From assembly GCA_044892505.1 (NCBI GenBank), contig CM097883.1, positions 406,100,001 to 406,164,000 of the forward strand: DNA of 64,000 nt, written 5' to 3'. This document shows positions 1 to 64,000 of the stretch, piece after piece. The notes below the pieces were generated by a model, which was not told where the DNA came from, made no database searches, and was given only the letters and a program-made list of their open reading frames with translations. A program made the position numbers and the translations under genes. Position 1 is the first letter of the stretch; every line of letters starts with the position of its first letter. Source of the DNA: Schmidtea nova. Its lineage: Eukaryota.

Positions 1-485
1 AACAAATTAGTACACCAAAATTATTTTCTGAACAGTGTAATTTGGATTTTCAACATTGTAATTTGAATTTTTAATTGTCTTGGAATAGTTGATTGCACAG
101 AGCGCCGTTATATTTAAGTTTGCATAATTTGTGTTATTTTCGATTTTTTTATATTTGAATTTATTTAATTTTTTTAACTAAAATTATTTTGTTTTTCTTT
201 GTATATATATGTATGTATTTTATTTTTTCTTCGTAGGCCCCCTTAAAGTTCGTAGGCAATATGATTGGTGCCTATGGTGCCTATTGGATAAGGCGTCTTT
301 GGATCGAAGAATATAATTGGTAGTAAAAAAAGAGAATAATTTATAAAAATTATGGTAAAAATCCCCATTAAAATAACGTTAAAATAATAGAGATAGGGAC
401 AAAAATACAAAAGATTGATTATTTAATCAATAAACGCTCACTAAATGACGCAATATTGGATACACGCATAAAAATATCAGAATTA

Positions 486-1847
486 CAGGATAAACCAATA
501 AGTTTTGTCCGGTGCTCATACTCAGCTTTCCAATGCTGTAATGAGTGTGTAGGTCTGCAACTTTGTGTGTCTATGCTATATATGTTTTTGATTTGTAAAA
601 TTAAAAAAATCACTTATTAATAATTTTTAACATTGCTATTAACTTTGATATGTCTTACATGGATTAAGCACTTTTAATAAATTTCTTGTTTGACTGAAGT
701 ACTTTTTGTTTTCATTAGAATACGTCGATTTGAAATGAATTTCGCACAAGAGGATATCCGCAAGTTAATCTACTACAATTGGAAACTTAGATTAGTGCCT
801 TCCCAGATTGCAAATGAAATAGATTTGACACTGGGGAAGGACACAACAAATGAGCGCACTTGTCGACGCTGGGTTCCAAACTTCAAGGAAAGAAACTTTG
901 ATGTTGAAGACAAAGAGCGATGTGGGAGGCCCTCTCTTGATATCAATGACAAATTCTAGCTATTTTGAAGGAGCACAACAGTACTGTGGACATGAGCGTG
1001 GAGCTTGGAATTTGTCAGCAGACAATTCGAAATCATCTGCTTGCAATGGGCATGCGTTACCTGTGCAACCACTGTGTCCCACACAAGTTGTCCGAGCAAC
1101 AAATGGCCAACCGTGAGAAAATTTTCAACGAGCTGTTGTGCAAGTATGCTGTTAATGACTTCCTCAGTCAGTTCATTATAATGGATGAAGCCTGGATCTA
1201 TTGGAACAACGACCTAACCTATCACCACCGTTCGTGGAGAGGCGCATGTGTTGCCCCTGATATGGAATTTCGCCGCACACTCTCACCTAGGAAACATCTC
1301 ATGTCCGTCTTTTGGGACTGTAAAGGTGTGATTATGATAGATATACTGCCGCAGGGTGCTACAATCACTGCTTATGTTTACTGCGAACAGCTGTCGCGTC
1401 TGTTAACGGCAATACAACAAAAGCTACGCCGTCTTCTTGGTGGTGGGTTTCATCGAATTCACTATCTCCGCGACAATGCACGACTCGATACGTCATCCAA
1501 ATCTGTGCAAAAACTCACTGACGTTGGTTTTACTGTTCTGCCACATCCCCCTTACTCCCCAGACCTCGCACCATCCGATTTTAATTAGTATTTCCCTTTG
1601 AAATTTGCGATTCGTGGAATGGATTTCAACGGAGTTGATGAAGTTCAAGTGGTTCTGGACGCTTGGTTGGACAGTAAACCACGCAGCTTCTTCGCCAATG
1701 GAATCAGGAAGCTGCCTGATCGAAGGCGTCAATGTGTCCTTCATAATGGTGCATATTTTGAACATCTCTCTGACACATATGATTGACATTTTTGATGTTT
1801 TGAAATTAATACATGTTTCACAGGACAAAATTTATTGGTTTATCATG
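486..1847 (+). mobile_element. Full-length mariner (DD34D) DNA transposon
   Basis: 25-bp TIRs caggataaaccaataagttttgtcc (486-510) and its reverse complement at 1823-1847 with 2 mismatches; TA on both sides (484-485, 1848-1849); encloses a transposase. Confidence 0.93.
735..1786 (+). pseudogene. Mariner transposase pseudogene
   Basis: HTH region (TCRRWVPNFK..GRP), VPHKL, DEAW, DNA and YSPDLAPSD motifs with D-34-D spacing. One 1-nt frameshift near 951-960 and one in-frame TAG at 1586-1588. Confidence 0.93.
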
Positions 1848-2426
1848 TAAATTAGTTTACTAATATATTTAGTGTTTTGAATGCACATTTGCATGATACC
1901 TTTTGTATTTTTATTTTTTAATAATTTTCTCTTAATTCTACCATTTTTTGTTGAAATTGCAAAAATGTATGATGGAGTTACATGCATGGCATATAAAAAT
2001 ATTCAATACTTGAAAGGGTTAATAAGTATTTATACGTTAAATATAATAGAATCATTCGAAATATATTTTTTGCTAAAAAATATGCTATTGCTAAACTTTC
2101 CAGATAAACTTGAAATGGTTGATAAGGATGATTTTGAATTAAATACTTTTCTCTAATACTGTCAGAAAAATTAAGAACAAAAATTGTTTCATTAGAATAT
2201 GTTAACTTTTTTGAATAGTTTACTTTAATTTCATAATTAAATTTTAACAATTACTATAAATTATTAAACAATTCTTAAATAATAAATTAAATTAAAAAAT
2301 AACAATTAAAATCAAATTATGCATATTTATTTTATTATTTTATAATTTTATGTAAATTTATATTAAAATTTCTTCTTGTTTAAATATTCTATAATATTTG
2401 AACTACAACAGTTGCAATATTTCAAA

Positions 2427-3719
2427 ATGTTGGAAATATCGAATAATTGTTTAATTTGTTACGAAGACATTAATGAAGCTTACGGATTATCAAGCTGCGT
2501 GAATTTTCACACATTTTGTTTAGAATGTATCACAAAATTATACATAAATAATTGGGAATATTACATATGCCCATTCGATCGAATGATTAACGATCAAATC
2601 GCTACAAATATCAATGGGAAAATCCAACCGTTTAACAACTATTTTATTTTTTTCAACAATTTTGAAATCTTTAAGTCAAAAAAAGGCAAAAATCAATTTA
2701 ATTTATTTCTCACAGTCATGGACAAACTCGATATCTATGTGAATTTGTTAAAGGAAATGATCGATTTACTCATCATAACTACTCAACCGAGAACACTTTT
2801 GCTTGTTCGATACACTTCCGATCATTCTCACTCAATTGATTCTGTTCTACAAATGATAAACCATCTGAAAACCAATCGATTGGAACTCAAACAACTTTTA
2901 TACAACGATTGCGGTTTGTTAGACAAGCTCTGTCGGGTTCGCTTCTTGTCGAATTTATCATGTTTCGAATCAATTCTAAACGAACTGACGGATTTGGAAA
3001 CGAAACGAATCGAACTGAATCATCATTTTCAATCGCTGAGATTCCAAGCGATAAATCGAAACTATTTTGACAAAGAAGAATATGCAAAACTATTCGGAAA
3101 CGACGGAAAATTCCCAATCAATAGTTGCATAATCTGTTTCAATTATCACCGATCGATAAGCTGCATAAAATTGGATAATTGTCAACATAGTCTATGTGAA
3201 TCCTGTGCAATATCGATTGGAAATAAATCTTTCAATTGTCCAATTGATTTAATTGAATCGAAAATCAATCACAATTTCAAATCGATTGAAATATCATTTG
3301 TAGAAATGGAATTGAATTTGTTATTGGAAAAAGTTTTGGAAATCTATAAAATAGATAATCAATTCATCAGTCATTGTCGGGAGAATAAAATCAAATTTTA
3401 CAGTAAATTTTATCGGTTTTCCCAGGAAATCACCAGAGAAGATTTGAATTTTATTCCAATCGATGAAATTATCCATGAAAATCTACTGAAAGAACTGGAA
3501 AATCTCCATCGGTTATATTGGAATGCAATTTCTGGCAATTACGAGTTGACAAAACTTTACAAGAGGATTGCCAAATTGATTTTTGGTTGTCATAGTCAGC
3601 ATAACTATTTGCTGATTTTCAAGCAATATCTTCTCGATTCGGAATATCTAGAGCAAACTGTACTTATAAAAACTGCGATTAGCAATCTCATCCAAATTTT
3701 TATCTTTAATTTTTCCTGA
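2427..3719 (+). CDS. Intronless protein with two RING-HC-type fingers (putative E3 ubiquitin ligase)
   Basis: Open frame of 430 codons from ATG 2427. RING1 CLIC..C-VNF-H-TF-CLEC..CPFD; RING2 CIIC..C-Q-H-SL-CESC..CPID, starting 226 codons later. Confidence 0.8.
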   Translation: MLEISNNCLICYEDINEAYGLSSCVNFHTFCLECITKLYINNWEYYICPFDRMINDQIATNINGKIQPFNNYFIFFNNFEIFKSKKGKNQFNLFLTVMDKLDIYVNLLKEMIDLLIITTQPRTLLLVRYTSDHSHSIDSVLQMINHLKTNRLELKQLLYNDCGLLDKLCRVRFLSNLSCFESILNELTDLETKRIELNHHFQSLRFQAINRNYFDKEEYAKLFGNDGKFPINSCIICFNYHRSISCIKLDNCQHSLCESCAISIGNKSFNCPIDLIESKINHNFKSIEISFVEMELNLLLEKVLEIYKIDNQFISHCRENKIKFYSKFYRFSQEITREDLNFIPIDEIIHENLLKELENLHRLYWNAISGNYELTKLYKRIAKLIFGCHSQHNYLLIFKQYLLDSEYLEQTVLIKTAISNLIQIFIFNFS

Positions 3720-4958
3720 GATTGACTTGAAATAAAGACTTTATTGATATTTGCATTGATTGACTAATAATTTTCATTTTTGTCATCTTGGTACAGGTCA
3801 ATTTTTGAAATAATGATTGGTCAATCCATAACTTTTCAATCGGCCAATCAAAATTAGGAATATTTATCATTGATTTTTTTTCTGTGGATTTATTCCAAGT
3901 TGGATGTCATTCAAACAAGATTCGAGAATCTCACGCCTGTTAACCTTATTTCGGTTAATTAGTGTGGTGTACAGGTTTACGAATGGATCATCGTCTTTTG
4001 ATATGTCTCCAATTCGGTCGGATATTTCATTTATTGCTGCAATTATGTGCTGACATACTGTTTTTGATGACTTTATCCCAGATAAACTTAATGTTGGTTT
4101 GGCAAATTGCAGCTATTTTTGTGGCGTCCCATTTTCATCTGTGAAAATATTTTGGATATTTACTTTAGGGTTGAGCACTGAGCTAATTGTGAGCGAGTTT
4201 TCGGGATTAGAGCAGTTGTTTCCATTATTAGTTAATGGGTTTTCATTGTTATTATAAGTAAAGCTTTCATTGTTATTTGAAGCCATTTGTTTAATGTTTT
4301 GTTTGTTTGTTTATGTCCAAAAGAAATAGAGCTTGGTTTCAAGAATATGACCTACTGTGTTCGGTCAACAGGGCCGCTATTCTTTATAACTCTATACTAG
4401 GTATTCTAAAAGAGATAGCGGTTGAAAGAAAGCGCCGAATGTGTGTTTTATGTTTTTATTCTGACACTAATTGTGAAGTTCAACTATTGATAGTAATAAT
4501 AAGGGTTGTGCGAATTTTTAGGTAACTTGTTATGTATATTAATTGTAATGTGGCGTTGATGATGAGGATTGAAGAGCTCAACAGAGTCACCAGTAAAACT
4601 TGTGTCGGGATTGTTGTGGTGCGTGTTATGTATATTTTGATATGTGATGCTTGTATGTGTGTTTGTTTACAACAACAATAAATAAAGAACTAACAATAGA
4701 TAATTTTTACAAAATTTATTATATCCAAACCAACAATAAAATATAAAGTTGAGCCCGAACTCACGTAATCACGAATTTCTTTGTAAATTTTCTCTAAAAT
4801 TTTCCAAGTGTTTAATCAATTTCTTTTATCTTCGTATTATTTTTAGCTTTAGCAATTTCTATACAATTATCACCGATTCCCACTCGACCCCTTCTACACC
4901 ATAAAGAAAAAGGGGAACAATATAAAGGGGGGAATCCACACTGCCCACACGGACACAG

Positions 4959-5258
4959 TCAACGACAAAAATAGACAATTATAACATCTCTGGTCAGTAC
5001 ACTACAATAATCATATATTTCGCTGCAATTAAAGTCGAAATTGACGACACACTGTATGATACCTTCTACTGTTTCTGGCAGTAATCGATTTCGTTCGTCT
5101 GTCCGTTGAATTTCCATTAGTGAAAATATCAGTTCCACATTTGCATTATGAGCATGAATACTAAATATATATTCACATATCTTGAAAAAAAATTTCAACC
5201 GGGACGAATGATCGTCCTAAAATCCTCTTTCGGGACACCGGGACGCCTGGCAACCATA
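4959..5258 (-). mobile_element. hAT-like transposon remnant (C-terminal dimerisation-type fragment plus one terminus)
   Basis: Peptide HNANVELIFSLMEIQRTDERNRL resembles the hAT C-terminal 'NA.VER.FS.M...W.D.RNRL' motif; TIR-like TATGGTTGCCAG on the minus strand at 5247-5258. Confidence 0.55.
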
Positions 5259-5500
5259 GTTAAAACACTAAAAATCAATAAAAATGCAGCAATATCAAAC
5301 AGTTATTTCAGTGCACCTTGTTTCAGTCAGTAAAGGTTTCTATAATAAAAATTAGGCAACACACTAAGCAAATTATTCGCAATGACAATTATTATTATCA
5401 ATATTGAAGTTTTGTTTATTTGAATCAATTCGTTAAATTTCAATTGGTTAAGGAAGGTATGTAAATTATAGTTATTAATTTATTATCGATTCTAGATAAA

Positions 5501-6793
5501 ATGTATGAAAGTGTTTATAACATTATGAAAGAAAATAAATTTGAAACCGATAATGAAATCAGCAAGAAATTGAAATGCAATATTTGTCACGAATTGCTGA
5601 TAAAGGCTTGCAGTGCTCCTTGCGGTTGCCGGTTTTGTTCTGAGTGCATTGAGCATTATTTGGATGGGAATGATAAATTCTGTCCTGGATCATCAAAATA
5701 CTGTCAAATGAAAATAATAAATTTTGCAAATGATGTTGTAATAGACAACCATGCAAACATTGAAATAGCGGAAATCATTGTGAAATGTCCAAGAAAAAAT
5801 TGTGAATATAAAGACGAAATACAAGTAATTAAAAATCACATGAGAACATGTGATAAGCGAATCAGCTGCCCATTCAATCCAATTGGATGTGACATGAATA
5901 AAGTGTTATATGATGAAATGAAGTACCATCTCAATGAGGATAATTATTGCCATAGCAAATTGTTGGTTGATCTGATCAATAGTTTACACCATGAGATGGA
6001 ATCGATGAGAAATGAAATTATCGAATTGAAGAGAGAACTGAAAGTGCAATTAATAAATCAACAAGTAAATCAATTAATTAAAATATTCAACTGATATTTG
6101 TAATTGCAGCAGAACTTGGAGACAAATGTTGAATCAATCAATGAAGTTTAATTATTGATTTAATATTTTTTTATTTATGTGAAAATGTAAATCAGATAAA
6201 TCAACAAATTAGCATGATGGAAGCAAAATCTCAACAAGATTATGAACAGCAACAGGAAGAGAATAAAAAAGTGAAATTGATTTATTGAAATGTTTGAATT
6301 TGGGTTATAGTTTCAGGTCGAATAGGAGAAATTAGCCACTGAGATTCGGTTATTACACACAAAATTGGAAAGTGAAAATTTGGGATTTATAGAATGGAAA
6401 ATTGAGAAATTATTACAGCAAAAGAGTGGTACACAGATTTGCAGCAGGCCATTTTATTCAGGGCCATTCGAATACAAAATGTGTTTGAAGGTATTTATTT
6501 GGGACAATGAAATCAATGTTTATCTCCATTTGATGCGTGGAGAATTCGATGATGGAATGGTATGGCCATTCAAATACGCCGTGACAATTGTTTCAATCAA
6601 TCCAGCAAATGGAAATATTTATAACAGTCAAACACTAAAACATACTTATTGCCCTAATGACACCCGCTGGGGAAAGCCATCAAAAGGTAGAAATGATGCA
6701 ATTTGGTTCAATGGTGTTCGTGTGGCACTTGATTCACTAACAACCGAAAATGATCAGTTGGGTATCAATTGCAAAGTGGAACGCGATGATTGA
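5501..6793 (+). CDS. TRAF-like gene, copy 1 (RING, TRAF zinc fingers, coiled coil, MATH); predicted exons 5501-6064, 6110-6145, 6196-6270, 6326(or 6317)-6793
   Basis: RING and CPRKNC..H..C / CPFNPIGC..H..H fingers; MATH with SRPFY and GEFD..WPF; three GT-AG phase-0 introns of 45, 50 and 46/55 nt at positions homologous to copy 3. Confidence 0.88.
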
Positions 6794-6989
6794 AATCAGT
6801 TTATAATTGAATCTGTGATAAATGTGAAAAACATTAATATTATCGAGTTGTGTAAATTTTGTTGTGGGAAAATGATAAAATAGAAAATTTTGTTGAGCTA
6901 GGTAATAATTGGAAAATTAATTAAATATTAGAGATTTTTTTATGTTTACAAAAATTACAAATTTGCGTAGGTGATGGAGAGCCTTAGTT

Positions 6990-7070
6990 AATAAAAAAGC
7001 TATAGCCAATGTTGAAAATAAAAATGATAATCTTTGTTTTGTATATAGTCTTCTTGCAATTGTAAAATAT
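6990..7070 (+). mobile_element. Maverick/Polinton protein-primed DNA polymerase B fragment (N-terminal part)
   Basis: NKKAIANVENKNDNLCFVYSLLA matches the recurrent 'KKA.INIKN.DN.CF.WS.LA' motif of Maverick pPolB ORFs (family knowledge, not a search). Confidence 0.55.
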
Positions 7071-8129
7071 TATAATATGACTTCTAATAAAATAGAGTTA
7101 GTAGTTTCACGAATTACATGAATGAAATACTTTTAATCAAAATCTTGGTTTGTCAATTAATATTTTAACTTATAATGTTTTAATGAAACATTCTTACTTA
7201 GATATACTTCATAGGTTCAGGGTTAAAGAGGGGCGAATATTTATGTGTTTGTGTGTGTTAGAAACAGGAAGAGTAGTCAACTTATTAGAATTTGTTGATG
7301 GCTACAGAATAGGAGGAAATAGTATAGAATAAATTTATATATGAAAGGCAATCAAGATCAAACAATGGATTGAATGAGAATATAATTATGACAATTTATC
7401 CATTTTCAATTTGTGATCTTTCGAAAACTTATTGACCTTTTTTTTATTTTATGGGGATGGACACAATGTTTGATAAAATTTTATGTAATTTTGAAAGAAT
7501 ATTTTGTTTTAACAATATTTTCTGTAAATTAATTTTTTAAACTTTGGAATATGGTTTATATTTTGATTTATATTTTAATTCAATAAAATAAATAATAAAA
7601 GTAAATAAATAATACTGATTGTTTAAATAAATTAAAATAAATAAATTACTGTTTGTTTAAATAAATTATGTTTATGACCTACAAGGGTCAGCAAATGAAA
7701 TAATTTCAAGGTTAAAAAACAATCCTGTTTTGAAAACAATTTTAATCAATTAAAGTAGAAAAATAACAATCATTATTGGCAGATTAAGTGCCTTAAAACT
7801 AGTATATAAACTGACTGATTTTTCAGTCAAATCACCCAAAACGTCTTCGCTTAAAAAGAATTTCATAGTTATTATCGACTATTGAAAAACTAAGGTAAAG
7901 CATACAGCATATAGAGCTCAGAACCACATTCAGCATTACACATTACATATATAACATATACGCACAAATACAAAAGACAATTAAACTGGTAGATGTAATG
8001 TTATTTTAGTTGGGTAATTGTTACATTTGTTTTAATTAGAAAAATTTATTTCGAACCATTGTTGACTTATTTATTTATATAAGACTATCAAATTGAGATT
8101 CTGGGATATATATATATATATATATATAT

Positions 8130-8913
8130 ATTAATGTTGGAGAATAATGATTCTTTTCCTTATGCATCTGTTATTAATCTACAACGTCTTGTGAATAAAC
8201 AACAAAATAATTTATTGTTCGAATTCAGAGTAAATTGTGCAAGTATTGTTTAAATATTTTCTATAGTAAGAATTCTTTTGATAAACCTATGACCTTTTGT
8301 CTGAAAAATCAAAATTGTACAACTTTATACACTTTATCTAAAGATATTAAGCTGCAATTTAAAAATGTGGCAAATATTGTTACTCTTTTTTTAGTTATTT
8401 ATGCTGATTTTGAGTAAATTTTGACTAAAGATGATGGTCATTTTCAAAAACATTTTCGAATTTCGAGAGGACTCTTATTAATTAATAACTTTACCAATAA
8501 AATAATTAATTAGAGTTTTGTACTTGTAAAAGATCACGATCATTTTACACGAAAATGTATAGGAGCTGCTTATACCGTCTTGAAAATCACACAATGTATC
8601 TAGACAGATAGAATCTTTTTTATCTGTTGTTTTTTATAATTTGATGGGTTATGATTTACATAATGTCCTAAAATATGGATTAAGTAAATTTAGTCATTGG
8701 AAATTAGTTGTATACCCTCCACAGAAGAAACGTTTATATTATTATTCTCTTATGACATGCTCTTTGTCGGTTAAATTTATTGATTCTTATTTATTTGTAA
8801 ACTCATTTTTAGCAAAAGCAGTAAGCATTCTAACTACATTATCACTAGCTAGAAATGAATTTACTGGTAGCACATTAATCGATTCTAACGACATTTTCCA
8901 TACAACTTTGTAA
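8130..8913 (+). mobile_element. Degenerate Maverick/Polinton pPolB fragment
   Basis: Ordered motifs across several frames: C.YCL..F, VIYADFE, DHDHFTRKCIGAA, FYNLMGYD, FIDSY; many stops. Confidence 0.7.
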
Positions 8914-9510
8914 TTAGTTTGAAGGTTCTTGAGACTACTTTAACTTTGCCAACAATTTTGGATGACTTGATGTAAATCTTAAATCTCAAAGTATTTGAAG
9001 TGAAACTAATTGCAAAACCTTTTTTGACTATAAAATGGTTTATTTAAAATTAGACATCTTTCTTCTTGCTGATTTTTTCCAACAGTATCGTGCAAAATCC
9101 TACACACACACGATACGTTAGAGCTTTTGAGTTTCTATGAACAAATAGTGAGCTGTGAGGCTAGAATTGTAGAACTATGTTTAGTTGTAGAACTATGTAT
9201 GTTAAAAAGAAATTGGCAATGAAATTCCCACTAATTCACTCAATGTCGAGGGAAAGTCAACCGAATTCACTTAGTGAACCTATTCATTATATTTGTATCG
9301 TAGTCGAACCGAAAGTGCTCGAAGATCCAAACCCAGTTAATAGTAATGGCTACGTAGGAAACGATTAGTGGAAGTCCACCCCTGCTTAATTTTGAAGCTC
9401 ATTTGGAGTTCATGAAATAGTGTCACTTTTTACCAATGGAGGACTCGCTTGGGTTCTTTGATGGCGTTATAGTTAAATGTAGAATTTAGCCTTATTAAAC
9501 TCTTGTTTCG

Positions 9511-12000
9511 TTAACACTAGAAGGACGGGAAAATTAAAATACTTAAAAGGACAAAGTGGACCGCAATGCTTTAACTGTCAGACCTTATTTAATTTTCTTT
9601 CTATGACTGCGTTAACAGAATAATAAAATAATAGAATACGCCATATTTGATGATGTGAATTTTGATTTATTCATTATTTAGTCTGTAGTGGTCTAAAGAT
9701 TGATTATTATCTGTGAAACGATTGTACCTTACGACATAATAAAAATACAAAACCAACAAACAATGACTGCTAATCTTCGGTTTCGGATGATTTCAGCGCA
9801 TCAAGTTTGATGGTCTCTCAAGAAAAACCCACGGAAATAAAACTCGAAATTTGAAAAACTATTTTAACGTATCACCGACACAATAAACAAAATTCTCCCA
9901 TTCTAAAGAGCAAAATATACATTGTAAACATTCACATAAATCTACAAAAAATAATTTGGATTCATATTCCATTTTATGTCAATGATAAAATTTATTTTTT
10001 GACAATAAAAATTTATATTACATTATGAAAATTATACAAATTGTAATGTTTCATTTTTGGGTTATATATTTTTCATTTTTTGTATCACGATTTGCTTTTA
10101 AACTTTTTTGCGCATTTGTTTTATTACTTTACTTTACATTTAATATACTAGATTTTGGTTTTGAAAAATACTTATTTGACAAACAGTGTTAATGTTTTAT
10201 AGAATTTCAATTTTATTTTTGATGTGTATGAGTTGCTCTATTTTGAAAATGCTTGGGGAGTTGGATGATGTTGGAGGTTCGGATCGAGGAAATATGAATC
10301 GTTATTCGTTGAAAAGGTATTCTGATATTGCCGATTTTGGTAATTATTGAGAATTTGAACCAATTTTTGACTGGCTCTCATATTGATTTTGAGGACTTAT
10401 TGGCTATCAAAGATGAAGAACCGACAGAAATCGAACAACAATTAGAAGAAAATGATGAAATTGAAGATAGGGATAATGCGAGTGATGATGGAATTCCTCA
10501 AAGTGATACTTTGGTTAGTAAATCTGGCGAAATAGTTTGGTCAACATCTGAAGAAACATCTCGAAAACTTCAAAGATTTCGGGTGCTGCAACTTATATTT
10601 ATAAAATATGCAACGCCGGAGACGAAGGTTTTTTAGGCAATCAACATAATAAATACAAATGAATCAGATAACTAGGAAGCAAGATATGCCTAAAATCTTA
10701 TGGGTCCTCTGAGGAAAATGAAAGCGAATCTATCAGCGATCTCAGAGAACCATCTGTTAACGAATTAAATTACAATATTGAATCTATCGTCATTCCTATA
10801 CCTCTAAGAAAACTAGTGGGGCTACCAGAAAAACAGTTTACTGGCATGTTTGGAACAAAGGCATTGTATGAATATATCTTACTGCTGTATCATTGAGCGT
10901 TCGTGCTCGAAATCATAACATTCTTCAAGTTAGGAGTGAGCCCACAGTAATTGCCTATAGGGAAATGAAAAAATATAATCTGCAGCAAGAACACTATGAC
11001 TCTTCATTGATGACCATATATTCTGCTAATTAAAGAAATTTACAGAAGTAGAAGTCAAGTGCGTTCTTGATAAGAAATGGACACTAACGTTGAACAAACT
11101 CGAAACGTTTAGTTGGCTATGTTATATAAGAGGCATTTTGGAGGGAAGAACTTTTTTTGATCTAGCAATTGGTGACCTAAAATATTTGGTGACACGATTT
11201 CGAGAGATAGATTCATGGTTATAATGAAATATAAACAATTCGACGTCAGACAAAATCGTAGTACAAGTTTCATGTCAAGCAAATTTTATTTGACTTTCGG
11301 TTTGCATAATCCCTTCTTTGAGAATTTCCAGGAAAAGCTAAGAACCCTTGGAAAATATAACTATTGACGAACAGCTTTTCTCAGAAAAAGCACGCCGTAA
11401 GTCTTTCCAACATATCAAAAACAAACCTGACAAATTCTGCATCGAGTCTTTGCAGCGGATTTCCTTATTTAAGTCGGAATTACGAGCATCTATTCAATCA
11501 GCCGCTGCCTGAATATGTGGTTCTACGTTTCATGGATGAATACTTGAACAAAGGATACAATGTCCTATGTGACAATTACCTCACAACCTCTTTCCTTACC
11601 AATCGTTTTCTTGAAAGATGAATAAATTTACCTGGAACTAAATACCTCAATCTATGCGAGTTGACTCAGATAAACGAACTAATAAAGAATTATCCTAAGT
11701 ATGACATTAAGCTTTTCGTATCTGATTCAGGTTGAACTCTCACATTGTACAAGTACAAGCCTCAACAAATTGTGATTTCTTTGATATTCCCGTTATTTCA
11801 GATTTCAAAGAGGTGTTCATAAAGGTCTGGGACAATGAGACGGCAATAAGAGGTATTTTTAATATTCTGGGTCTAGTACCCATCTATGCGTGTATGCTTG
11901 TATTGCACAAAATGGATAGCCATGTAGAATATATTTACTATTTTTAATACAGGATTTTTGTAGAGAAAATCATACGCGAAAATCTTAACCTGCTCCTTAA
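9511..12000 (+). mobile_element. Degenerate piggyBac-like (PGBD) transposon
   Basis: TTAA+CACTAGAAGG candidate left end at 9511-9524; acidic N-terminal ORF 10328-10636; ITIDEQLFSEKARRKSFQHIKNKPDKF from 11357; GYNVLCDNYLTT. Right end not found. Confidence 0.75.
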
Positions 12001-12049
12001 AACAGAAATGTGGAAATCGTCCATAAAGGGTGAAAGGAGTGGTTCTGGT

Positions 12050-15000
12050 AGACGGTGGCAGTGGCAATTCTCTGGATGATAAAACAAATCATCGACATCT
12101 TGTATGGATTGCAAGAAAGCTGTGTGGGCAGCTCACTGCTTAGAAAGGACAAAAAGCACAGGTAAAAAGCGCAGAAGAAATAAAGGGAACACAAATTCTT
12201 GTGGATAAAGTGGGGAAACAAACACATCAAATAAACGTTTTGAAAAGTTACTCAGGAGCGGTCCATCAGGAGCCACAGAGAGGGAGACAGTACAAGCAGG
12301 AAGAACAAAGAGAAGAAAGCGAGACGAAGAGAAGGACCAGAATGTTGCTTATGTTACAAAATGGGCCATACGAAAATAAACTTTGTTGGGCGTGACACAG
12401 AAACGGACATATAAGTAGGTATTGTCCAGGTATAAAAGAGCCAAGATGTTTTGGTGTGGGAAAGAAAGTCATATAAGAAGGTTATTTCAGGATGCAACAA
12501 AAATAGTAATAGATCCGAAGAATTTTAATCAAAACAAGGACCGAAAGTAAATAGATACAGTCGGATAAATGAAATCCAAGAAGAAGAAGAAAGGGAATCG
12601 TATGTAGAGACAAATGAAGATAAATTTAGTAAACCGTACCCAAATAACTGTGCTTCACCAGTAGAGGAGTTGGTTGGCGACATATACTAACAGAAGAATT
12701 GATTGGATAAGGTAAAGGTTTAAAGAGGAAGTGGAAAAAATCGGAACGATTGAAATGGGGCAGGCTGTAGAAATTGTGTATAACAAGCTACAAAGAAGAC
12801 CTAGTGTAACAGTAATGAATGGGGAAAATTTCGACTGTTTATTAGTTACCGGAGCACAAATCAATGTAATGATTGTGAACTGTTTTAATAAGTTACGAGG
12901 ACAACAATAAATGAGGAGCGATGATAAATTACGATGCGCAAATGAGAGTACGATAGAAACAATAGGAAGAATAAAGGTGCAAGTAACTATTGGAGATATT
13001 TCTTAGGAAGTTATATTCATTGTTGCGGAGAAAGTGACACCAGATTTGATTGGAGAAGTGGAATTATAAGAAGCATTTGGATATATGCTGTCGAAAAGGA
13101 AAGAAATCGAAGCTAGTGAAAAAGACAAGAACTATATTTATAACATTGAAGCGAAATTCGGCAGATAAATTAAGAACGAAGAACGGTTGACACGAGCCTT
13201 GGAACATCTAAAGATTAATGAAGATAGCAAACTAAAGGAAATAATAACGAACAGTGGGAACGTATTCATGGCGGATAAATGGGATGTGGTTCGCACGCAT
13301 TTAGTAAAACATAAGATAGTTACAAGAGGTAAACCTATTAATATAAAACCATATCGTCAACCATTAAATTTGGAAATAAAGATTGAAGAAGCAATACAAA
13401 ATTTGTACGAAAACGGGATTATAAGGAAATGCAACTCCCCGTGGAATACGCCGTTAATATGCGTATGAAAAAAAGATAAAAGGGATCTAAGGTTATGCTT
13501 GAAATTCAGACGGCTGAACGTGGTAACAGAAAGGCAGGTATTTTCAATGCCAAACATATACGAGATGTTGGATTTGTTATGAGGAGCCGTCTTTTTTAGC
13601 TAAATTGACCTAGGTAATACATATTACCAAGTTGAGTTAGACAAAGAATCACAGGAGAAAACAACCTTCTCAACAAAAAACGGGCAATACTGTTTAAATA
13701 GAATGCCGTTCGGAATTGCAGCAGCACCAGGTGCGTTTCAGGAAATGATGACAACGGTAATCGGCAATATAAATGGGGCTATGGTGTATTTGGATGACAA
13801 CTTGATTTATTCGAGCAGTAAAGAAAACATTATGCAATATTAGGGTAGGTGTTATAGGCGATCGAGGTAGCAGGACTAAAGATTAACCCAGAAAAGTGTC
13901 AAATAATACAGAAATAACCCGATTCCTAGGACATATAATCAGCAAAGAAGGAGCACAGACAAATTCTTCCAAGATTGAGGCCATACAAAATTCATGGAGT
14001 CAAGTTGCGAAAAGATACACTGAAGCTTTTTAAGCATTTGCAATTATTATGGAAGATTAATCAGCGAGTTTGCAAAGACGGCCAAGATGTTAGAACAATT
14101 ATGTAGCGGCCCTAGTAATAAAATTTTGGAGTGGACGGAAGTAACGAATAGCGTGTTTGAGAGATTGAAGGGAGCACTTACGATGGCTCCGAAATATATA
14201 TTGGGCATAATAAACCAGTAGTGTAAGTATCAAGTCTTGACAGCGATAACAATATAAGACGAAGAAACAATAAAAAAACGATAAAGAAAAATGGATTTTA
14301 AGATTTGGTTGCCCAAAGGTATAAAAGTTGATTGCGGGGAGACGTTTGAATCAGGAATGATAAGAGAATTCACAAAGAAGTTAAATATTAAGTTTTTTTT
14401 CTCGAGTCGATACCATTACCAAGCAAATGGGCAGATAGAAAAACAACTCAGGACAATTTGAGAACTGATAAATGCTACTTTACAGGTCAGAAAGAAGACT
14501 GATTGACCGGAGATATTCCTAGAAGTAGAATTCACATTAAATGCAACCAAACAAAAACCGACAGAAAAAGCCCGGCAGAAATAGTTTTTGGAAAAAGGAT
14601 TAGCAGGGAAAATGGTACGAGTCAGTCAAAAAACATGTAAAAAGAAGAACCAGAAGAACAAACAAAGAGGAAATTCAATATTGGAGAAGACATATTAGTA
14701 AAATTAGAAACACGCAATAAAAACCAAGACAGATATTAGAGGCCATACAAAGTGATCTAGAAAGTGAATGACAGACGATATATCTTAAGATACGAGAATG
14801 ATATAAAGATTGAAAGAAACATGGAAAACTTTAAAAATTTCTTAAGAAGGGGGATATGAGGGAAGCTTGAATATTCTAAAAATTTTTAAGTTATCGGTTA
14901 CAAAATATTGAAAATGTGAAATTGAAAATTTAGTAAATTTTAAATTGAAAAGTTAAAATTGAAAAAATATTTCGAATTTTAAAATTTTAAATAAAAAATG

Positions 15001-15101
15001 AAGATGGTAAATTTGTTTGAATAGCATAACAAACAAATACCAGTTTAAGTCTTTATTAATTTTGTTGAAATAAATTTTATGGATTTATTTAGTAACCCAC
15101 A
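12050..15101 (+). mobile_element. Degenerate, 5'-truncated Ty3/gypsy LTR retrotransposon
   Basis: Gag CCHC knuckle remnant at ~12384, protease LL(V)TGAQINV at ~12840, RT motifs PYRQP, SPWNTP, MPFG and YLDD (13787), integrase remnant ~14300-14560, polypurine tract 14844-14856. Confidence 0.9.
14857..15101 (+). repeat. Probable 3' LTR of the gypsy element
   Basis: Starts TG immediately after the purine tract aagaagggggata and can end in CA at 15100-15101; no second copy in the window to confirm the boundary. Confidence 0.5.
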
Positions 15102-15829
15102 AATTAATGTCAAGTTTCAAAGGATGAAAATCCTAATATGGCTCTTTGCAATAAAAAGGGTTCCCTACCCCTGGCATAGGTTGTTAATTAGTAAGTGTGG
15201 GTCCAAATTTTGGAGTGTGATCTCATTGCTGAAGTGGTCAAATAATTGGATGTGTATTATCTACGTGGATGGGCTTCAGTCACTCATTCATTTGTATACT
15301 CTGTGAAATAACGATGAGTGGAGTTGATATATTTCTTGTCCAATAACTAATAGGGATAATGCAGTCGCTGTTACAAAAAAAAGGAGATTGAAGGTTGATC
15401 CCTTACCAACAACTTGCCATCACAGTAAAATTGTTATAACCGAAGAAGTCATTGAACGAGTTCGTTTTGATTTTGTTGATTTCAATAAAAATAAAATTAC
15501 GAAAACAAATATAATTTTTTTAATTTATGAATCTTGTCTGATACATTAAATGAAACATTTGAATATTAAAGTTCAAATTTTATCTAATAAAATAATTTGA
15601 TATTATGTTGTTTAAATTTGTCATTTTTAATATGCAATAATTTAAATTTAATAATAATTTGTAAATTTAGAATTACTTTTAGTATATAATGATAAAATTT
15701 ATTTATAAAATGCTGATTATCTTTTTTAAAAATTTCTAATTTTTTAACAGTCGAAACATATAATTAATTATAAAAGACACATTAAAAGATTAAAATCAAA
15801 TTTCCCCTTAAGATTTCTCCAATCAATCT

Positions 15830-16396
15830 ATGTCCGTGTTCAGTTCATCAACTAGTGCATTTAACGTTGAAGACGATTTATCTCAGAAAGGCGATAAAAA
15901 GCTAAATGCTGCAGATAAATCGCGACTGTGTAGAGACAAAACAAAACGTCGAGATGAAGAAAGAAAAAAATTCCTAGACCAACTAAAGAAGGACATAGTA
16001 AATTATCAAATAGAAAATACTAGTTTATGTAATTTGAATGAGAAACTGGAAATGGAAAGTCAATTTCTGCAAAATATATTAATCAATCAAATGAGCATTT
16101 TAGAATTTATCAACAAGTTCAGCATTAAGTTTATAAAAATCAAAACGCTCCTCACTCATGAGCATTGTTTGACTGATTTGCCAGTTGTCAGCACTGGAGA
16201 ACCTCTTGATTTGCAATTGGTTGATGAGTTTTTATCTGAGCAATCTGTCAATTATTTATCCTTCCATCCTGCTGCTGATATAATCGGCTATCCCAATCAC
16301 TTTGCATTCAATTTCAATTTGCAAGATGATGACAAATTGTCTATCGATGATTTAGATATTGATTTCTGTGAACAGGAATTCATTGATAATCAATAA
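15830..16396 (+). CDS. Divergent bZIP-like protein, paralog A (intronless, 188 aa)
   Basis: Basic region NAADKSRLCRDKTKRR followed by heptad-rich helix; shares SQFL..L.N...ILEFINKF with paralog B; acidic C-terminus. Confidence 0.72.
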   Translation: MSVFSSSTSAFNVEDDLSQKGDKKLNAADKSRLCRDKTKRRDEERKKFLDQLKKDIVNYQIENTSLCNLNEKLEMESQFLQNILINQMSILEFINKFSIKFIKIKTLLTHEHCLTDLPVVSTGEPLDLQLVDEFLSEQSVNYLSFHPAADIIGYPNHFAFNFNLQDDDKLSIDDLDIDFCEQEFIDNQ

Positions 16397-17042
16397 ATTT
16401 GTATTTTAGAATAAAATATTTTTGCTATTTTAATTGTTTTTCATTGGCGCATTATAAATCCACAATTATATTCCTTACAATATATTTCCACAAACTTCCT
16501 GTCATTTTATTAAAACAAATTTTAAAAAATAAAATTTTATATTTTATAAAATATTATTTTAAAAAAAATAAAAACTGGCAAAAAAACAATTAATGAAAAC
16601 CGCCACTCATATTCACCGTTTTCGTACAATAAAAGTTTTCTTTCAAATGTCATGGGTGAAATGTCACATACCTTGGAAAATACTGTTAGTCTTCTTTGTA
16701 TTCGAGTTTCAGAACATTGTCAATTAATAGAGACCCGTGTTGTATATAATCATATTGACCTTTATAGTAATATGAATATGATAATTTTTGCTTCGTGTGT
16801 TAACTTTGATTATCACGATTTAATTACACTAACTGATGAGGTTTTCGTGATTCTCAAATTTTCTATTGATCTTTATTCTATACTTGTTTAATTTTTCAAA
16901 TGTCATGGGCAAAATGCCACTTACTTTAGATATGACTGACCTTCTTTTATGTAGTCGAATTTTATAACATTGTCGATAAATGATGATGAATTTGGTCTTC
17001 AATCATACTGTTGTTAATTAATATGAAAATATTTTCATAATT

Positions 17043-17246
17043 ATCTATTTGTTTCACCTGTGATCTCTTTTTATTAATATCAATAATTTCCATAATGGTA
17101 TGACTATAGATAAAAAAAAATTTTAACAAGTACACAATATTTCGGCACAGCCTGTATCAAGTGTGCATGTAAAAATACAATCTTGATAAAGGCTGGCGAA
17201 ATATTGTGTACTTGTTAAAAAATTTTGATCTATAGTCATCCATTAT
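17043..17246. repeat. Repeat containing a ~157-bp hairpin (17090-17246); second copy, inverted, at 53808-54024
   Basis: Arms ataatggtatgactatagat..aacaagtacacaatatttcg..cagcct pair with their reverse complement; the left flank tttgtttcacctgtgatc recurs inverted at 53980-54024. Confidence 0.85.
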
Positions 17247-18932
17247 TTGACGATAAATTTATTTGAATTGTTAAAATATTTTATCGTTTGATTTTTTGAT
17301 AATTTAAAAAAAATTTATATTACATTTTTAAAAGTTATTTTTTTATAAAAGTTATATTTTTTATATATATTTTTATATATTTTTATATATTTGATATATT
17401 TTTATATATTTTATATATTTTAAAAGTTATATTTTTAAAATTTATTTATCTGATTTATGCGGGAATATTTATTCTTTTATCTTAGTGCCATTTTTGTTTT
17501 ATTATATATTAGTATTATTGTTTTTATTTAGGAGATTTCACGTGACTTAAACAAATTTTAACTATTTTTTTTTATTTAACAAATCACAATTTAAAATTCG
17601 TGCAAAGATTTTCAGAAAAACACATTTCAAAACTCCCACCAAAATATGCCTGTGGAATAACTAAAACGGATCCAGATAGCAAATTTAAACAAAACACATT
17701 TCAAAGATCTCACTATTAAAACGCGCGATAACTTATACGGATCCTGACAACCTCCAACTGTTATAGAATATGATTTTCATGAAAAGTAAAGTTTTTGTTG
17801 TTTCGTGATCTTGTGTTCAGTTATCATTCTTTCTCTCATCTTCGTCAAATGTTCATATCACAAACTCGTATTTTGTGTTTCTATCGTCATTATCTTCACT
17901 GTTCTTCGTATCATCTCTACTTTTAACATTTTATGTATGTTTCTGGGGTTTTATAAAAAACTTTATTTATAACAGCAAAAAGGTAAATACTGTATCTAAA
18001 AAAGTTTTAGTTGATTTGTCTTCGATATTTTGTCATTTTAAAAATGCGTCGTTATCATCTTTTTTACTTTAAATATTTTTTATCTTTATGTTTTGTATGT
18101 CTGGAAAAATTGTTACTGTCATTTAGGCGAAAATTTTATTTGAATAAAAAAATGTTAAACTATAATTGAAACATAATTAATATAAAATTTCTGAGTATGA
18201 TCCTCCGGCCGTTCTCTTTCATTCATGTAAGTATAAGGCTGGAATTCAATGTAGCGTCGAACACATGTCGTGGGACAATTTGAGAGAATCCACTCTCCAC
18301 TCGTGAACCCATACGGATTTCACTGTTTCGTGGCAAACTGGACTTACTCACAAAGAGTTAGCAACTCGGAAGGTCAAGAAAATAGCAAATAAAATAATTT
18401 TATTTTAGTGCATGTAATGAGTTTTCTCTTTCATTGAGAATCAATTGATCATTGAAAATTTTGTAGCATTCATAACATAAACAACCTGGACGTAAGCCAG
18501 AGCTGAACACAACAGAAAGGTCAGCAAAACAACCAAACAGACATTCCTAGTCTAGTTAGAATGATGTCGTCTCTCACATTAATTTTTAAGTAGAGATCTT
18601 CATCTGAATTCTTCTCTTCAACTGGTGAGAGGTGTTGATCTTTCCTTTGATAGTTTTGATAAATATTTCGTAGAGAATACTTAATTCTTCTTCGCGAAAA
18701 TTTCTCCAAATTCTCAAGAGTGTTGGAAATAATGAAAATGACTTCTCTATTTATACCATTTTTACAGCATTTAATTAAATTGATGCAGTAAAACAAAATC
18801 TTCTAGAATGCTTTTTTTGCTTAAACTAATTTAATTTGAAAAAGAAATATTTTATTTTTACTAAAATAAGTTTGTATTTTTACATAAAATTTTACTCTAT
18901 GATTTAGTAAATTTTATTTTTATCAAAATTTA

Positions 18933-18969
<37 letters not shown>

Positions 18970-19809
18970 TTCAATAATTAATGAATATTAAAACTTTGTT
19001 GTAATATTTCAATTTCGGCACTGTTTTTATAAAAATAAATTTTATTTTAATATTATGATTTTTAAAGAGATTGTAGCAAGCGACCACGCCTAGAAAATCG
19101 AGCCAATTCACGAGGTGACGAGAAATCAGCAAAGAAAGATGATTATGAAATCAATGTCTAAACAGGCAAAAGACATGTCAGAATATTCATGTCATAAGAT
19201 TCGATGGCCAAAGCACGATAGAAGCAGACAAATTGCTCATGGATATTTATGATTGGATGCTTCTTAACGATCTAAATTTAGTAAATATTTTTGACTTATT
19301 ATTGTCTGGAGGCATATATTCACTGGAAAAAATTTAAAGACATATCCAAAACGAATGAAAAAGCTAGTTAATGGTTTTATGACACATTTACAAAAAAAGT
19401 CCAATATTGAAAAGATTTGTTACTTATCATTAGTGAAGCAAAATCACGATGAAAGATTCGTTACATTTGAGATACGAGTGAATAAACTTACACCTGTTTT
19501 ATTCTACCTCTTTTTTCTACGACATAATAAATGAGACGATTGAATAAAACAGCAATGAATAACGTACAGGCAGGTATGTATTTTTCTATAGCATAAGCTT
19601 ACGGATTAATATAGATAAGACACTTCAGTGAAACATGGCGAAGTTGCCCCATTTAAATTTGCTGCATTTTATTGCTCCTCTAACTCTTCATTTTTGATAT
19701 CATATGGCGCATTTAGAAAACTACGATCGAAAATAATTTTGACTCGTGGCAGCGTGTGAAGGGGACGGTTGATTTAAATTTATATACAGGTGCTAAGACT
19801 TCAATTGTT

Positions 19810-19955
19810 GACCCTAATTTTACATTAAATTTCATCATGGTAGATGATGAGAAATTATCTATCGATTATTAAGATATTGATTTCGCAAGTCTGTGATCAG
19901 GAATATATTGATAATCAATAATTTGTATTTTGGAATAAAATATTTTCGTTATTTT
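19810..19955 (+). pseudogene. Duplicated 3' end and 3' flank of bZIP paralog A
   Basis: gatgatgagaaattatctatcgat..gatattgatttc..attgataatcaataatttgtattttggaataaaatatttt closely matches ~16325-16430; contains a stop and an insertion. Confidence 0.75.
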
Positions 19956-20162
19956 CAATTGGCATTTTCGAAACTCTTGATTGGCTAAACCGTTTATAGA
20001 TTTTTTGAATTTATTTAAATAATTTATTTTTATATTATTTGTACAATAATTCCCAATTATCCCACAGGCTGATAAATATTTGTATCAAGAAAATGCCGAT
20101 ACTATCTGTCATTTATATACAATTGATTAATAAGTGAAATATATTAAATAATCAATAAAATA

Positions 20163-20645
20163 TTAATTGAGCGTAAGATCCGAAAATAAACCAGACACAC
20201 GTGATTGCTCATTATTGTCCGAATCTGAGCTTATGAGACTGTCAATAAAAGCATTCATATCAGACACAGCTTGTATAGACAAAGAGCTTGGAATGAAATG
20301 GTTATTTTTGTTAAATACAAAAGCACTATTCACAATCCCAATGGATGCATCGTTTGGCAGCTTAATTTTGAGAGATGTGACTGCAAATTTGTTGATAAAT
20401 TCCAAAATGTAGAGGTTATTAACAAGCAGATTCAGTAGAAATTGAGATTTTTTTTCCAATTGAGAGTTTTCATTGAGAATATTAGTCAGGTGAGTTTTAT
20501 ATTGTGCTTTCTCTTTCTGAAGCAGTAATAAATCAGATTTCCTTTTTTCGATACTAAGTTTCGTGCTTTGTCTATATCGTTTAGATCTTTCAGCATTTGA
20601 TATTGATAAATCATTTCTAATCGACTCCTCGTCAATGAAGTTCAT
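20163..20645 (-). CDS. Divergent bZIP-like protein, paralog B (intronless, 160 aa)
   Basis: Basic region NAERSKRYRQSTK followed by leucine heptads; clear similarity to 15830-16396. Confidence 0.72.
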   Translation of the reverse strand: MNFIDEESIRNDLSISNAERSKRYRQSTKLSIEKRKSDLLLLQKEKAQYKTHLTNILNENSQLEKKSQFLLNLLVNNLYILEFINKFAVTSLKIKLPNDASIGIVNSAFVFNKNNHFIPSSLSIQAVSDMNAFIDSLISSDSDNNEQSRVSGLFSDLTLN

Positions 20646-21345
20646 ATTTGATAATGAATAGACAAAATTCGTTAAAATTAATTTTAATTTTTCACAAATA
20701 ATTTTCTGCCGATATTATAATATCTATTTTTAATATTTAAAAATGTTAAATTAGGTAGGAATATTAAAACAAATAAATTATATTTAAATATCGTAAATAT
20801 AAAAAAATTGATGCTTAGAGTGCAATCTATATGAAGAATAATATTGAGTACTTTTTTTCAAGAATGATAATTAAGCGTAACGATTGACTTGGATAAAAGA
20901 TCTCCAGAAATCACTTAAACTAACTGTTAACTGAATGCCTGAAATACAAAGGCTATTGGTTAGGTTCACACCTGAAGGCTAATCGAATGCGAAATATCAA
21001 ACAACGTCGATAAAATTGTTCATTTTTGATTAGTTTCAAGGATTTCTATACAATTATTGATAGTTCAACACTGTTGTAATCAATTTTTGCTTTTGTAATT
21101 GCGTGTAGTTTTTTAAATTATAATTCTTATAGATAAACTTGAATCTTAAAAGTATATCCAATACAGATTTTTAATAAAATAAATAACAATTTTCAATTTA
21201 AATCTTTTTTATATAGAAATAAGTTAAATAAAATAGTTTCGGATAAAGTTGTTTTAATATTTCAACAATTGAATATAAAGGCCAAACTTTAATTAAATAT
21301 TATTTTAATAAGCTTTTACAGTAATTTCATCGCGAATAATTTACA

Positions 21346-22445
21346 ATGAGAACAATGAAAAGCTTACTAATGATAATAGGTAATCTTAATGATAAATTAG
21401 ACCGTTTTGATGTTGTATGATATTTCAGTGGTGATTTTCTGTATGAACTTGACAGCTGGAGGCCCGTGTAAAACACATAACAGCGTTATGGATTGCACTC
21501 GGATGGGTCTCACCGAAATCCATTACAAGTATCATTCTAGATGAGAATAATTTGACGGATATGCAAACGGAAAACTGTCAGAAATGGACAAATCTGATTG
21601 CATTAAGCGTTCGAAAGAATAAATTGCAAAAATCCTTGACATTTAAAACGTTCAAAGTTTTACAATCCTTAGATCTGAGCGAGAATAATTTGTCTAGTCT
21701 TGCATTATATGGTGACCAACTATTGACCGTTAACGTTTCTAGTAACTTTCTTGCCAATTTGGAAGTGAATTCACCGAATCTCCGCTTGTTAAATGTTAAC
21801 AATTATAAAAACTATAAATTAATCACGTCTCAACATTCACATTCCTCTTCTGCCCCTCAGGGTGATATCAGAGATCAAATTGATATAGCACTCATTAGAT
21901 TTGTGAATATAACCCACATTAAACCCTTCACGGTTAACCTGTCTTATTTGAAACCTAATGCTGTCAGACATTCACGATTAATTGAACGGAGCAGATTTCT
22001 ATTAACTTTAGTCAATTTCACCATGAAAGAAATTTTTATTTTAATCCAACAAAAATTCAAAAGTTTTTTCAGCCTCATTGGTAATAATTCTGTCAGTCCA
22101 GATGACAGAAAGAACTACTTAGCAACACATTACCCAAATGCTAGCAAGTCAATATCAATTAATTTAAACTCTACCACCTTTGACCCTAATAATAACAACT
22201 CCACTACCCCTGACCCCAACAAGTACAACTCTACCACTTCTAACTCAAATAATACCAACTCCACCACCTCTGTCCCTAATAATAACACCTCCAACACATT
22301 TAATTACAATACAAGCACATCGGTGTCCCAGAAAAAACGAGAATGCTTCCCACCGGATCTCCTAATTTCAAAATAAAAGTATGGCCAATTGCACTAGCAA
22401 TTATTGTGCCACTATTTGGATTTGCGTTAGTTGTTTTGATTTGAT
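21346..22445 (+). pseudogene. LRR membrane-protein pseudogene (paralog of 29584-30889)
   Basis: Same signal-peptide exon and 49-nt intron (21380-21428); a 17-nt deletion (attgcccatctgtagac) at ~21516 frameshifts to TAG 21538-21540; second frameshift just before the TM segment KVWPIALAIIVPLFG. Confidence 0.85.
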
Positions 22446-23288
22446 TCTAACAAACATATTTTGATCCTGCCATTTAAACTTTAAAATTTTATAAGTACTG
22501 GAATGCTGTAACGAGTGAAACTAAATAAAGTCTTCGGTCCTTGTAAAATGTAAATGGAACCAATGATCTTTATTTGCACATTTTTACAAATGTAAAGTTC
22601 GCAAGTGATAAAGACTACATTCGAATGCAAAGGCCGACTAAGTGTTACTCGAATATAAGGAAGGATTAATGGGTGCAAAAGGATTGAATAAGTTACAAGA
22701 TATCGCGAACAACTCGCATGAGATGGAAGTGGTGAATTTTTACCTTTGATCTGTAAAATTATTTTGAATTGCATTCGGTTCATTTTTTATATTATTAAGT
22801 TTCTAAACTCTTTCTGCATTGGGTGTAAATTTCTTTGGTATTATTTCTTTAAGATTGAAACTTTATTGGTGATTTTCTTGGAGAAAATTTAATTTTTCAT
22901 ATTACCAATTTTCTTCGAAAATAAGACCCCCACGAAAAATAAGACCAGTGAAGATTATATGTTCGTTTTAACGTTTTGCCTAAAATACTTGTTCTACGAT
23001 TTGTGTTAATAGAAAAAAATCATCATCATTATAATAATAAACTATTAAATAAAAATGGCAATATTCAAATAAATAAAAGAACACTATTCTTTCTGCAATA
23101 TATTTCGACAGCTCAGCTGTCATCATCGGGCTATAAACAAATTCAATAAAATAAAATTGATTCCTTTTATACGCTTAATAGTGATTACATAATCACATGT
23201 GCACAATATATTACAAATTTTATTTATTCTAGTAAAAATAATTAAAAACTTTCAAAGTATATGTAGATATTGAATTTTGTATGCTTAT

Positions 23289-24370
23289 TTAATTTTTTAA
23301 GAATGATTCCTTAAAAGTTTCAGTAGTCACCCAGGCTTTTTTATTTGCTGTGCAGTGGACTGGCAATCTACTAAAATTTACACCTTTCATTGACCGTGGT
23401 TTTAGTGCTCGATTTACAAGTAAAGGTTTCAGCATTCGATCTCCTGAAGCGTTAGAACAAAATAAAAAGGTCACGCGATCCTTGGCTACTTTTAACCCAC
23501 TTGCAATTTTCTGGGATTTGGCTACGTATGTTCTGCTCGGCATTCTTTTCCAGAAAAGGCCTGTTTCATCTGCATTCCATACCTGATCCGGAGTGTAGCC
23601 AGGTTCTTCAATTATTTTAGCCAATATTTGGGGAAATGCTTTAGCTGCATCCTCATCTGCAGATGAAATTTCACCCCTAATTTTTATATTATGAAGCGCG
23701 TGCCTTTGCCGATAACCTGTCATCCAACCTGTACTTGCAGAAAATTCAAATTTTTTATCTTTCTGACCTGATGTTTGTGGTTCCATTTCTTTCATCTGCT
23801 TATAAATTCGTAATGCCATCTGCTTTATGCCATTTCCGTCAACAGTTATCCGTTTTAGTGAGCAATCCACCATCCATATTACAACAACCTTCTCCATTTT
23901 TTTACAGTGTCTCTTGTGTATGATGTTGTATGAGCACTCATATTTGTTCCAGCAATCACAGATTTTCTGATAGCTTCTTCATTTTTTATAGTTCTTATGG
24001 TTGATTCTTTTAAATTAAAATATTTCCCTACAGAAGTGGCACCTTCTCCAGTGGCTAGTCCATCCAATATTTTGATTTTAATTTCCAAAGAAATAGCTTT
24101 TCTATTCGTTTGTTTTTTAGCTGACATTATTAATTGTAATGAGGTTCTTATATAAAAATTTATTTGCATGTAATAAATGAATGGACTTAAAATTATAAAT
24201 TACCTTTAACTTTAATTGAATTTATATTTGAATTTTTTTTGCTAAAAATGAAATTTTTTGCATCGCGTTAAATCAAATCAAATCGCGTAAAAACAAAACG
24301 AAATTATTTTGTTGAATCGCGTTAATTCAAATTCGCGTAAAAAAAGTTCGCGTAAAAACAGAATTAGGTG
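23289..24370 (-). mobile_element. Truncated Tigger/pogo-family DNA transposon
   Basis: CENP-B/psq HTH (RKAISLEIKIKIL), second HTH, NADETGLFWK and KDRVTFLFCSNASG (DDE_1); frameshift near 23890; terminus TA|CACCTAATTC at 24361-24372; DDE domain truncated, other end not found. Confidence 0.88.
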
Positions 24371-25525
24371 TAAAGTAATGATTTCAAAACCAATCTGATT
24401 GGAGGGAAGTGTGAATCAATGATGAATTAGTTGATGACTCACGTTAAATCAGATAATTTTGTGAACAAAGTTGGTTTGTATACGACAGTGGCTGTGATGT
24501 GCTTTGGCGCCAGGCGAATAGCTTAATGTTAGGAATAGTTTAGTAATAAATGGTAATGGAATGAAGACGAAGCCTTGCTTTAAAAATATTTGACTACCTT
24601 TCATCCGTAAAATTTGAAGTATTGAATGCATTTTAAAATGATGTCAATTTGGCTATCAAATAGGGCGTAATGAAAATTGAATTGAGGGTGGATTCAGCCA
24701 CCGCGGTAAGTAGGTAGAAACGATTCTTAGCAACGAAAGCAGGATTTGAGTTAAAAAGATTTTTTTGACGCATTGATTAGCCGTCTTTTGAGAATTATCA
24801 AAGAGGTCACCAGAAAGGGTCACATATGCATTTCCTTGTAATTGTTAAAGTTTATGGGAAATTATGCTGACTTTTTAACATGGGTCCTATATGTATTTCT
24901 GAAATCTAAATCATCATTTTGCTGTGCAGAATCATAATAGAAAAAAATAAAGTATCTTCACAGCAAATATCATTTTGAAGTGAAAAAGACTACCTACTTC
25001 ATTTTTACCAGAAAGTCCAGATAATCTTCAAGAAGTCATAAAGAATGTTGTGAGTAACTGCGTGGAATGTAACAAAATCGGAATCTGGGTATCGAGAGAA
25101 ATTGGAAAGATTAGTGGTGGATGCCAGACAGAATGAAAGTGTGGTTTACTAAGTATGGTTAATTGTAGTCCCAGAATATTTGCTATAAGGCGGGAAATGG
25201 AACATTAGGATATTTAAAGCATTGTAAGAAATTTGGAAAGAGTATTTCGAGACAGAGGTCCAGTGCTTGAGTTGCTCATGGATATCGGGTTAAACATTAT
25301 CTTGTTGAGAATACCTAAATAATAAAATTAAATATTATCATAAATAAATAAAATGATTGAGAAATATAATTGGGTACTTGTCACTTATATCTACAATTTG
25401 TTTCCTTCGAAATTGATGTTTCTTTACATTATTTGACTGATTATTTTTCAAATAATTTTCATAAAAGTATGAAAATGAATTAAAACAAATATAAAACATA
25501 TCAATAAACAAGTAATATTTTAAAA

Positions 25526-25681
25526 ATGGAATTAAGAAATGATGCAGTATATCAAATTGTTGGTCCAAGTGGGAATGGAAAACGTTTATTTGTTTGTAAA
25601 TTATTACAATCAAAATTTAACAAAATATATTGGCATATGGGAGCTGATGTTGAATATGGAATGACTCAAGATCAATTATAT
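25526..25681 (+). mobile_element. Maverick/Polinton packaging ATPase fragment
   Basis: MELRNDAVYQIVGPSGNGK (Walker A) directly upstream of the integrase remnant; premature stop. Confidence 0.6.
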
Positions 25682-25867
25682 AAGACTAAATGAAGATAAT
25701 AAAGGGATTCGAAAAAATTTTGTGGTATAGAATCTAGCAATATCTTATTAGGTGGATTAGGATTTTACGGAAAACCCTCTAAATAAATAAGTTATCATAA
25801 ACAATAGGTGAATTACCAATTTGTCATTTACCTAATCTTAAATTGAATTTTAATTTTTCTTGATGTA

Positions 25868-26400
25868 ATGGAAAAGATATGGACAAATCCAAAAGATTCA
25901 GTCGGTTTTGGTGGAGTCAAAAAGTTAGAATAAAAATCCCAAACTCGATAAAAGAGACTTAAAAATGGTTATCGGAACAACTGACATACAGTCTAAACAA
26001 ACCAGTATTGAAACGATAGAGTTTATAAAACATATGGTATTAATGACTTGTGGTAAATGGATTTGATGTAAATGATTCCATATTCAAAATTAATATTAAA
26101 TATAAATATATTTTATCATGAATAGATGTTTTCAATCGATTTGCTCGGGCTATTTCAACCAAACCAAAATCTGCAAACGAAATATCTGTTGCAATCAAAA
26201 CTATGTTTGAAACAGGGTGTTCAGATAATTCACAAACTGAATATATTCATATTTTATATATAGTTAATTGTAATTTATGTAAAGAATTTTCCAATAGTGA
26301 AGTTAAAGAAGTTTTGGCTGAGATTAATCATAACTCTGTATTCTCTAAATTCAAAACAGCTCATTTTGAACGATTAGGTCATATATTAAGAGATCGACAA
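25868..26400 (+). mobile_element. Degenerate Maverick/Polinton retroviral-like integrase
   Basis: IWTNPKDSVGFGG, GINDLW*MDL, KYILS*IDVFNRFA, KEFSN, FERL..ILRD motifs with several stops. Confidence 0.78.
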
Positions 26401-26900
26401 TATCCATAGTTCATATCCATAGTCAATATCTATAATCAATATTCATAATCAATATTCATAGTCAATATCCATAATCAATATCCATAATCAATATCCATAA
26501 TCAATATCCATAGTCAATATTCATAATCAATATTCATAGTCAATATCCATAGTCAATATCCATAATCAATATTCATACTCAATATTCATAATCAATATTC
26601 ATAGTCAATATCCATAGTCAATATCCATAATCAATATCCATAATCAATATCCATAATCAATATCCATAATCAATATCCATAATCAATATCCATACTCAAT
26701 ATCCACACTCAATATCCATACTCAATATTCATAATCAATATCCATAGTCAATATCCAGTCAATATCCATAATCAATATATAGTCAATATCCATAATCAAT
26801 ATCCATAACCAATATCCATAACCAATATCCATAATCAATATCCATAATCAATATCCATAATCAATATCCATAATCCATATCCATACTCAATATTCAAAAT
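26400..26900. repeat. 13-bp minisatellite (consensus caatatccataat), roughly 38 copies
   Basis: Directly visible tandem array with variant units caatattcataat, caatatccatagt and caatatccatact. Confidence 0.97.
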
Positions 26901-29583
26901 CAATATATGAAATCAATATTAAATATATAAGTAAGTATATTATTAGCTGCGTTCATCAAGTCTTCCGTAGTGGTTTTTGTGTCGGCAGAACAACCAGTAG
27001 CACACGAAAATGATCCTGAATATAAAAATTAAAATAATTCATTTAAAGAAATTTTTGAATTGTTCTTGTCATTCTTGATCAATATCAGACAACTTACGTG
27101 GTTAGGTCCAAATCCTCTGATACTTAATATGAAGATAAAAGATTGCAATATTTCAATAGATTCTATTTAATGTCAATGTCAAAAGATTTTATTTATTTTT
27201 CACTATTACGAATGCATTTTTGAGAAAAGAGTAACTTTTCTGGGCTCTTTGTAAGGAAACAACTGGTTGGGTTTAAAAAAATTAGTAAAATACAAAAATA
27301 AAAACCATAAATCTTAGCAAAAATCAATAAAAATAATAAAATTTTAGAAATAATAATTAAATCAGGAAAATTAATTATATAATTTTAAACTAAAGATGTA
27401 ATGGGGACATTGGTATGGGTGTATTTCGAATTGTGAGACAAATCCAAAAATGCTAAAATAAAATCAATATGGGGTCCCCAGAAGAAAAGAATAAAAAAAA
27501 TTATTTAATTAATTGGATAATTGGAAACCCGAGAAAATGTGGAACCAGAGTAGTGTGGGAAATCCGGACGAGATAATTAGCCCTGAGAATATTGATGCCA
27601 AAAGGAAATCTGAGGAACATAATTAACGAAGGGATAATTGATGTCTTAATTTTAATTAAAGTAATTAGGAAATGACAATTGGAAGACTCCGCCAAACAAC
27701 TTGGTAGGGAAACTCAATAAAACGAGCAGTTTATAAAGGAGAAGAAAATCCCAGAGTTTATCGTACTAAATCTGTCAATTTTATTTTAATATCTGTTAAA
27801 TTTATTTAACCCTTTGGACGCGCAAGTCGATTAAAGTCGCCTGATATATATTAATTTTGAATTTTAACGCGTTTAAAAGGGTAAGTTTTCAGATCTAACA
27901 AATTTATTTAATGATTAATAGACAAAGGCTTCAGTAAAATTTTATCAAATAAGTTTTTATTATATTTGTGGGTTATTGGTGCAATTTAAAATTTACCAAT
28001 CAAATTTCTGATTCCAAATGTGAGCTTTATTAATCATTAGAAAAAATAAAAATTGTTTTTTTCAAGTGATTACGGTAATCCACACACCATCATGAAAATG
28101 CTAAAATCTCCCTCACTCATGTACCCATAAATACTCTCTGGTAATCAGTGGTGCGAGAATTTATTGAGCGGGTTCCTATTGCCGATAGAAGGTATTAAGC
28201 GCATAATTACTCGGACTCCCAAAGGTCCTCTTTATTTATCGACTCGTGACTTTCTATAGCCTTACTTTATCCTGTCCAACATCTACACCTATTTGTTCCC
28301 AAAAATATCTGAATACCCCGTTTACTTCTCTTGATTCACCTTCCAATTACACATCTTAATTCCCTTTACCTTTGCAGGTCTAAATAATTTAATAAGACTA
28401 TGGTCAGGAAACTCGACCCGATTATAGGGTTCAAAAACTTCGTGGCTTGTGAGCCGACAGAGCTCATCCTAAATCAGTTTAATTCGGGAAAATCAAATTG
28501 AGACAAAGCAAAATAACCATGTTTCAAATATTTATTGTCAAAATTTAATAATTACAATATATACAGCAAAACATAAAATACATAAACATACTTGTTTTTA
28601 CAAAATTGTTCCATTAGAATGAGCAAATTCAATATCGATGTGGGCTGGCGAGCGAAAAATAAATTGAACAAAAATTACTGTCTGTTATCGAAACTAAGTT
28701 AAGTTATGATTTTTCAGAGTCTATTTATTATATTTTTGTCTGACACCTACACATTCTGTTCATAAAATAAGAATATTTATAATTTAATTTATAAATTTAT
28801 TTTAATATTTAAATTATTCATTTAAATAAATGAATTTTTTTTCAGTAAAATTATTTTTATAATTTATTTTCTAAATATTGATTTTTAATTCTTCTAAATT
28901 ATGTGTGTCGTCATTTTGTGTGCGTTAATGGATTTAATAACAGACTTTCTATTTTTGTCTCTATCTCTGTTATTTTGACGATATTTTAATGGGATTTATT
29001 CTATAATTTTTAATAAATTATTCTTTTTATTCCAATACCAAATTTGTCTTCGATCAGGCTTTTTTCGTATTTAATAAACGTGCAATGATCTTGCCCATTC
29101 AATTCTCGCGCGGTATTTCGTATGTAAATTTGACCATCACTCATATTGTGTGCTCTCTTTTGAGATGCCTCTTTTTTATCGTTTTATCCCTACCTGTTCC
29201 GACTTATGAAATGCGGTTCATATGCCTACTATTTGTGCTTTAATATTTTATATACTTTTGTGCTATTTTCCAACTAAATGCTCTTATAGGTTATCGTGAT
29301 CTTTGAACACGCCTCTTTTTGTGAGTATTTCATTTTCGACGTATTAAAACAAATATTTTATTTCACTTCTACTAACCCAACAGTAAGCTAAATTCTCGCC
29401 AAAGCTGGTTTAGATACCATATAATCACTCGATCGTTAGAAAGAAAATTTAAGAAGGGGAATAAAGTGCTCTAGATGGAACACTATAAAAATGCCGACCA
29501 AATATTCCGATATTATTACTGGAAAAATTGACTTCTGGTTCATTTTGTAAACAGTACAGAGTAGGGTCATAAATTTTTTATAA

Positions 29584-30889
29584 TCAAATCGCCGTTAAAC
29601 TAATAACAAATCGAATTAGGTAAAAAAATTCCCTGAAATTAAAACAAAACTCGCAATACTTTCAAAATTTAACTTACGCTAATCCCAATAATGGCAAAAT
29701 TACTGCCAATGCAATTTTCCATGGTTTCACTTTATTTTTGGAAGGTTTAGGGGAATGGGGCTTTTTGGATCGTGACAATTTGGTTTTTCTAATAACGTAT
29801 TTCGTTGTCGGCTTGATAGTTGAATGCGGTGTTGAAAGGGGCGTTTTACGAGACGTTGAAGTTGCCGTAGAGTTTGATTCATGCGAAGAAGGCGAAGTAT
29901 TCTCAGTCGTTGTCGATGTGAAGCATTTGACTTCAAATATCTGGACCTGCGATGGATATTTGCAAATCGTGTTTTGAGGATTCCTGACGAGAAATTTGTT
30001 CTTGATCATCCAATTGGTAAACGATTCCGATTCGTTGCAAAAGCAGCTGAGAGGATTCATGGAGAAATCAATTCCTTTCAGATCGATAAATTGATTCATT
30101 TGCCTGCCACTGATTTTCGATAATCGATTATTGGAGAAATTCACAAATCCAAAATGCATTTTGCTATCGATTTCAAAGTTAACAATTCGATTGTAAGAAA
30201 AATCGATATTGATTCCGAATTTGTTATCCATAAAATTGATAAATATGACAGATTTCAATATATTTCGAGAGAGGTTAATTGTGAGGCCTCGCTTGAAAGT
30301 GAGGGTCATCAGCTCGATAGGAAGGGAGTCGATTGCGTTCCGGCTGACATCGAGAACTGATAGCGAAGGAGATTTATGAAGTCTGATTATTAAATAACCG
30401 AAATTCCGTTTAGTAAGTCTATTATTGTCAAAGTATAATTTATTGAGATTAGGTAAATTGACGTCCAATTTGGCAATTTTGTTGCTAGAAACGTTAACGG
30501 TCACTATTTGGTCACCATATAACACGAGACTAGACAAATTATTCTCGCTCAGATCTAAGGATTGTAAAACTTTGAACGTTTTAAATGTCAAGGAGTTTTG
30601 CAATTTATTTTTTCGAACGCTTAATGTAGTCAGATTTGTCCATTTCTGACAGTTTGCCGTTTGCATATCCGTCAAATTATTCTCATTTAGAATGAGACTT
30701 GTAATGGATTTGTCTACAGATGGGCAATCGGTGAGACCCATCCGACTGCAATCCATAACGCTGTTGTGTGTTTTACACGGGCCGCCAGCTGTCAAGCTCA
30801 CACAGAAAGTCACCACTAAAATTGCATATGACATAAAAACGGTCAAATTTATCATTAACATTACCTATTATCATTAAAAAGCCTTTCAT
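29584..30889 (-). CDS. Type I membrane leucine-rich-repeat protein; predicted exons 30889-30865, 30815-29678, 29632-29584
   Basis: Spliced signal peptide MKGFLMIIVVTFCVSLTAG (49-nt phase-1 intron); LRR-NT, multiple LxxLxLxxN repeats, LRR-CT NPLSCFC..W..C.YP, S/T-rich stalk, TM WKIALAVILPLLGLA with a GTAAGT donor and 45-nt intron. The last exon is less certain. Confidence 0.85.
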
Positions 30890-33666
30890 TGTTCTCTTTA
30901 AAATTGAAATAAAATTTGACCTTAATATACAATTTTTGAAATAGTAAAACAAACTTGCAACTATATTAATATATAAAATTGACGCTATTAGTCAATCCAA
31001 CTGAATTAATTATAAATAAACAAAAGTAAATTCTTATCTTTCAATAAAGATTATAGATAAAAAAATTTATACACTACTGAAAAAAGCTGTTCTAAAAACT
31101 CGTTCCAAAAACTCGTGTACTATTTTTAGAAAAATTGATCTTTATTCATTATAAACAATATTAAAATTTCTGAAATAAAAACCAAAGTATCAAAAGGGAA
31201 AATAATATGTGTTGATGTAAAATAAAATAATTGAAATTCTGGTTTCCCAGTATAATTTGGATTCCGAAATATTTGCAAGTTTTTAGAAATATTTACAATT
31301 AAAATAGAATTTTTTAAACATTTAAAATATCTTAAAGTTAATATTTCTAGGAAAATAGTATAAGCAGGTATCGAGTGAAAAGTCACAGAATAACAGAATA
31401 ATATTAAGTCAATGGTTATTATCAGACAGCGTAATTATGAAAATACAAACTAGGAAAAAAAATTTCTCAAGCGTAATAGAAACTCATCAAACTGCATGAA
31501 ATAATAAAAATAATGTTGTTTGGTTTAAAGATAATATTTTGGAAGATTAAGAGTAATCACCGAAACTACTCCCAAGATGAAATGATTGATGTTTGAGCAA
31601 CTTGTATTAATGAAAGGTTAAAGAACCCTGTCCAGTTGTGGTTAACAATATAAAGAATTACAAATTACAAAGGACCTAAAAGCAACATCTTATTGATTTT
31701 GAGGAAAATTGAAAAGTTTTTATTTTCTCTTCTAAATAAACCTAATTTACAACTTTATAATTACCCTCAATATAACTTTATTAACGAATAATCAAAACTT
31801 TATTTTCGGTTGAGTTATTGAATAAATGAACGCCTGGGGCCAGTTTCAGTAATATCACTACTGAAATCTTTAGAAATCTCACAGTTTATTACTGTTTTAT
31901 GAGCTCGAATGAACCGTATCTTTCAAATAATGGCGACTTGCGCAAATATATAACTGAATAAGACAATCATATTTTAACTTTTTTAGAAATGAGATCCCGA
32001 ATAGTTTTCTACCTCTTTCCACTCACACCTCTGAAAAAATTGATTTTCAGATTTTTTTAATTAAATAATTAGTTTTGATTAACATTTTGTATGATCTCAA
32101 CATAAAGGGTAAAATATTGATGGCACATATGGATACCACCCTCGACTTAATTGCTCAAAATATTTTAAAAAATGAAATAATCTAAAATAAATATATTCCA
32201 GTAAGATTCTCTCAATTAAAATGTCCTTCATTAGTAATAATTTCTTAACCGATTTCAAAGTTTTACCACTTTTACCATAAATAGACATTTAATCTTTCAC
32301 TGACTAAACATCCGTTCATTAATCCAAGTGCAAACATTTATCTAAAGATTTATAGAAATATCCTGTTCAAAGTTTAAAGGTTCTCTCATACACCAAACAA
32401 GTCTTTACCGTCAATTTCAGTAAAATTTTGACTTTTTTAAACATGACAACACAAAATAATTTAACTATAAAAATTATTTTGTTAATTTGTTGTATTGGGC
32501 TACAATAACCAAGCAAAAGAAGTAACAATATAAAAAACAGAGAAAAACAGGATAAATAAATTGAAATAATTAAATTAAATTAAGACAAAAATAGTAATAA
32601 ACTAGCGAAACAGAAATTAAAAATAAATAATTTAAAGCGAAAAATACCGAAATTATAAGAAAACCCCCGTTAGTCAAAATTTTACTATTTTAATGTCTCC
32701 ATCCCGATAATTTCGTTAAGGGTTATGGAACCGTGTGTGGCGATGTTATCATCGGTTACCGTGAAGCTCAGGTCTTTTATTCGCCAGACGAATGGGAAGA
32801 TCAAGCCACGTATAGAAATCAAGCGACCACAAAAGTTTGGTGATTTAAAATTAACTAATACAATTAACCACTAATAATCCAGTAAGCACTATATAAAATT
32901 AATTTCTACCCTTTGAGCATGCACCTGTGAAAGCCACCTGAAATCACGTTGGTAATGTGCATCTCGGGCATATAATAAGTGGTAGATGAGCTACTGTATT
33001 AGAACTATTTCTTCTTACAATACTCGTAAGGGTTCTGTAGGCGATAGAAGCCATAAATCCACTCTCAAGCCCCTCAGGTCACTAATTTAAGGTAACCGGT
33101 TGATTCCACTAGGGCAATTCCACTAGACACAATTCCACTTGCGCAANNNNNNNNNNNNNNNNNNNNNNNNNNNNNNNNNNNNNNNNNNNNNNNNNNNNNN
33201 NNNNNNNNNNNNNNNNNNNNNNNNNNNNNNNNNNNNNNNNNNNNNNNNNNNNNNNNNNNNNNNNNNNNNNNNNNNNNNNNNNNNNNNNNNNNNNNNNNNN
33301 NNNNNNNNNNNNNNNNNNNNTGAATTTTGAATTTATAGTGAATTTTTCGTGTCAACAATTTCGCCCGCAGCTTCTTTTTATATGCCACTCAAACGATCTA
33401 TGCAACGAACTATTTGAAAAGTACGACAAAAAGAAAGTGATATTTATGAACCCTTTCCATTTGTTTTGAAGGGTTTAATCATACCAGAAAAATATAAATT
33501 CACTAAAAGGGCGATTTTTTTAATAAAGGATACAGGTGCAAATAATCCATGCATCAAACATCATATCATTGTATATGGAACAAACGAAAATATTTGAACT
33601 CTGAGTCACTGTGATGAAGATTTTATGGATGGAACTTTTAAATCTTGCCCAAATATATTTTCACAT

Positions 33667-35211
33667 CTATATATTATTCACGGGAGTTCCGATGCCATTA
33701 GTATACGCCCTTTTGTGTAATAAAACTAGTGAAAAATATACAAAAATGTTTAAATTATTAAATGAAATGTATCCATTAAATCCAAAAAAAATTCCACGTC
33801 GATTACGAAATGGAATGATCAAAACCTTGACGAACATTTTTAAAGGTGCTTTTGATGAACCGGAAACCACACCAAGGTATTCTGATTTTTGGCGTGGTTG
33901 CCGATTCATCAATTTTATATTTGTTCCCTCGCTTATCATTTTACATAAGCTTACAAATAAATCTAAATATACTTTTGTTTTCGAATGTCTGTAGTTGGTA
34001 TTCAGCTTACGGCAATTTGTTAACATATACTCAGTCAAGCCAAATAGCAGGGAAAGAAGAATTCCAGGCCGAACCAAAGATCGATCGAAATCATCGGGTA
34101 ATCCCCCAAGGAGGATCTCATAAGGAGGTGTTCCACTGCCGGCTTGCTTATTAGAAAGTACTTGTCCAATCACTCGTATCGTGTAGATATAATTGTCAGA
34201 AAATGTAATATTTATTTGATAACCAGTTTCTATATAAATCTTAATTGTATCACTTTTCTTTATTAATTGATTGAAAGAGACATTGAAAAATCTGTAAAAT
34301 TTAAGAATAAGATTGGAAGCATAACACCAAGTTTTGGAAATGTCTGTGAAAATATCAAACATGCAGTTTACCAAAACTTCATGAATAAAAATAAAAGGAG
34401 GTCTCAAAGATTGAATAACCATATAAAAATGATACACACATGGATTTGATAGTACAGTACATACTCTAAATACATTCACTTTCGGATCTTGATAGGATAT
34501 CCATTGACAATAAAATCGCAATTTTCTTGAGACGAATAAGTTCATCATATAATAGTTAGCGATAATTACACTTTCTTCCGTTTGATTGTATAGCATGATA
34601 AACCATTTTTCTATTACTAAACTTTCATCAGTATCTTTCCACCTTACCGGATAAAAATAATTGAAATTAGAATGATGAAATTCAGGAAACACTTCAAAGT
34701 CATACGATATAATATACAATTTATTGAATGACAAAATGCGTGGGAAATCAATTTTTGGATTCTGGACCAAAACTTCGTTTGTGAAGATATTGTATGCGCA
34801 TGGTGAGGAGCAATTTATTTGAGTACTTTTAAATAGTTCACTCGATCTTGGAATAATTAGATCTAAATGTTTTTTAAAATAAAATCCTTGCTCATTAAAG
34901 CTAACTAAGCAGCGGCATGTAATACTTGATTTTACCCATGACGTGCTTGCCTTCGAAAACCTTCCTCTGACATTAAAGTGATATGATATATAGTTTATTC
35001 TATCAATCAGAAAGTTTACGATTACGACGGAGTCTTTGAGAGCAACCCAATGTAGGAGCGACAGATCCGTACCTTCCGTAATGATTATTTTTACTTCTAT
35101 CGGATCTAGGGACTCTATTGATCTTTCGAATCTTGCGTCATCATCTGCGATAATATATGCGAACCGTAAACGTCGCTTTGCTGATTCTTCTATATATTCT
35201 TCATTCAACAT
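33667..35211 (-). CDS. Uncharacterised protein with an N-terminal ankyrin-like repeat (514 aa from ATG 35211)
   Basis: Uninterrupted ORF in very AT-rich DNA; GTDLSLLHWVALKDSVVIVNFLID fits the ankyrin consensus; the last ~60 codons are antisense MULE sequence. Confidence 0.7.
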   Translation of the reverse strand: MLNEEYIEESAKRRLRFAYIIADDDARFERSIESLDPIEVKIIITEGTDLSLLHWVALKDSVVIVNFLIDRINYISYHFNVRGRFSKASTSWVKSSITCRCLVSFNEQGFYFKKHLDLIIPRSSELFKSTQINCSSPCAYNIFTNEVLVQNPKIDFPRILSFNKLYIISYDFEVFPEFHHSNFNYFYPVRWKDTDESLVIEKWFIMLYNQTEESVIIANYYMMNLFVSRKLRFYCQWISYQDPKVNVFRVCTVLSNPCVYHFYMVIQSLRPPFIFIHEVLVNCMFDIFTDISKTWCYASNLILKFYRFFNVSFNQLIKKSDTIKIYIETGYQINITFSDNYIYTIRVIGQVLSNKQAGSGTPPYEILLGGLPDDFDRSLVRPGILLSLLFGLTEYMLTNCRKLNTNYRHSKTKVYLDLFVSLCKMISEGTNIKLMNRQPRQKSEYLGVVSGSSKAPLKMFVKVLIIPFRNRRGIFFGFNGYISFNNLNIFVYFSLVLLHKRAYTNGIGTPVNNI

Positions 35212-35506
35212 TTTATTCAAATGATATTTCGGTAATCTATATTTGATATTATAATATATTTTTAAATTAGAATTTTAAAAGTCGAATTTCAAACGCTTTC
35301 AAATCTTTATTTTATATTATCGTGCGGGTTAACCGCTTAACAACCTCTTTTTAACAAAACATACAATGTTGAAATTATAAAATTTTTACATATATAACAA
35401 TTTTTTACAACCTTAATTTACATAATTTTAAATATACATAAGACACGAATAAACATTTATTTATGTTTAAAATTCATATCCAAACGTGTGTCCAGAGAAC
35501 ATTACA
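33851..35506 (-). mobile_element. Unclassified 1656-bp insertion flanked by GTGCT direct repeats
   Basis: GTGCT at 33846-33850 and 35507-35511; removing the insert rejoins MULE as ..IFKGA|RVVCCFF..; minus-strand end starts TGTAATG. Confidence 0.72.
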
Positions 35507-36178
35507 GTGCTCGGGTAGTTTGCTGTTTTTTCATTTGCAAAAATCTATTTACCATCATTTGGGTGTTATTGGATCTAAAATTAAATGCAACACAAATGTC
35601 AATTTCGCGTTTGATGTCCGAATGATAATATCTCTTGCACTTGTTCCGATCCAACATCAAGAAAAATATTATGAAATCCTAACGAAAAACAACTTACTGA
35701 AGGATGATGATGATTTATTCAACTACTTTGAGAGTAATTACTTCGGTTTTCTTCGTCCTGATGGTGGTCGCAGAAAACCACGTTTTCATCGCGAGTTATG
35801 GATCTTCTATGAAGAAGCACGAAACAGTGGATATAAGACAAACAATATTGTAGAGGGTTTCAACAATGCGTTAAACCACTTAATAAATAATAGTGGTAAA
35901 TTGCGTTTAACCCAGCGCTAAATTTCTAGTATCACACTATAAGATACATTGATCCCTGATGTTTACAGACCAGCTTCCTTTGAGTGAATTGTTCAGTTCG
36001 ATGAGACTCATCACTTCAATCAATCTCGATTCGCACTCTGCTCCAACTAGATCATCCTAATTTGTACCATCCACGATTTTCTCGGTAAAACTACAAGCCA
36101 TTCTGAGCCACTTCGAGATCGGATAATGCCCAATAAGATTTCCACAAAAAAAAACAATTTACACCTAGTAACTTTACC

Positions 36179-37100
36179 TTAAATTGGGTTAACTATATTT
36201 CTTCTAGACCATAACAGGTTACCATGACGATTGCGTTCAATTTTAAGACCGAAAACTGTTGTATCGACTAATAGTTTCGCTGGCTTTGTTACTAATCCAT
36301 ACTGAGCCAAATATTTCACAACCTCATCAATACCGAGCACACTCGTGTTGACAGTTATGTCATCAATGTAGTGATTTTTCACATTCTAGATTCGCGTACA
36401 TCCACTTCGGCTACAAGATTCGTCATTATTAGGCAATTTAGCATAAAACTTATTCCTCAAACAGATAAATGATACTTCCTCTCGGCTTCACATTGGACTC
36501 TTCTACCATCTACTACAACAAGATCTCTGGTATCACCACTTCCATCTGCACAGATCCCAGAAACAATGGTTTGCGAACGTCCAGAATTGACCAGTCTAGT
36601 GCAAGACTTTCCATTCACAATGAGTCTCGCGCCATCACTGAGAAACCACTGGCGTTACAGTTTCTTTTCTGGCGCTTACCTAAGAGTTTGAAGAGCATTT
36701 TCTGGACGAATGCTTTTGATTTCACATGTACAACACTCTTGAGAGAGGCATCTATTTTAAAAATGTCCAGATTTTCAACATCCATAGCAGTTTGATTTAT
36801 TTACCGGCTCAAAACCACTTCTCTTCACTGCAATTTGGCCTTTAGAGCCGTTTTGTTCGATTATCAGTGCTCGAGCTTGTCGAACACCTTTTGAAAGGTT
36901 CATTTTGAAGATACTCACAGAAGCTCTAAGCTGGTGGGAGGCCATTGATGTAAGTCCGACTACAATTATCCTCTTGAGAAACCCGTAAACATTTATCCCA
37001 GTCAGCGTAGCCAATCGCTACAGGTGCGCAAGAAACTCATCAACTAGCTCTCCATTCGATTGCGAAACGTGTCACAAGCCTGCAAGCCATCCATCGAAAA
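36179..37100 (-). mobile_element. Degenerate Ty3/gypsy-type reverse transcriptase region
   Basis: HYIDD catalytic motif followed by VVKYLAQYGLVTKP..VFGLKI; surrounding frames broken by stops. Confidence 0.7.
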
Positions 37101-38949
37101 GGCATATGTTAAAGATTTTCTATTGCGTCGCAGTTTTCTTTGTCCTTTTTCGTTAGGTGGTCGTAAACAAGAAAGGCTAGTCCATCAAGAAGTAATGGGA
37201 GAAAATAAAAATTTTCAATTTTTTATGCTTGGCCACTAACTTCAGTTTTAAAGTCAAGTGGAAAACTCACCTACTCCATCGTAGGGCTTTATAAATTTTT
37301 GGATATCAATTATGGCTGCGATTGATTACGAAAAAATAAATCCAAAATTAATATTTATTTCTTGTTATACTCACTGTTTTTCGAATTCTTCTTCACTCGA
37401 TACAAACAAATGATATTCTCTAATTAAATTGAATATGATTTAATTTAATTATCACATTCCAATTTATAAAATTAAACATTTACAAGTTTCGTTTATTTTA
37501 AAATAAAAAACAAAATTTGTCAAAATTTTATAATAAAACGAAAATCATTATTTCATAAATATATTACTAGAAATAAATAATTGTTAAAATAAAAAGAAAT
37601 TATAAGCTATAAAAATAAAATGGAACATCCCATGAAATAAAAATACAAAAATTGAATTAGTTCTAATCGATCAATGAAAACCGAAAGTGAAACTATTTAC
37701 GTATACAACGGCCATTTTCATAAATATTAAAACTATTTGAAATTATTGGTAAAGTGAGTTTTATGTTTTAATTTAAATTTATGCAGCTTTTATTTGTAAT
37801 TTATTATTACAATTTAACTGAAAAGCAAATTAATTAGATCTATTTTTGATTAAAGGTTTCTCATTTGATAATATAACTAATTTACATATATAATTTAGGT
37901 GAATTTTAATACAAATTAAATGTTTGGTCACTTGAACTTTTACTTAGTATTAAATTCATCTAAAAGTGATCTTACTATCAAATGAGAAAGCCTATATGAC
38001 AATTGTTTTCAAGTGGAATCCAGTTGAGTTTATTATTCTGGCCATGGATAAACTCTACAAATGGATACCCTCCGGAGTTAGCTAATCAGCAACTTTGGAT
38101 GCCAAAATGGCAATGTAGAAAACAAAACTTAATTAAAATCATTAAACAAATTCAATTTATGATCGTTATTTTTTACTCCAATTTATTGAAAAGCATTCTA
38201 TATAAGTTTTATGAAAAAACGAAATAATTGAAAAGAAAGATAACGATTTAAAAATGCAACATAAATGTAGATCCAGTCAGGAAAGCATACAAATACTACA
38301 AACATCAATCGCGAAACAGCCAATTTAATTACAAAATGAACGATAAATATATTTACTTATGAAAAGTATTAACATTTGAAAGTTAATGAACGATGTGGAA
38401 CGATTAATGAAAGTTGTGGAACGATGACGCAAATTAATGAAATGCCAAAAAATTCATATACTCAGAATTTAAATAACAAAAATACTAATGATATTCAAGG
38501 ACAATTTAAATTATCGCCATTGAGATATAATTCACAAAGGCGTTTCAATCGAATTTGCATTCATAATAAGAATCGCAGTTGCCAAAGATGAATTAAATTA
38601 CCATCCAAAGGATCGTCAGATATTGCTTGATTTGATATCAGATAATTCACATTTTCATAAGATTTCAGCACAACTTACAAGCCAAGAATGATAGATTAAA
38701 TTTATTATCAATTTGGATATCAGTTTGATTCTAGCATAATAAATTAATTCTAACAATTGTAATTATAATTGTAATTTTATTGTTAGTATAAATTTGTTAT
38801 TTATTAAATTTTCTAAATAAAATGGAAAGTTATGAAGATAAATGTGGATGATAAAATTTTGGGGAAAACAAGCAATTGAATTTAAGAAATATGATTAATG
38901 GCAAACATTAAATATGATAAATTTTCAAATTTATATTGCTTTAGAGGAA

Positions 38950-39399
38950 ATGTCTGAAAATACGTTGAAGATATTCAAAAGAAATTATTTTATAATTGAT
39001 TATGAAATCAGCAGTGATTTGATATGTGGAATTTGCAACTGTTCAATGACAACTGTTTGCAATGGTCCTTGCGGTTGTCGCTGTTCTGGCTGCATGGAGC
39101 ATTATTTAGATGGAAATGATAAATTTTGTCCCGGAAAATCAAAATGCTGTGAAAAGAAAAAGAAAAATTACGCAAACAATATTGCAAAAGATAACACAAT
39201 CAAGGACAGGATATCAGAACTTATCGTGAAATGTTCAAATTTGAATTCACAATTTTTGTTTGAAGTTATAGAAAATCACAAGAGAGCATGTAAAGGGTGT
39301 CTAATCAGCTATCCATTTTACACAATTGGATGTGAAATAAATGGAATAATAAATGACGAAATGAAAGAATATATAAATGAGTTCAATCACTGTCATAGT
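38950..39399 (+). pseudogene. TRAF-like copy 2, truncated (RING and degenerate zinc fingers only)
   Basis: Homologous to copies 1 and 3 (EISSDLICGIC..PCGCRC..EHYLDGNDKFCPG) with internal deletions; homology stops at 39399 where repeat sequence begins; no MATH exon seen. Confidence 0.85.
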
Positions 39400-42067
39400 A
39401 TGGGTGGCATTAGGGAGGAAAACACATATTCAGAGTGGCAACAACTTTATTTTTTGAAATGGAGATTAAAAGGTTTTAGTCAAAATGGAAGACCCTCCGT
39501 TTGCTATCAGAAATCTCCGAAATTAAAATTACAAGTCAAATGTTGGGACATCAAAGTGGAAATACCAATTTATTTAGTATTCCGGAAATTTGCAAACTTT
39601 GTTCGTATGTTTGTTGCTGATTTAATCGACAATTGTAATTATTAGTTCATTTAATGTGTTTCTAATAAATTTGCAACTGTGTTTGTTTTTAATTAAATGA
39701 ATGCGTAATAGTTGGTATTTCTTTGGTATCTTTAAATTCAGTAAATAACAATACTCCCAATGTTTATCATAATCTTCAACCATTTTTAAATTATGGTGGG
39801 TTTTTGATTGTCAATATGACCTTGATGTTTCTGTGCTCCCATCAACAACTCAACATAAAACAATAGTTTAACCATCTTGTTGCCCGTCACAATGTAACAT
39901 TTGTAATGCAACAAATAGGCGGATGTCCCCAAACAGTAAGCGTTGAAAAATCGAAACAATGAGTGACTGAACAGCTCAGTGGGTTTAAATTCCACAAGTT
40001 TTGATAATTTTTAGATCTTTTTAAGGTTATATAAAATTATAAATAATCCAAATTATTATCAGTAATTAAATTCTCGGCGAATACCCCCTTAAATAAAATA
40101 ATTTATATTACTCCATCTATATAGAAATTGTCTATATAGACCCTGCTGAGAAAATCTTGCTTCACGTTTCGTGAATTTTCAAAGGGTTAGCTTGCAATAA
40201 AGTGAGATTTTTCATCTGATATCTTGGTTGATTTTTAGGTTTAATTTAGATTTTTGGGATTCACATTAAGTGACAGGTAAATTTAATGATGTTGAATGTC
40301 GTCTATTTTATTCATTTTCTTGCAGTCAAAACAACACACAACCATCCGCATTACCCGGTAGAAACTGTCTCATTGCCAAACTACTAGAGATTCTCAGATT
40401 GTGAATTCTGGCTATATGATTTTCGATAAAAGTTTAGGAATTCATGGGAAAGATTTTCACTCGATTTCGCACTATTCCTTGGTTTGTAGATGTCGTACTA
40501 TCTTTGATGTATCGGTGTTACTTTACGAAGTTTATCCATAGAAGTTCAGAGATCGTAAATATCGGGAACTTTCCTCGGCATGGCAAAATTTTCTATTGGA
40601 TTTCGAAATTTATCGTCCAGAAACAGAGATTTGTGCTCCATTCGAGATATAATGTTCAATTTTAGAGAACCGGAATAATTTAATTAATAATAATTTAATG
40701 TTAGCATAATTTATCTAAATAAATTGGAAAGTTTGAATATGAATGTGGATAAATAAAATTATGATTAAAAACAAGCGGTAGAATTTAAGAAATGTCAATA
40801 AGGGTAAACATCATAAACATTGTTTATTGGTATCCGCGTCGGTTGTATGGCCATAAGCATTTGCTGTATTTATTATTATTAGGTGAAAATTGGCTGCATA
40901 GGCTGACTTTTTCTTTTAATAATTATTTAATAACTCAAAGTTTCTGATGGGAAATGCATTTGATATAATCCAGTTAAAGAACTATGGTGGAAACGAGGAT
41001 AAATTGGTTATTGAAAATGTTTAATTTGGTTATTCAAGAGAGTTCCGAAACGCTATCGAAATAAACACCAAACTTCTGGGTACCTTGTTTTTCATATAGA
41101 AAATATTATTAGTCTGATTATTATTAGAATATTGTTAGTTCATTAACCGGTTACTAAGAAGCGGCAATATTGAAGGTTTATTAATACCATTTGATTACAG
41201 GTCATATTTTGTAATTTTCTGGACATGGTAAGGTTTGCAGGTAGGATAAAGTGAATTTTTTTCTACGATAAGTATGGAATCTAAACAAATTACCAATTTT
41301 TATAAGAATTTATGTTACCATTTGACCCAAATCCAAATATTTCAATAAATTAGTAACTTGTTGATTGGTTAATGGCAACTTTATATTATCAAAAATGTTT
41401 TTGAGTATATTATTGCTTGGATCAATCAATAATTTGCTATGACAGTGATTGTAATCATTGATATATATATATGTGTGTGTGTGTTTGATATACAGTGATT
41501 GTATGTTTGATTGGTAATGTATATACTATGTATGTTGTGTATAATAAGAGAAGTTGTAGTGCCCGAGAGAGTCTCCAATTTAGTTCTGGGACACTCGGAG
41601 TGTGTGCTTATACTTGTGTGCCTGCGAGTCGTATTGCAACAAATCAATAAAAAATTGGAATAAAAAATTTATAAATAAAGAAAATTATAATAAACTTTTT
41701 ATTACGTTAACCAACAAAAAATCTAAAATCCACGAAAAGTTACTTTATATTTCGTTCATATAATTGTTCGTTCCTTTATACTTCGTAATTTGGTATGGGC
41801 AAAATATGCTTAGATTTTCTTTCCAAAATTTTCCCAAATAATTGACCGGATTAGTTAGATCGCAATTTGAATTGAGGTTTGAAATATTTGATTTTCTTGC
41901 CAAGATTTTCTAGTTAAGATTTTCCCAAATAATTGACTGGATTAATTAGATTGCAAATTGGATTGAGGTTTGAAATATTAGAAATATTTGAGTTTGAAAT
42001 AATTAGATCGCAATTTGAATTAAGGTTTGAAATACTTGAAATATTTGATTTTCTTGCCAAGATTTTC

Positions 42068-42170
42068 GTAATAGGTTGTAATAAATTGTAATAGGAATTG
42101 TAATAGGAATTGTAATAGGAATTGTAATAGGAATTGTAATAGGAATTGTAATAGGAATTGTAATAAATTG
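42068..42170. repeat. 12-bp minisatellite (ttgtaataggaa)
   Basis: About 8 tandem copies visible. Confidence 0.9.
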
Positions 42171-42483
42171 TTGTTTAATATTTTTTTATAATAAGAGCTT
42201 CTAATTGTAATTATAATTTTTTAATTTAATCATCGATCTGTTTTATTTGTATTTTGGCTCACTAGTTATTTACTATAGTAAGCCAAAATTAAAATTCATA
42301 ATTTCAATAATTATCTTAAGTTAATTATCACCTGAAAAATAGAAAAATAAAAATTAACAACAAAAAATGGGGGGTTCCGGTATACACAATACCATCCACA
42401 ATAATAATAAAAACAACCATGCCAATCATTCATGAACACAACAACATAGTCTCATTTCGTCTCTTATCATTCGATAAATACAG

Positions 42484-42880
42484 AATTATAAATAAATTTG
42501 TAGCTTAACTTTGATGCTCCAACATTTAGGAACTGATTTTAATTTCGGACATTTTTGATGACAAATGAAGGGTTTTGCTTTGTGACATAAATATTTTAAT
42601 ATACATTTAAAAAAATAACATTGTTGCAACTCTGAATATGTTTTTTCTCCCTAATGTCACCTGCACTTTCTTTTACTTTATCATGAATCTAAATCCCAAC
42701 TTTTTTGATTTAGATTTATAATGAAATAAAAGAGAGTACAAGTGGCATTAGGGAAGAAACATATTCAGAGTGACAACAATGGTATTTTTTAAATGGAAAT
42801 TAAAAGGTTTCTATCAAAAATGTCGGAAATCAAATGTTTGGACATCAAAGTGGAACTACCAATTTATTTAGTATTCTGGA
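42484..42880. repeat. ~400-bp imperfect palindrome (fold-back)
   Basis: Arms pair from the centre (gaatctaaatc / gatttagattt, loop ~42700-42710) out to gaatt..aaataaatt.gtag / ctaccaatttatttagtattc; left arm has small insertions. Confidence 0.85.
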
Positions 42881-43081
42881 AATCAGCAAAATTTGCAAAT
42901 TCTAATTGATCGTGTGCTTGTTACTGATTTAATCCTAAATTGTAATTATTTGTTCAATTAATGCAATTTTAATTAATTTGCAAATTCCGCGTTTGTTGGA
43001 TTTCAATTTAATGAATGAATAATAGTTGGTATTTCTGAACTGTTTTCATCCTTCAATTCAATAAATAACAATACTCCCAAC

Positions 43082-43702
43082 CAGGGTTACCATCTGTCCC
43101 GCCCTAGGTGGGATTGTCCCACACACCTAAGATATTTCCCGCGTCCCACACGCAAACTAATTTTCCCGCACGTCTCTCTAAAACGAGTTTAAAAATTTCC
43201 CATAAAACAAAATTAATTATACGTCTGAATTAAAAATATACAAAATATATTATTTGAAAATTTAGAAGTGGAATTAATGGGGAAACAAAATTTTGGAATG
43301 AACTGCATACAATTTCAAAAATTTTTGAAAGAGGATGATTCAATTCTAAAAGACATAAAATCTAAAGATAAATACCATTGATATTTATAAATTAATCTTA
43401 ATTTTTTTTACTTTTATTATTTTTGAATTTTTGATCTCATTTTAAGTTTATATTTTATGGTTGTATTCTTTTTTTTCTGTTTCGTTATGTTTTGTTAATT
43501 TATCTATTTTTCATTAAGCATATATTTTTTTATTATTTAGTTTTTTATTTTATTTTTTTATTATTTGTGACTATAATAAATATTATAATATATATATATA
43601 TATACATTGAATATTTGAAATATTCAAATTATGTGTTTTTTTTCTTTATTTCAATTTCGAGATTTTGTCCCGCATATTTAAATCTCAAAGATGGTATCCC
43701 TG
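43082..43702. mobile_element. hAT-type MITE (621 bp)
   Basis: TIR CAGGGTTACCATC / GATGGTATCCCTG; 8-bp TSD CTCCCAAC / CTCCCAAT; paralogous empty site with a single CTCCCAAT at 39754-39761. Confidence 0.9.
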
Positions 43703-45116
43703 CTCCCAATATGTATTCATCATAATCTTTAACCATTTTAAAATTATATTTAGTTGCGTATACCTAAATAATAAATAATTTAAATAACTTGAGGGAAAAC
43801 AGATAGGTGATTGAGATAGATATCTGAAGCTTGGAGAAGAAAATGGAAAAGCAAAAAATTTAGAAATGAGGAAAAGGTAATAAAATAGAAGATGTAAAAC
43901 AAGAAAATTAATAAGTGCAAGAAAAAAAGGAATTCCAAAATTCGAAAACGAAAACAAAATACGAAAACAAGACAGGTATATTGACAGCTGTCAGAGATAA
44001 CATGAGAACTGGGAAAACTTAATAAAAAGTAAAAAGTAAAAAAAGAGATAAAAAGTAAAAAAAGCAAATTATATCAAGTGCTGAACTGTTATGGGTAACA
44101 CGGGAACAGTAAAAGAAAACGGGAAATGCCAGTGGCAGGAATGAAAAAAAACAAATCATCACAAGTGCAAGATAATGGCAAACTATAAAAAGGAAAGACA
44201 TCAATTTTAGAACAAAAGTTTTGCGACATGAATTTTTAACAGAAGTTGTGGCAAGAAATTGTAAAAGATGTTTTCTGGCACGAAATTAAACTTATCAATA
44301 GAAACTTACTGAGAAATTTATTGAGAAATGTATCGAGAGAAATATTATTATTATCATTATTAAAAATGTTATTTGCATTATTNNNNNNNNNNNNNNNNNN
44401 NNNNNNNNNNNNNNNNNNNNNNNNNNNNNNNNNNNNNNNNNNNNNNNNNNNNNNNNNNNNNNNNNNNNNNNNNNNNNNNNNNNNNNNNNNNNNNNNNNNN
44501 NNNNNNNNNNNNNNNNNNNNNNNNNNNNNNNNNNNNNNNNNNNNNNNNNNNNNNNNNNNNNNNNNNNNNNNNNNNNNNNNNNNNNNNNNNNNNNNNNNNN
44601 NNNNNNNNNNNNNNNNNNNNNNNNNNNNNNNNNNNNNNNNNNNNNNNNNNNNNNNNNNNNNNNNNNNNNNNNNNNNNNNNNNNNNNNNNNNNNNNNNNNN
44701 NNNNNNNNNNNNNNNNNNNNNNNNNNNNNNNNNNNNNNNNNNNNNNNNNNNNNNNNNNNNNNNNNNNNNNNNNNNNNNNNNNNNNNNNNNNNNNNNNNTA
44801 TTTTTATCATTATTGAGTATTAGATGACAGAGTGCAATATGGAAAAGATATAAAAATAAAAAAAGGTTTTGTTTTCAATTTTGATAAAAAAAATGTTTTG
44901 TAAAGATTTTTTTTAAAAATTTAATTTTGATACAATTTACAAGGATTAGTATTTATTAATTTGTTTAAATATTTCGAATTCTTTATTTATTATTGATTGT
45001 TCTAATTGCTGTTCTGAAAATGACTGTTTTTCGGTCAAAATTAATTGCTTTTATGTGGAAAATGATAATTTGGAATTTCTCTGTTTTTAAATCATTTCCA
45101 TGTTTTTTTTGATTTG

Positions 45117-45121
<5 letters not shown>

Positions 45122-45206
<85 letters not shown>
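45122..45206. repeat. (ATT)n microsatellite
   Basis: Directly visible perfect trinucleotide run. Confidence 0.98.
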
Positions 45207-45207
<1 letters not shown>

Positions 45208-45850
45208 AATAATTCTGTGGTGCCTAATAACAATGTTGCCTAAAAAAATACCAAAAATTAATATTAATTACAGTTATCAAAAAATAATAAAATAATTATT
45301 AGAAATATAATAATAAGTAATACATGGAAAAATTTAATATTTATCAAAATAATCCTTTAATTTAAATTGTTATTATTACTTTCTCCACTTGGTCTTACAC
45401 TTGAAAGGTTAAGACCTCCTCTTACTTTATTTGCCAATAATAGTCATATAATTATATCTACTCTCCTAATTGTTGAATTTCTTCATTAGAATTAATTAAC
45501 TTCTTCATAATTAAATTGCGAGCTGATTTTGTGCCGAAATTAGGTAAATTCCCGCTATATAAAAGGTTTACATAAGACTGATATTCTTCTTCTGTATTTA
45601 TTTGAATTCTTGCTGGCATGAGAGTTATAAAAGAAATAAATTAAATATAATTTTTAATTGATTTATAACATTTTTTATTAATTTTTAGTATTTTTATTAG
45701 GCACAACATTATAATAAATAATTAATTATTTAATAAATATTGTTGCTCATCACTTGACATAAAATATTGTATTAAAAATAAGGATGATAATATAATTTTA
45801 TATTGATGAATATAAACTTTAGATATTCTTTGAAGAATAAATTTCTTTTA

Positions 45851-48064
45851 TTATGAAGGATTTTCAAGAAAGATGTTATTTTCTCGAGACTCTAGAGCTG
45901 CCACCACCAACTCGTATTTCCGTGAGGCTACCGTGTCACATCTACTGCTATATTTACCATTGATAAGTTCCTTTCGAATTTTACTTAGATTCACAATTTC
46001 ATCATCCGGAAAGAAGCAATTCTTGTTTGTCTGTCGGTTGGAGGCCGCCTCACTGATCGGGAGACCCCAAAAATCGAAAACCGGCTGCACGTTTTGGTCT
46101 ACTTCATTCGATATAGATTCCATCCATGCGTCAATCTTTTCTTGATTTGACTGAAAATCTGCGTTTTTGTGTTTTTGAAAAACATTTTTAATGATACCCC
46201 AATCGAAATTTATAACAATATGTGCAAAAATCATCGCCCCGAAATACGAATCACTTTTCCATGAATCATAGTTCGGATCTCTATCTAACATATAGGAGGC
46301 CATAAGACGAGTGTGGGGAGTAAAGATTCGACATCTATCATCTAAAATATCCCATTTCCAATGATAGTTGTAGTTGAAAAGAGCAAATAAGTTAGCTAAA
46401 GCGTCTTCTGAACCTTCAAAGATTAAAGATGTTGGAATGAAACCCAATGCTATTCTTCGCAAGAGTCTCCATGATCCATCAACTCTTATGAAGGTTTTAT
46501 TTATGAATTCATTCACGTAGGAATGTGTTAGAGATAACGGATATTCTGGCTCGCCATTATATATTGACGATTGTATATCCGTAACTATGCGAAACCGTTT
46601 GTGATTTTTGGCGAGTTCCCCGATCAATTGGTAGTTCAAATATATAATCTGATCCCAGTCATTAATGAGAATATCTTTAAGATAATCAAACGAATAGGGT
46701 CTGATAAAAGAGCTTTCCAAACAAAACGAGATATAACTTGTTTGCAATTCACCAAAAAGTCCCTTGGCAGTTTTCCTCTGTTTGTCCCATATTTCTGAAG
46801 TGATTTTGTCTTGTAAATTCAAAAATAACGTTTCAATCACATTCTCTAGCCGTATTACCAAATGGGTTTTAATTTCATAGCTCTTGAACCAGATAATTCC
46901 ACCGAAAGGAGAAAAAATTTCACCTGAGTCCTCATCGACGGTTTCGTTATTCACGGATACTTGCGGAAACCGATAGACTTCCTCATATCTTTTGTCTTTT
47001 CTAAAATTTATTTGTTGACATCCGATAACGAAATCCCAATTTCCTAACTTACTATATGTTGTATATTTTAATGTATCACCCGCTGCTAAAAAGTACCCGG
47101 AAGAATGAAATTCTTTTACTACATCAAGATCAAAAATCCTTAAGGTAACAGTTGTTCGGTCAATCTTTTCATCGTCCCGGTAATCTCCCGGGTAGACATT
47201 TACACAAGGCGCCTTATACCCACTATTAGCCATATACTTATAGATAATAAAGCGGTTTAAAGAAAATATTAATTCTTCCTTGTCTTTTTTCAGAGGAAAT
47301 TCTTTTATTGGGCAAGAGAATTCGGCTGGAGCGCTGTATTTTTCCGCAACAAGTCTGAGTTCAGTGGACATAGATTTCTTGTCTAACATGTAGGGTTTGA
47401 AGCTGCTTATAAGAGACTTTAACTTGTCGAATTTCAGGAGGAATTCATTATAGTTTTTAGCCATTCTTTTAATATAATTCGTAATACCGGGGTACGAGTT
47501 TAAGTTAGCCTTTGTTGGTAGCATATAGAAACCACTGGAATATTCTGGCACTTCGAAGTCAAAATCCAAGCGAAGGGCTTGCAGCATGAACATAACATAA
47601 CGCCACATCGTTTGCATTTCATCGTGGCTAGGTAACTCTAGCACCAAGGAAAACTTTCCAGCAGCTAAGTCATTTAGGATCTTTTTTTCACGTTTCTTGT
47701 CAATCAGTAATTGGGGGTAGAAGTAAATAATAGTACCAGGCGGAGGATCACTTCCGTATAACTGATTCATAACCAATGCGTCAACCCCATTTGGTGAAAG
47801 CCATTGAAAAATTGCAGATTTCATCTGCGCATTGTCTGGTTGGTGAATAGATTTCAAAAATATGTCATTTTTTCCGAACACCATCACTCTTCCTTTGCCG
47901 TATGTGCAGGCAACTGCGCAGAGAAAGATCGCATTAGGGATTTTAAGGATTTCTTCACAGTTGCTTTCAGAGTAGATTAATCTTGCAAGTTCCGGAGGGA
48001 AATTAAATCCAATTCCGGGTTTCCACATCTGATCATAAACGGTCTGAAAATAAAAATTCATCAT
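45851..48064 (-). CDS. TCAF/FAM115-like protein with an M60-like (enhancin-family) domain lacking HExxH
   Basis: 737-codon ORF. Ordered TCAF-like motifs: YGKGRVMVF, SSGYFL, IGC, PFGGII, FGEL, RIVTDIQ, EYP, ANLF, FDW, W...S..V.QN..P.F..WG.PI. May begin at a splice acceptor (48044-48045) instead of ATG 48064. Confidence 0.85.
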   Translation of the reverse strand: MMNFYFQTVYDQMWKPGIGFNFPPELARLIYSESNCEEILKIPNAIFLCAVACTYGKGRVMVFGKNDIFLKSIHQPDNAQMKSAIFQWLSPNGVDALVMNQLYGSDPPPGTIIYFYPQLLIDKKREKKILNDLAAGKFSLVLELPSHDEMQTMWRYVMFMLQALRLDFDFEVPEYSSGFYMLPTKANLNSYPGITNYIKRMAKNYNEFLLKFDKLKSLISSFKPYMLDKKSMSTELRLVAEKYSAPAEFSCPIKEFPLKKDKEELIFSLNRFIIYKYMANSGYKAPCVNVYPGDYRDDEKIDRTTVTLRIFDLDVVKEFHSSGYFLAAGDTLKYTTYSKLGNWDFVIGCQQINFRKDKRYEEVYRFPQVSVNNETVDEDSGEIFSPFGGIIWFKSYEIKTHLVIRLENVIETLFLNLQDKITSEIWDKQRKTAKGLFGELQTSYISFCLESSFIRPYSFDYLKDILINDWDQIIYLNYQLIGELAKNHKRFRIVTDIQSSIYNGEPEYPLSLTHSYVNEFINKTFIRVDGSWRLLRRIALGFIPTSLIFEGSEDALANLFALFNYNYHWKWDILDDRCRIFTPHTRLMASYMLDRDPNYDSWKSDSYFGAMIFAHIVINFDWGIIKNVFQKHKNADFQSNQEKIDAWMESISNEVDQNVQPVFDFWGLPISEAASNRQTNKNCFFPDDEIVNLSKIRKELINGKYSSRCDTVASRKYELVVAALESRENNIFLENPS

Positions 48065-49914
48065 TCACAGGGTTTGGGAATATTAAAAGGTTAATATAGG
48101 AGTTATAGGACACTTCAAAAGCGTTTTAGTTGATTCATTCAGAAGACTCATCAAAAAGATAAAGTAAAAAATATAGTATTTAGGATAATATTTTAATTCT
48201 CAAAAGAGGATACCTATGTTATTGAAAAGGTTGACAGGGTTTTAAAATGATTTTTTTATTAAGAAAGCTTAGCTTAACTTTTTAATGTTTCGTTAGCTTT
48301 CATTCCCATTTTTTGGTATATAAGGCAAATTACAACCAATCGTCAGTGATAGTTAATGAATCTGGACGAGTCTACCAAAGGTGAACTGACCGGTTATGCT
48401 TTGGAAAGGACAATTCCTTTTCTTTATAATCATTATTTGACTTCTTATTATTCTGACTTCGTTTCTTTTTCAATCTTTATTCAATCTTTGATATTGGACT
48501 CTGTCTTAAGCATTTTTTCAGTATGGGGACAACAATTTTGGTAAAATTACCAGTCATAAAAGAACAAGAATCCTTCAGTAAATCTTAGAAATTGTGAATT
48601 TCTAGTTTTTTTTTGGATTACGCTAACGAGATACGTTTAACAATTCAGTATATTAAAAAAATAATTAAATAAATTTACGTATACATGGTACCACTGACCG
48701 CCTCAGTATATCAGGGTAACCCCAAATTATTTCTTGCTTCCCATCTCTTCGATTATCATACACAGTGTACTACACCTAGGAGTCTCCGGGGTCTAGCAGT
48801 GCCTAACGCATGAACCGATCAACAGATTCGGGTTTTGTATTCACTTTCAATATTATACGCAAACATATTTCGATTGTCATAAATATTCAAATAAAGTTTT
48901 GTCTTATTTACAAGCATTATTATTATTGTGAGGTGTTTTCAGCTGAGAACTAAATATTTTAATAATTTATTAAAATAATAATAAATTATTTAAGTAATTA
49001 TTATAATTAAATAAGTATTTAAAATTTAATAATTTTAATAATTTCAATAATTTTAATATTTATTTTTAAGTTGGTAAAATGTATAATTCAATTTTAATAA
49101 AATATAATTTTATGAGTAGTTTTAGATTTATATATTTTAAAAATATTTTGTTCAAGGCTGAAAATTTGTTTAAAAAATTATATAATATTTTGTAAAATAA
49201 AATCTTGGAATTATGACTTCAACTTCTCAATTTGATTTAAAAAACAACCTAGAAGATGTTTATTATTATTATTGTTATTCTATTAGAGCCAGTAAACATT
49301 TTATGTTAAATCAATTATCCCCCATTGATCGTAACGTCTATTAAAGTCAAATAGATGACATGGAGTTATCAGAATTAATAGATTTTCAATACTAACAATT
49401 CGATTGACTCAACAGTTACCTGTCGACTTGTAGTCGGCATATATTATCCAGAAATTGGCTTTGTGATGAAATATTTCTATCTGATATAATTCCCTAATGA
49501 ATTTTTTACCTGTTCATATATTTTTAAAAAAATAAATATAAATGGACTTCATCGAACCTTTGCCCAAGGTCATAATTTTATAACATCCTGGCGAGACAAA
49601 CTTAACGAACAAGATCCCTTGAAGACTGGGGGATCCCTTGAAAAATAAGGGGAATTTCCATCATACCGCAGTCATTAATCTGCAAAGACTAATAAATTGT
49701 AATAAAAATAATATTATAGATGTTTAAATAATGTGCAATTGGTGCCAAAGTAGGGCTTAGTTTATTACTTTAAAAGCCTATTATCTAAATTTTTCAGAAA
49801 TCGACGAGTTACTCCTTATATTTTTGGATTTAAAAACATTGACTCACCTCTTGTGACACTCATTGAAAATTTATTGTATTTAAAACTACTATTAAATTTT
49901 ATTAAAAAACTAAC

Positions 49915-52900
49915 GCTTTCGTCATTGTCCGAAAGATCCGATTCAATTATGGGTTCCTTGTAAGGTTTTTCATTTAGCAAGGACCCTCGACCTTCGACTT
50001 CGCAAAGAATAAAATAGTCATTATTGTTTTTGACGGCCTCAATTTTAATGAATTGAGTTTTGACAGGATCAGTTAAGTATATTTCAATAGACGGTCCAAA
50101 TACTCGAATGCTGCTCTTAACATTTGAAAACATCTCTAAATCTTTATCTTTCGTTTGCAACTTAAATTTATCTCCAAAAGAAATAGTAACTTGATAACTG
50201 GTTCCGTCTAGAATGTATACAATATTCAAGGTCTTGATAAAAAATATTTCCCCTTACATTCGTATCGGTCGACACTATTCCAAATCCTCAAAGAACTGAT
50301 GCTGTATCTCTCTATCAAATCAATCACTACCATTTGAGATCCCTTGGCATCAGAGGCATAACATGATTGCCAAACGTGTTCCGTGTCCAAGGTGCCATCA
50401 TTAATGAACTCCCTATGCCAGTCATTTGACAGTAATACGGGCTTCTTTAATATTATGTTCATGGCTTAATGGGATTTATTTTACTATGCTATAGTGACTA
50501 TAGTGGTTTTTATTTTATTGCCTTGACTAACTACTCCACTATAGTATAGTGGAGTAGTTAGTCAAGGCAATAAAATAAAAACCAGTCAATATATCGCTTG
50601 CAAAATGCAATGTCGAAAATTCGTGTTAAATATAAAGCAAAATATTGATCTGTGATAATTTCCATTCTAAACAAATCAATTATGACAATAATTAGGAAAG
50701 GGAAATGGGGTTGCCAAATGAATGTTAGTCCACAAGATTTGGAATTCTCAATAAGCCATTTTATAAAAACCCGATAAAAACGAAAAAATCTTTACTCAAA
50801 AATGTGATATTAAATAAGTAAATTTATCTAAAATGTTTAGGCAGTCTAAACGTCTAAGTATAACCGTAAAAAATCAGCCTACCCTTGAAACTATCCCAAT
50901 ATCACCTGCAAGCCGATTACTTCAGGAGGAAATATGCATTAAAAATAAAGTTTCTGAACTTTTTTTACGATGAAAAATAAACTTGGAATTCCTGGAAAAC
51001 TTTGAACATTACCGAAGAAAAAAGAATTCTTGGAACAATTTGAGTTTGCTTTTTACATTCCTGTAACATCCATCCATATGGGAGGGCTAAAAATTAATTA
51101 TCATTAAAATATTTGAGTTTTTATAACCATTGATCATTTTTCATTTTCAATTTCCCTTAGACACCTGGAAAAAATAAACCTATCCACCCAAAAAAATACA
51201 AGTTTTTAACAGTTTTTTGGAAATGCATTAGCTTGACAGTATATTTATTCGGTGTATGAGAGTGAATGTATGCCTGGAATGTATAATTCATGTATGCACG
51301 TGTATGCATGTGTCCGTGTGTGGCTGCGTTCCTGGTGCTCACTAGATTAGCTGAAACCCAATGAGATTGCATTAGTAATTTTATTGGACGAGGCGATTGA
51401 CTGTTTAATTTTATCACATGTAGACAGGATGTTTCCACTATTGTATCCATGTAAAACTGCGGTCAGCAGGGTATCTGGTAATTCTACTGGAACACATGCT
51501 TATAATCTTTCATCAACATACTGGTTGAACATTCCAACAAGATAATGGAGAGTTCCATAAATTTAGAAAGTAAATTCAGTTGTTCACCGTCAATGACTAT
51601 ATAGTTATAATATGACCCTCCAAGAGTCTTGACCTCAGCCCCATAGAAAACATCTTGTCTGCTCATAAATATCAATTGGATTTTACTATGGTTCCGGGAT
51701 TTGAGTAATTATGGGAACAAAGAGACATGATTTGCGACAACATGGATGTAAACTTTATCCGTAATTATATTCATTCATGCTAAATAACTGTACCACGGTT
51801 ATTAAAGAATAGATGAAGACAAACACATTATTAATTGTTTATTTTTACTCACTAATGTAAAAGTTGTTTTACTATAACATATTCTGAGACTCTAGTCCAT
51901 TTGATATTTACTGACTAGTNNNNNNNNNNNNNNNNNNNNNNNNNNNNNNNNNNNNNNNNNNNNNNNNNNNNNNNNNNNNNNNNNNNNNNNNNNNNNNNNN
52001 NNNNNNNNNNNNNNNNNNNNNNNNNNNNNNNNNNNNNNNNNNNNNNNNNNNNNNNNNNNNNNNNNNNNNACATTTTCAGTGGTTATACCGTTAATTTTTC
52101 GATAGTATATTTTCATTTCTTTTCAAATTATATATCAATATTATTTTTACCTTTGACACGAATTTGGGCTTTGCTTTCTACAAAATTTAATTGAAATGTG
52201 TGTTANNNNNNNNNNNNNNNNNNNNNNNNNNNNNNNNNNNNNNNNNNNNNNNNNNNNNNNNNNNNNNNNNNNNNNNNNNNNNNNNNNNNNNNNNNNNNNN
52301 NNNNNNNNNNNNNNNNNNNNNNNNNNNNNNNNNNNNNNNNNNNNNNNNNNNAAAATTAAAAATTGCTACCCTTCTACAAAAATCTTGTTTAAATGAAATA
52401 TTACCATATCTGTCAATCATGATCACTCCAAAACAAATTTCTTTCCAATTGACTAATCACTTTTACTTGTTTTCTTTTTTTTCAATGAATCTAATAATAA
52501 ATTTATTTATCAAATTTATTTATCAAATTTATTTATCAAATTTATTTATCAAATTTATTTATCAAATTTATTTATCAAATTTATTTATCAAATTTATTTA
52601 TCAAATTTATTTATCAAATTTATTTATCAATCTAAGGATCGAAAATTTTCTCAATCAAACTTTGCAGCAAAGATTTATTTTATTATTTATTAATTGTTCA
52701 ATAAATAAAAATAAAAATAAAGAAGGAGGAGGCCTAGAAGAAGAATGATAATAAGAATAAGAATTACCTGAAGGAATGGCGTTACACAATTCCTCATAAA
52801 TCGGATCTTCGGCCGGGGTTCGATCCACCACATTTGCTTCAATTTCAAATTCACAAATTTTCAGGTAAGTCTTTACATCATATTGTTTCAGTCGAATAAT

Positions 52901-53436
52901 AATGAATCGACCTTCACAGCCTCCGGTCATCTCTAGATGCGTTTCCCCCGGTTCAATTCCTTCCACGACTTCTGCTTCACAAGTTCGATACGAGTAGAAC
53001 TTTTCAATGTTACACCACTTGAAATTATCTGTCATGGCGATTTCGAAAAGTAAGGAGTTCGCTTCTGAAATAGAATATAAGTTTAGGAAGGGATAAGCGA
53101 GGGCTACGTACTGTCCCAGTGGGTGTTATAGATCTTGACAGATCGGATATTCATAACATCATTAAGATCAAAAACCATGTACGGATTTTTTGAAAACATC
53201 ACCGTGCAGTCTTCATCAAATTTTAGAATCCCATCATTGGGGTTAATGGGGGACGTTTGGTGCAACAGCGGTGAGGTCCAGTACGTTTTGCTAATAATAT
53301 AATTGTCTGGACATTTCTACAATAATAAACGACTTCAAAAAAGAAATGTCTTACTATCATTCCCAATGGCGAAAACCTCGCAGAAAAACCAAGTAGATAA
53401 GATGATTAAAAAATTTGTATACTTTTCTATAATCAT
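49915..53436 (-). CDS. Secreted protein with two F-type-lectin/discoidin-like (galactose-binding fold) domains; predicted exons 53436-53355, 53306-53112, 53064-52768, 50464-50258, 50207-~49915
   Basis: Signal-peptide exon; domain 1 NDG..C..NPYMVFDL..I.SVKIYN..GRFIII..LKICEFE; domain 2 NDG..C..VVIDL..I.SLRIWN..ILCEVE. Phase-1 introns of 48, 47 and 50 nt, one at the same position in both domains. 3' end uncertain and extra exons could lie in two gaps. Confidence 0.72.
50505..50583. repeat. Perfect 79-bp palindrome (39-bp arms, 1-nt spacer)
   Basis: ggtttttattttattgccttgactaactactccactata-g-tatagtggagtagttagtcaaggcaataaaataaaaacc. Confidence 0.97.
52499..52630. repeat. 13-bp minisatellite (aaatttatttatc), about 10 copies
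   Basis: Directly visible perfect tandem array inside the lectin-gene intron. Confidence 0.95.
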
Positions 53437-53807
53437 TTCAGAAATTAATTTGAAATTAATTATATTCTGAATTATATTTCTGAATTATATTCTTGAAGGG
53501 TTTGCAGATTTTTACACGAACTCGAACATGTTCAGTGATCCAGAAACCCATCACGCTTGACATCATCTGGAACCGTTACCAACTGAAAGAATGTGCATTA
53601 GAAATTGAATTGAGCATTCATTTCCATATTATTAGTAATTAATGAAATATAATTAATNNNNNNNNNNNNNNNNNNNNNNNNNNNNNNNNNNNNNNNNNNN
53701 NNNNNNNNNNNNNNNNNNNNNNNNNNNNNNNNNNNNNNNNNNNNNNNNNNNNNNNNNNNNNNNNNNNNNNNNNNNNNNNNNNNNNNNNNNNNNNNNNNNN
53801 NNNNNNN

Positions 53808-54024
53808 CCCATAATGGTAAGACTATAGATCAAAATTTCTTTAAATAAGTACACTATATTTCGGCACAGTCTTTATTAAGTGTGTATTCCACACTTGTAA
53901 TACATACTTGATAAAGGCTGTGCCGTAATATTGTGTACTTATTTAAAGAAATTTTGATCTATAGTCTTACCATTATGGGAATTATTGATATAATTATTAA
54001 AAAAAGATCAAAGGTGAAACAAAA
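53808..54024. repeat. Second copy of the hairpin-containing repeat (palindrome 53808-53979)
   Basis: cccataatggtaagactatagatc...gatctatagtcttaccattatggg; flanked by N gaps on both sides. Confidence 0.88.
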
Positions 54025-54585
54025 NNNNNNNNNNNNNNNNNNNNNNNNNNNNNNNNNNNNNNNNNNNNNNNNNNNNNNNNNNNNNNNNNNNNNNNNNNNN
54101 NNNNNNNNNNNNNNNNNNNNNNNNNNNNNNNNNNNNNNNNNNNNNNNNNNNNNNNNNNNNNNNNNNNNNNNNNNNNNNNNNNNNNNNNNNNNNNNNNNNN
54201 NNNNNNNAACAATTATAAAAACAATAATAAATATAAAAACATATTTATTGAAATTAATAATACTAAATTAATAAATAAATTGTTCATAAAAGCGAAAAGC
54301 ATCTATTGTCAAAAGTTATTTTTCGGTATCATAATTTTAAGTTTTCATCAATGTTTTTTGACATAGGAACTAAAATTGCCGACCTAAGGTAAGTCAAAAA
54401 TTTTGTGCCAGATTGACATTTTTTACCATTTACCACATTTTTTATTTGGGACCCTAGTACTCGAAAAGTAGAGACAAACTGAAAAAGTTCGAATCAACAC
54501 ATTTAGAATGTTTAAATAATCGAAAAATAGAAAGAGGATAGATGGTAATTACGTGAAGCGAACTAAACTCAACAAACACTATAAC

Positions 54586-54996
54586 CAGTGCTGCCACCTG
54601 TCCGGGTTTAACCCGGACAGTTCGGGCTTTGAAACGTGCGTTCGGTTATCCAGGCGAAACCTAAAAATGTCCGGTTTGAATCTGAATGACCGAATTATTA
54701 ATTTGTAACAATTTAAAAATAAAATTTGACAAATTTCGGGCTTTGGGAGAAGGAAATAAAAAGATTTTAGAAGCAGCACGGATCATTATAAAATACAGTT
54801 TTAAAAATAAAAAATAAAATTTACATTGTCTTCACAAAAGATTTTCCTGTTTTTCAGAAGCAATCCATTTTGTATGTTATTTAATTGTAATAATAATAAA
54901 AACTTATTTTCGTGTTCCAATGATTTCTTTTCTCGTGTTCAAAATTGTTTTTACTCAAATGTCCGTGTGAAAAATTTTCCAAATGTGGCAACACTG
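54586..54996. mobile_element. hAT-type MITE (411 bp)
   Basis: TIR CAGTGCTGCCAC / GTGGCAACACTG; candidate 8-bp TSD ACTATAAC / TCTGTAAC (6/8); subterminal ccgg-rich motifs. Confidence 0.7.
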
Positions 54997-55475
54997 TCTG
55001 TAACTGCTTAGGAACCGAAGGCGCCACTTGTTGATAGACAAAGGTGAACCAACGAAATAAACCAAAGATGAATCAACGAAAAGTAAATGATTTTGTCTTG
55101 ATAAAATTAATAATTAAAAATCAAATTTGTCGACGCACAAAAAAGATCTTCATTAATCTATATATTTCTTCCTTTTTTTGAAAAGTACACAAATCTTCGG
55201 CTTAGTCTTTTTAAAGTGTTTATTTAAAAGATCTTAAGAGAGGTTAATTTTACTTCAACTGCCTTGAAATGAATTGCGATTAAGAAGAGCTTCAAAGTTT
55301 GAAAGAAATATTTAGAGTTTACAACAAATGCTCAGCTTGGAAAACATTCAGTCGACAAGATGAACAATCATTTAATGCATTTTTAATCAAGTTAAATATA
55401 TTTTTTACAATTAATTATTAAAATGAATAAAATATTAAAAATTATTTCTTATTACAGGTTGGTATGCCTACTTAG

Positions 55476-55881
55476 TAGTGTTGTCCAAGATGTGTGCCAC
55501 GAAAAAAATCTGCAAACATTTAAAATTACTAAGAGTTTAGTACCTTCGAGTTGTGCAGAAAAATAAATCTATAACTTGGTTTTCTTTCTTCACAATGGTA
55601 GTCAGAAATGATATTCAAGTCAAACTTTTAATATTGATCTATTTATGGTTGTTTAGGATTTTCGAACTCGTGATTCAATTTTTCTCTCTTCACTTTCTAA
55701 AATTTCGCTATTTGTGATTAAAGTATAAAGTTTTTCCAGCTATTGTTAATTAAAATATCAAAATTTAGTAACTACAATGGATAAATTCTTGAAAAGAAAG
55801 CAGAAAGATTGAAACCAGCATTAAAAAGTTTAGCAACTAAATTTTAGTGTGCCTTGCGCGATTTGCAGTTGGACAACACTG
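55476..55881. mobile_element. Probable hAT-type MITE (406 bp)
   Basis: TIR (T)AGTGTTGTCCAA / TTGGACAACACTG; GCCTACT occurs next to both ends (slightly offset on the left). Confidence 0.55.
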
Positions 55882-57501
55882 GCCTACTATGTTGTTTCTT
55901 GCGACCTCTTTTGTATTAATATTTTATTTATTCATGTTTATTGATCTTCACATGTCAAGTTTTTGTTTTGAGTAATTTGATGGTATTATTCATTTTAAAT
56001 TAATGTCTTGCAGTTGAATGCGTATTTTAGATGCATATAAACAAATTAGAAATTTCACTCCTGGTACCCCAACACATTTTAATATTTATATATTTTTAAA
56101 ATCTGAATGATGATATTTTTATTGGAACCATTTTCTAAAATTCAACATGTTATTTATGTTCCATCATTATTATTAATATGTAATTATTTGACAGAAAATT
56201 AAGATTTAATAGACATCCTCATTTCAATGACATCTGAAAATGGACTTTTTTCTATCAACTAGTGCATTTTTTAATAAGTTAAATCTAATATTTATTAAAT
56301 CTATTACATTTTGCCATATATTAAAAACTAATTTTAAATATAAGAAATATTTATTTGAATTTTTGATTGATACTCATTGTAGAGGTGTTGGGGTTACTAT
56401 TAAAACCATAAGTAAAATCCAAAGACAAGAAAAAATAATAAAATTTTAAAAAAAATATTGAAATTACTCAAAGTTCAAAATTTAAAAATTAATATTCATC
56501 TGGGGAAATGGGTATGGTTGAATGCCAAATCAAAAGACAAATCTAATAATAATAATAAAAATTTAGTAAGGGGTCCCCACAGAAGGTAATATTGAAGAAA
56601 ATAAATTTATTAAAATTTAATAATCACTCAATACAAAGCCCAAGTGAATGGAAAGCACAAGAATATGGGGAAACCGAGCGATGAGAAAACCCCGAAGCAC
56701 AAGTATACCCGATAGATCAAAGGCGAGAGATTGCACAAAGCAATTAGATATAAATTCACCCTGGAGATCAGCAACTTAATTAATTGTTGGGTCAATTAGG
56801 CCAAAGAATTTCAAATAATGTTGACCCAGGTTTAGATAATTGCCTTTCGATAAACCTATAAAAAGTGAGCGGTAAAGAAAAGAACCACCAGTTGGTCGAA
56901 AGTTCAAACCATAACATATTTCAGCGATATATTTCAGATTTTTATAAAACTTATTCCAATAAACATTGCCAGAAAAAGGCTATTACCTCTTGTTTTATAC
57001 GCCATAACGTAAATCAAATCAGATAACGAGAGAAAGTGCAAATTATTGAAAATTGTAAATTACATTGATTAAACCAGGTTAGAATATTCTGAGTTGGGTT
57101 TATTGATTTTCGATTAATAAAAGCACACTAGGAGTTAGATATTTGAACCGATCTTAAAACAAATTAAAACAATCCAATAAAGGTAACCAAATTTGAGAAC
57201 CACATGGGTTTCATACTAACAATGTTAAAAACAGAAAAATTATTTTTATTAAATGTATATTAAACTAAATAATCCTTTTTATTTTTCTATGCCATAAAAA
57301 ACCGTAATAATAATTTTATTTTACTAATTACTAATTGCATTAAATTGTAATTTATTTTTATATTATTTAAAATTCAACAAAAATTAAAAGTTTTGTTTAT
57401 ATAAATCAATTCATTAATTAGGTAAATCTTTAATTTCAATTCATCAAGTAAATTATAATATATTTAGTTAATTAAAACTATTAATATTGAAATTCCTTTT
57501 T

Positions 57502-57605
57502 TATAGGGTTTTTCGATCTATTTGGAATTAAATTAAATTAATTAAATTAATTAATTTAATTTCAAAATGATCGGAAAAAATCCAAATAGATCGAAAAACC
57601 CTATA
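57502..57605. mobile_element. 104-bp MITE with perfect 25-bp inverted ends
   Basis: tatagggtttttcgatctatttgga (57502-57526) and exact reverse complement (57581-57605); outer TA consistent with a Tc1/mariner-type target site. Confidence 0.75.
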
Positions 57606-58724
57606 ATTGTTATTATAATTATAAATTTCAATTTTAATTATTAGTAGATATTAATCAGAGATATTTGTAAATTATTTTTATTATACCGTCTGTTTATTAC
57701 TAAATCTAAAGAGCAATCCTCACAAATACGATAACATAAATATGAATCATAGGATTTCTTTTATATAGGACATTAGAGCTGACCGATATTTCCTTGCTCA
57801 ACTTTTACCTCTCTTATCACCCAGCTTTCTTTTTCCTGATTGTGATCATCTTTATATTAGGAATTGACAGTGAGGGCAGGAACTAGTTCATAAAGATGCA
57901 ACAATATACAATATTTAGATTATTTCAGTTTTTCAATCTTTTATTAATTCTATTAACACATAAAAACCTTTTTAAATTGATTCCCGGCACCTGATTATGT
58001 CACCTTGTCACGATAACTTCTTCATCGACTGAAGTGCTCCATTCAAACCAAATCTATAAATTTCTACTCTGCACTTCAAAGTAAAATAAACCTTATCTAA
58101 ATTTAATGTTAATCTGAGATAAATCAATTAATAAACGAGCTTCATTTTTCTCAAGCAAATAAAAGGGTTTCTTACTTTGTCGGCTAGTATTATATATTGA
58201 AGGTGTGAGGATACTTGGACATGATAATTAATGAGCATTAAAATTAAATAATTAAATTAGAATAAAAGTTTTTGTAGATATTAAAATAATTATTTTATAA
58301 CTTATTTTAAAAAAGTATTTTAAGATAGTTAAATTAAATTTTGAATGTTTTATTTTAAAATAATAAATAGGAATAAAAATTTTATATAAAAAGATTTTAG
58401 AATAATAATGTTAAGTAAATTTTAAAACAAATAATAAATATTTTAAATAAAATGCTCGGTTTTAGTTTGTTTAAATATCCTCAAAGATAAAAAACATTCT
58501 TGAATTAAATAAATATTTTGCATGTGATTTCGGATTCTGAATTAAATGAAGATTTTTAACAACATCTAACANNNNNNNNNNNNNNNNNNNNNNNNNNNNN
58601 NNNNNNNNNNNNNNNNNNNNNNNNNNNNNNNNNNNNNNNNNNNNNNNNNNNNNNNNNNNNNNNNNNNNNNNNNNNNNNNNNNNNNNNNNNNNNNNNNNNN
58701 NNNNNNNNNNNNNNNNNNNNNNNN

Positions 58725-59600
58725 TTTATAATGAACGTCTGCAGGGAAAATATGAACAGCAATGGTAACAAAGGTTACCAACACCTTCAACATGCTGCAT
58801 ACGCACGCACTCACATACAGAATTTGACTACTCACCTGACACTTCGTCGCCGCTTGAAGTGGTGCCAGGAGAGAAGGAGTTGGACAGCAGAACAATGGCG
58901 CTCAGTCATTTGGGGTGATGAATCACGTTTCACTCTTTTCAAATCTGATGGATAGCAATTCTGCTTGCATCGTGTAGGAGAACGATGTCACCCTGACTGC
59001 ATTCAGCCAACTGTAAAACATGGAGGAGGCTCCATCATGTTTTGGAGTTTTTTCAACTCGTGAAACTGGCCCTCTAGTGAAATGCAGCAATCACATGACG
59101 TCAGTGGAATACCGTGTCATTCTGGAAAATGAGCTTGCTCCCTTTCTCCCAGAAATTGAGGAGCTCATTTTCCAACAGGATAATGCACCAATCTATATTA
59201 CGCACATTATGAAGGAATTCTTTCTGCAGCACAGCATCAACGTTTTGGAATGGATTCCACAAAGCCCTAATCTGAATCCTATTGAGTTTCTGTGGGACGT
59301 CCTTGGTAGACGAGTTCGCAAAAGGATTCCCATTGCCCGTAACACCTCCGAACTGAAAACGCATATGCATGAGGAATGATCACACATCTCCCCTGATTTC
59401 CTGGCAAAAGTGGTCGATACAAAGCCTAAACGAGTGCGCCTTGTTATACAGATGAAAGGTAATATAATGAAGTACTAACTCTCTCAGCACTACAGACATT
59501 CAGTATTCGTGTGTGTTTGTGACATTTGTTCCCATCGCTGTTCATTATAAACTGCAATTTGTAAATAACTGCCTGACTGGAGACTTTTGGTAGGCCGGGG
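58725..59600 (+). mobile_element. Tc1-like (DD34E) transposon, defective; 5' end in gap
   Basis: WGDESRF, VKHGGGSIM, FQQDNAP and W.PQSPNLNPIE with D-34-E spacing; stop at 58953-58955 and frameshift ~59045; candidate 3' terminus cttttggtaggccgggg|TA at 59600. Confidence 0.88.

Positions 59601-59686
<86 letters not shown>
59601..59686. repeat. (TA)n microsatellite
   Basis: Directly visible; shorter (TA)n runs also occur at ~8106-8131 and ~18935-18964. Confidence 0.97.
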
Positions 59687-59691
<5 letters not shown>

Positions 59692-59721
59692 TTAAAAATA
59701 GAATAAAATATTTTAGGTAAA

Positions 59722-62454
59722 ATGTCTGAAATTATCTGGAAAATTTTAAAAGAAAACAAATTTCAAATCAAGAATGAAATCAGCAGTGATTTGATATGTG
59801 AAATTTGCAAATGTTTAATGATAAATGCTTGCAATGCTCCTTGCGGTTGTCGCTTTTGTTCCGATTGCATTGAGCATTATTTGGATGGAAACGAAAAATT
59901 CTGTCCTGGAACAGCTAAACAATGTCAAAAGAAAATGATAAGTTATTCGCACGATATTATAATTGATCGACCGATTAACGTTCGAATATCAGAAGTTTCT
60001 GTAGAATGTCCCAGGAAAAATTGTCTATTCAGAACCGAGTTGTGCATGATAGAGAGCCACATGAGAACATGCAACAAACGCCCAATAATCTGCCCATTCA
60101 ATGATATTGGATGTGAAATAAATGAAATAATGAATGATGAAATACAAGACCATCTCAATAAGGACAATTATGGCCATAGCAAATTATTGATTGATCTAAT
60201 CAATAATTTACGCCATGAGGTGGAATTAATGAAAAATGAAATTATCGAATTAAATAGAGAAAACAGACAATTCAAACAAAAATTTGTCAATATGGAGTTG
60301 CAATTAACAGAACAACAAGTAAATTGATTTATTAGAATATCTTATATGATTTGCGGACAATTCACCGTATAGTAATTCACCGTATAGTAATTCACCGTAT
60401 AGTAATTCACCGTATAGTAATTCACCGTATAGTAATTCACCGTATAGTAATTCACCGTATAGTAATTCACCGTATAGTAATTCACCGTATAGTAATTCAC
60501 CGTATAGTAATTCACCGTATAGTAATTCACCGTATAGTAATTCACCGTNNNNNNNNNNNNNNNNNNNNNNNNNNNNNNNNNNNNNNNNNNNNNNNNNNNN
60601 NNNNNNNNNNNNNNNNNNNNNNNNNNNNNNNNNNNNNNNNNNNNNNNNNNNNNNNNNNNNNNNNNNNNNNNNNNNNNNNNNNNNNNNNNNNNNNNNNNNN
60701 NNNNNNNNNNNNNNNNNNNNNNNNNNNNNNNNNNNNNNNNNNNNNNNNNNNNNNNNNNNNNNNNNNNNNNNNNNNNNNNNNNNNNNNNNNNNNNNNNNNN
60801 NNNNNNNNNNNNNNNNNNNNNNNNNNNNNNNNNNNNNNNNNNNNNNNNNNNNNNNNNNNNNNNNNNNNNNNNNNNNNNNNNNNNNNNNNNNNNNNNNNNN
60901 NNNNNNNNNNNNNNNNNNNNNNNNNNNNNNNNNNNNNNNNNNNNNNNNNNNNNNNNNNNNNNNNNNNNNNNNNNNNNNNNNNNNNNNNNNNNNNNNNNNN
61001 NNNNNNNNNNNNNNNNNNNNNNNNNNNNNNNNNNNNNNNNNNNNNNNNNNNNNNNNNNNNNNNNNNNNNNNNNNNNNNNNNNNNNNNNNNNNNNNNNNNN
61101 NNNNNNNNNNNNNNNNNNNNNNNNNNNNNNNNNNNNNNNNNNNNNNNNNNNNNNNNNNNNNNNNNNNNNNNNNNNNNNNNNNNNNNNNNNNNNNNNNNNN
61201 NNNNNNNNNNNNNNNNNNNNNNNNNNNNNNNNNNNNNNNNNNNNNNNNNNNNNNNNNNNNNNNNNNNNNNNNNNNNNNNNNNNNNNNNNNNNNNNNNNNN
61301 NNNNNNNNNNNNNNNNNNNNNNNNNNNNNNNNNNNNNNNNNNNNNNNNNNNNNNNNNNNNNNNNNNNNNNNNNNNNNNNNNNNNNNNNNNNNNNNNNNNN
61401 NNNNNNNNNNNNNNNNNNNNNNNNNNNNNNNNNNNNNNNNNNNNNNNNNNNNNNNNNNNNNNNNNNNNNNNNNNNNNNNNNNNNNNNNNNNNNNNNNNNN
61501 NNNNNNNNGTGAATTGTCCGGATCCCATCTTATATTGATGTTTGTGATTACAGCAAAAAATGTGCGAGATGGAAATGAAAGAGATGGAAAACACGGAAGA
61601 GATAAGCCAATTGAAAGAAGAAATGGCGATAGTGAAAAATGAGAATCGAGCATTAAGAAGGGAGACGGAAACAAATGCGGAATCAATCAATGAAGTTTGA
61701 TTGTTGATTTAATTATGGACTACTGTTATTGATGTAAATGCAAAGTAGACGAGACAAAAGATTGAGATAATTCAAACAAAATTGAAACAGCCAATTGTTG
61801 ACTTTAAAGGAAATTATGAGCTGCAGAAAGCGAATAAAAAAGTGAAATTGATTTAATGAAATGTTTGAATTTGGGATTCAATTTCAGGTAGAAATCTTTA
61901 ATAGCCGAACCGACAGAATTTTTGGACAAAAATCAGATGACCTTAGTGAAACATTCAAACAAAAAATGGATAGAAAAATAAATAATTTAGAAATAAAAAT
62001 GATTGACATGATTGCAAAACTAGAAAAAGGCGATTTTGGAAAATTGAAATGGACATTTGATAATTTATCCAAGCAGAAACGCCACGATCGAATCTACAGC
62101 AAACCGTTTTATTCTGTGAGTTCTGGATACCAAATGTGTGTGAGTGTGAGTGTTGGAAAAAGATTCGGTAGAATTTATGTTTATTTTCATTTGGTGCATG
62201 GGAAATTCGATGATAAATTGGCATGGCCATTCAAGTATGCTGTGACAATTGATGTGATCGATCAAGGAAACGGAAATATTTACCAACGTGAAACAATAAA
62301 ATATTCCGACTGCCCTGATGATGCTGGATGGAGAAAACCCTCAAATGATAACAGTGAAGGGCTCTGGTTCAGCAAAGTCCGTATACCGCTTAATTCAGCA
62401 GCATCTTGGTATGATCAGGTGATAATCAAATGTAGAGTGGAGCTGGAGAATTGA
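59722..62454 (+). CDS. TRAF-like gene, copy 3; predicted exons 59722-60318, 61554-61694, 61749-61841, 61888-62454
   Basis: RING and zinc fingers in exon 1, coiled coil in exons 2-3, MATH (SKPFY, GKFDD.LAWPF) in exon 4; all phase-0 GT-AG introns give a continuous frame. Confidence 0.9.
60348..61526. mobile_element. Non-autonomous MULE-type element containing a 15-bp tandem array, inserted in TRAF copy 3 intron 1
   Basis: 9-bp TSD ATCTTATAT (60339-60347, 61527-61535); inverted ends cggacaattcac / gtgaattgtccg; internal (attcaccgtatagta)n running into a 960-N gap. Confidence 0.85.
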
Positions 62455-64000
62455 AATCAACTTATAACTGAAATTTTGATAAATTTGAATAAATGTTTTT
62501 ATCAAATTTTTGATTTTTTCTATTTTTGCATAAATAATGAGAAAGTTGGATAGAACTCCCGCACAATTTCGGGTGATATTCTTGCTAATATTTAATATTT
62601 AAAATTCTACTTTCTCGAGTAGAATGTAAAATTTAAATAGAGAATAGAAAAATATCTTTTTACAATTAAATCAAGAAACAGCAAACCTGAAAAAAGAATT
62701 GCCAGGTAAAAAGAGTCAAATCCGAATCACCAGAAATCTCTAATAAATCAAATATCACTAACAAATAATCAGAATTGAAGGGAGCTAATTCAATTCGAGA
62801 TTTAAAAGACCATATAAACAAAACTGATGATAATTATAAAACGAAAATAAACTCTGGTACCGACAAGAATTCCAAAAGATAAGGAGAAAAAAGCCCTGAT
62901 TTGTGTGGCCTGCAATCAAACAAGTAAACACAGTAGAGAAACAAATCCAAAGTTGATAGGAAAAACCTCACAAACCTAAAAACAAAAGATTGAGAATAAA
63001 AGGATACGATCAATAGAATCAGCAGCGCCATCGCATTCATTCTCACTTTACAAAAAAATTGATAAGAAATAAATCAAAACTTCTGTTGGTTGTGCGTGCT
63101 GATTTTATTAAATTTTAATTATTAAGTTCTAGCGATAGCATAGGGTCGTATGCCCGTATGCCCGTAAATACATCGTAAATATGTGGTACTGCATACGTCA
63201 GTCGAATGTGAATCGGCAGGTGAGCGCCTGTGTAAACACTTCTCCCGAACCTACCATTGTCGTGGGTTCAATACGATCGATAGAAGGTTGTTTTAGTCTT
63301 ATCCCTTTTGTTGGCCGCTTTTTCAGGGTGTTACTTCTCTATTTACTGGTTTCAGTTGAGAGAGAAAAATGTGTAATGTTGGAAGTTTATCACTTATACA
63401 TTCATTTAAATAATAAAAACAAAGCTAAATATTTTCATTTTAAATACATATAATTAACTAATTCTATAACAAATACAATAGGCTATGTCGATAGCTAGTT
63501 CACCATAGGGTATGTCCGTTATTCAATTTCGCCAGTAAGTCACCCGGTTCGGTTCCTCGATACTTTATTCGTCGCCTTTAATGTGCGCTGATCCGTTTAA
63601 GTTTCCTCACGATTCCTCTAGAGCTTTCCGGGGTCTCCTTATTATCCCCCGTTGGAATGACAGTTGGGTACCACTCTTGTAGCGTGATCGGTCGAATTTG
63701 ATCTCTCATCGGCCACGAAAAACTGAAGTCATATACCTTGGACAATTCCTGAGCTCAATCACTGGGTCTTGTTTATTAACGTGCAAAGTTTTATTTTAAT
63801 CCTACACTTGTATGCCAGCTAGTCGGTTGAATAATATTAACGAGTTAGTTACATGTAATAAAGTTATTATGACTCAAGAAAATAACATACTTACAATTTC
63901 TTCTAACAATACAATGTAATTCCGTAGAATCACCTAAAGCGAAGTTCAAAAATCAAAAGGGTAGTTGTTGTAAGTTTGTTAAACCAAAATTTATAAGCTA

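What the first reader, a model, noticed from the sequence alone, without database searches (positions are those of the whole stretch)
33851..35506. Cargo-only insertion: 1.66-kb unit with 5-bp target duplication carrying an unknown ankyrin-repeat gene
Deleting 33851-35511 rejoins the MULE transposase at the expected motif (..IFKGA|RVVCCFFH, allowing a 1-nt slip), and GTGCT flanks both sides, so the segment inserted after the MULE. It has ~295 bp of AT-rich leader starting TGTAATG, then a stop-free ORF of about 453 codons within the insert. That ORF has one ankyrin-like repeat followed by an aromatic-rich region with no transposase, RT or integrase motif I can recognise. A 5-bp TSD and TG start are typical of DDE integrases of LTR or Ginger type, but the far end (TTTGATG on +) is at best a degenerate inverted copy and there are no LTR pairs. 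An intact ORF inside a decayed host element implies recent arrival or selection. This is my best candidate for an undescribed non-autonomous element or gene-mobilising system; ankyrin cargo might modulate host signalling (speculation).
Basis: partly seen in the sequence, partly recalled or inferred. Interest (0 to 1): 0.8.

Follow-up and report, generated by a model that had tools for sequence, protein, structure and literature searches.

The report
Hairpin-ended orphan-gene insert in dead transposon
A 1,656-base piece of foreign DNA carrying most of an otherwise unknown gene really did land, with a clean 5-base duplication, inside a dead "Mutator-like" jumping gene, but nothing yet shows that this piece is itself a new kind of jumping gene.

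Summary
The structural observation holds. A related, uninterrupted copy of the host element (metagenome contig L002, 87% DNA identity) is continuous exactly where the window carries 33851-35506. It has the 5-base site once where the window has GTGCT twice. The insertion is therefore precise, has a 5-bp target-site duplication, and post-dates the FLYWCH-MULE.

- **ORF:** the minus-strand ORF is clearly coding: no stops in 453 codons, against 30 in each other frame. It has no stop inside the insert and runs 61 more codons into antisense MULE.
- **Homology:** only its first 74 residues have a relative anywhere, the N-terminus of an ankyrin-repeat protein at 40% identity. Pfam calls no ankyrin repeat in it, and the remaining 379 residues are orphan.
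- **Ends:** there is no significant terminal inverted repeat, no LTR and no poly(A).
- **Copy number:** no second copy was found, but this genome seems absent from the searchable collections, so copy number and mobility are untested.

My best reading is a trans-mobilised, asymmetric unit, most likely copied through RNA. A one-off repair capture of a gene fragment remains a serious rival.

The parts
33103..33146 (+). Subterminal 14-nt tandem repeats of the host MULE, directly followed by the masked N-run 33147-33320 (not filled)
   Evidence: TRF row 33103-33139. Matches L002 7-66. N-run listed.
33350..35897 (+). Broken FLYWCH-MULE transposase gene (one part, first to last homologous base), interrupted by the insert. 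Compared with the intact 474-aa L002 protein it covers residues 101-272 (left piece) and 278-401 (right piece). Breaks: one 1,656-bp insertion; 5 frameshifting indels and 2 in-frame stops in the left piece; 1-3 frameshifting indels and no stops in the right piece; both gene ends missing or masked.
   Evidence: L002 ORF carries FLYWCH (PF04500, E = 1.6e-14) and MULE (PF10551, E = 1.2e-9) domains. tblastn and blastn of the pieces run separately. Break counts.
33846..33850 (.). Left copy of the 5-bp target-site duplication, GTGCT
33851..35506 (-). The inserted 1,656-bp unit. Its gene is on the minus strand.
   Evidence: Absent from L002 and L003 at the homologous point. No other copy in the window.
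33852..33912 (-). Terminal hairpin at the unit's ORF-3' end: 24-nt arms 33852-33875 and 33889-33912 with a 13-nt loop. It encodes the last 21 codons of the in-insert ORF.
   Evidence: Arms 88% complementary. RNA fold of the minus strand is -34.2 kcal/mol, z = -8.8, with 0 of 200 shuffles as good; plus strand -28.6 kcal/mol, z = -5.4. Only 3 non-trivial hairpins of this quality occur in 64 kb. The arm sequence occurs nowhere else in the window.
33853..35211 (-). The 453 codons of the ORF that lie inside the insert. They are open to the last base of the insert, with no stop.
   Evidence: Stops in frames 1/2/3 are 0/41/35 over the whole ORF. Codon-usage log-odds are positive only in frame 1, as for the window's known genes.
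34990..35211 (-). Residues 1-74, the only part with a relative. It matches the N-terminus and first degenerate repeat of an ankyrin-repeat protein.
   Evidence: P0001 hit at E = 1.4e-10, 40% identity. P0001 has weak, sub-threshold Ank matches, and the next exon on its contig L001 has strong Ank hits.
33667..33852 (-). Run-on of the ORF into the flank: the last two insert bases complete a codon, then 61 codons through antisense MULE and the stop. The ORF as it stands is 514 codons.
   Evidence: A stop-free run of 61 codons is not remarkable here: 5.5% of all such windows have none.
35212..35506 (-). AT-rich leader of 295 nt upstream of the ATG, starting TGTAATG at the insert's right boundary. 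It has 7 ATGs and no significant structure.
35507..35511 (.). Right copy of the 5-bp target-site duplication, GTGCT

Best explanation
**Shown.** A 1,656-bp unit was inserted into an already existing FLYWCH-MULE transposase gene at a break with a 5-base stagger, whose fill-in gave the GTGCT duplication. The unit is asymmetric. One end is an AT-rich leader starting TG. The other is a strong stem-loop ending one base from the boundary. Between them lies a coding ORF that is open to the very end.

**Inferred.** The unit did not move itself, since no enzyme motif is present. It was mobilised in trans.

**Mechanism.** Because the ends are unlike each other, and the 3' end on the gene's sense strand is a stem-loop that folds better as sense RNA, the sub-mechanism I think most likely is target-primed reverse transcription. 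A LINE-type enzyme would start at a 3' stem-loop tail. The template would be either a non-autonomous retroposon or a chimeric copy made by a template switch from a stem-loop tail onto an mRNA. A template switch would explain why the ORF has lost its own stop.

**Present state.** The gene as it stands is a 514-codon chimera that finishes in antisense MULE. Its product is an orphan protein with an ankyrin-family N-terminus and unknown activity.
For: - Precise insertion and exact 5-bp TSD against an uninterrupted relative, which rules out misassembly.
- Terminal hairpin one base from the boundary: z = -8.8 on the sense strand against -5.4 on the other. Two of the three arm mismatches are G-U pairs on the sense strand. 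Such hairpins are rare in the window.
- No significant terminal inverted repeat, no LTR or direct terminal repeat.
- No enzyme domain in either strand of the insert.
- The ORF is real coding sequence with host-like codon use, and its N-terminus belongs to a eukaryotic, intron-bearing ankyrin gene family.
- RT-bearing elements exist in this genome: RVT_1 at 13604-13840.
- Recognition of a 3' stem-loop by stringent-type LINE proteins is established (PMC4176376). Chimeric retrocopies made by template jumps are established (PMC2104539).
Against: - No second copy and no partner element with the same tail were found.
- No poly(A) or short-repeat tail follows the stem-loop.
- The 295-nt leader has 7 ATGs and 21% GC. 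It looks more like promoter or intergenic DNA than a 5' UTR, which an mRNA copy would not carry.
- An exact 5-bp TSD is the signature of several DDE enzymes (PMC10045372, PMC1131882), whereas TPRT duplications vary in length.
- The G-U argument rests on two substitutions only.
Confidence: 0.35

Rival explanations
1. One-off capture of a gene fragment during break repair or replicative template switching, with no mobile element involved. A piece of an ordinary host gene (promoter, first 430-450 codons, perhaps the start of an intron) was copied or ligated into a break in the MULE. The 5-bp repeat comes from fill-in of a staggered break, or from return to the original template through 5 bp of microhomology. 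The hairpin marks where copying stalled or the fragment ended.
For: - The ORF has no stop of its own and ends at the boundary.
- The leader looks like promoter DNA.
- No inverted or direct terminal repeats.
- No second copy was seen anywhere.
- A GT lies 22 nt before the end, in a donor-like context (weak).
Against: - End-joining insertions usually delete target bases rather than duplicate them. Here nothing is lost and exactly 5 bp are doubled.
- Templated insertions usually copy nearby sequence, yet no donor lies within about 30 kb on either side.
- The hairpin arms are imperfect (21 of 24), so it is not a fresh snap-back product.
Confidence: 0.25
2. Non-autonomous DNA transposon, or an internally deleted derivative of a larger unknown one. 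It would be integrated by a DDE enzyme that makes 5-bp staggered cuts, of Ginger2/TDD, LTR-integrase-like or Transib type. The ORF would be the 5' part of the element's own or captured gene, fused by deletion to a short 3' end.
For: - Exact 5-bp TSD. Reported TSDs are 4-5 bp for Ginger2 and 3-6 bp for LTR elements (PMC10045372), and 5 bp with GC-rich targets in AT-rich genomes for Transib (PMC1131882). The target here is 3/5 GC in a genome of about 30% GC.
- The unit starts TGTAA on the gene strand.
- Deletion derivatives typically carry truncated ORFs (general knowledge).
Against: - The two ends are not significantly inverted copies of each other (p about 0.08).
- The other end reads ...AAA, not ...ACA or ...CA, and those bases are fixed by stem pairing.
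- Neither end starts with CAC, as Transib ends do (the Transib CAC start is from my own knowledge).
- No rve or Transib-like ORF was detected in the window.
- No other copy was found.
Confidence: 0.2
3. Solo LTR or other fragment of a known retroelement or virus.
For: 5-bp TSD and a TG start.
Against: - A 453-codon coding ORF fills 82% of the unit.
- No CA end.
- No similarity to anything in the window or to any protein, phage, plasmid or IMG/VR sequence.
Confidence: 0.04

Closest known systems
Nested transposable-element insertion into a decayed MULE (host element: FLYWCH-MULE, Mutator superfamily)
   Same: One element interrupted by a later insertion, with an intact TSD and an empty site visible in a sister copy. 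The host carries FLYWCH and PF10551 domains in its intact relative.
   Different: The inserted piece cannot be assigned to any TE superfamily and has no known TE protein.
Stringent-type LINE/SINE partners and chimeric retrocopies made by RT template jumps (PMC4176376, PMC2104539)
   Same: Asymmetric unit. A stable stem-loop sits exactly at the 3' end of the sense strand. There is no terminal repeat, a short TSD, and a gene body cut off and fused to the tail.
   Different: No short-repeat or A tail, no partner LINE with this tail identified, and a promoter-like leader rich in ATGs.
Ginger2/TDD, LTR-integrase-type and Transib insertions (PMC10045372, PMC1131882)
   Same: 5-bp duplication, a relatively GC-rich target, and a TGT start at one end.
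   Different: No TIRs or LTRs. The second end is not ...ACA or ...CA. No CAC heptamer. No cognate enzyme seen.
Pack-MULE-type gene-fragment capture
   Same: A host gene fragment lies inside a MULE.
   Different: Here the fragment interrupts the transposase gene at one point and is flanked by a 5-bp duplication of MULE sequence, so it arrived as an insertion. Pack-MULE capture replaces internal sequence and leaves no such duplication (the description of Pack-MULEs is from general knowledge).
Helitron 3' hairpin
   Same: A hairpin at one end only, next to the 3' terminus.
   Different: Helitrons make no TSD, insert between A and T, and end TC...CTRR (general knowledge). None of these holds here.

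Membership tests
MULE / Mutator superfamily (host element) | Transposase with the PF10551 MULE domain | tested here: met
   The window pieces alone are too short for Pfam. They are 68-81% identical in protein to L002, whose intact ORF hits PF10551 (E = 1.2e-9) and FLYWCH (E = 1.6e-14).
MULE / Mutator superfamily (host element) | Long TIRs and 8-10-bp TSD of the MULE itself | not tested
   The 5' region is partly masked by the N-run at 33147-33320, and the 3' part is missing after 35897.
Ankyrin-repeat proteins (the ORF) | Ankyrin repeats recognised by the Ank profiles | tested here: not met
   No Pfam family at E up to 10 for residues 1-74 or 75-453. Only pairwise homology of residues 1-74 to P0001. 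P0001 itself has weak, sub-threshold Ank matches, and the next exon on its contig has strong Ank hits.
LTR retrotransposon / solo LTR | 5'-TG...CA-3' ends with a 3-6-bp TSD | tested here: not met
   The TSD length fits (5 bp). The gene-strand 5' end is TG, but the 3' end reads ...AAA.
LTR retrotransposon / solo LTR | A paired LTR or a full element with the same LTR | tested here: inconclusive
   None in the 64-kb window. The rest of the genome is not available.
Ginger2/TDD | TIRs with TGT...ACA termini, 4-5-bp TSD | tested here: not met
   The TSD fits. One end reads TGTAA. The other end fails, and terminal inverted similarity is not significant (p about 0.08).
Transib | 5-bp TSD and TIRs beginning CAC (RSS-like heptamer) | tested here: not met
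   The TSD fits. The termini read TTTGATG and TGTAATG, not CAC....
Helitron | No TSD, insertion between A and T, TC...CTRR ends, 3' subterminal hairpin | tested here: not met
   A hairpin is present, but a 5-bp TSD exists and the termini differ.
LINE-dependent retroposon / retrocopy | 3' tail shared with a partner LINE, or poly(A); a TSD; 5' end at a transcript start | tested here: inconclusive
   The TSD and a 3' stem-loop are present. There is no A or repeat tail. No LINE with this tail occurs in the window. The transcript start is unknown.
Multi-copy mobile element (any class) | Two or more copies with the same termini at different sites | not testable with these tools
   No copy was found in any collection searched. 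However, 12 ORF products of this window are absent from the protein collection, so the genome itself seems not to be held.

The most novel reading that the evidence does not exclude
The unit represents an undescribed family of gene-carrying mobile DNA with unlike ends. One end would be defined by a long stem-loop, with no TIR, LTR or poly(A). It would integrate with a fixed 5-bp duplication and spread a lineage-specific orphan protein that has an ankyrin-type N-terminus.
Probability: 0.12. Interest if true: 0.75.

Novelty: new member of a known kind. Interest (0 to 1): 0.42.

Why it matters
As it stands, this is a well-documented nested insertion with a clean empty-site control, a truncated orphan gene and an unusual hairpin end. 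It is a good marker locus and a candidate for a chimeric gene built from inserted DNA plus antisense transposon sequence.

It would matter more if further copies exist. An element that has neither inverted nor long terminal repeats, ends in a stem-loop and always makes 5-bp duplications would not fit current TE classes.

If instead a single parent gene is found, the locus becomes a clear natural example of gene-fragment capture with a pseudo-TSD. That would be a useful caution for TE annotation.

Tried and rejected
**ORF searches, all blank**
- Pfam, NCBIfam and PHROGs family scans, and the PDB sequence search.
- Word-index protein search.
- The full HMMER search gave a single hit, covering residues 1-74 only.
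- tblastn against phages and plasmids.
- JGI metagenome and IMG/VR scans with the ORF.

**Structure prediction**
- Two AlphaFold runs were unusable: the whole in-insert ORF (pLDDT 32) and residues 1-120 with P0001 (pLDDT 36). No fold search was made.

**Other properties of the ORF**
- No internal repeats.
- Not a multi-pass membrane protein by hydropathy.
- No similarity of ORF residues 75-453 to the downstream ankyrin exon of L001.
- Plus-strand ORFs of the insert have no family.

**Identifying the organism**
- Exact look-ups of 12 window proteins and a word search with the M60 ORF found nothing.
- No tRNA or Rfam family in the window.
- From the domains present (TRAF/MATH, FLYWCH) and the soil or moss metagenome relatives, it is probably a small AT-rich animal, but this is not established.

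**Other copies**
- The right-hand MULE piece found no proteins of 76-243 aa in the word index.
- The hairpin arm is absent from GTDB genomes and IMG/VR.

**Ideas rejected**
- Misassembly: the TSD and the empty site speak against it.
- Bacterial, phage or plasmid origin: no hits, and the one relative has a spliceosomal intron.
- A hairpin-ended virus terminus or a CRESS-type origin: no viral protein and no hit.

- Treating the insert as an intron of the MULE was not tried. Picking a stretch to bridge an insertion is barred.
- The MULE was not rejoined across the insert, for the same reason.

Full report
**1. What is in the sequence**

- The window is about 30% GC, with eight N-runs that I left untouched.
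- GTGCT occurs at 33846-33850 and again at 35507-35511. The 1,656 bp between them (33851-35506) carry a minus-strand ORF starting with ATG at 35211.
- On that strand the segment begins TGTAATG. It then has a 295-nt leader with 21% GC and seven ATGs.
- After the leader come 453 codons that stay open to the last base of the segment. The frame runs on for 61 codons through the flank to a stop at 33667, giving 514 codons in all.
- A stop-free run of 61 codons is not unusual here: 5.5% of all such windows have none.

**2. Is it an insertion?**

The flanks translate to MULE-like pieces that are too short for Pfam. A scan of JGI metagenome contigs with the right-hand piece returned L002, which holds an intact 474-aa ORF. 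That ORF has a FLYWCH zinc finger (E = 1.6e-14) and a PF10551 MULE domain (E = 1.2e-9).

I compared the two window pieces with L002 separately and built no rejoined sequence.

| Window | L002 | Identity |
|---|---|---|
| 33350-33849 | 514-1027 | 87% |
| 35514-35897 | 1031-1415 | 87% |

- The flanks abut in L002. The three-sequence alignment A1 shows one pentamer in L002 where the window has GTGCT on both sides.
- The bases immediately outside the repeat differ, so the duplication is exactly 5 bp.
- A more distant MULE (L003) is also continuous across the site.
- Insertion, rather than deletion in the relatives, is therefore the economical reading. Misassembly is excluded by the duplication.
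- The insert lies inside the catalytic MULE domain, between L002 residues 272 and 278.

**3. State of the host gene**

Relative to L002, the window's transposase gene (33350-35897) has the following breaks:
- One large insertion.
- Five frameshifting indels and two in-frame stops in the left piece.
- One to three frameshifting indels and no stop in the right piece.
- Both ends missing. About the first 100 codons are absent or hidden by the N-run, and the last 73 or so are absent.

**4. The ORF**

It is coding.
- There is no stop in frame across residues 75-453, against 30 in each of the other two frames.
- Codon-usage log-odds are positive only in frame 1. The value is 0.10, against 0.14-0.25 for the window's domain-bearing ORFs and for L002.

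It has no family.
- Pfam, NCBIfam, PHROGs and the PDB sequence search gave nothing.
- The word-index search gave nothing.
- The exhaustive HMMER search of 1.84 billion representatives gave one hit. This was P0001 (130 aa), matching residues 2-74 at 40% identity with E = 1.4e-10.

P0001 lies on L001, a 1,130-bp metagenome contig with 29% GC. Its sequence continues after a GT..AG intron of about 45 nt into exons with strong ankyrin hits (E = 3e-19).

- The ORF shares that N-terminus and one degenerate repeat, and nothing after residue 74.
- "Ankyrin-repeat gene" is therefore only true of its ancestry at the N-terminus. The other 379 residues are orphan.
- They have no internal repeats and no series of membrane spans.
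- Two structure predictions were too poor to use, with pLDDT 32 and 36.

**5. The ends**

- The two termini are not a significant inverted repeat. The anchored alignment score has p of about 0.08 against random window pairs.
- There are no direct terminal repeats of note.
- There is no A tail.

Positions 33852-33875 and 33889-33912 form a 24-bp stem with a 13-nt loop, beginning one base inside the boundary.
- Folded as RNA on the gene's sense strand, it gives -34.2 kcal/mol (z = -8.8).
- On the other strand it gives -28.6 kcal/mol (z = -5.4).
- The difference arises because two of the three arm mismatches become G-U pairs on the sense strand.
- Only three non-trivial hairpins of this quality exist in the 64 kb, so its position at the boundary is not chance.
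- It encodes the ORF's last 21 in-insert codons.
- The opposite end has no significant structure.

**6. Copies elsewhere**

- None in the window, whether DNA, protein or hairpin arm.
- None in JGI metagenomes or IMG/VR with the ORF.
- None in GTDB genomes or IMG/VR with the hairpin pattern.
- None in phages or plasmids.

This absence is weak evidence. Twelve ORF products of the window are not in the protein collection, and even the M60 peptidase ORF finds no word-level relative. The genome is evidently not held. A sister MULE copy does occur in a soil metagenome (L002) while the insert's ORF does not. That hints, no more, that the insert is not high-copy.

**7. How it most likely works**

*Shown:* a precise, post-MULE insertion at a 5-base staggered break, of an asymmetric, hairpin-ended unit with no enzyme of its own.

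*Inferred:* mobilisation in trans. I rank the mechanisms as follows.

| Rank | Mechanism | Confidence |
|---|---|---|
| a | RNA-mediated copy primed at the 3' stem-loop | 0.35 |
| b | One-off repair or template-switch capture of a host gene fragment | 0.25 |
| c | Non-autonomous or deleted DDE transposon of a 5-bp-TSD family | 0.20 |
| d | Solo LTR or other known retroelement fragment | 0.04 |

(a) This would be a non-autonomous retroposon, or a chimeric retrocopy formed by a template jump from a stem-loop tail onto an mRNA.
- For: the unlike ends, the sense-strand stem-loop and the lost stop codon all fit.
- Known basis: stringent-type LINE proteins recognise 3' stem-loops (PMC4176376), and chimeric retrocopies made by template jumps are documented (PMC2104539).
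- Against: the promoter-like leader and the lack of any tail or partner element.

(b) This fits the truncated ORF and the absence of repeats.
- Against: the loss-free exact duplication, and the absence of a donor within 30 kb.

(c) The TSD length, the TG start and the relatively GC-rich target fit Ginger2, LTR integrases and Transib (PMC10045372, PMC1131882).
- Against: the second end and the missing TIRs.

The window also holds mariner, Tc1, pogo and RT remnants but no integrase ORF.

**8. Verdict**

- The claim of a new gene-mobilising system is not supported by any second copy, and it cannot be tested with the collections at hand.
- The decisive evidence is a census of copies, termini and a possible parent gene in the organism's own assembly.
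- I file the finding as an unclassified insertion, a new member of a known kind. There is a modest chance (about 0.12) that it stands for an undescribed hairpin-ended element family.

- N-runs were not filled.
- The insert was not excised in silico, and the MULE was not rejoined or repaired.
- Break positions are not listed.
- The spliced model of the L001 relative was examined exon by exon, and the joined step was left out.
- No contig looked human.

Noticed in passing
window 50506-50582: A perfect palindrome with arms of about 37 bp and a loop of about 5 nt, in otherwise unannotated sequence. It may be a foldback or MITE-like element. It has no sequence relation to the hairpin of the insert.
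   Followed up: partly
window 53808-53975: A long foldback with arms of about 75 bp that directly abuts the masked run 53658-53807.
   Followed up: no
window 13604-13840 (+), within an A-rich block at about 12000-15000: A decayed reverse-transcriptase fragment (RVT_1, E = 1.6e-13). It shows that RT-bearing elements exist in this genome. No hairpin like that of the insert was seen near it.
   Followed up: partly
window 950-1585 (+), 23292-23978 (-): Mariner (Transposase_1) and pogo/Tc5 (DDE_1, HTH_Tnp_Tc5) remnants. A Tc1-type DDE_3/HTH_SB ORF is also somewhere in the window. The region is rich in transposable elements.
   Followed up: no
window 5465-6790, 59707-62451, 2367-3716: Paralogous TRAF-like genes (RING, zf-TRAF and MATH exons) and a double-RING protein.
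   Followed up: no
window 45851-48064 (-): An intact 737-codon ORF with a Peptidase_M60 (enhancin-like) domain. It found no word-level relative in the 5.8-billion-cluster collection.
   Followed up: partly
window 35898-37020: The MULE homology stops abruptly at 35897. It is followed by a GC-richer block (40% GC) with several short broken minus-strand ORFs and no Pfam family. This may be another insertion or the cause of the MULE's 3' truncation.
   Followed up: partly
window 33147-33320: A masked N-run sits where the 5' part of the MULE (its FLYWCH region) would be expected. It was left unfilled, so the true state of that part is unknown.
   Followed up: no
L001 724-766: The only relative of the ORF has a short GT..AG intron of about 45 nt between ankyrin exons, on a contig with 29% GC. 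It therefore comes from a eukaryote with compact introns, probably related to the window's organism.
   Followed up: partly
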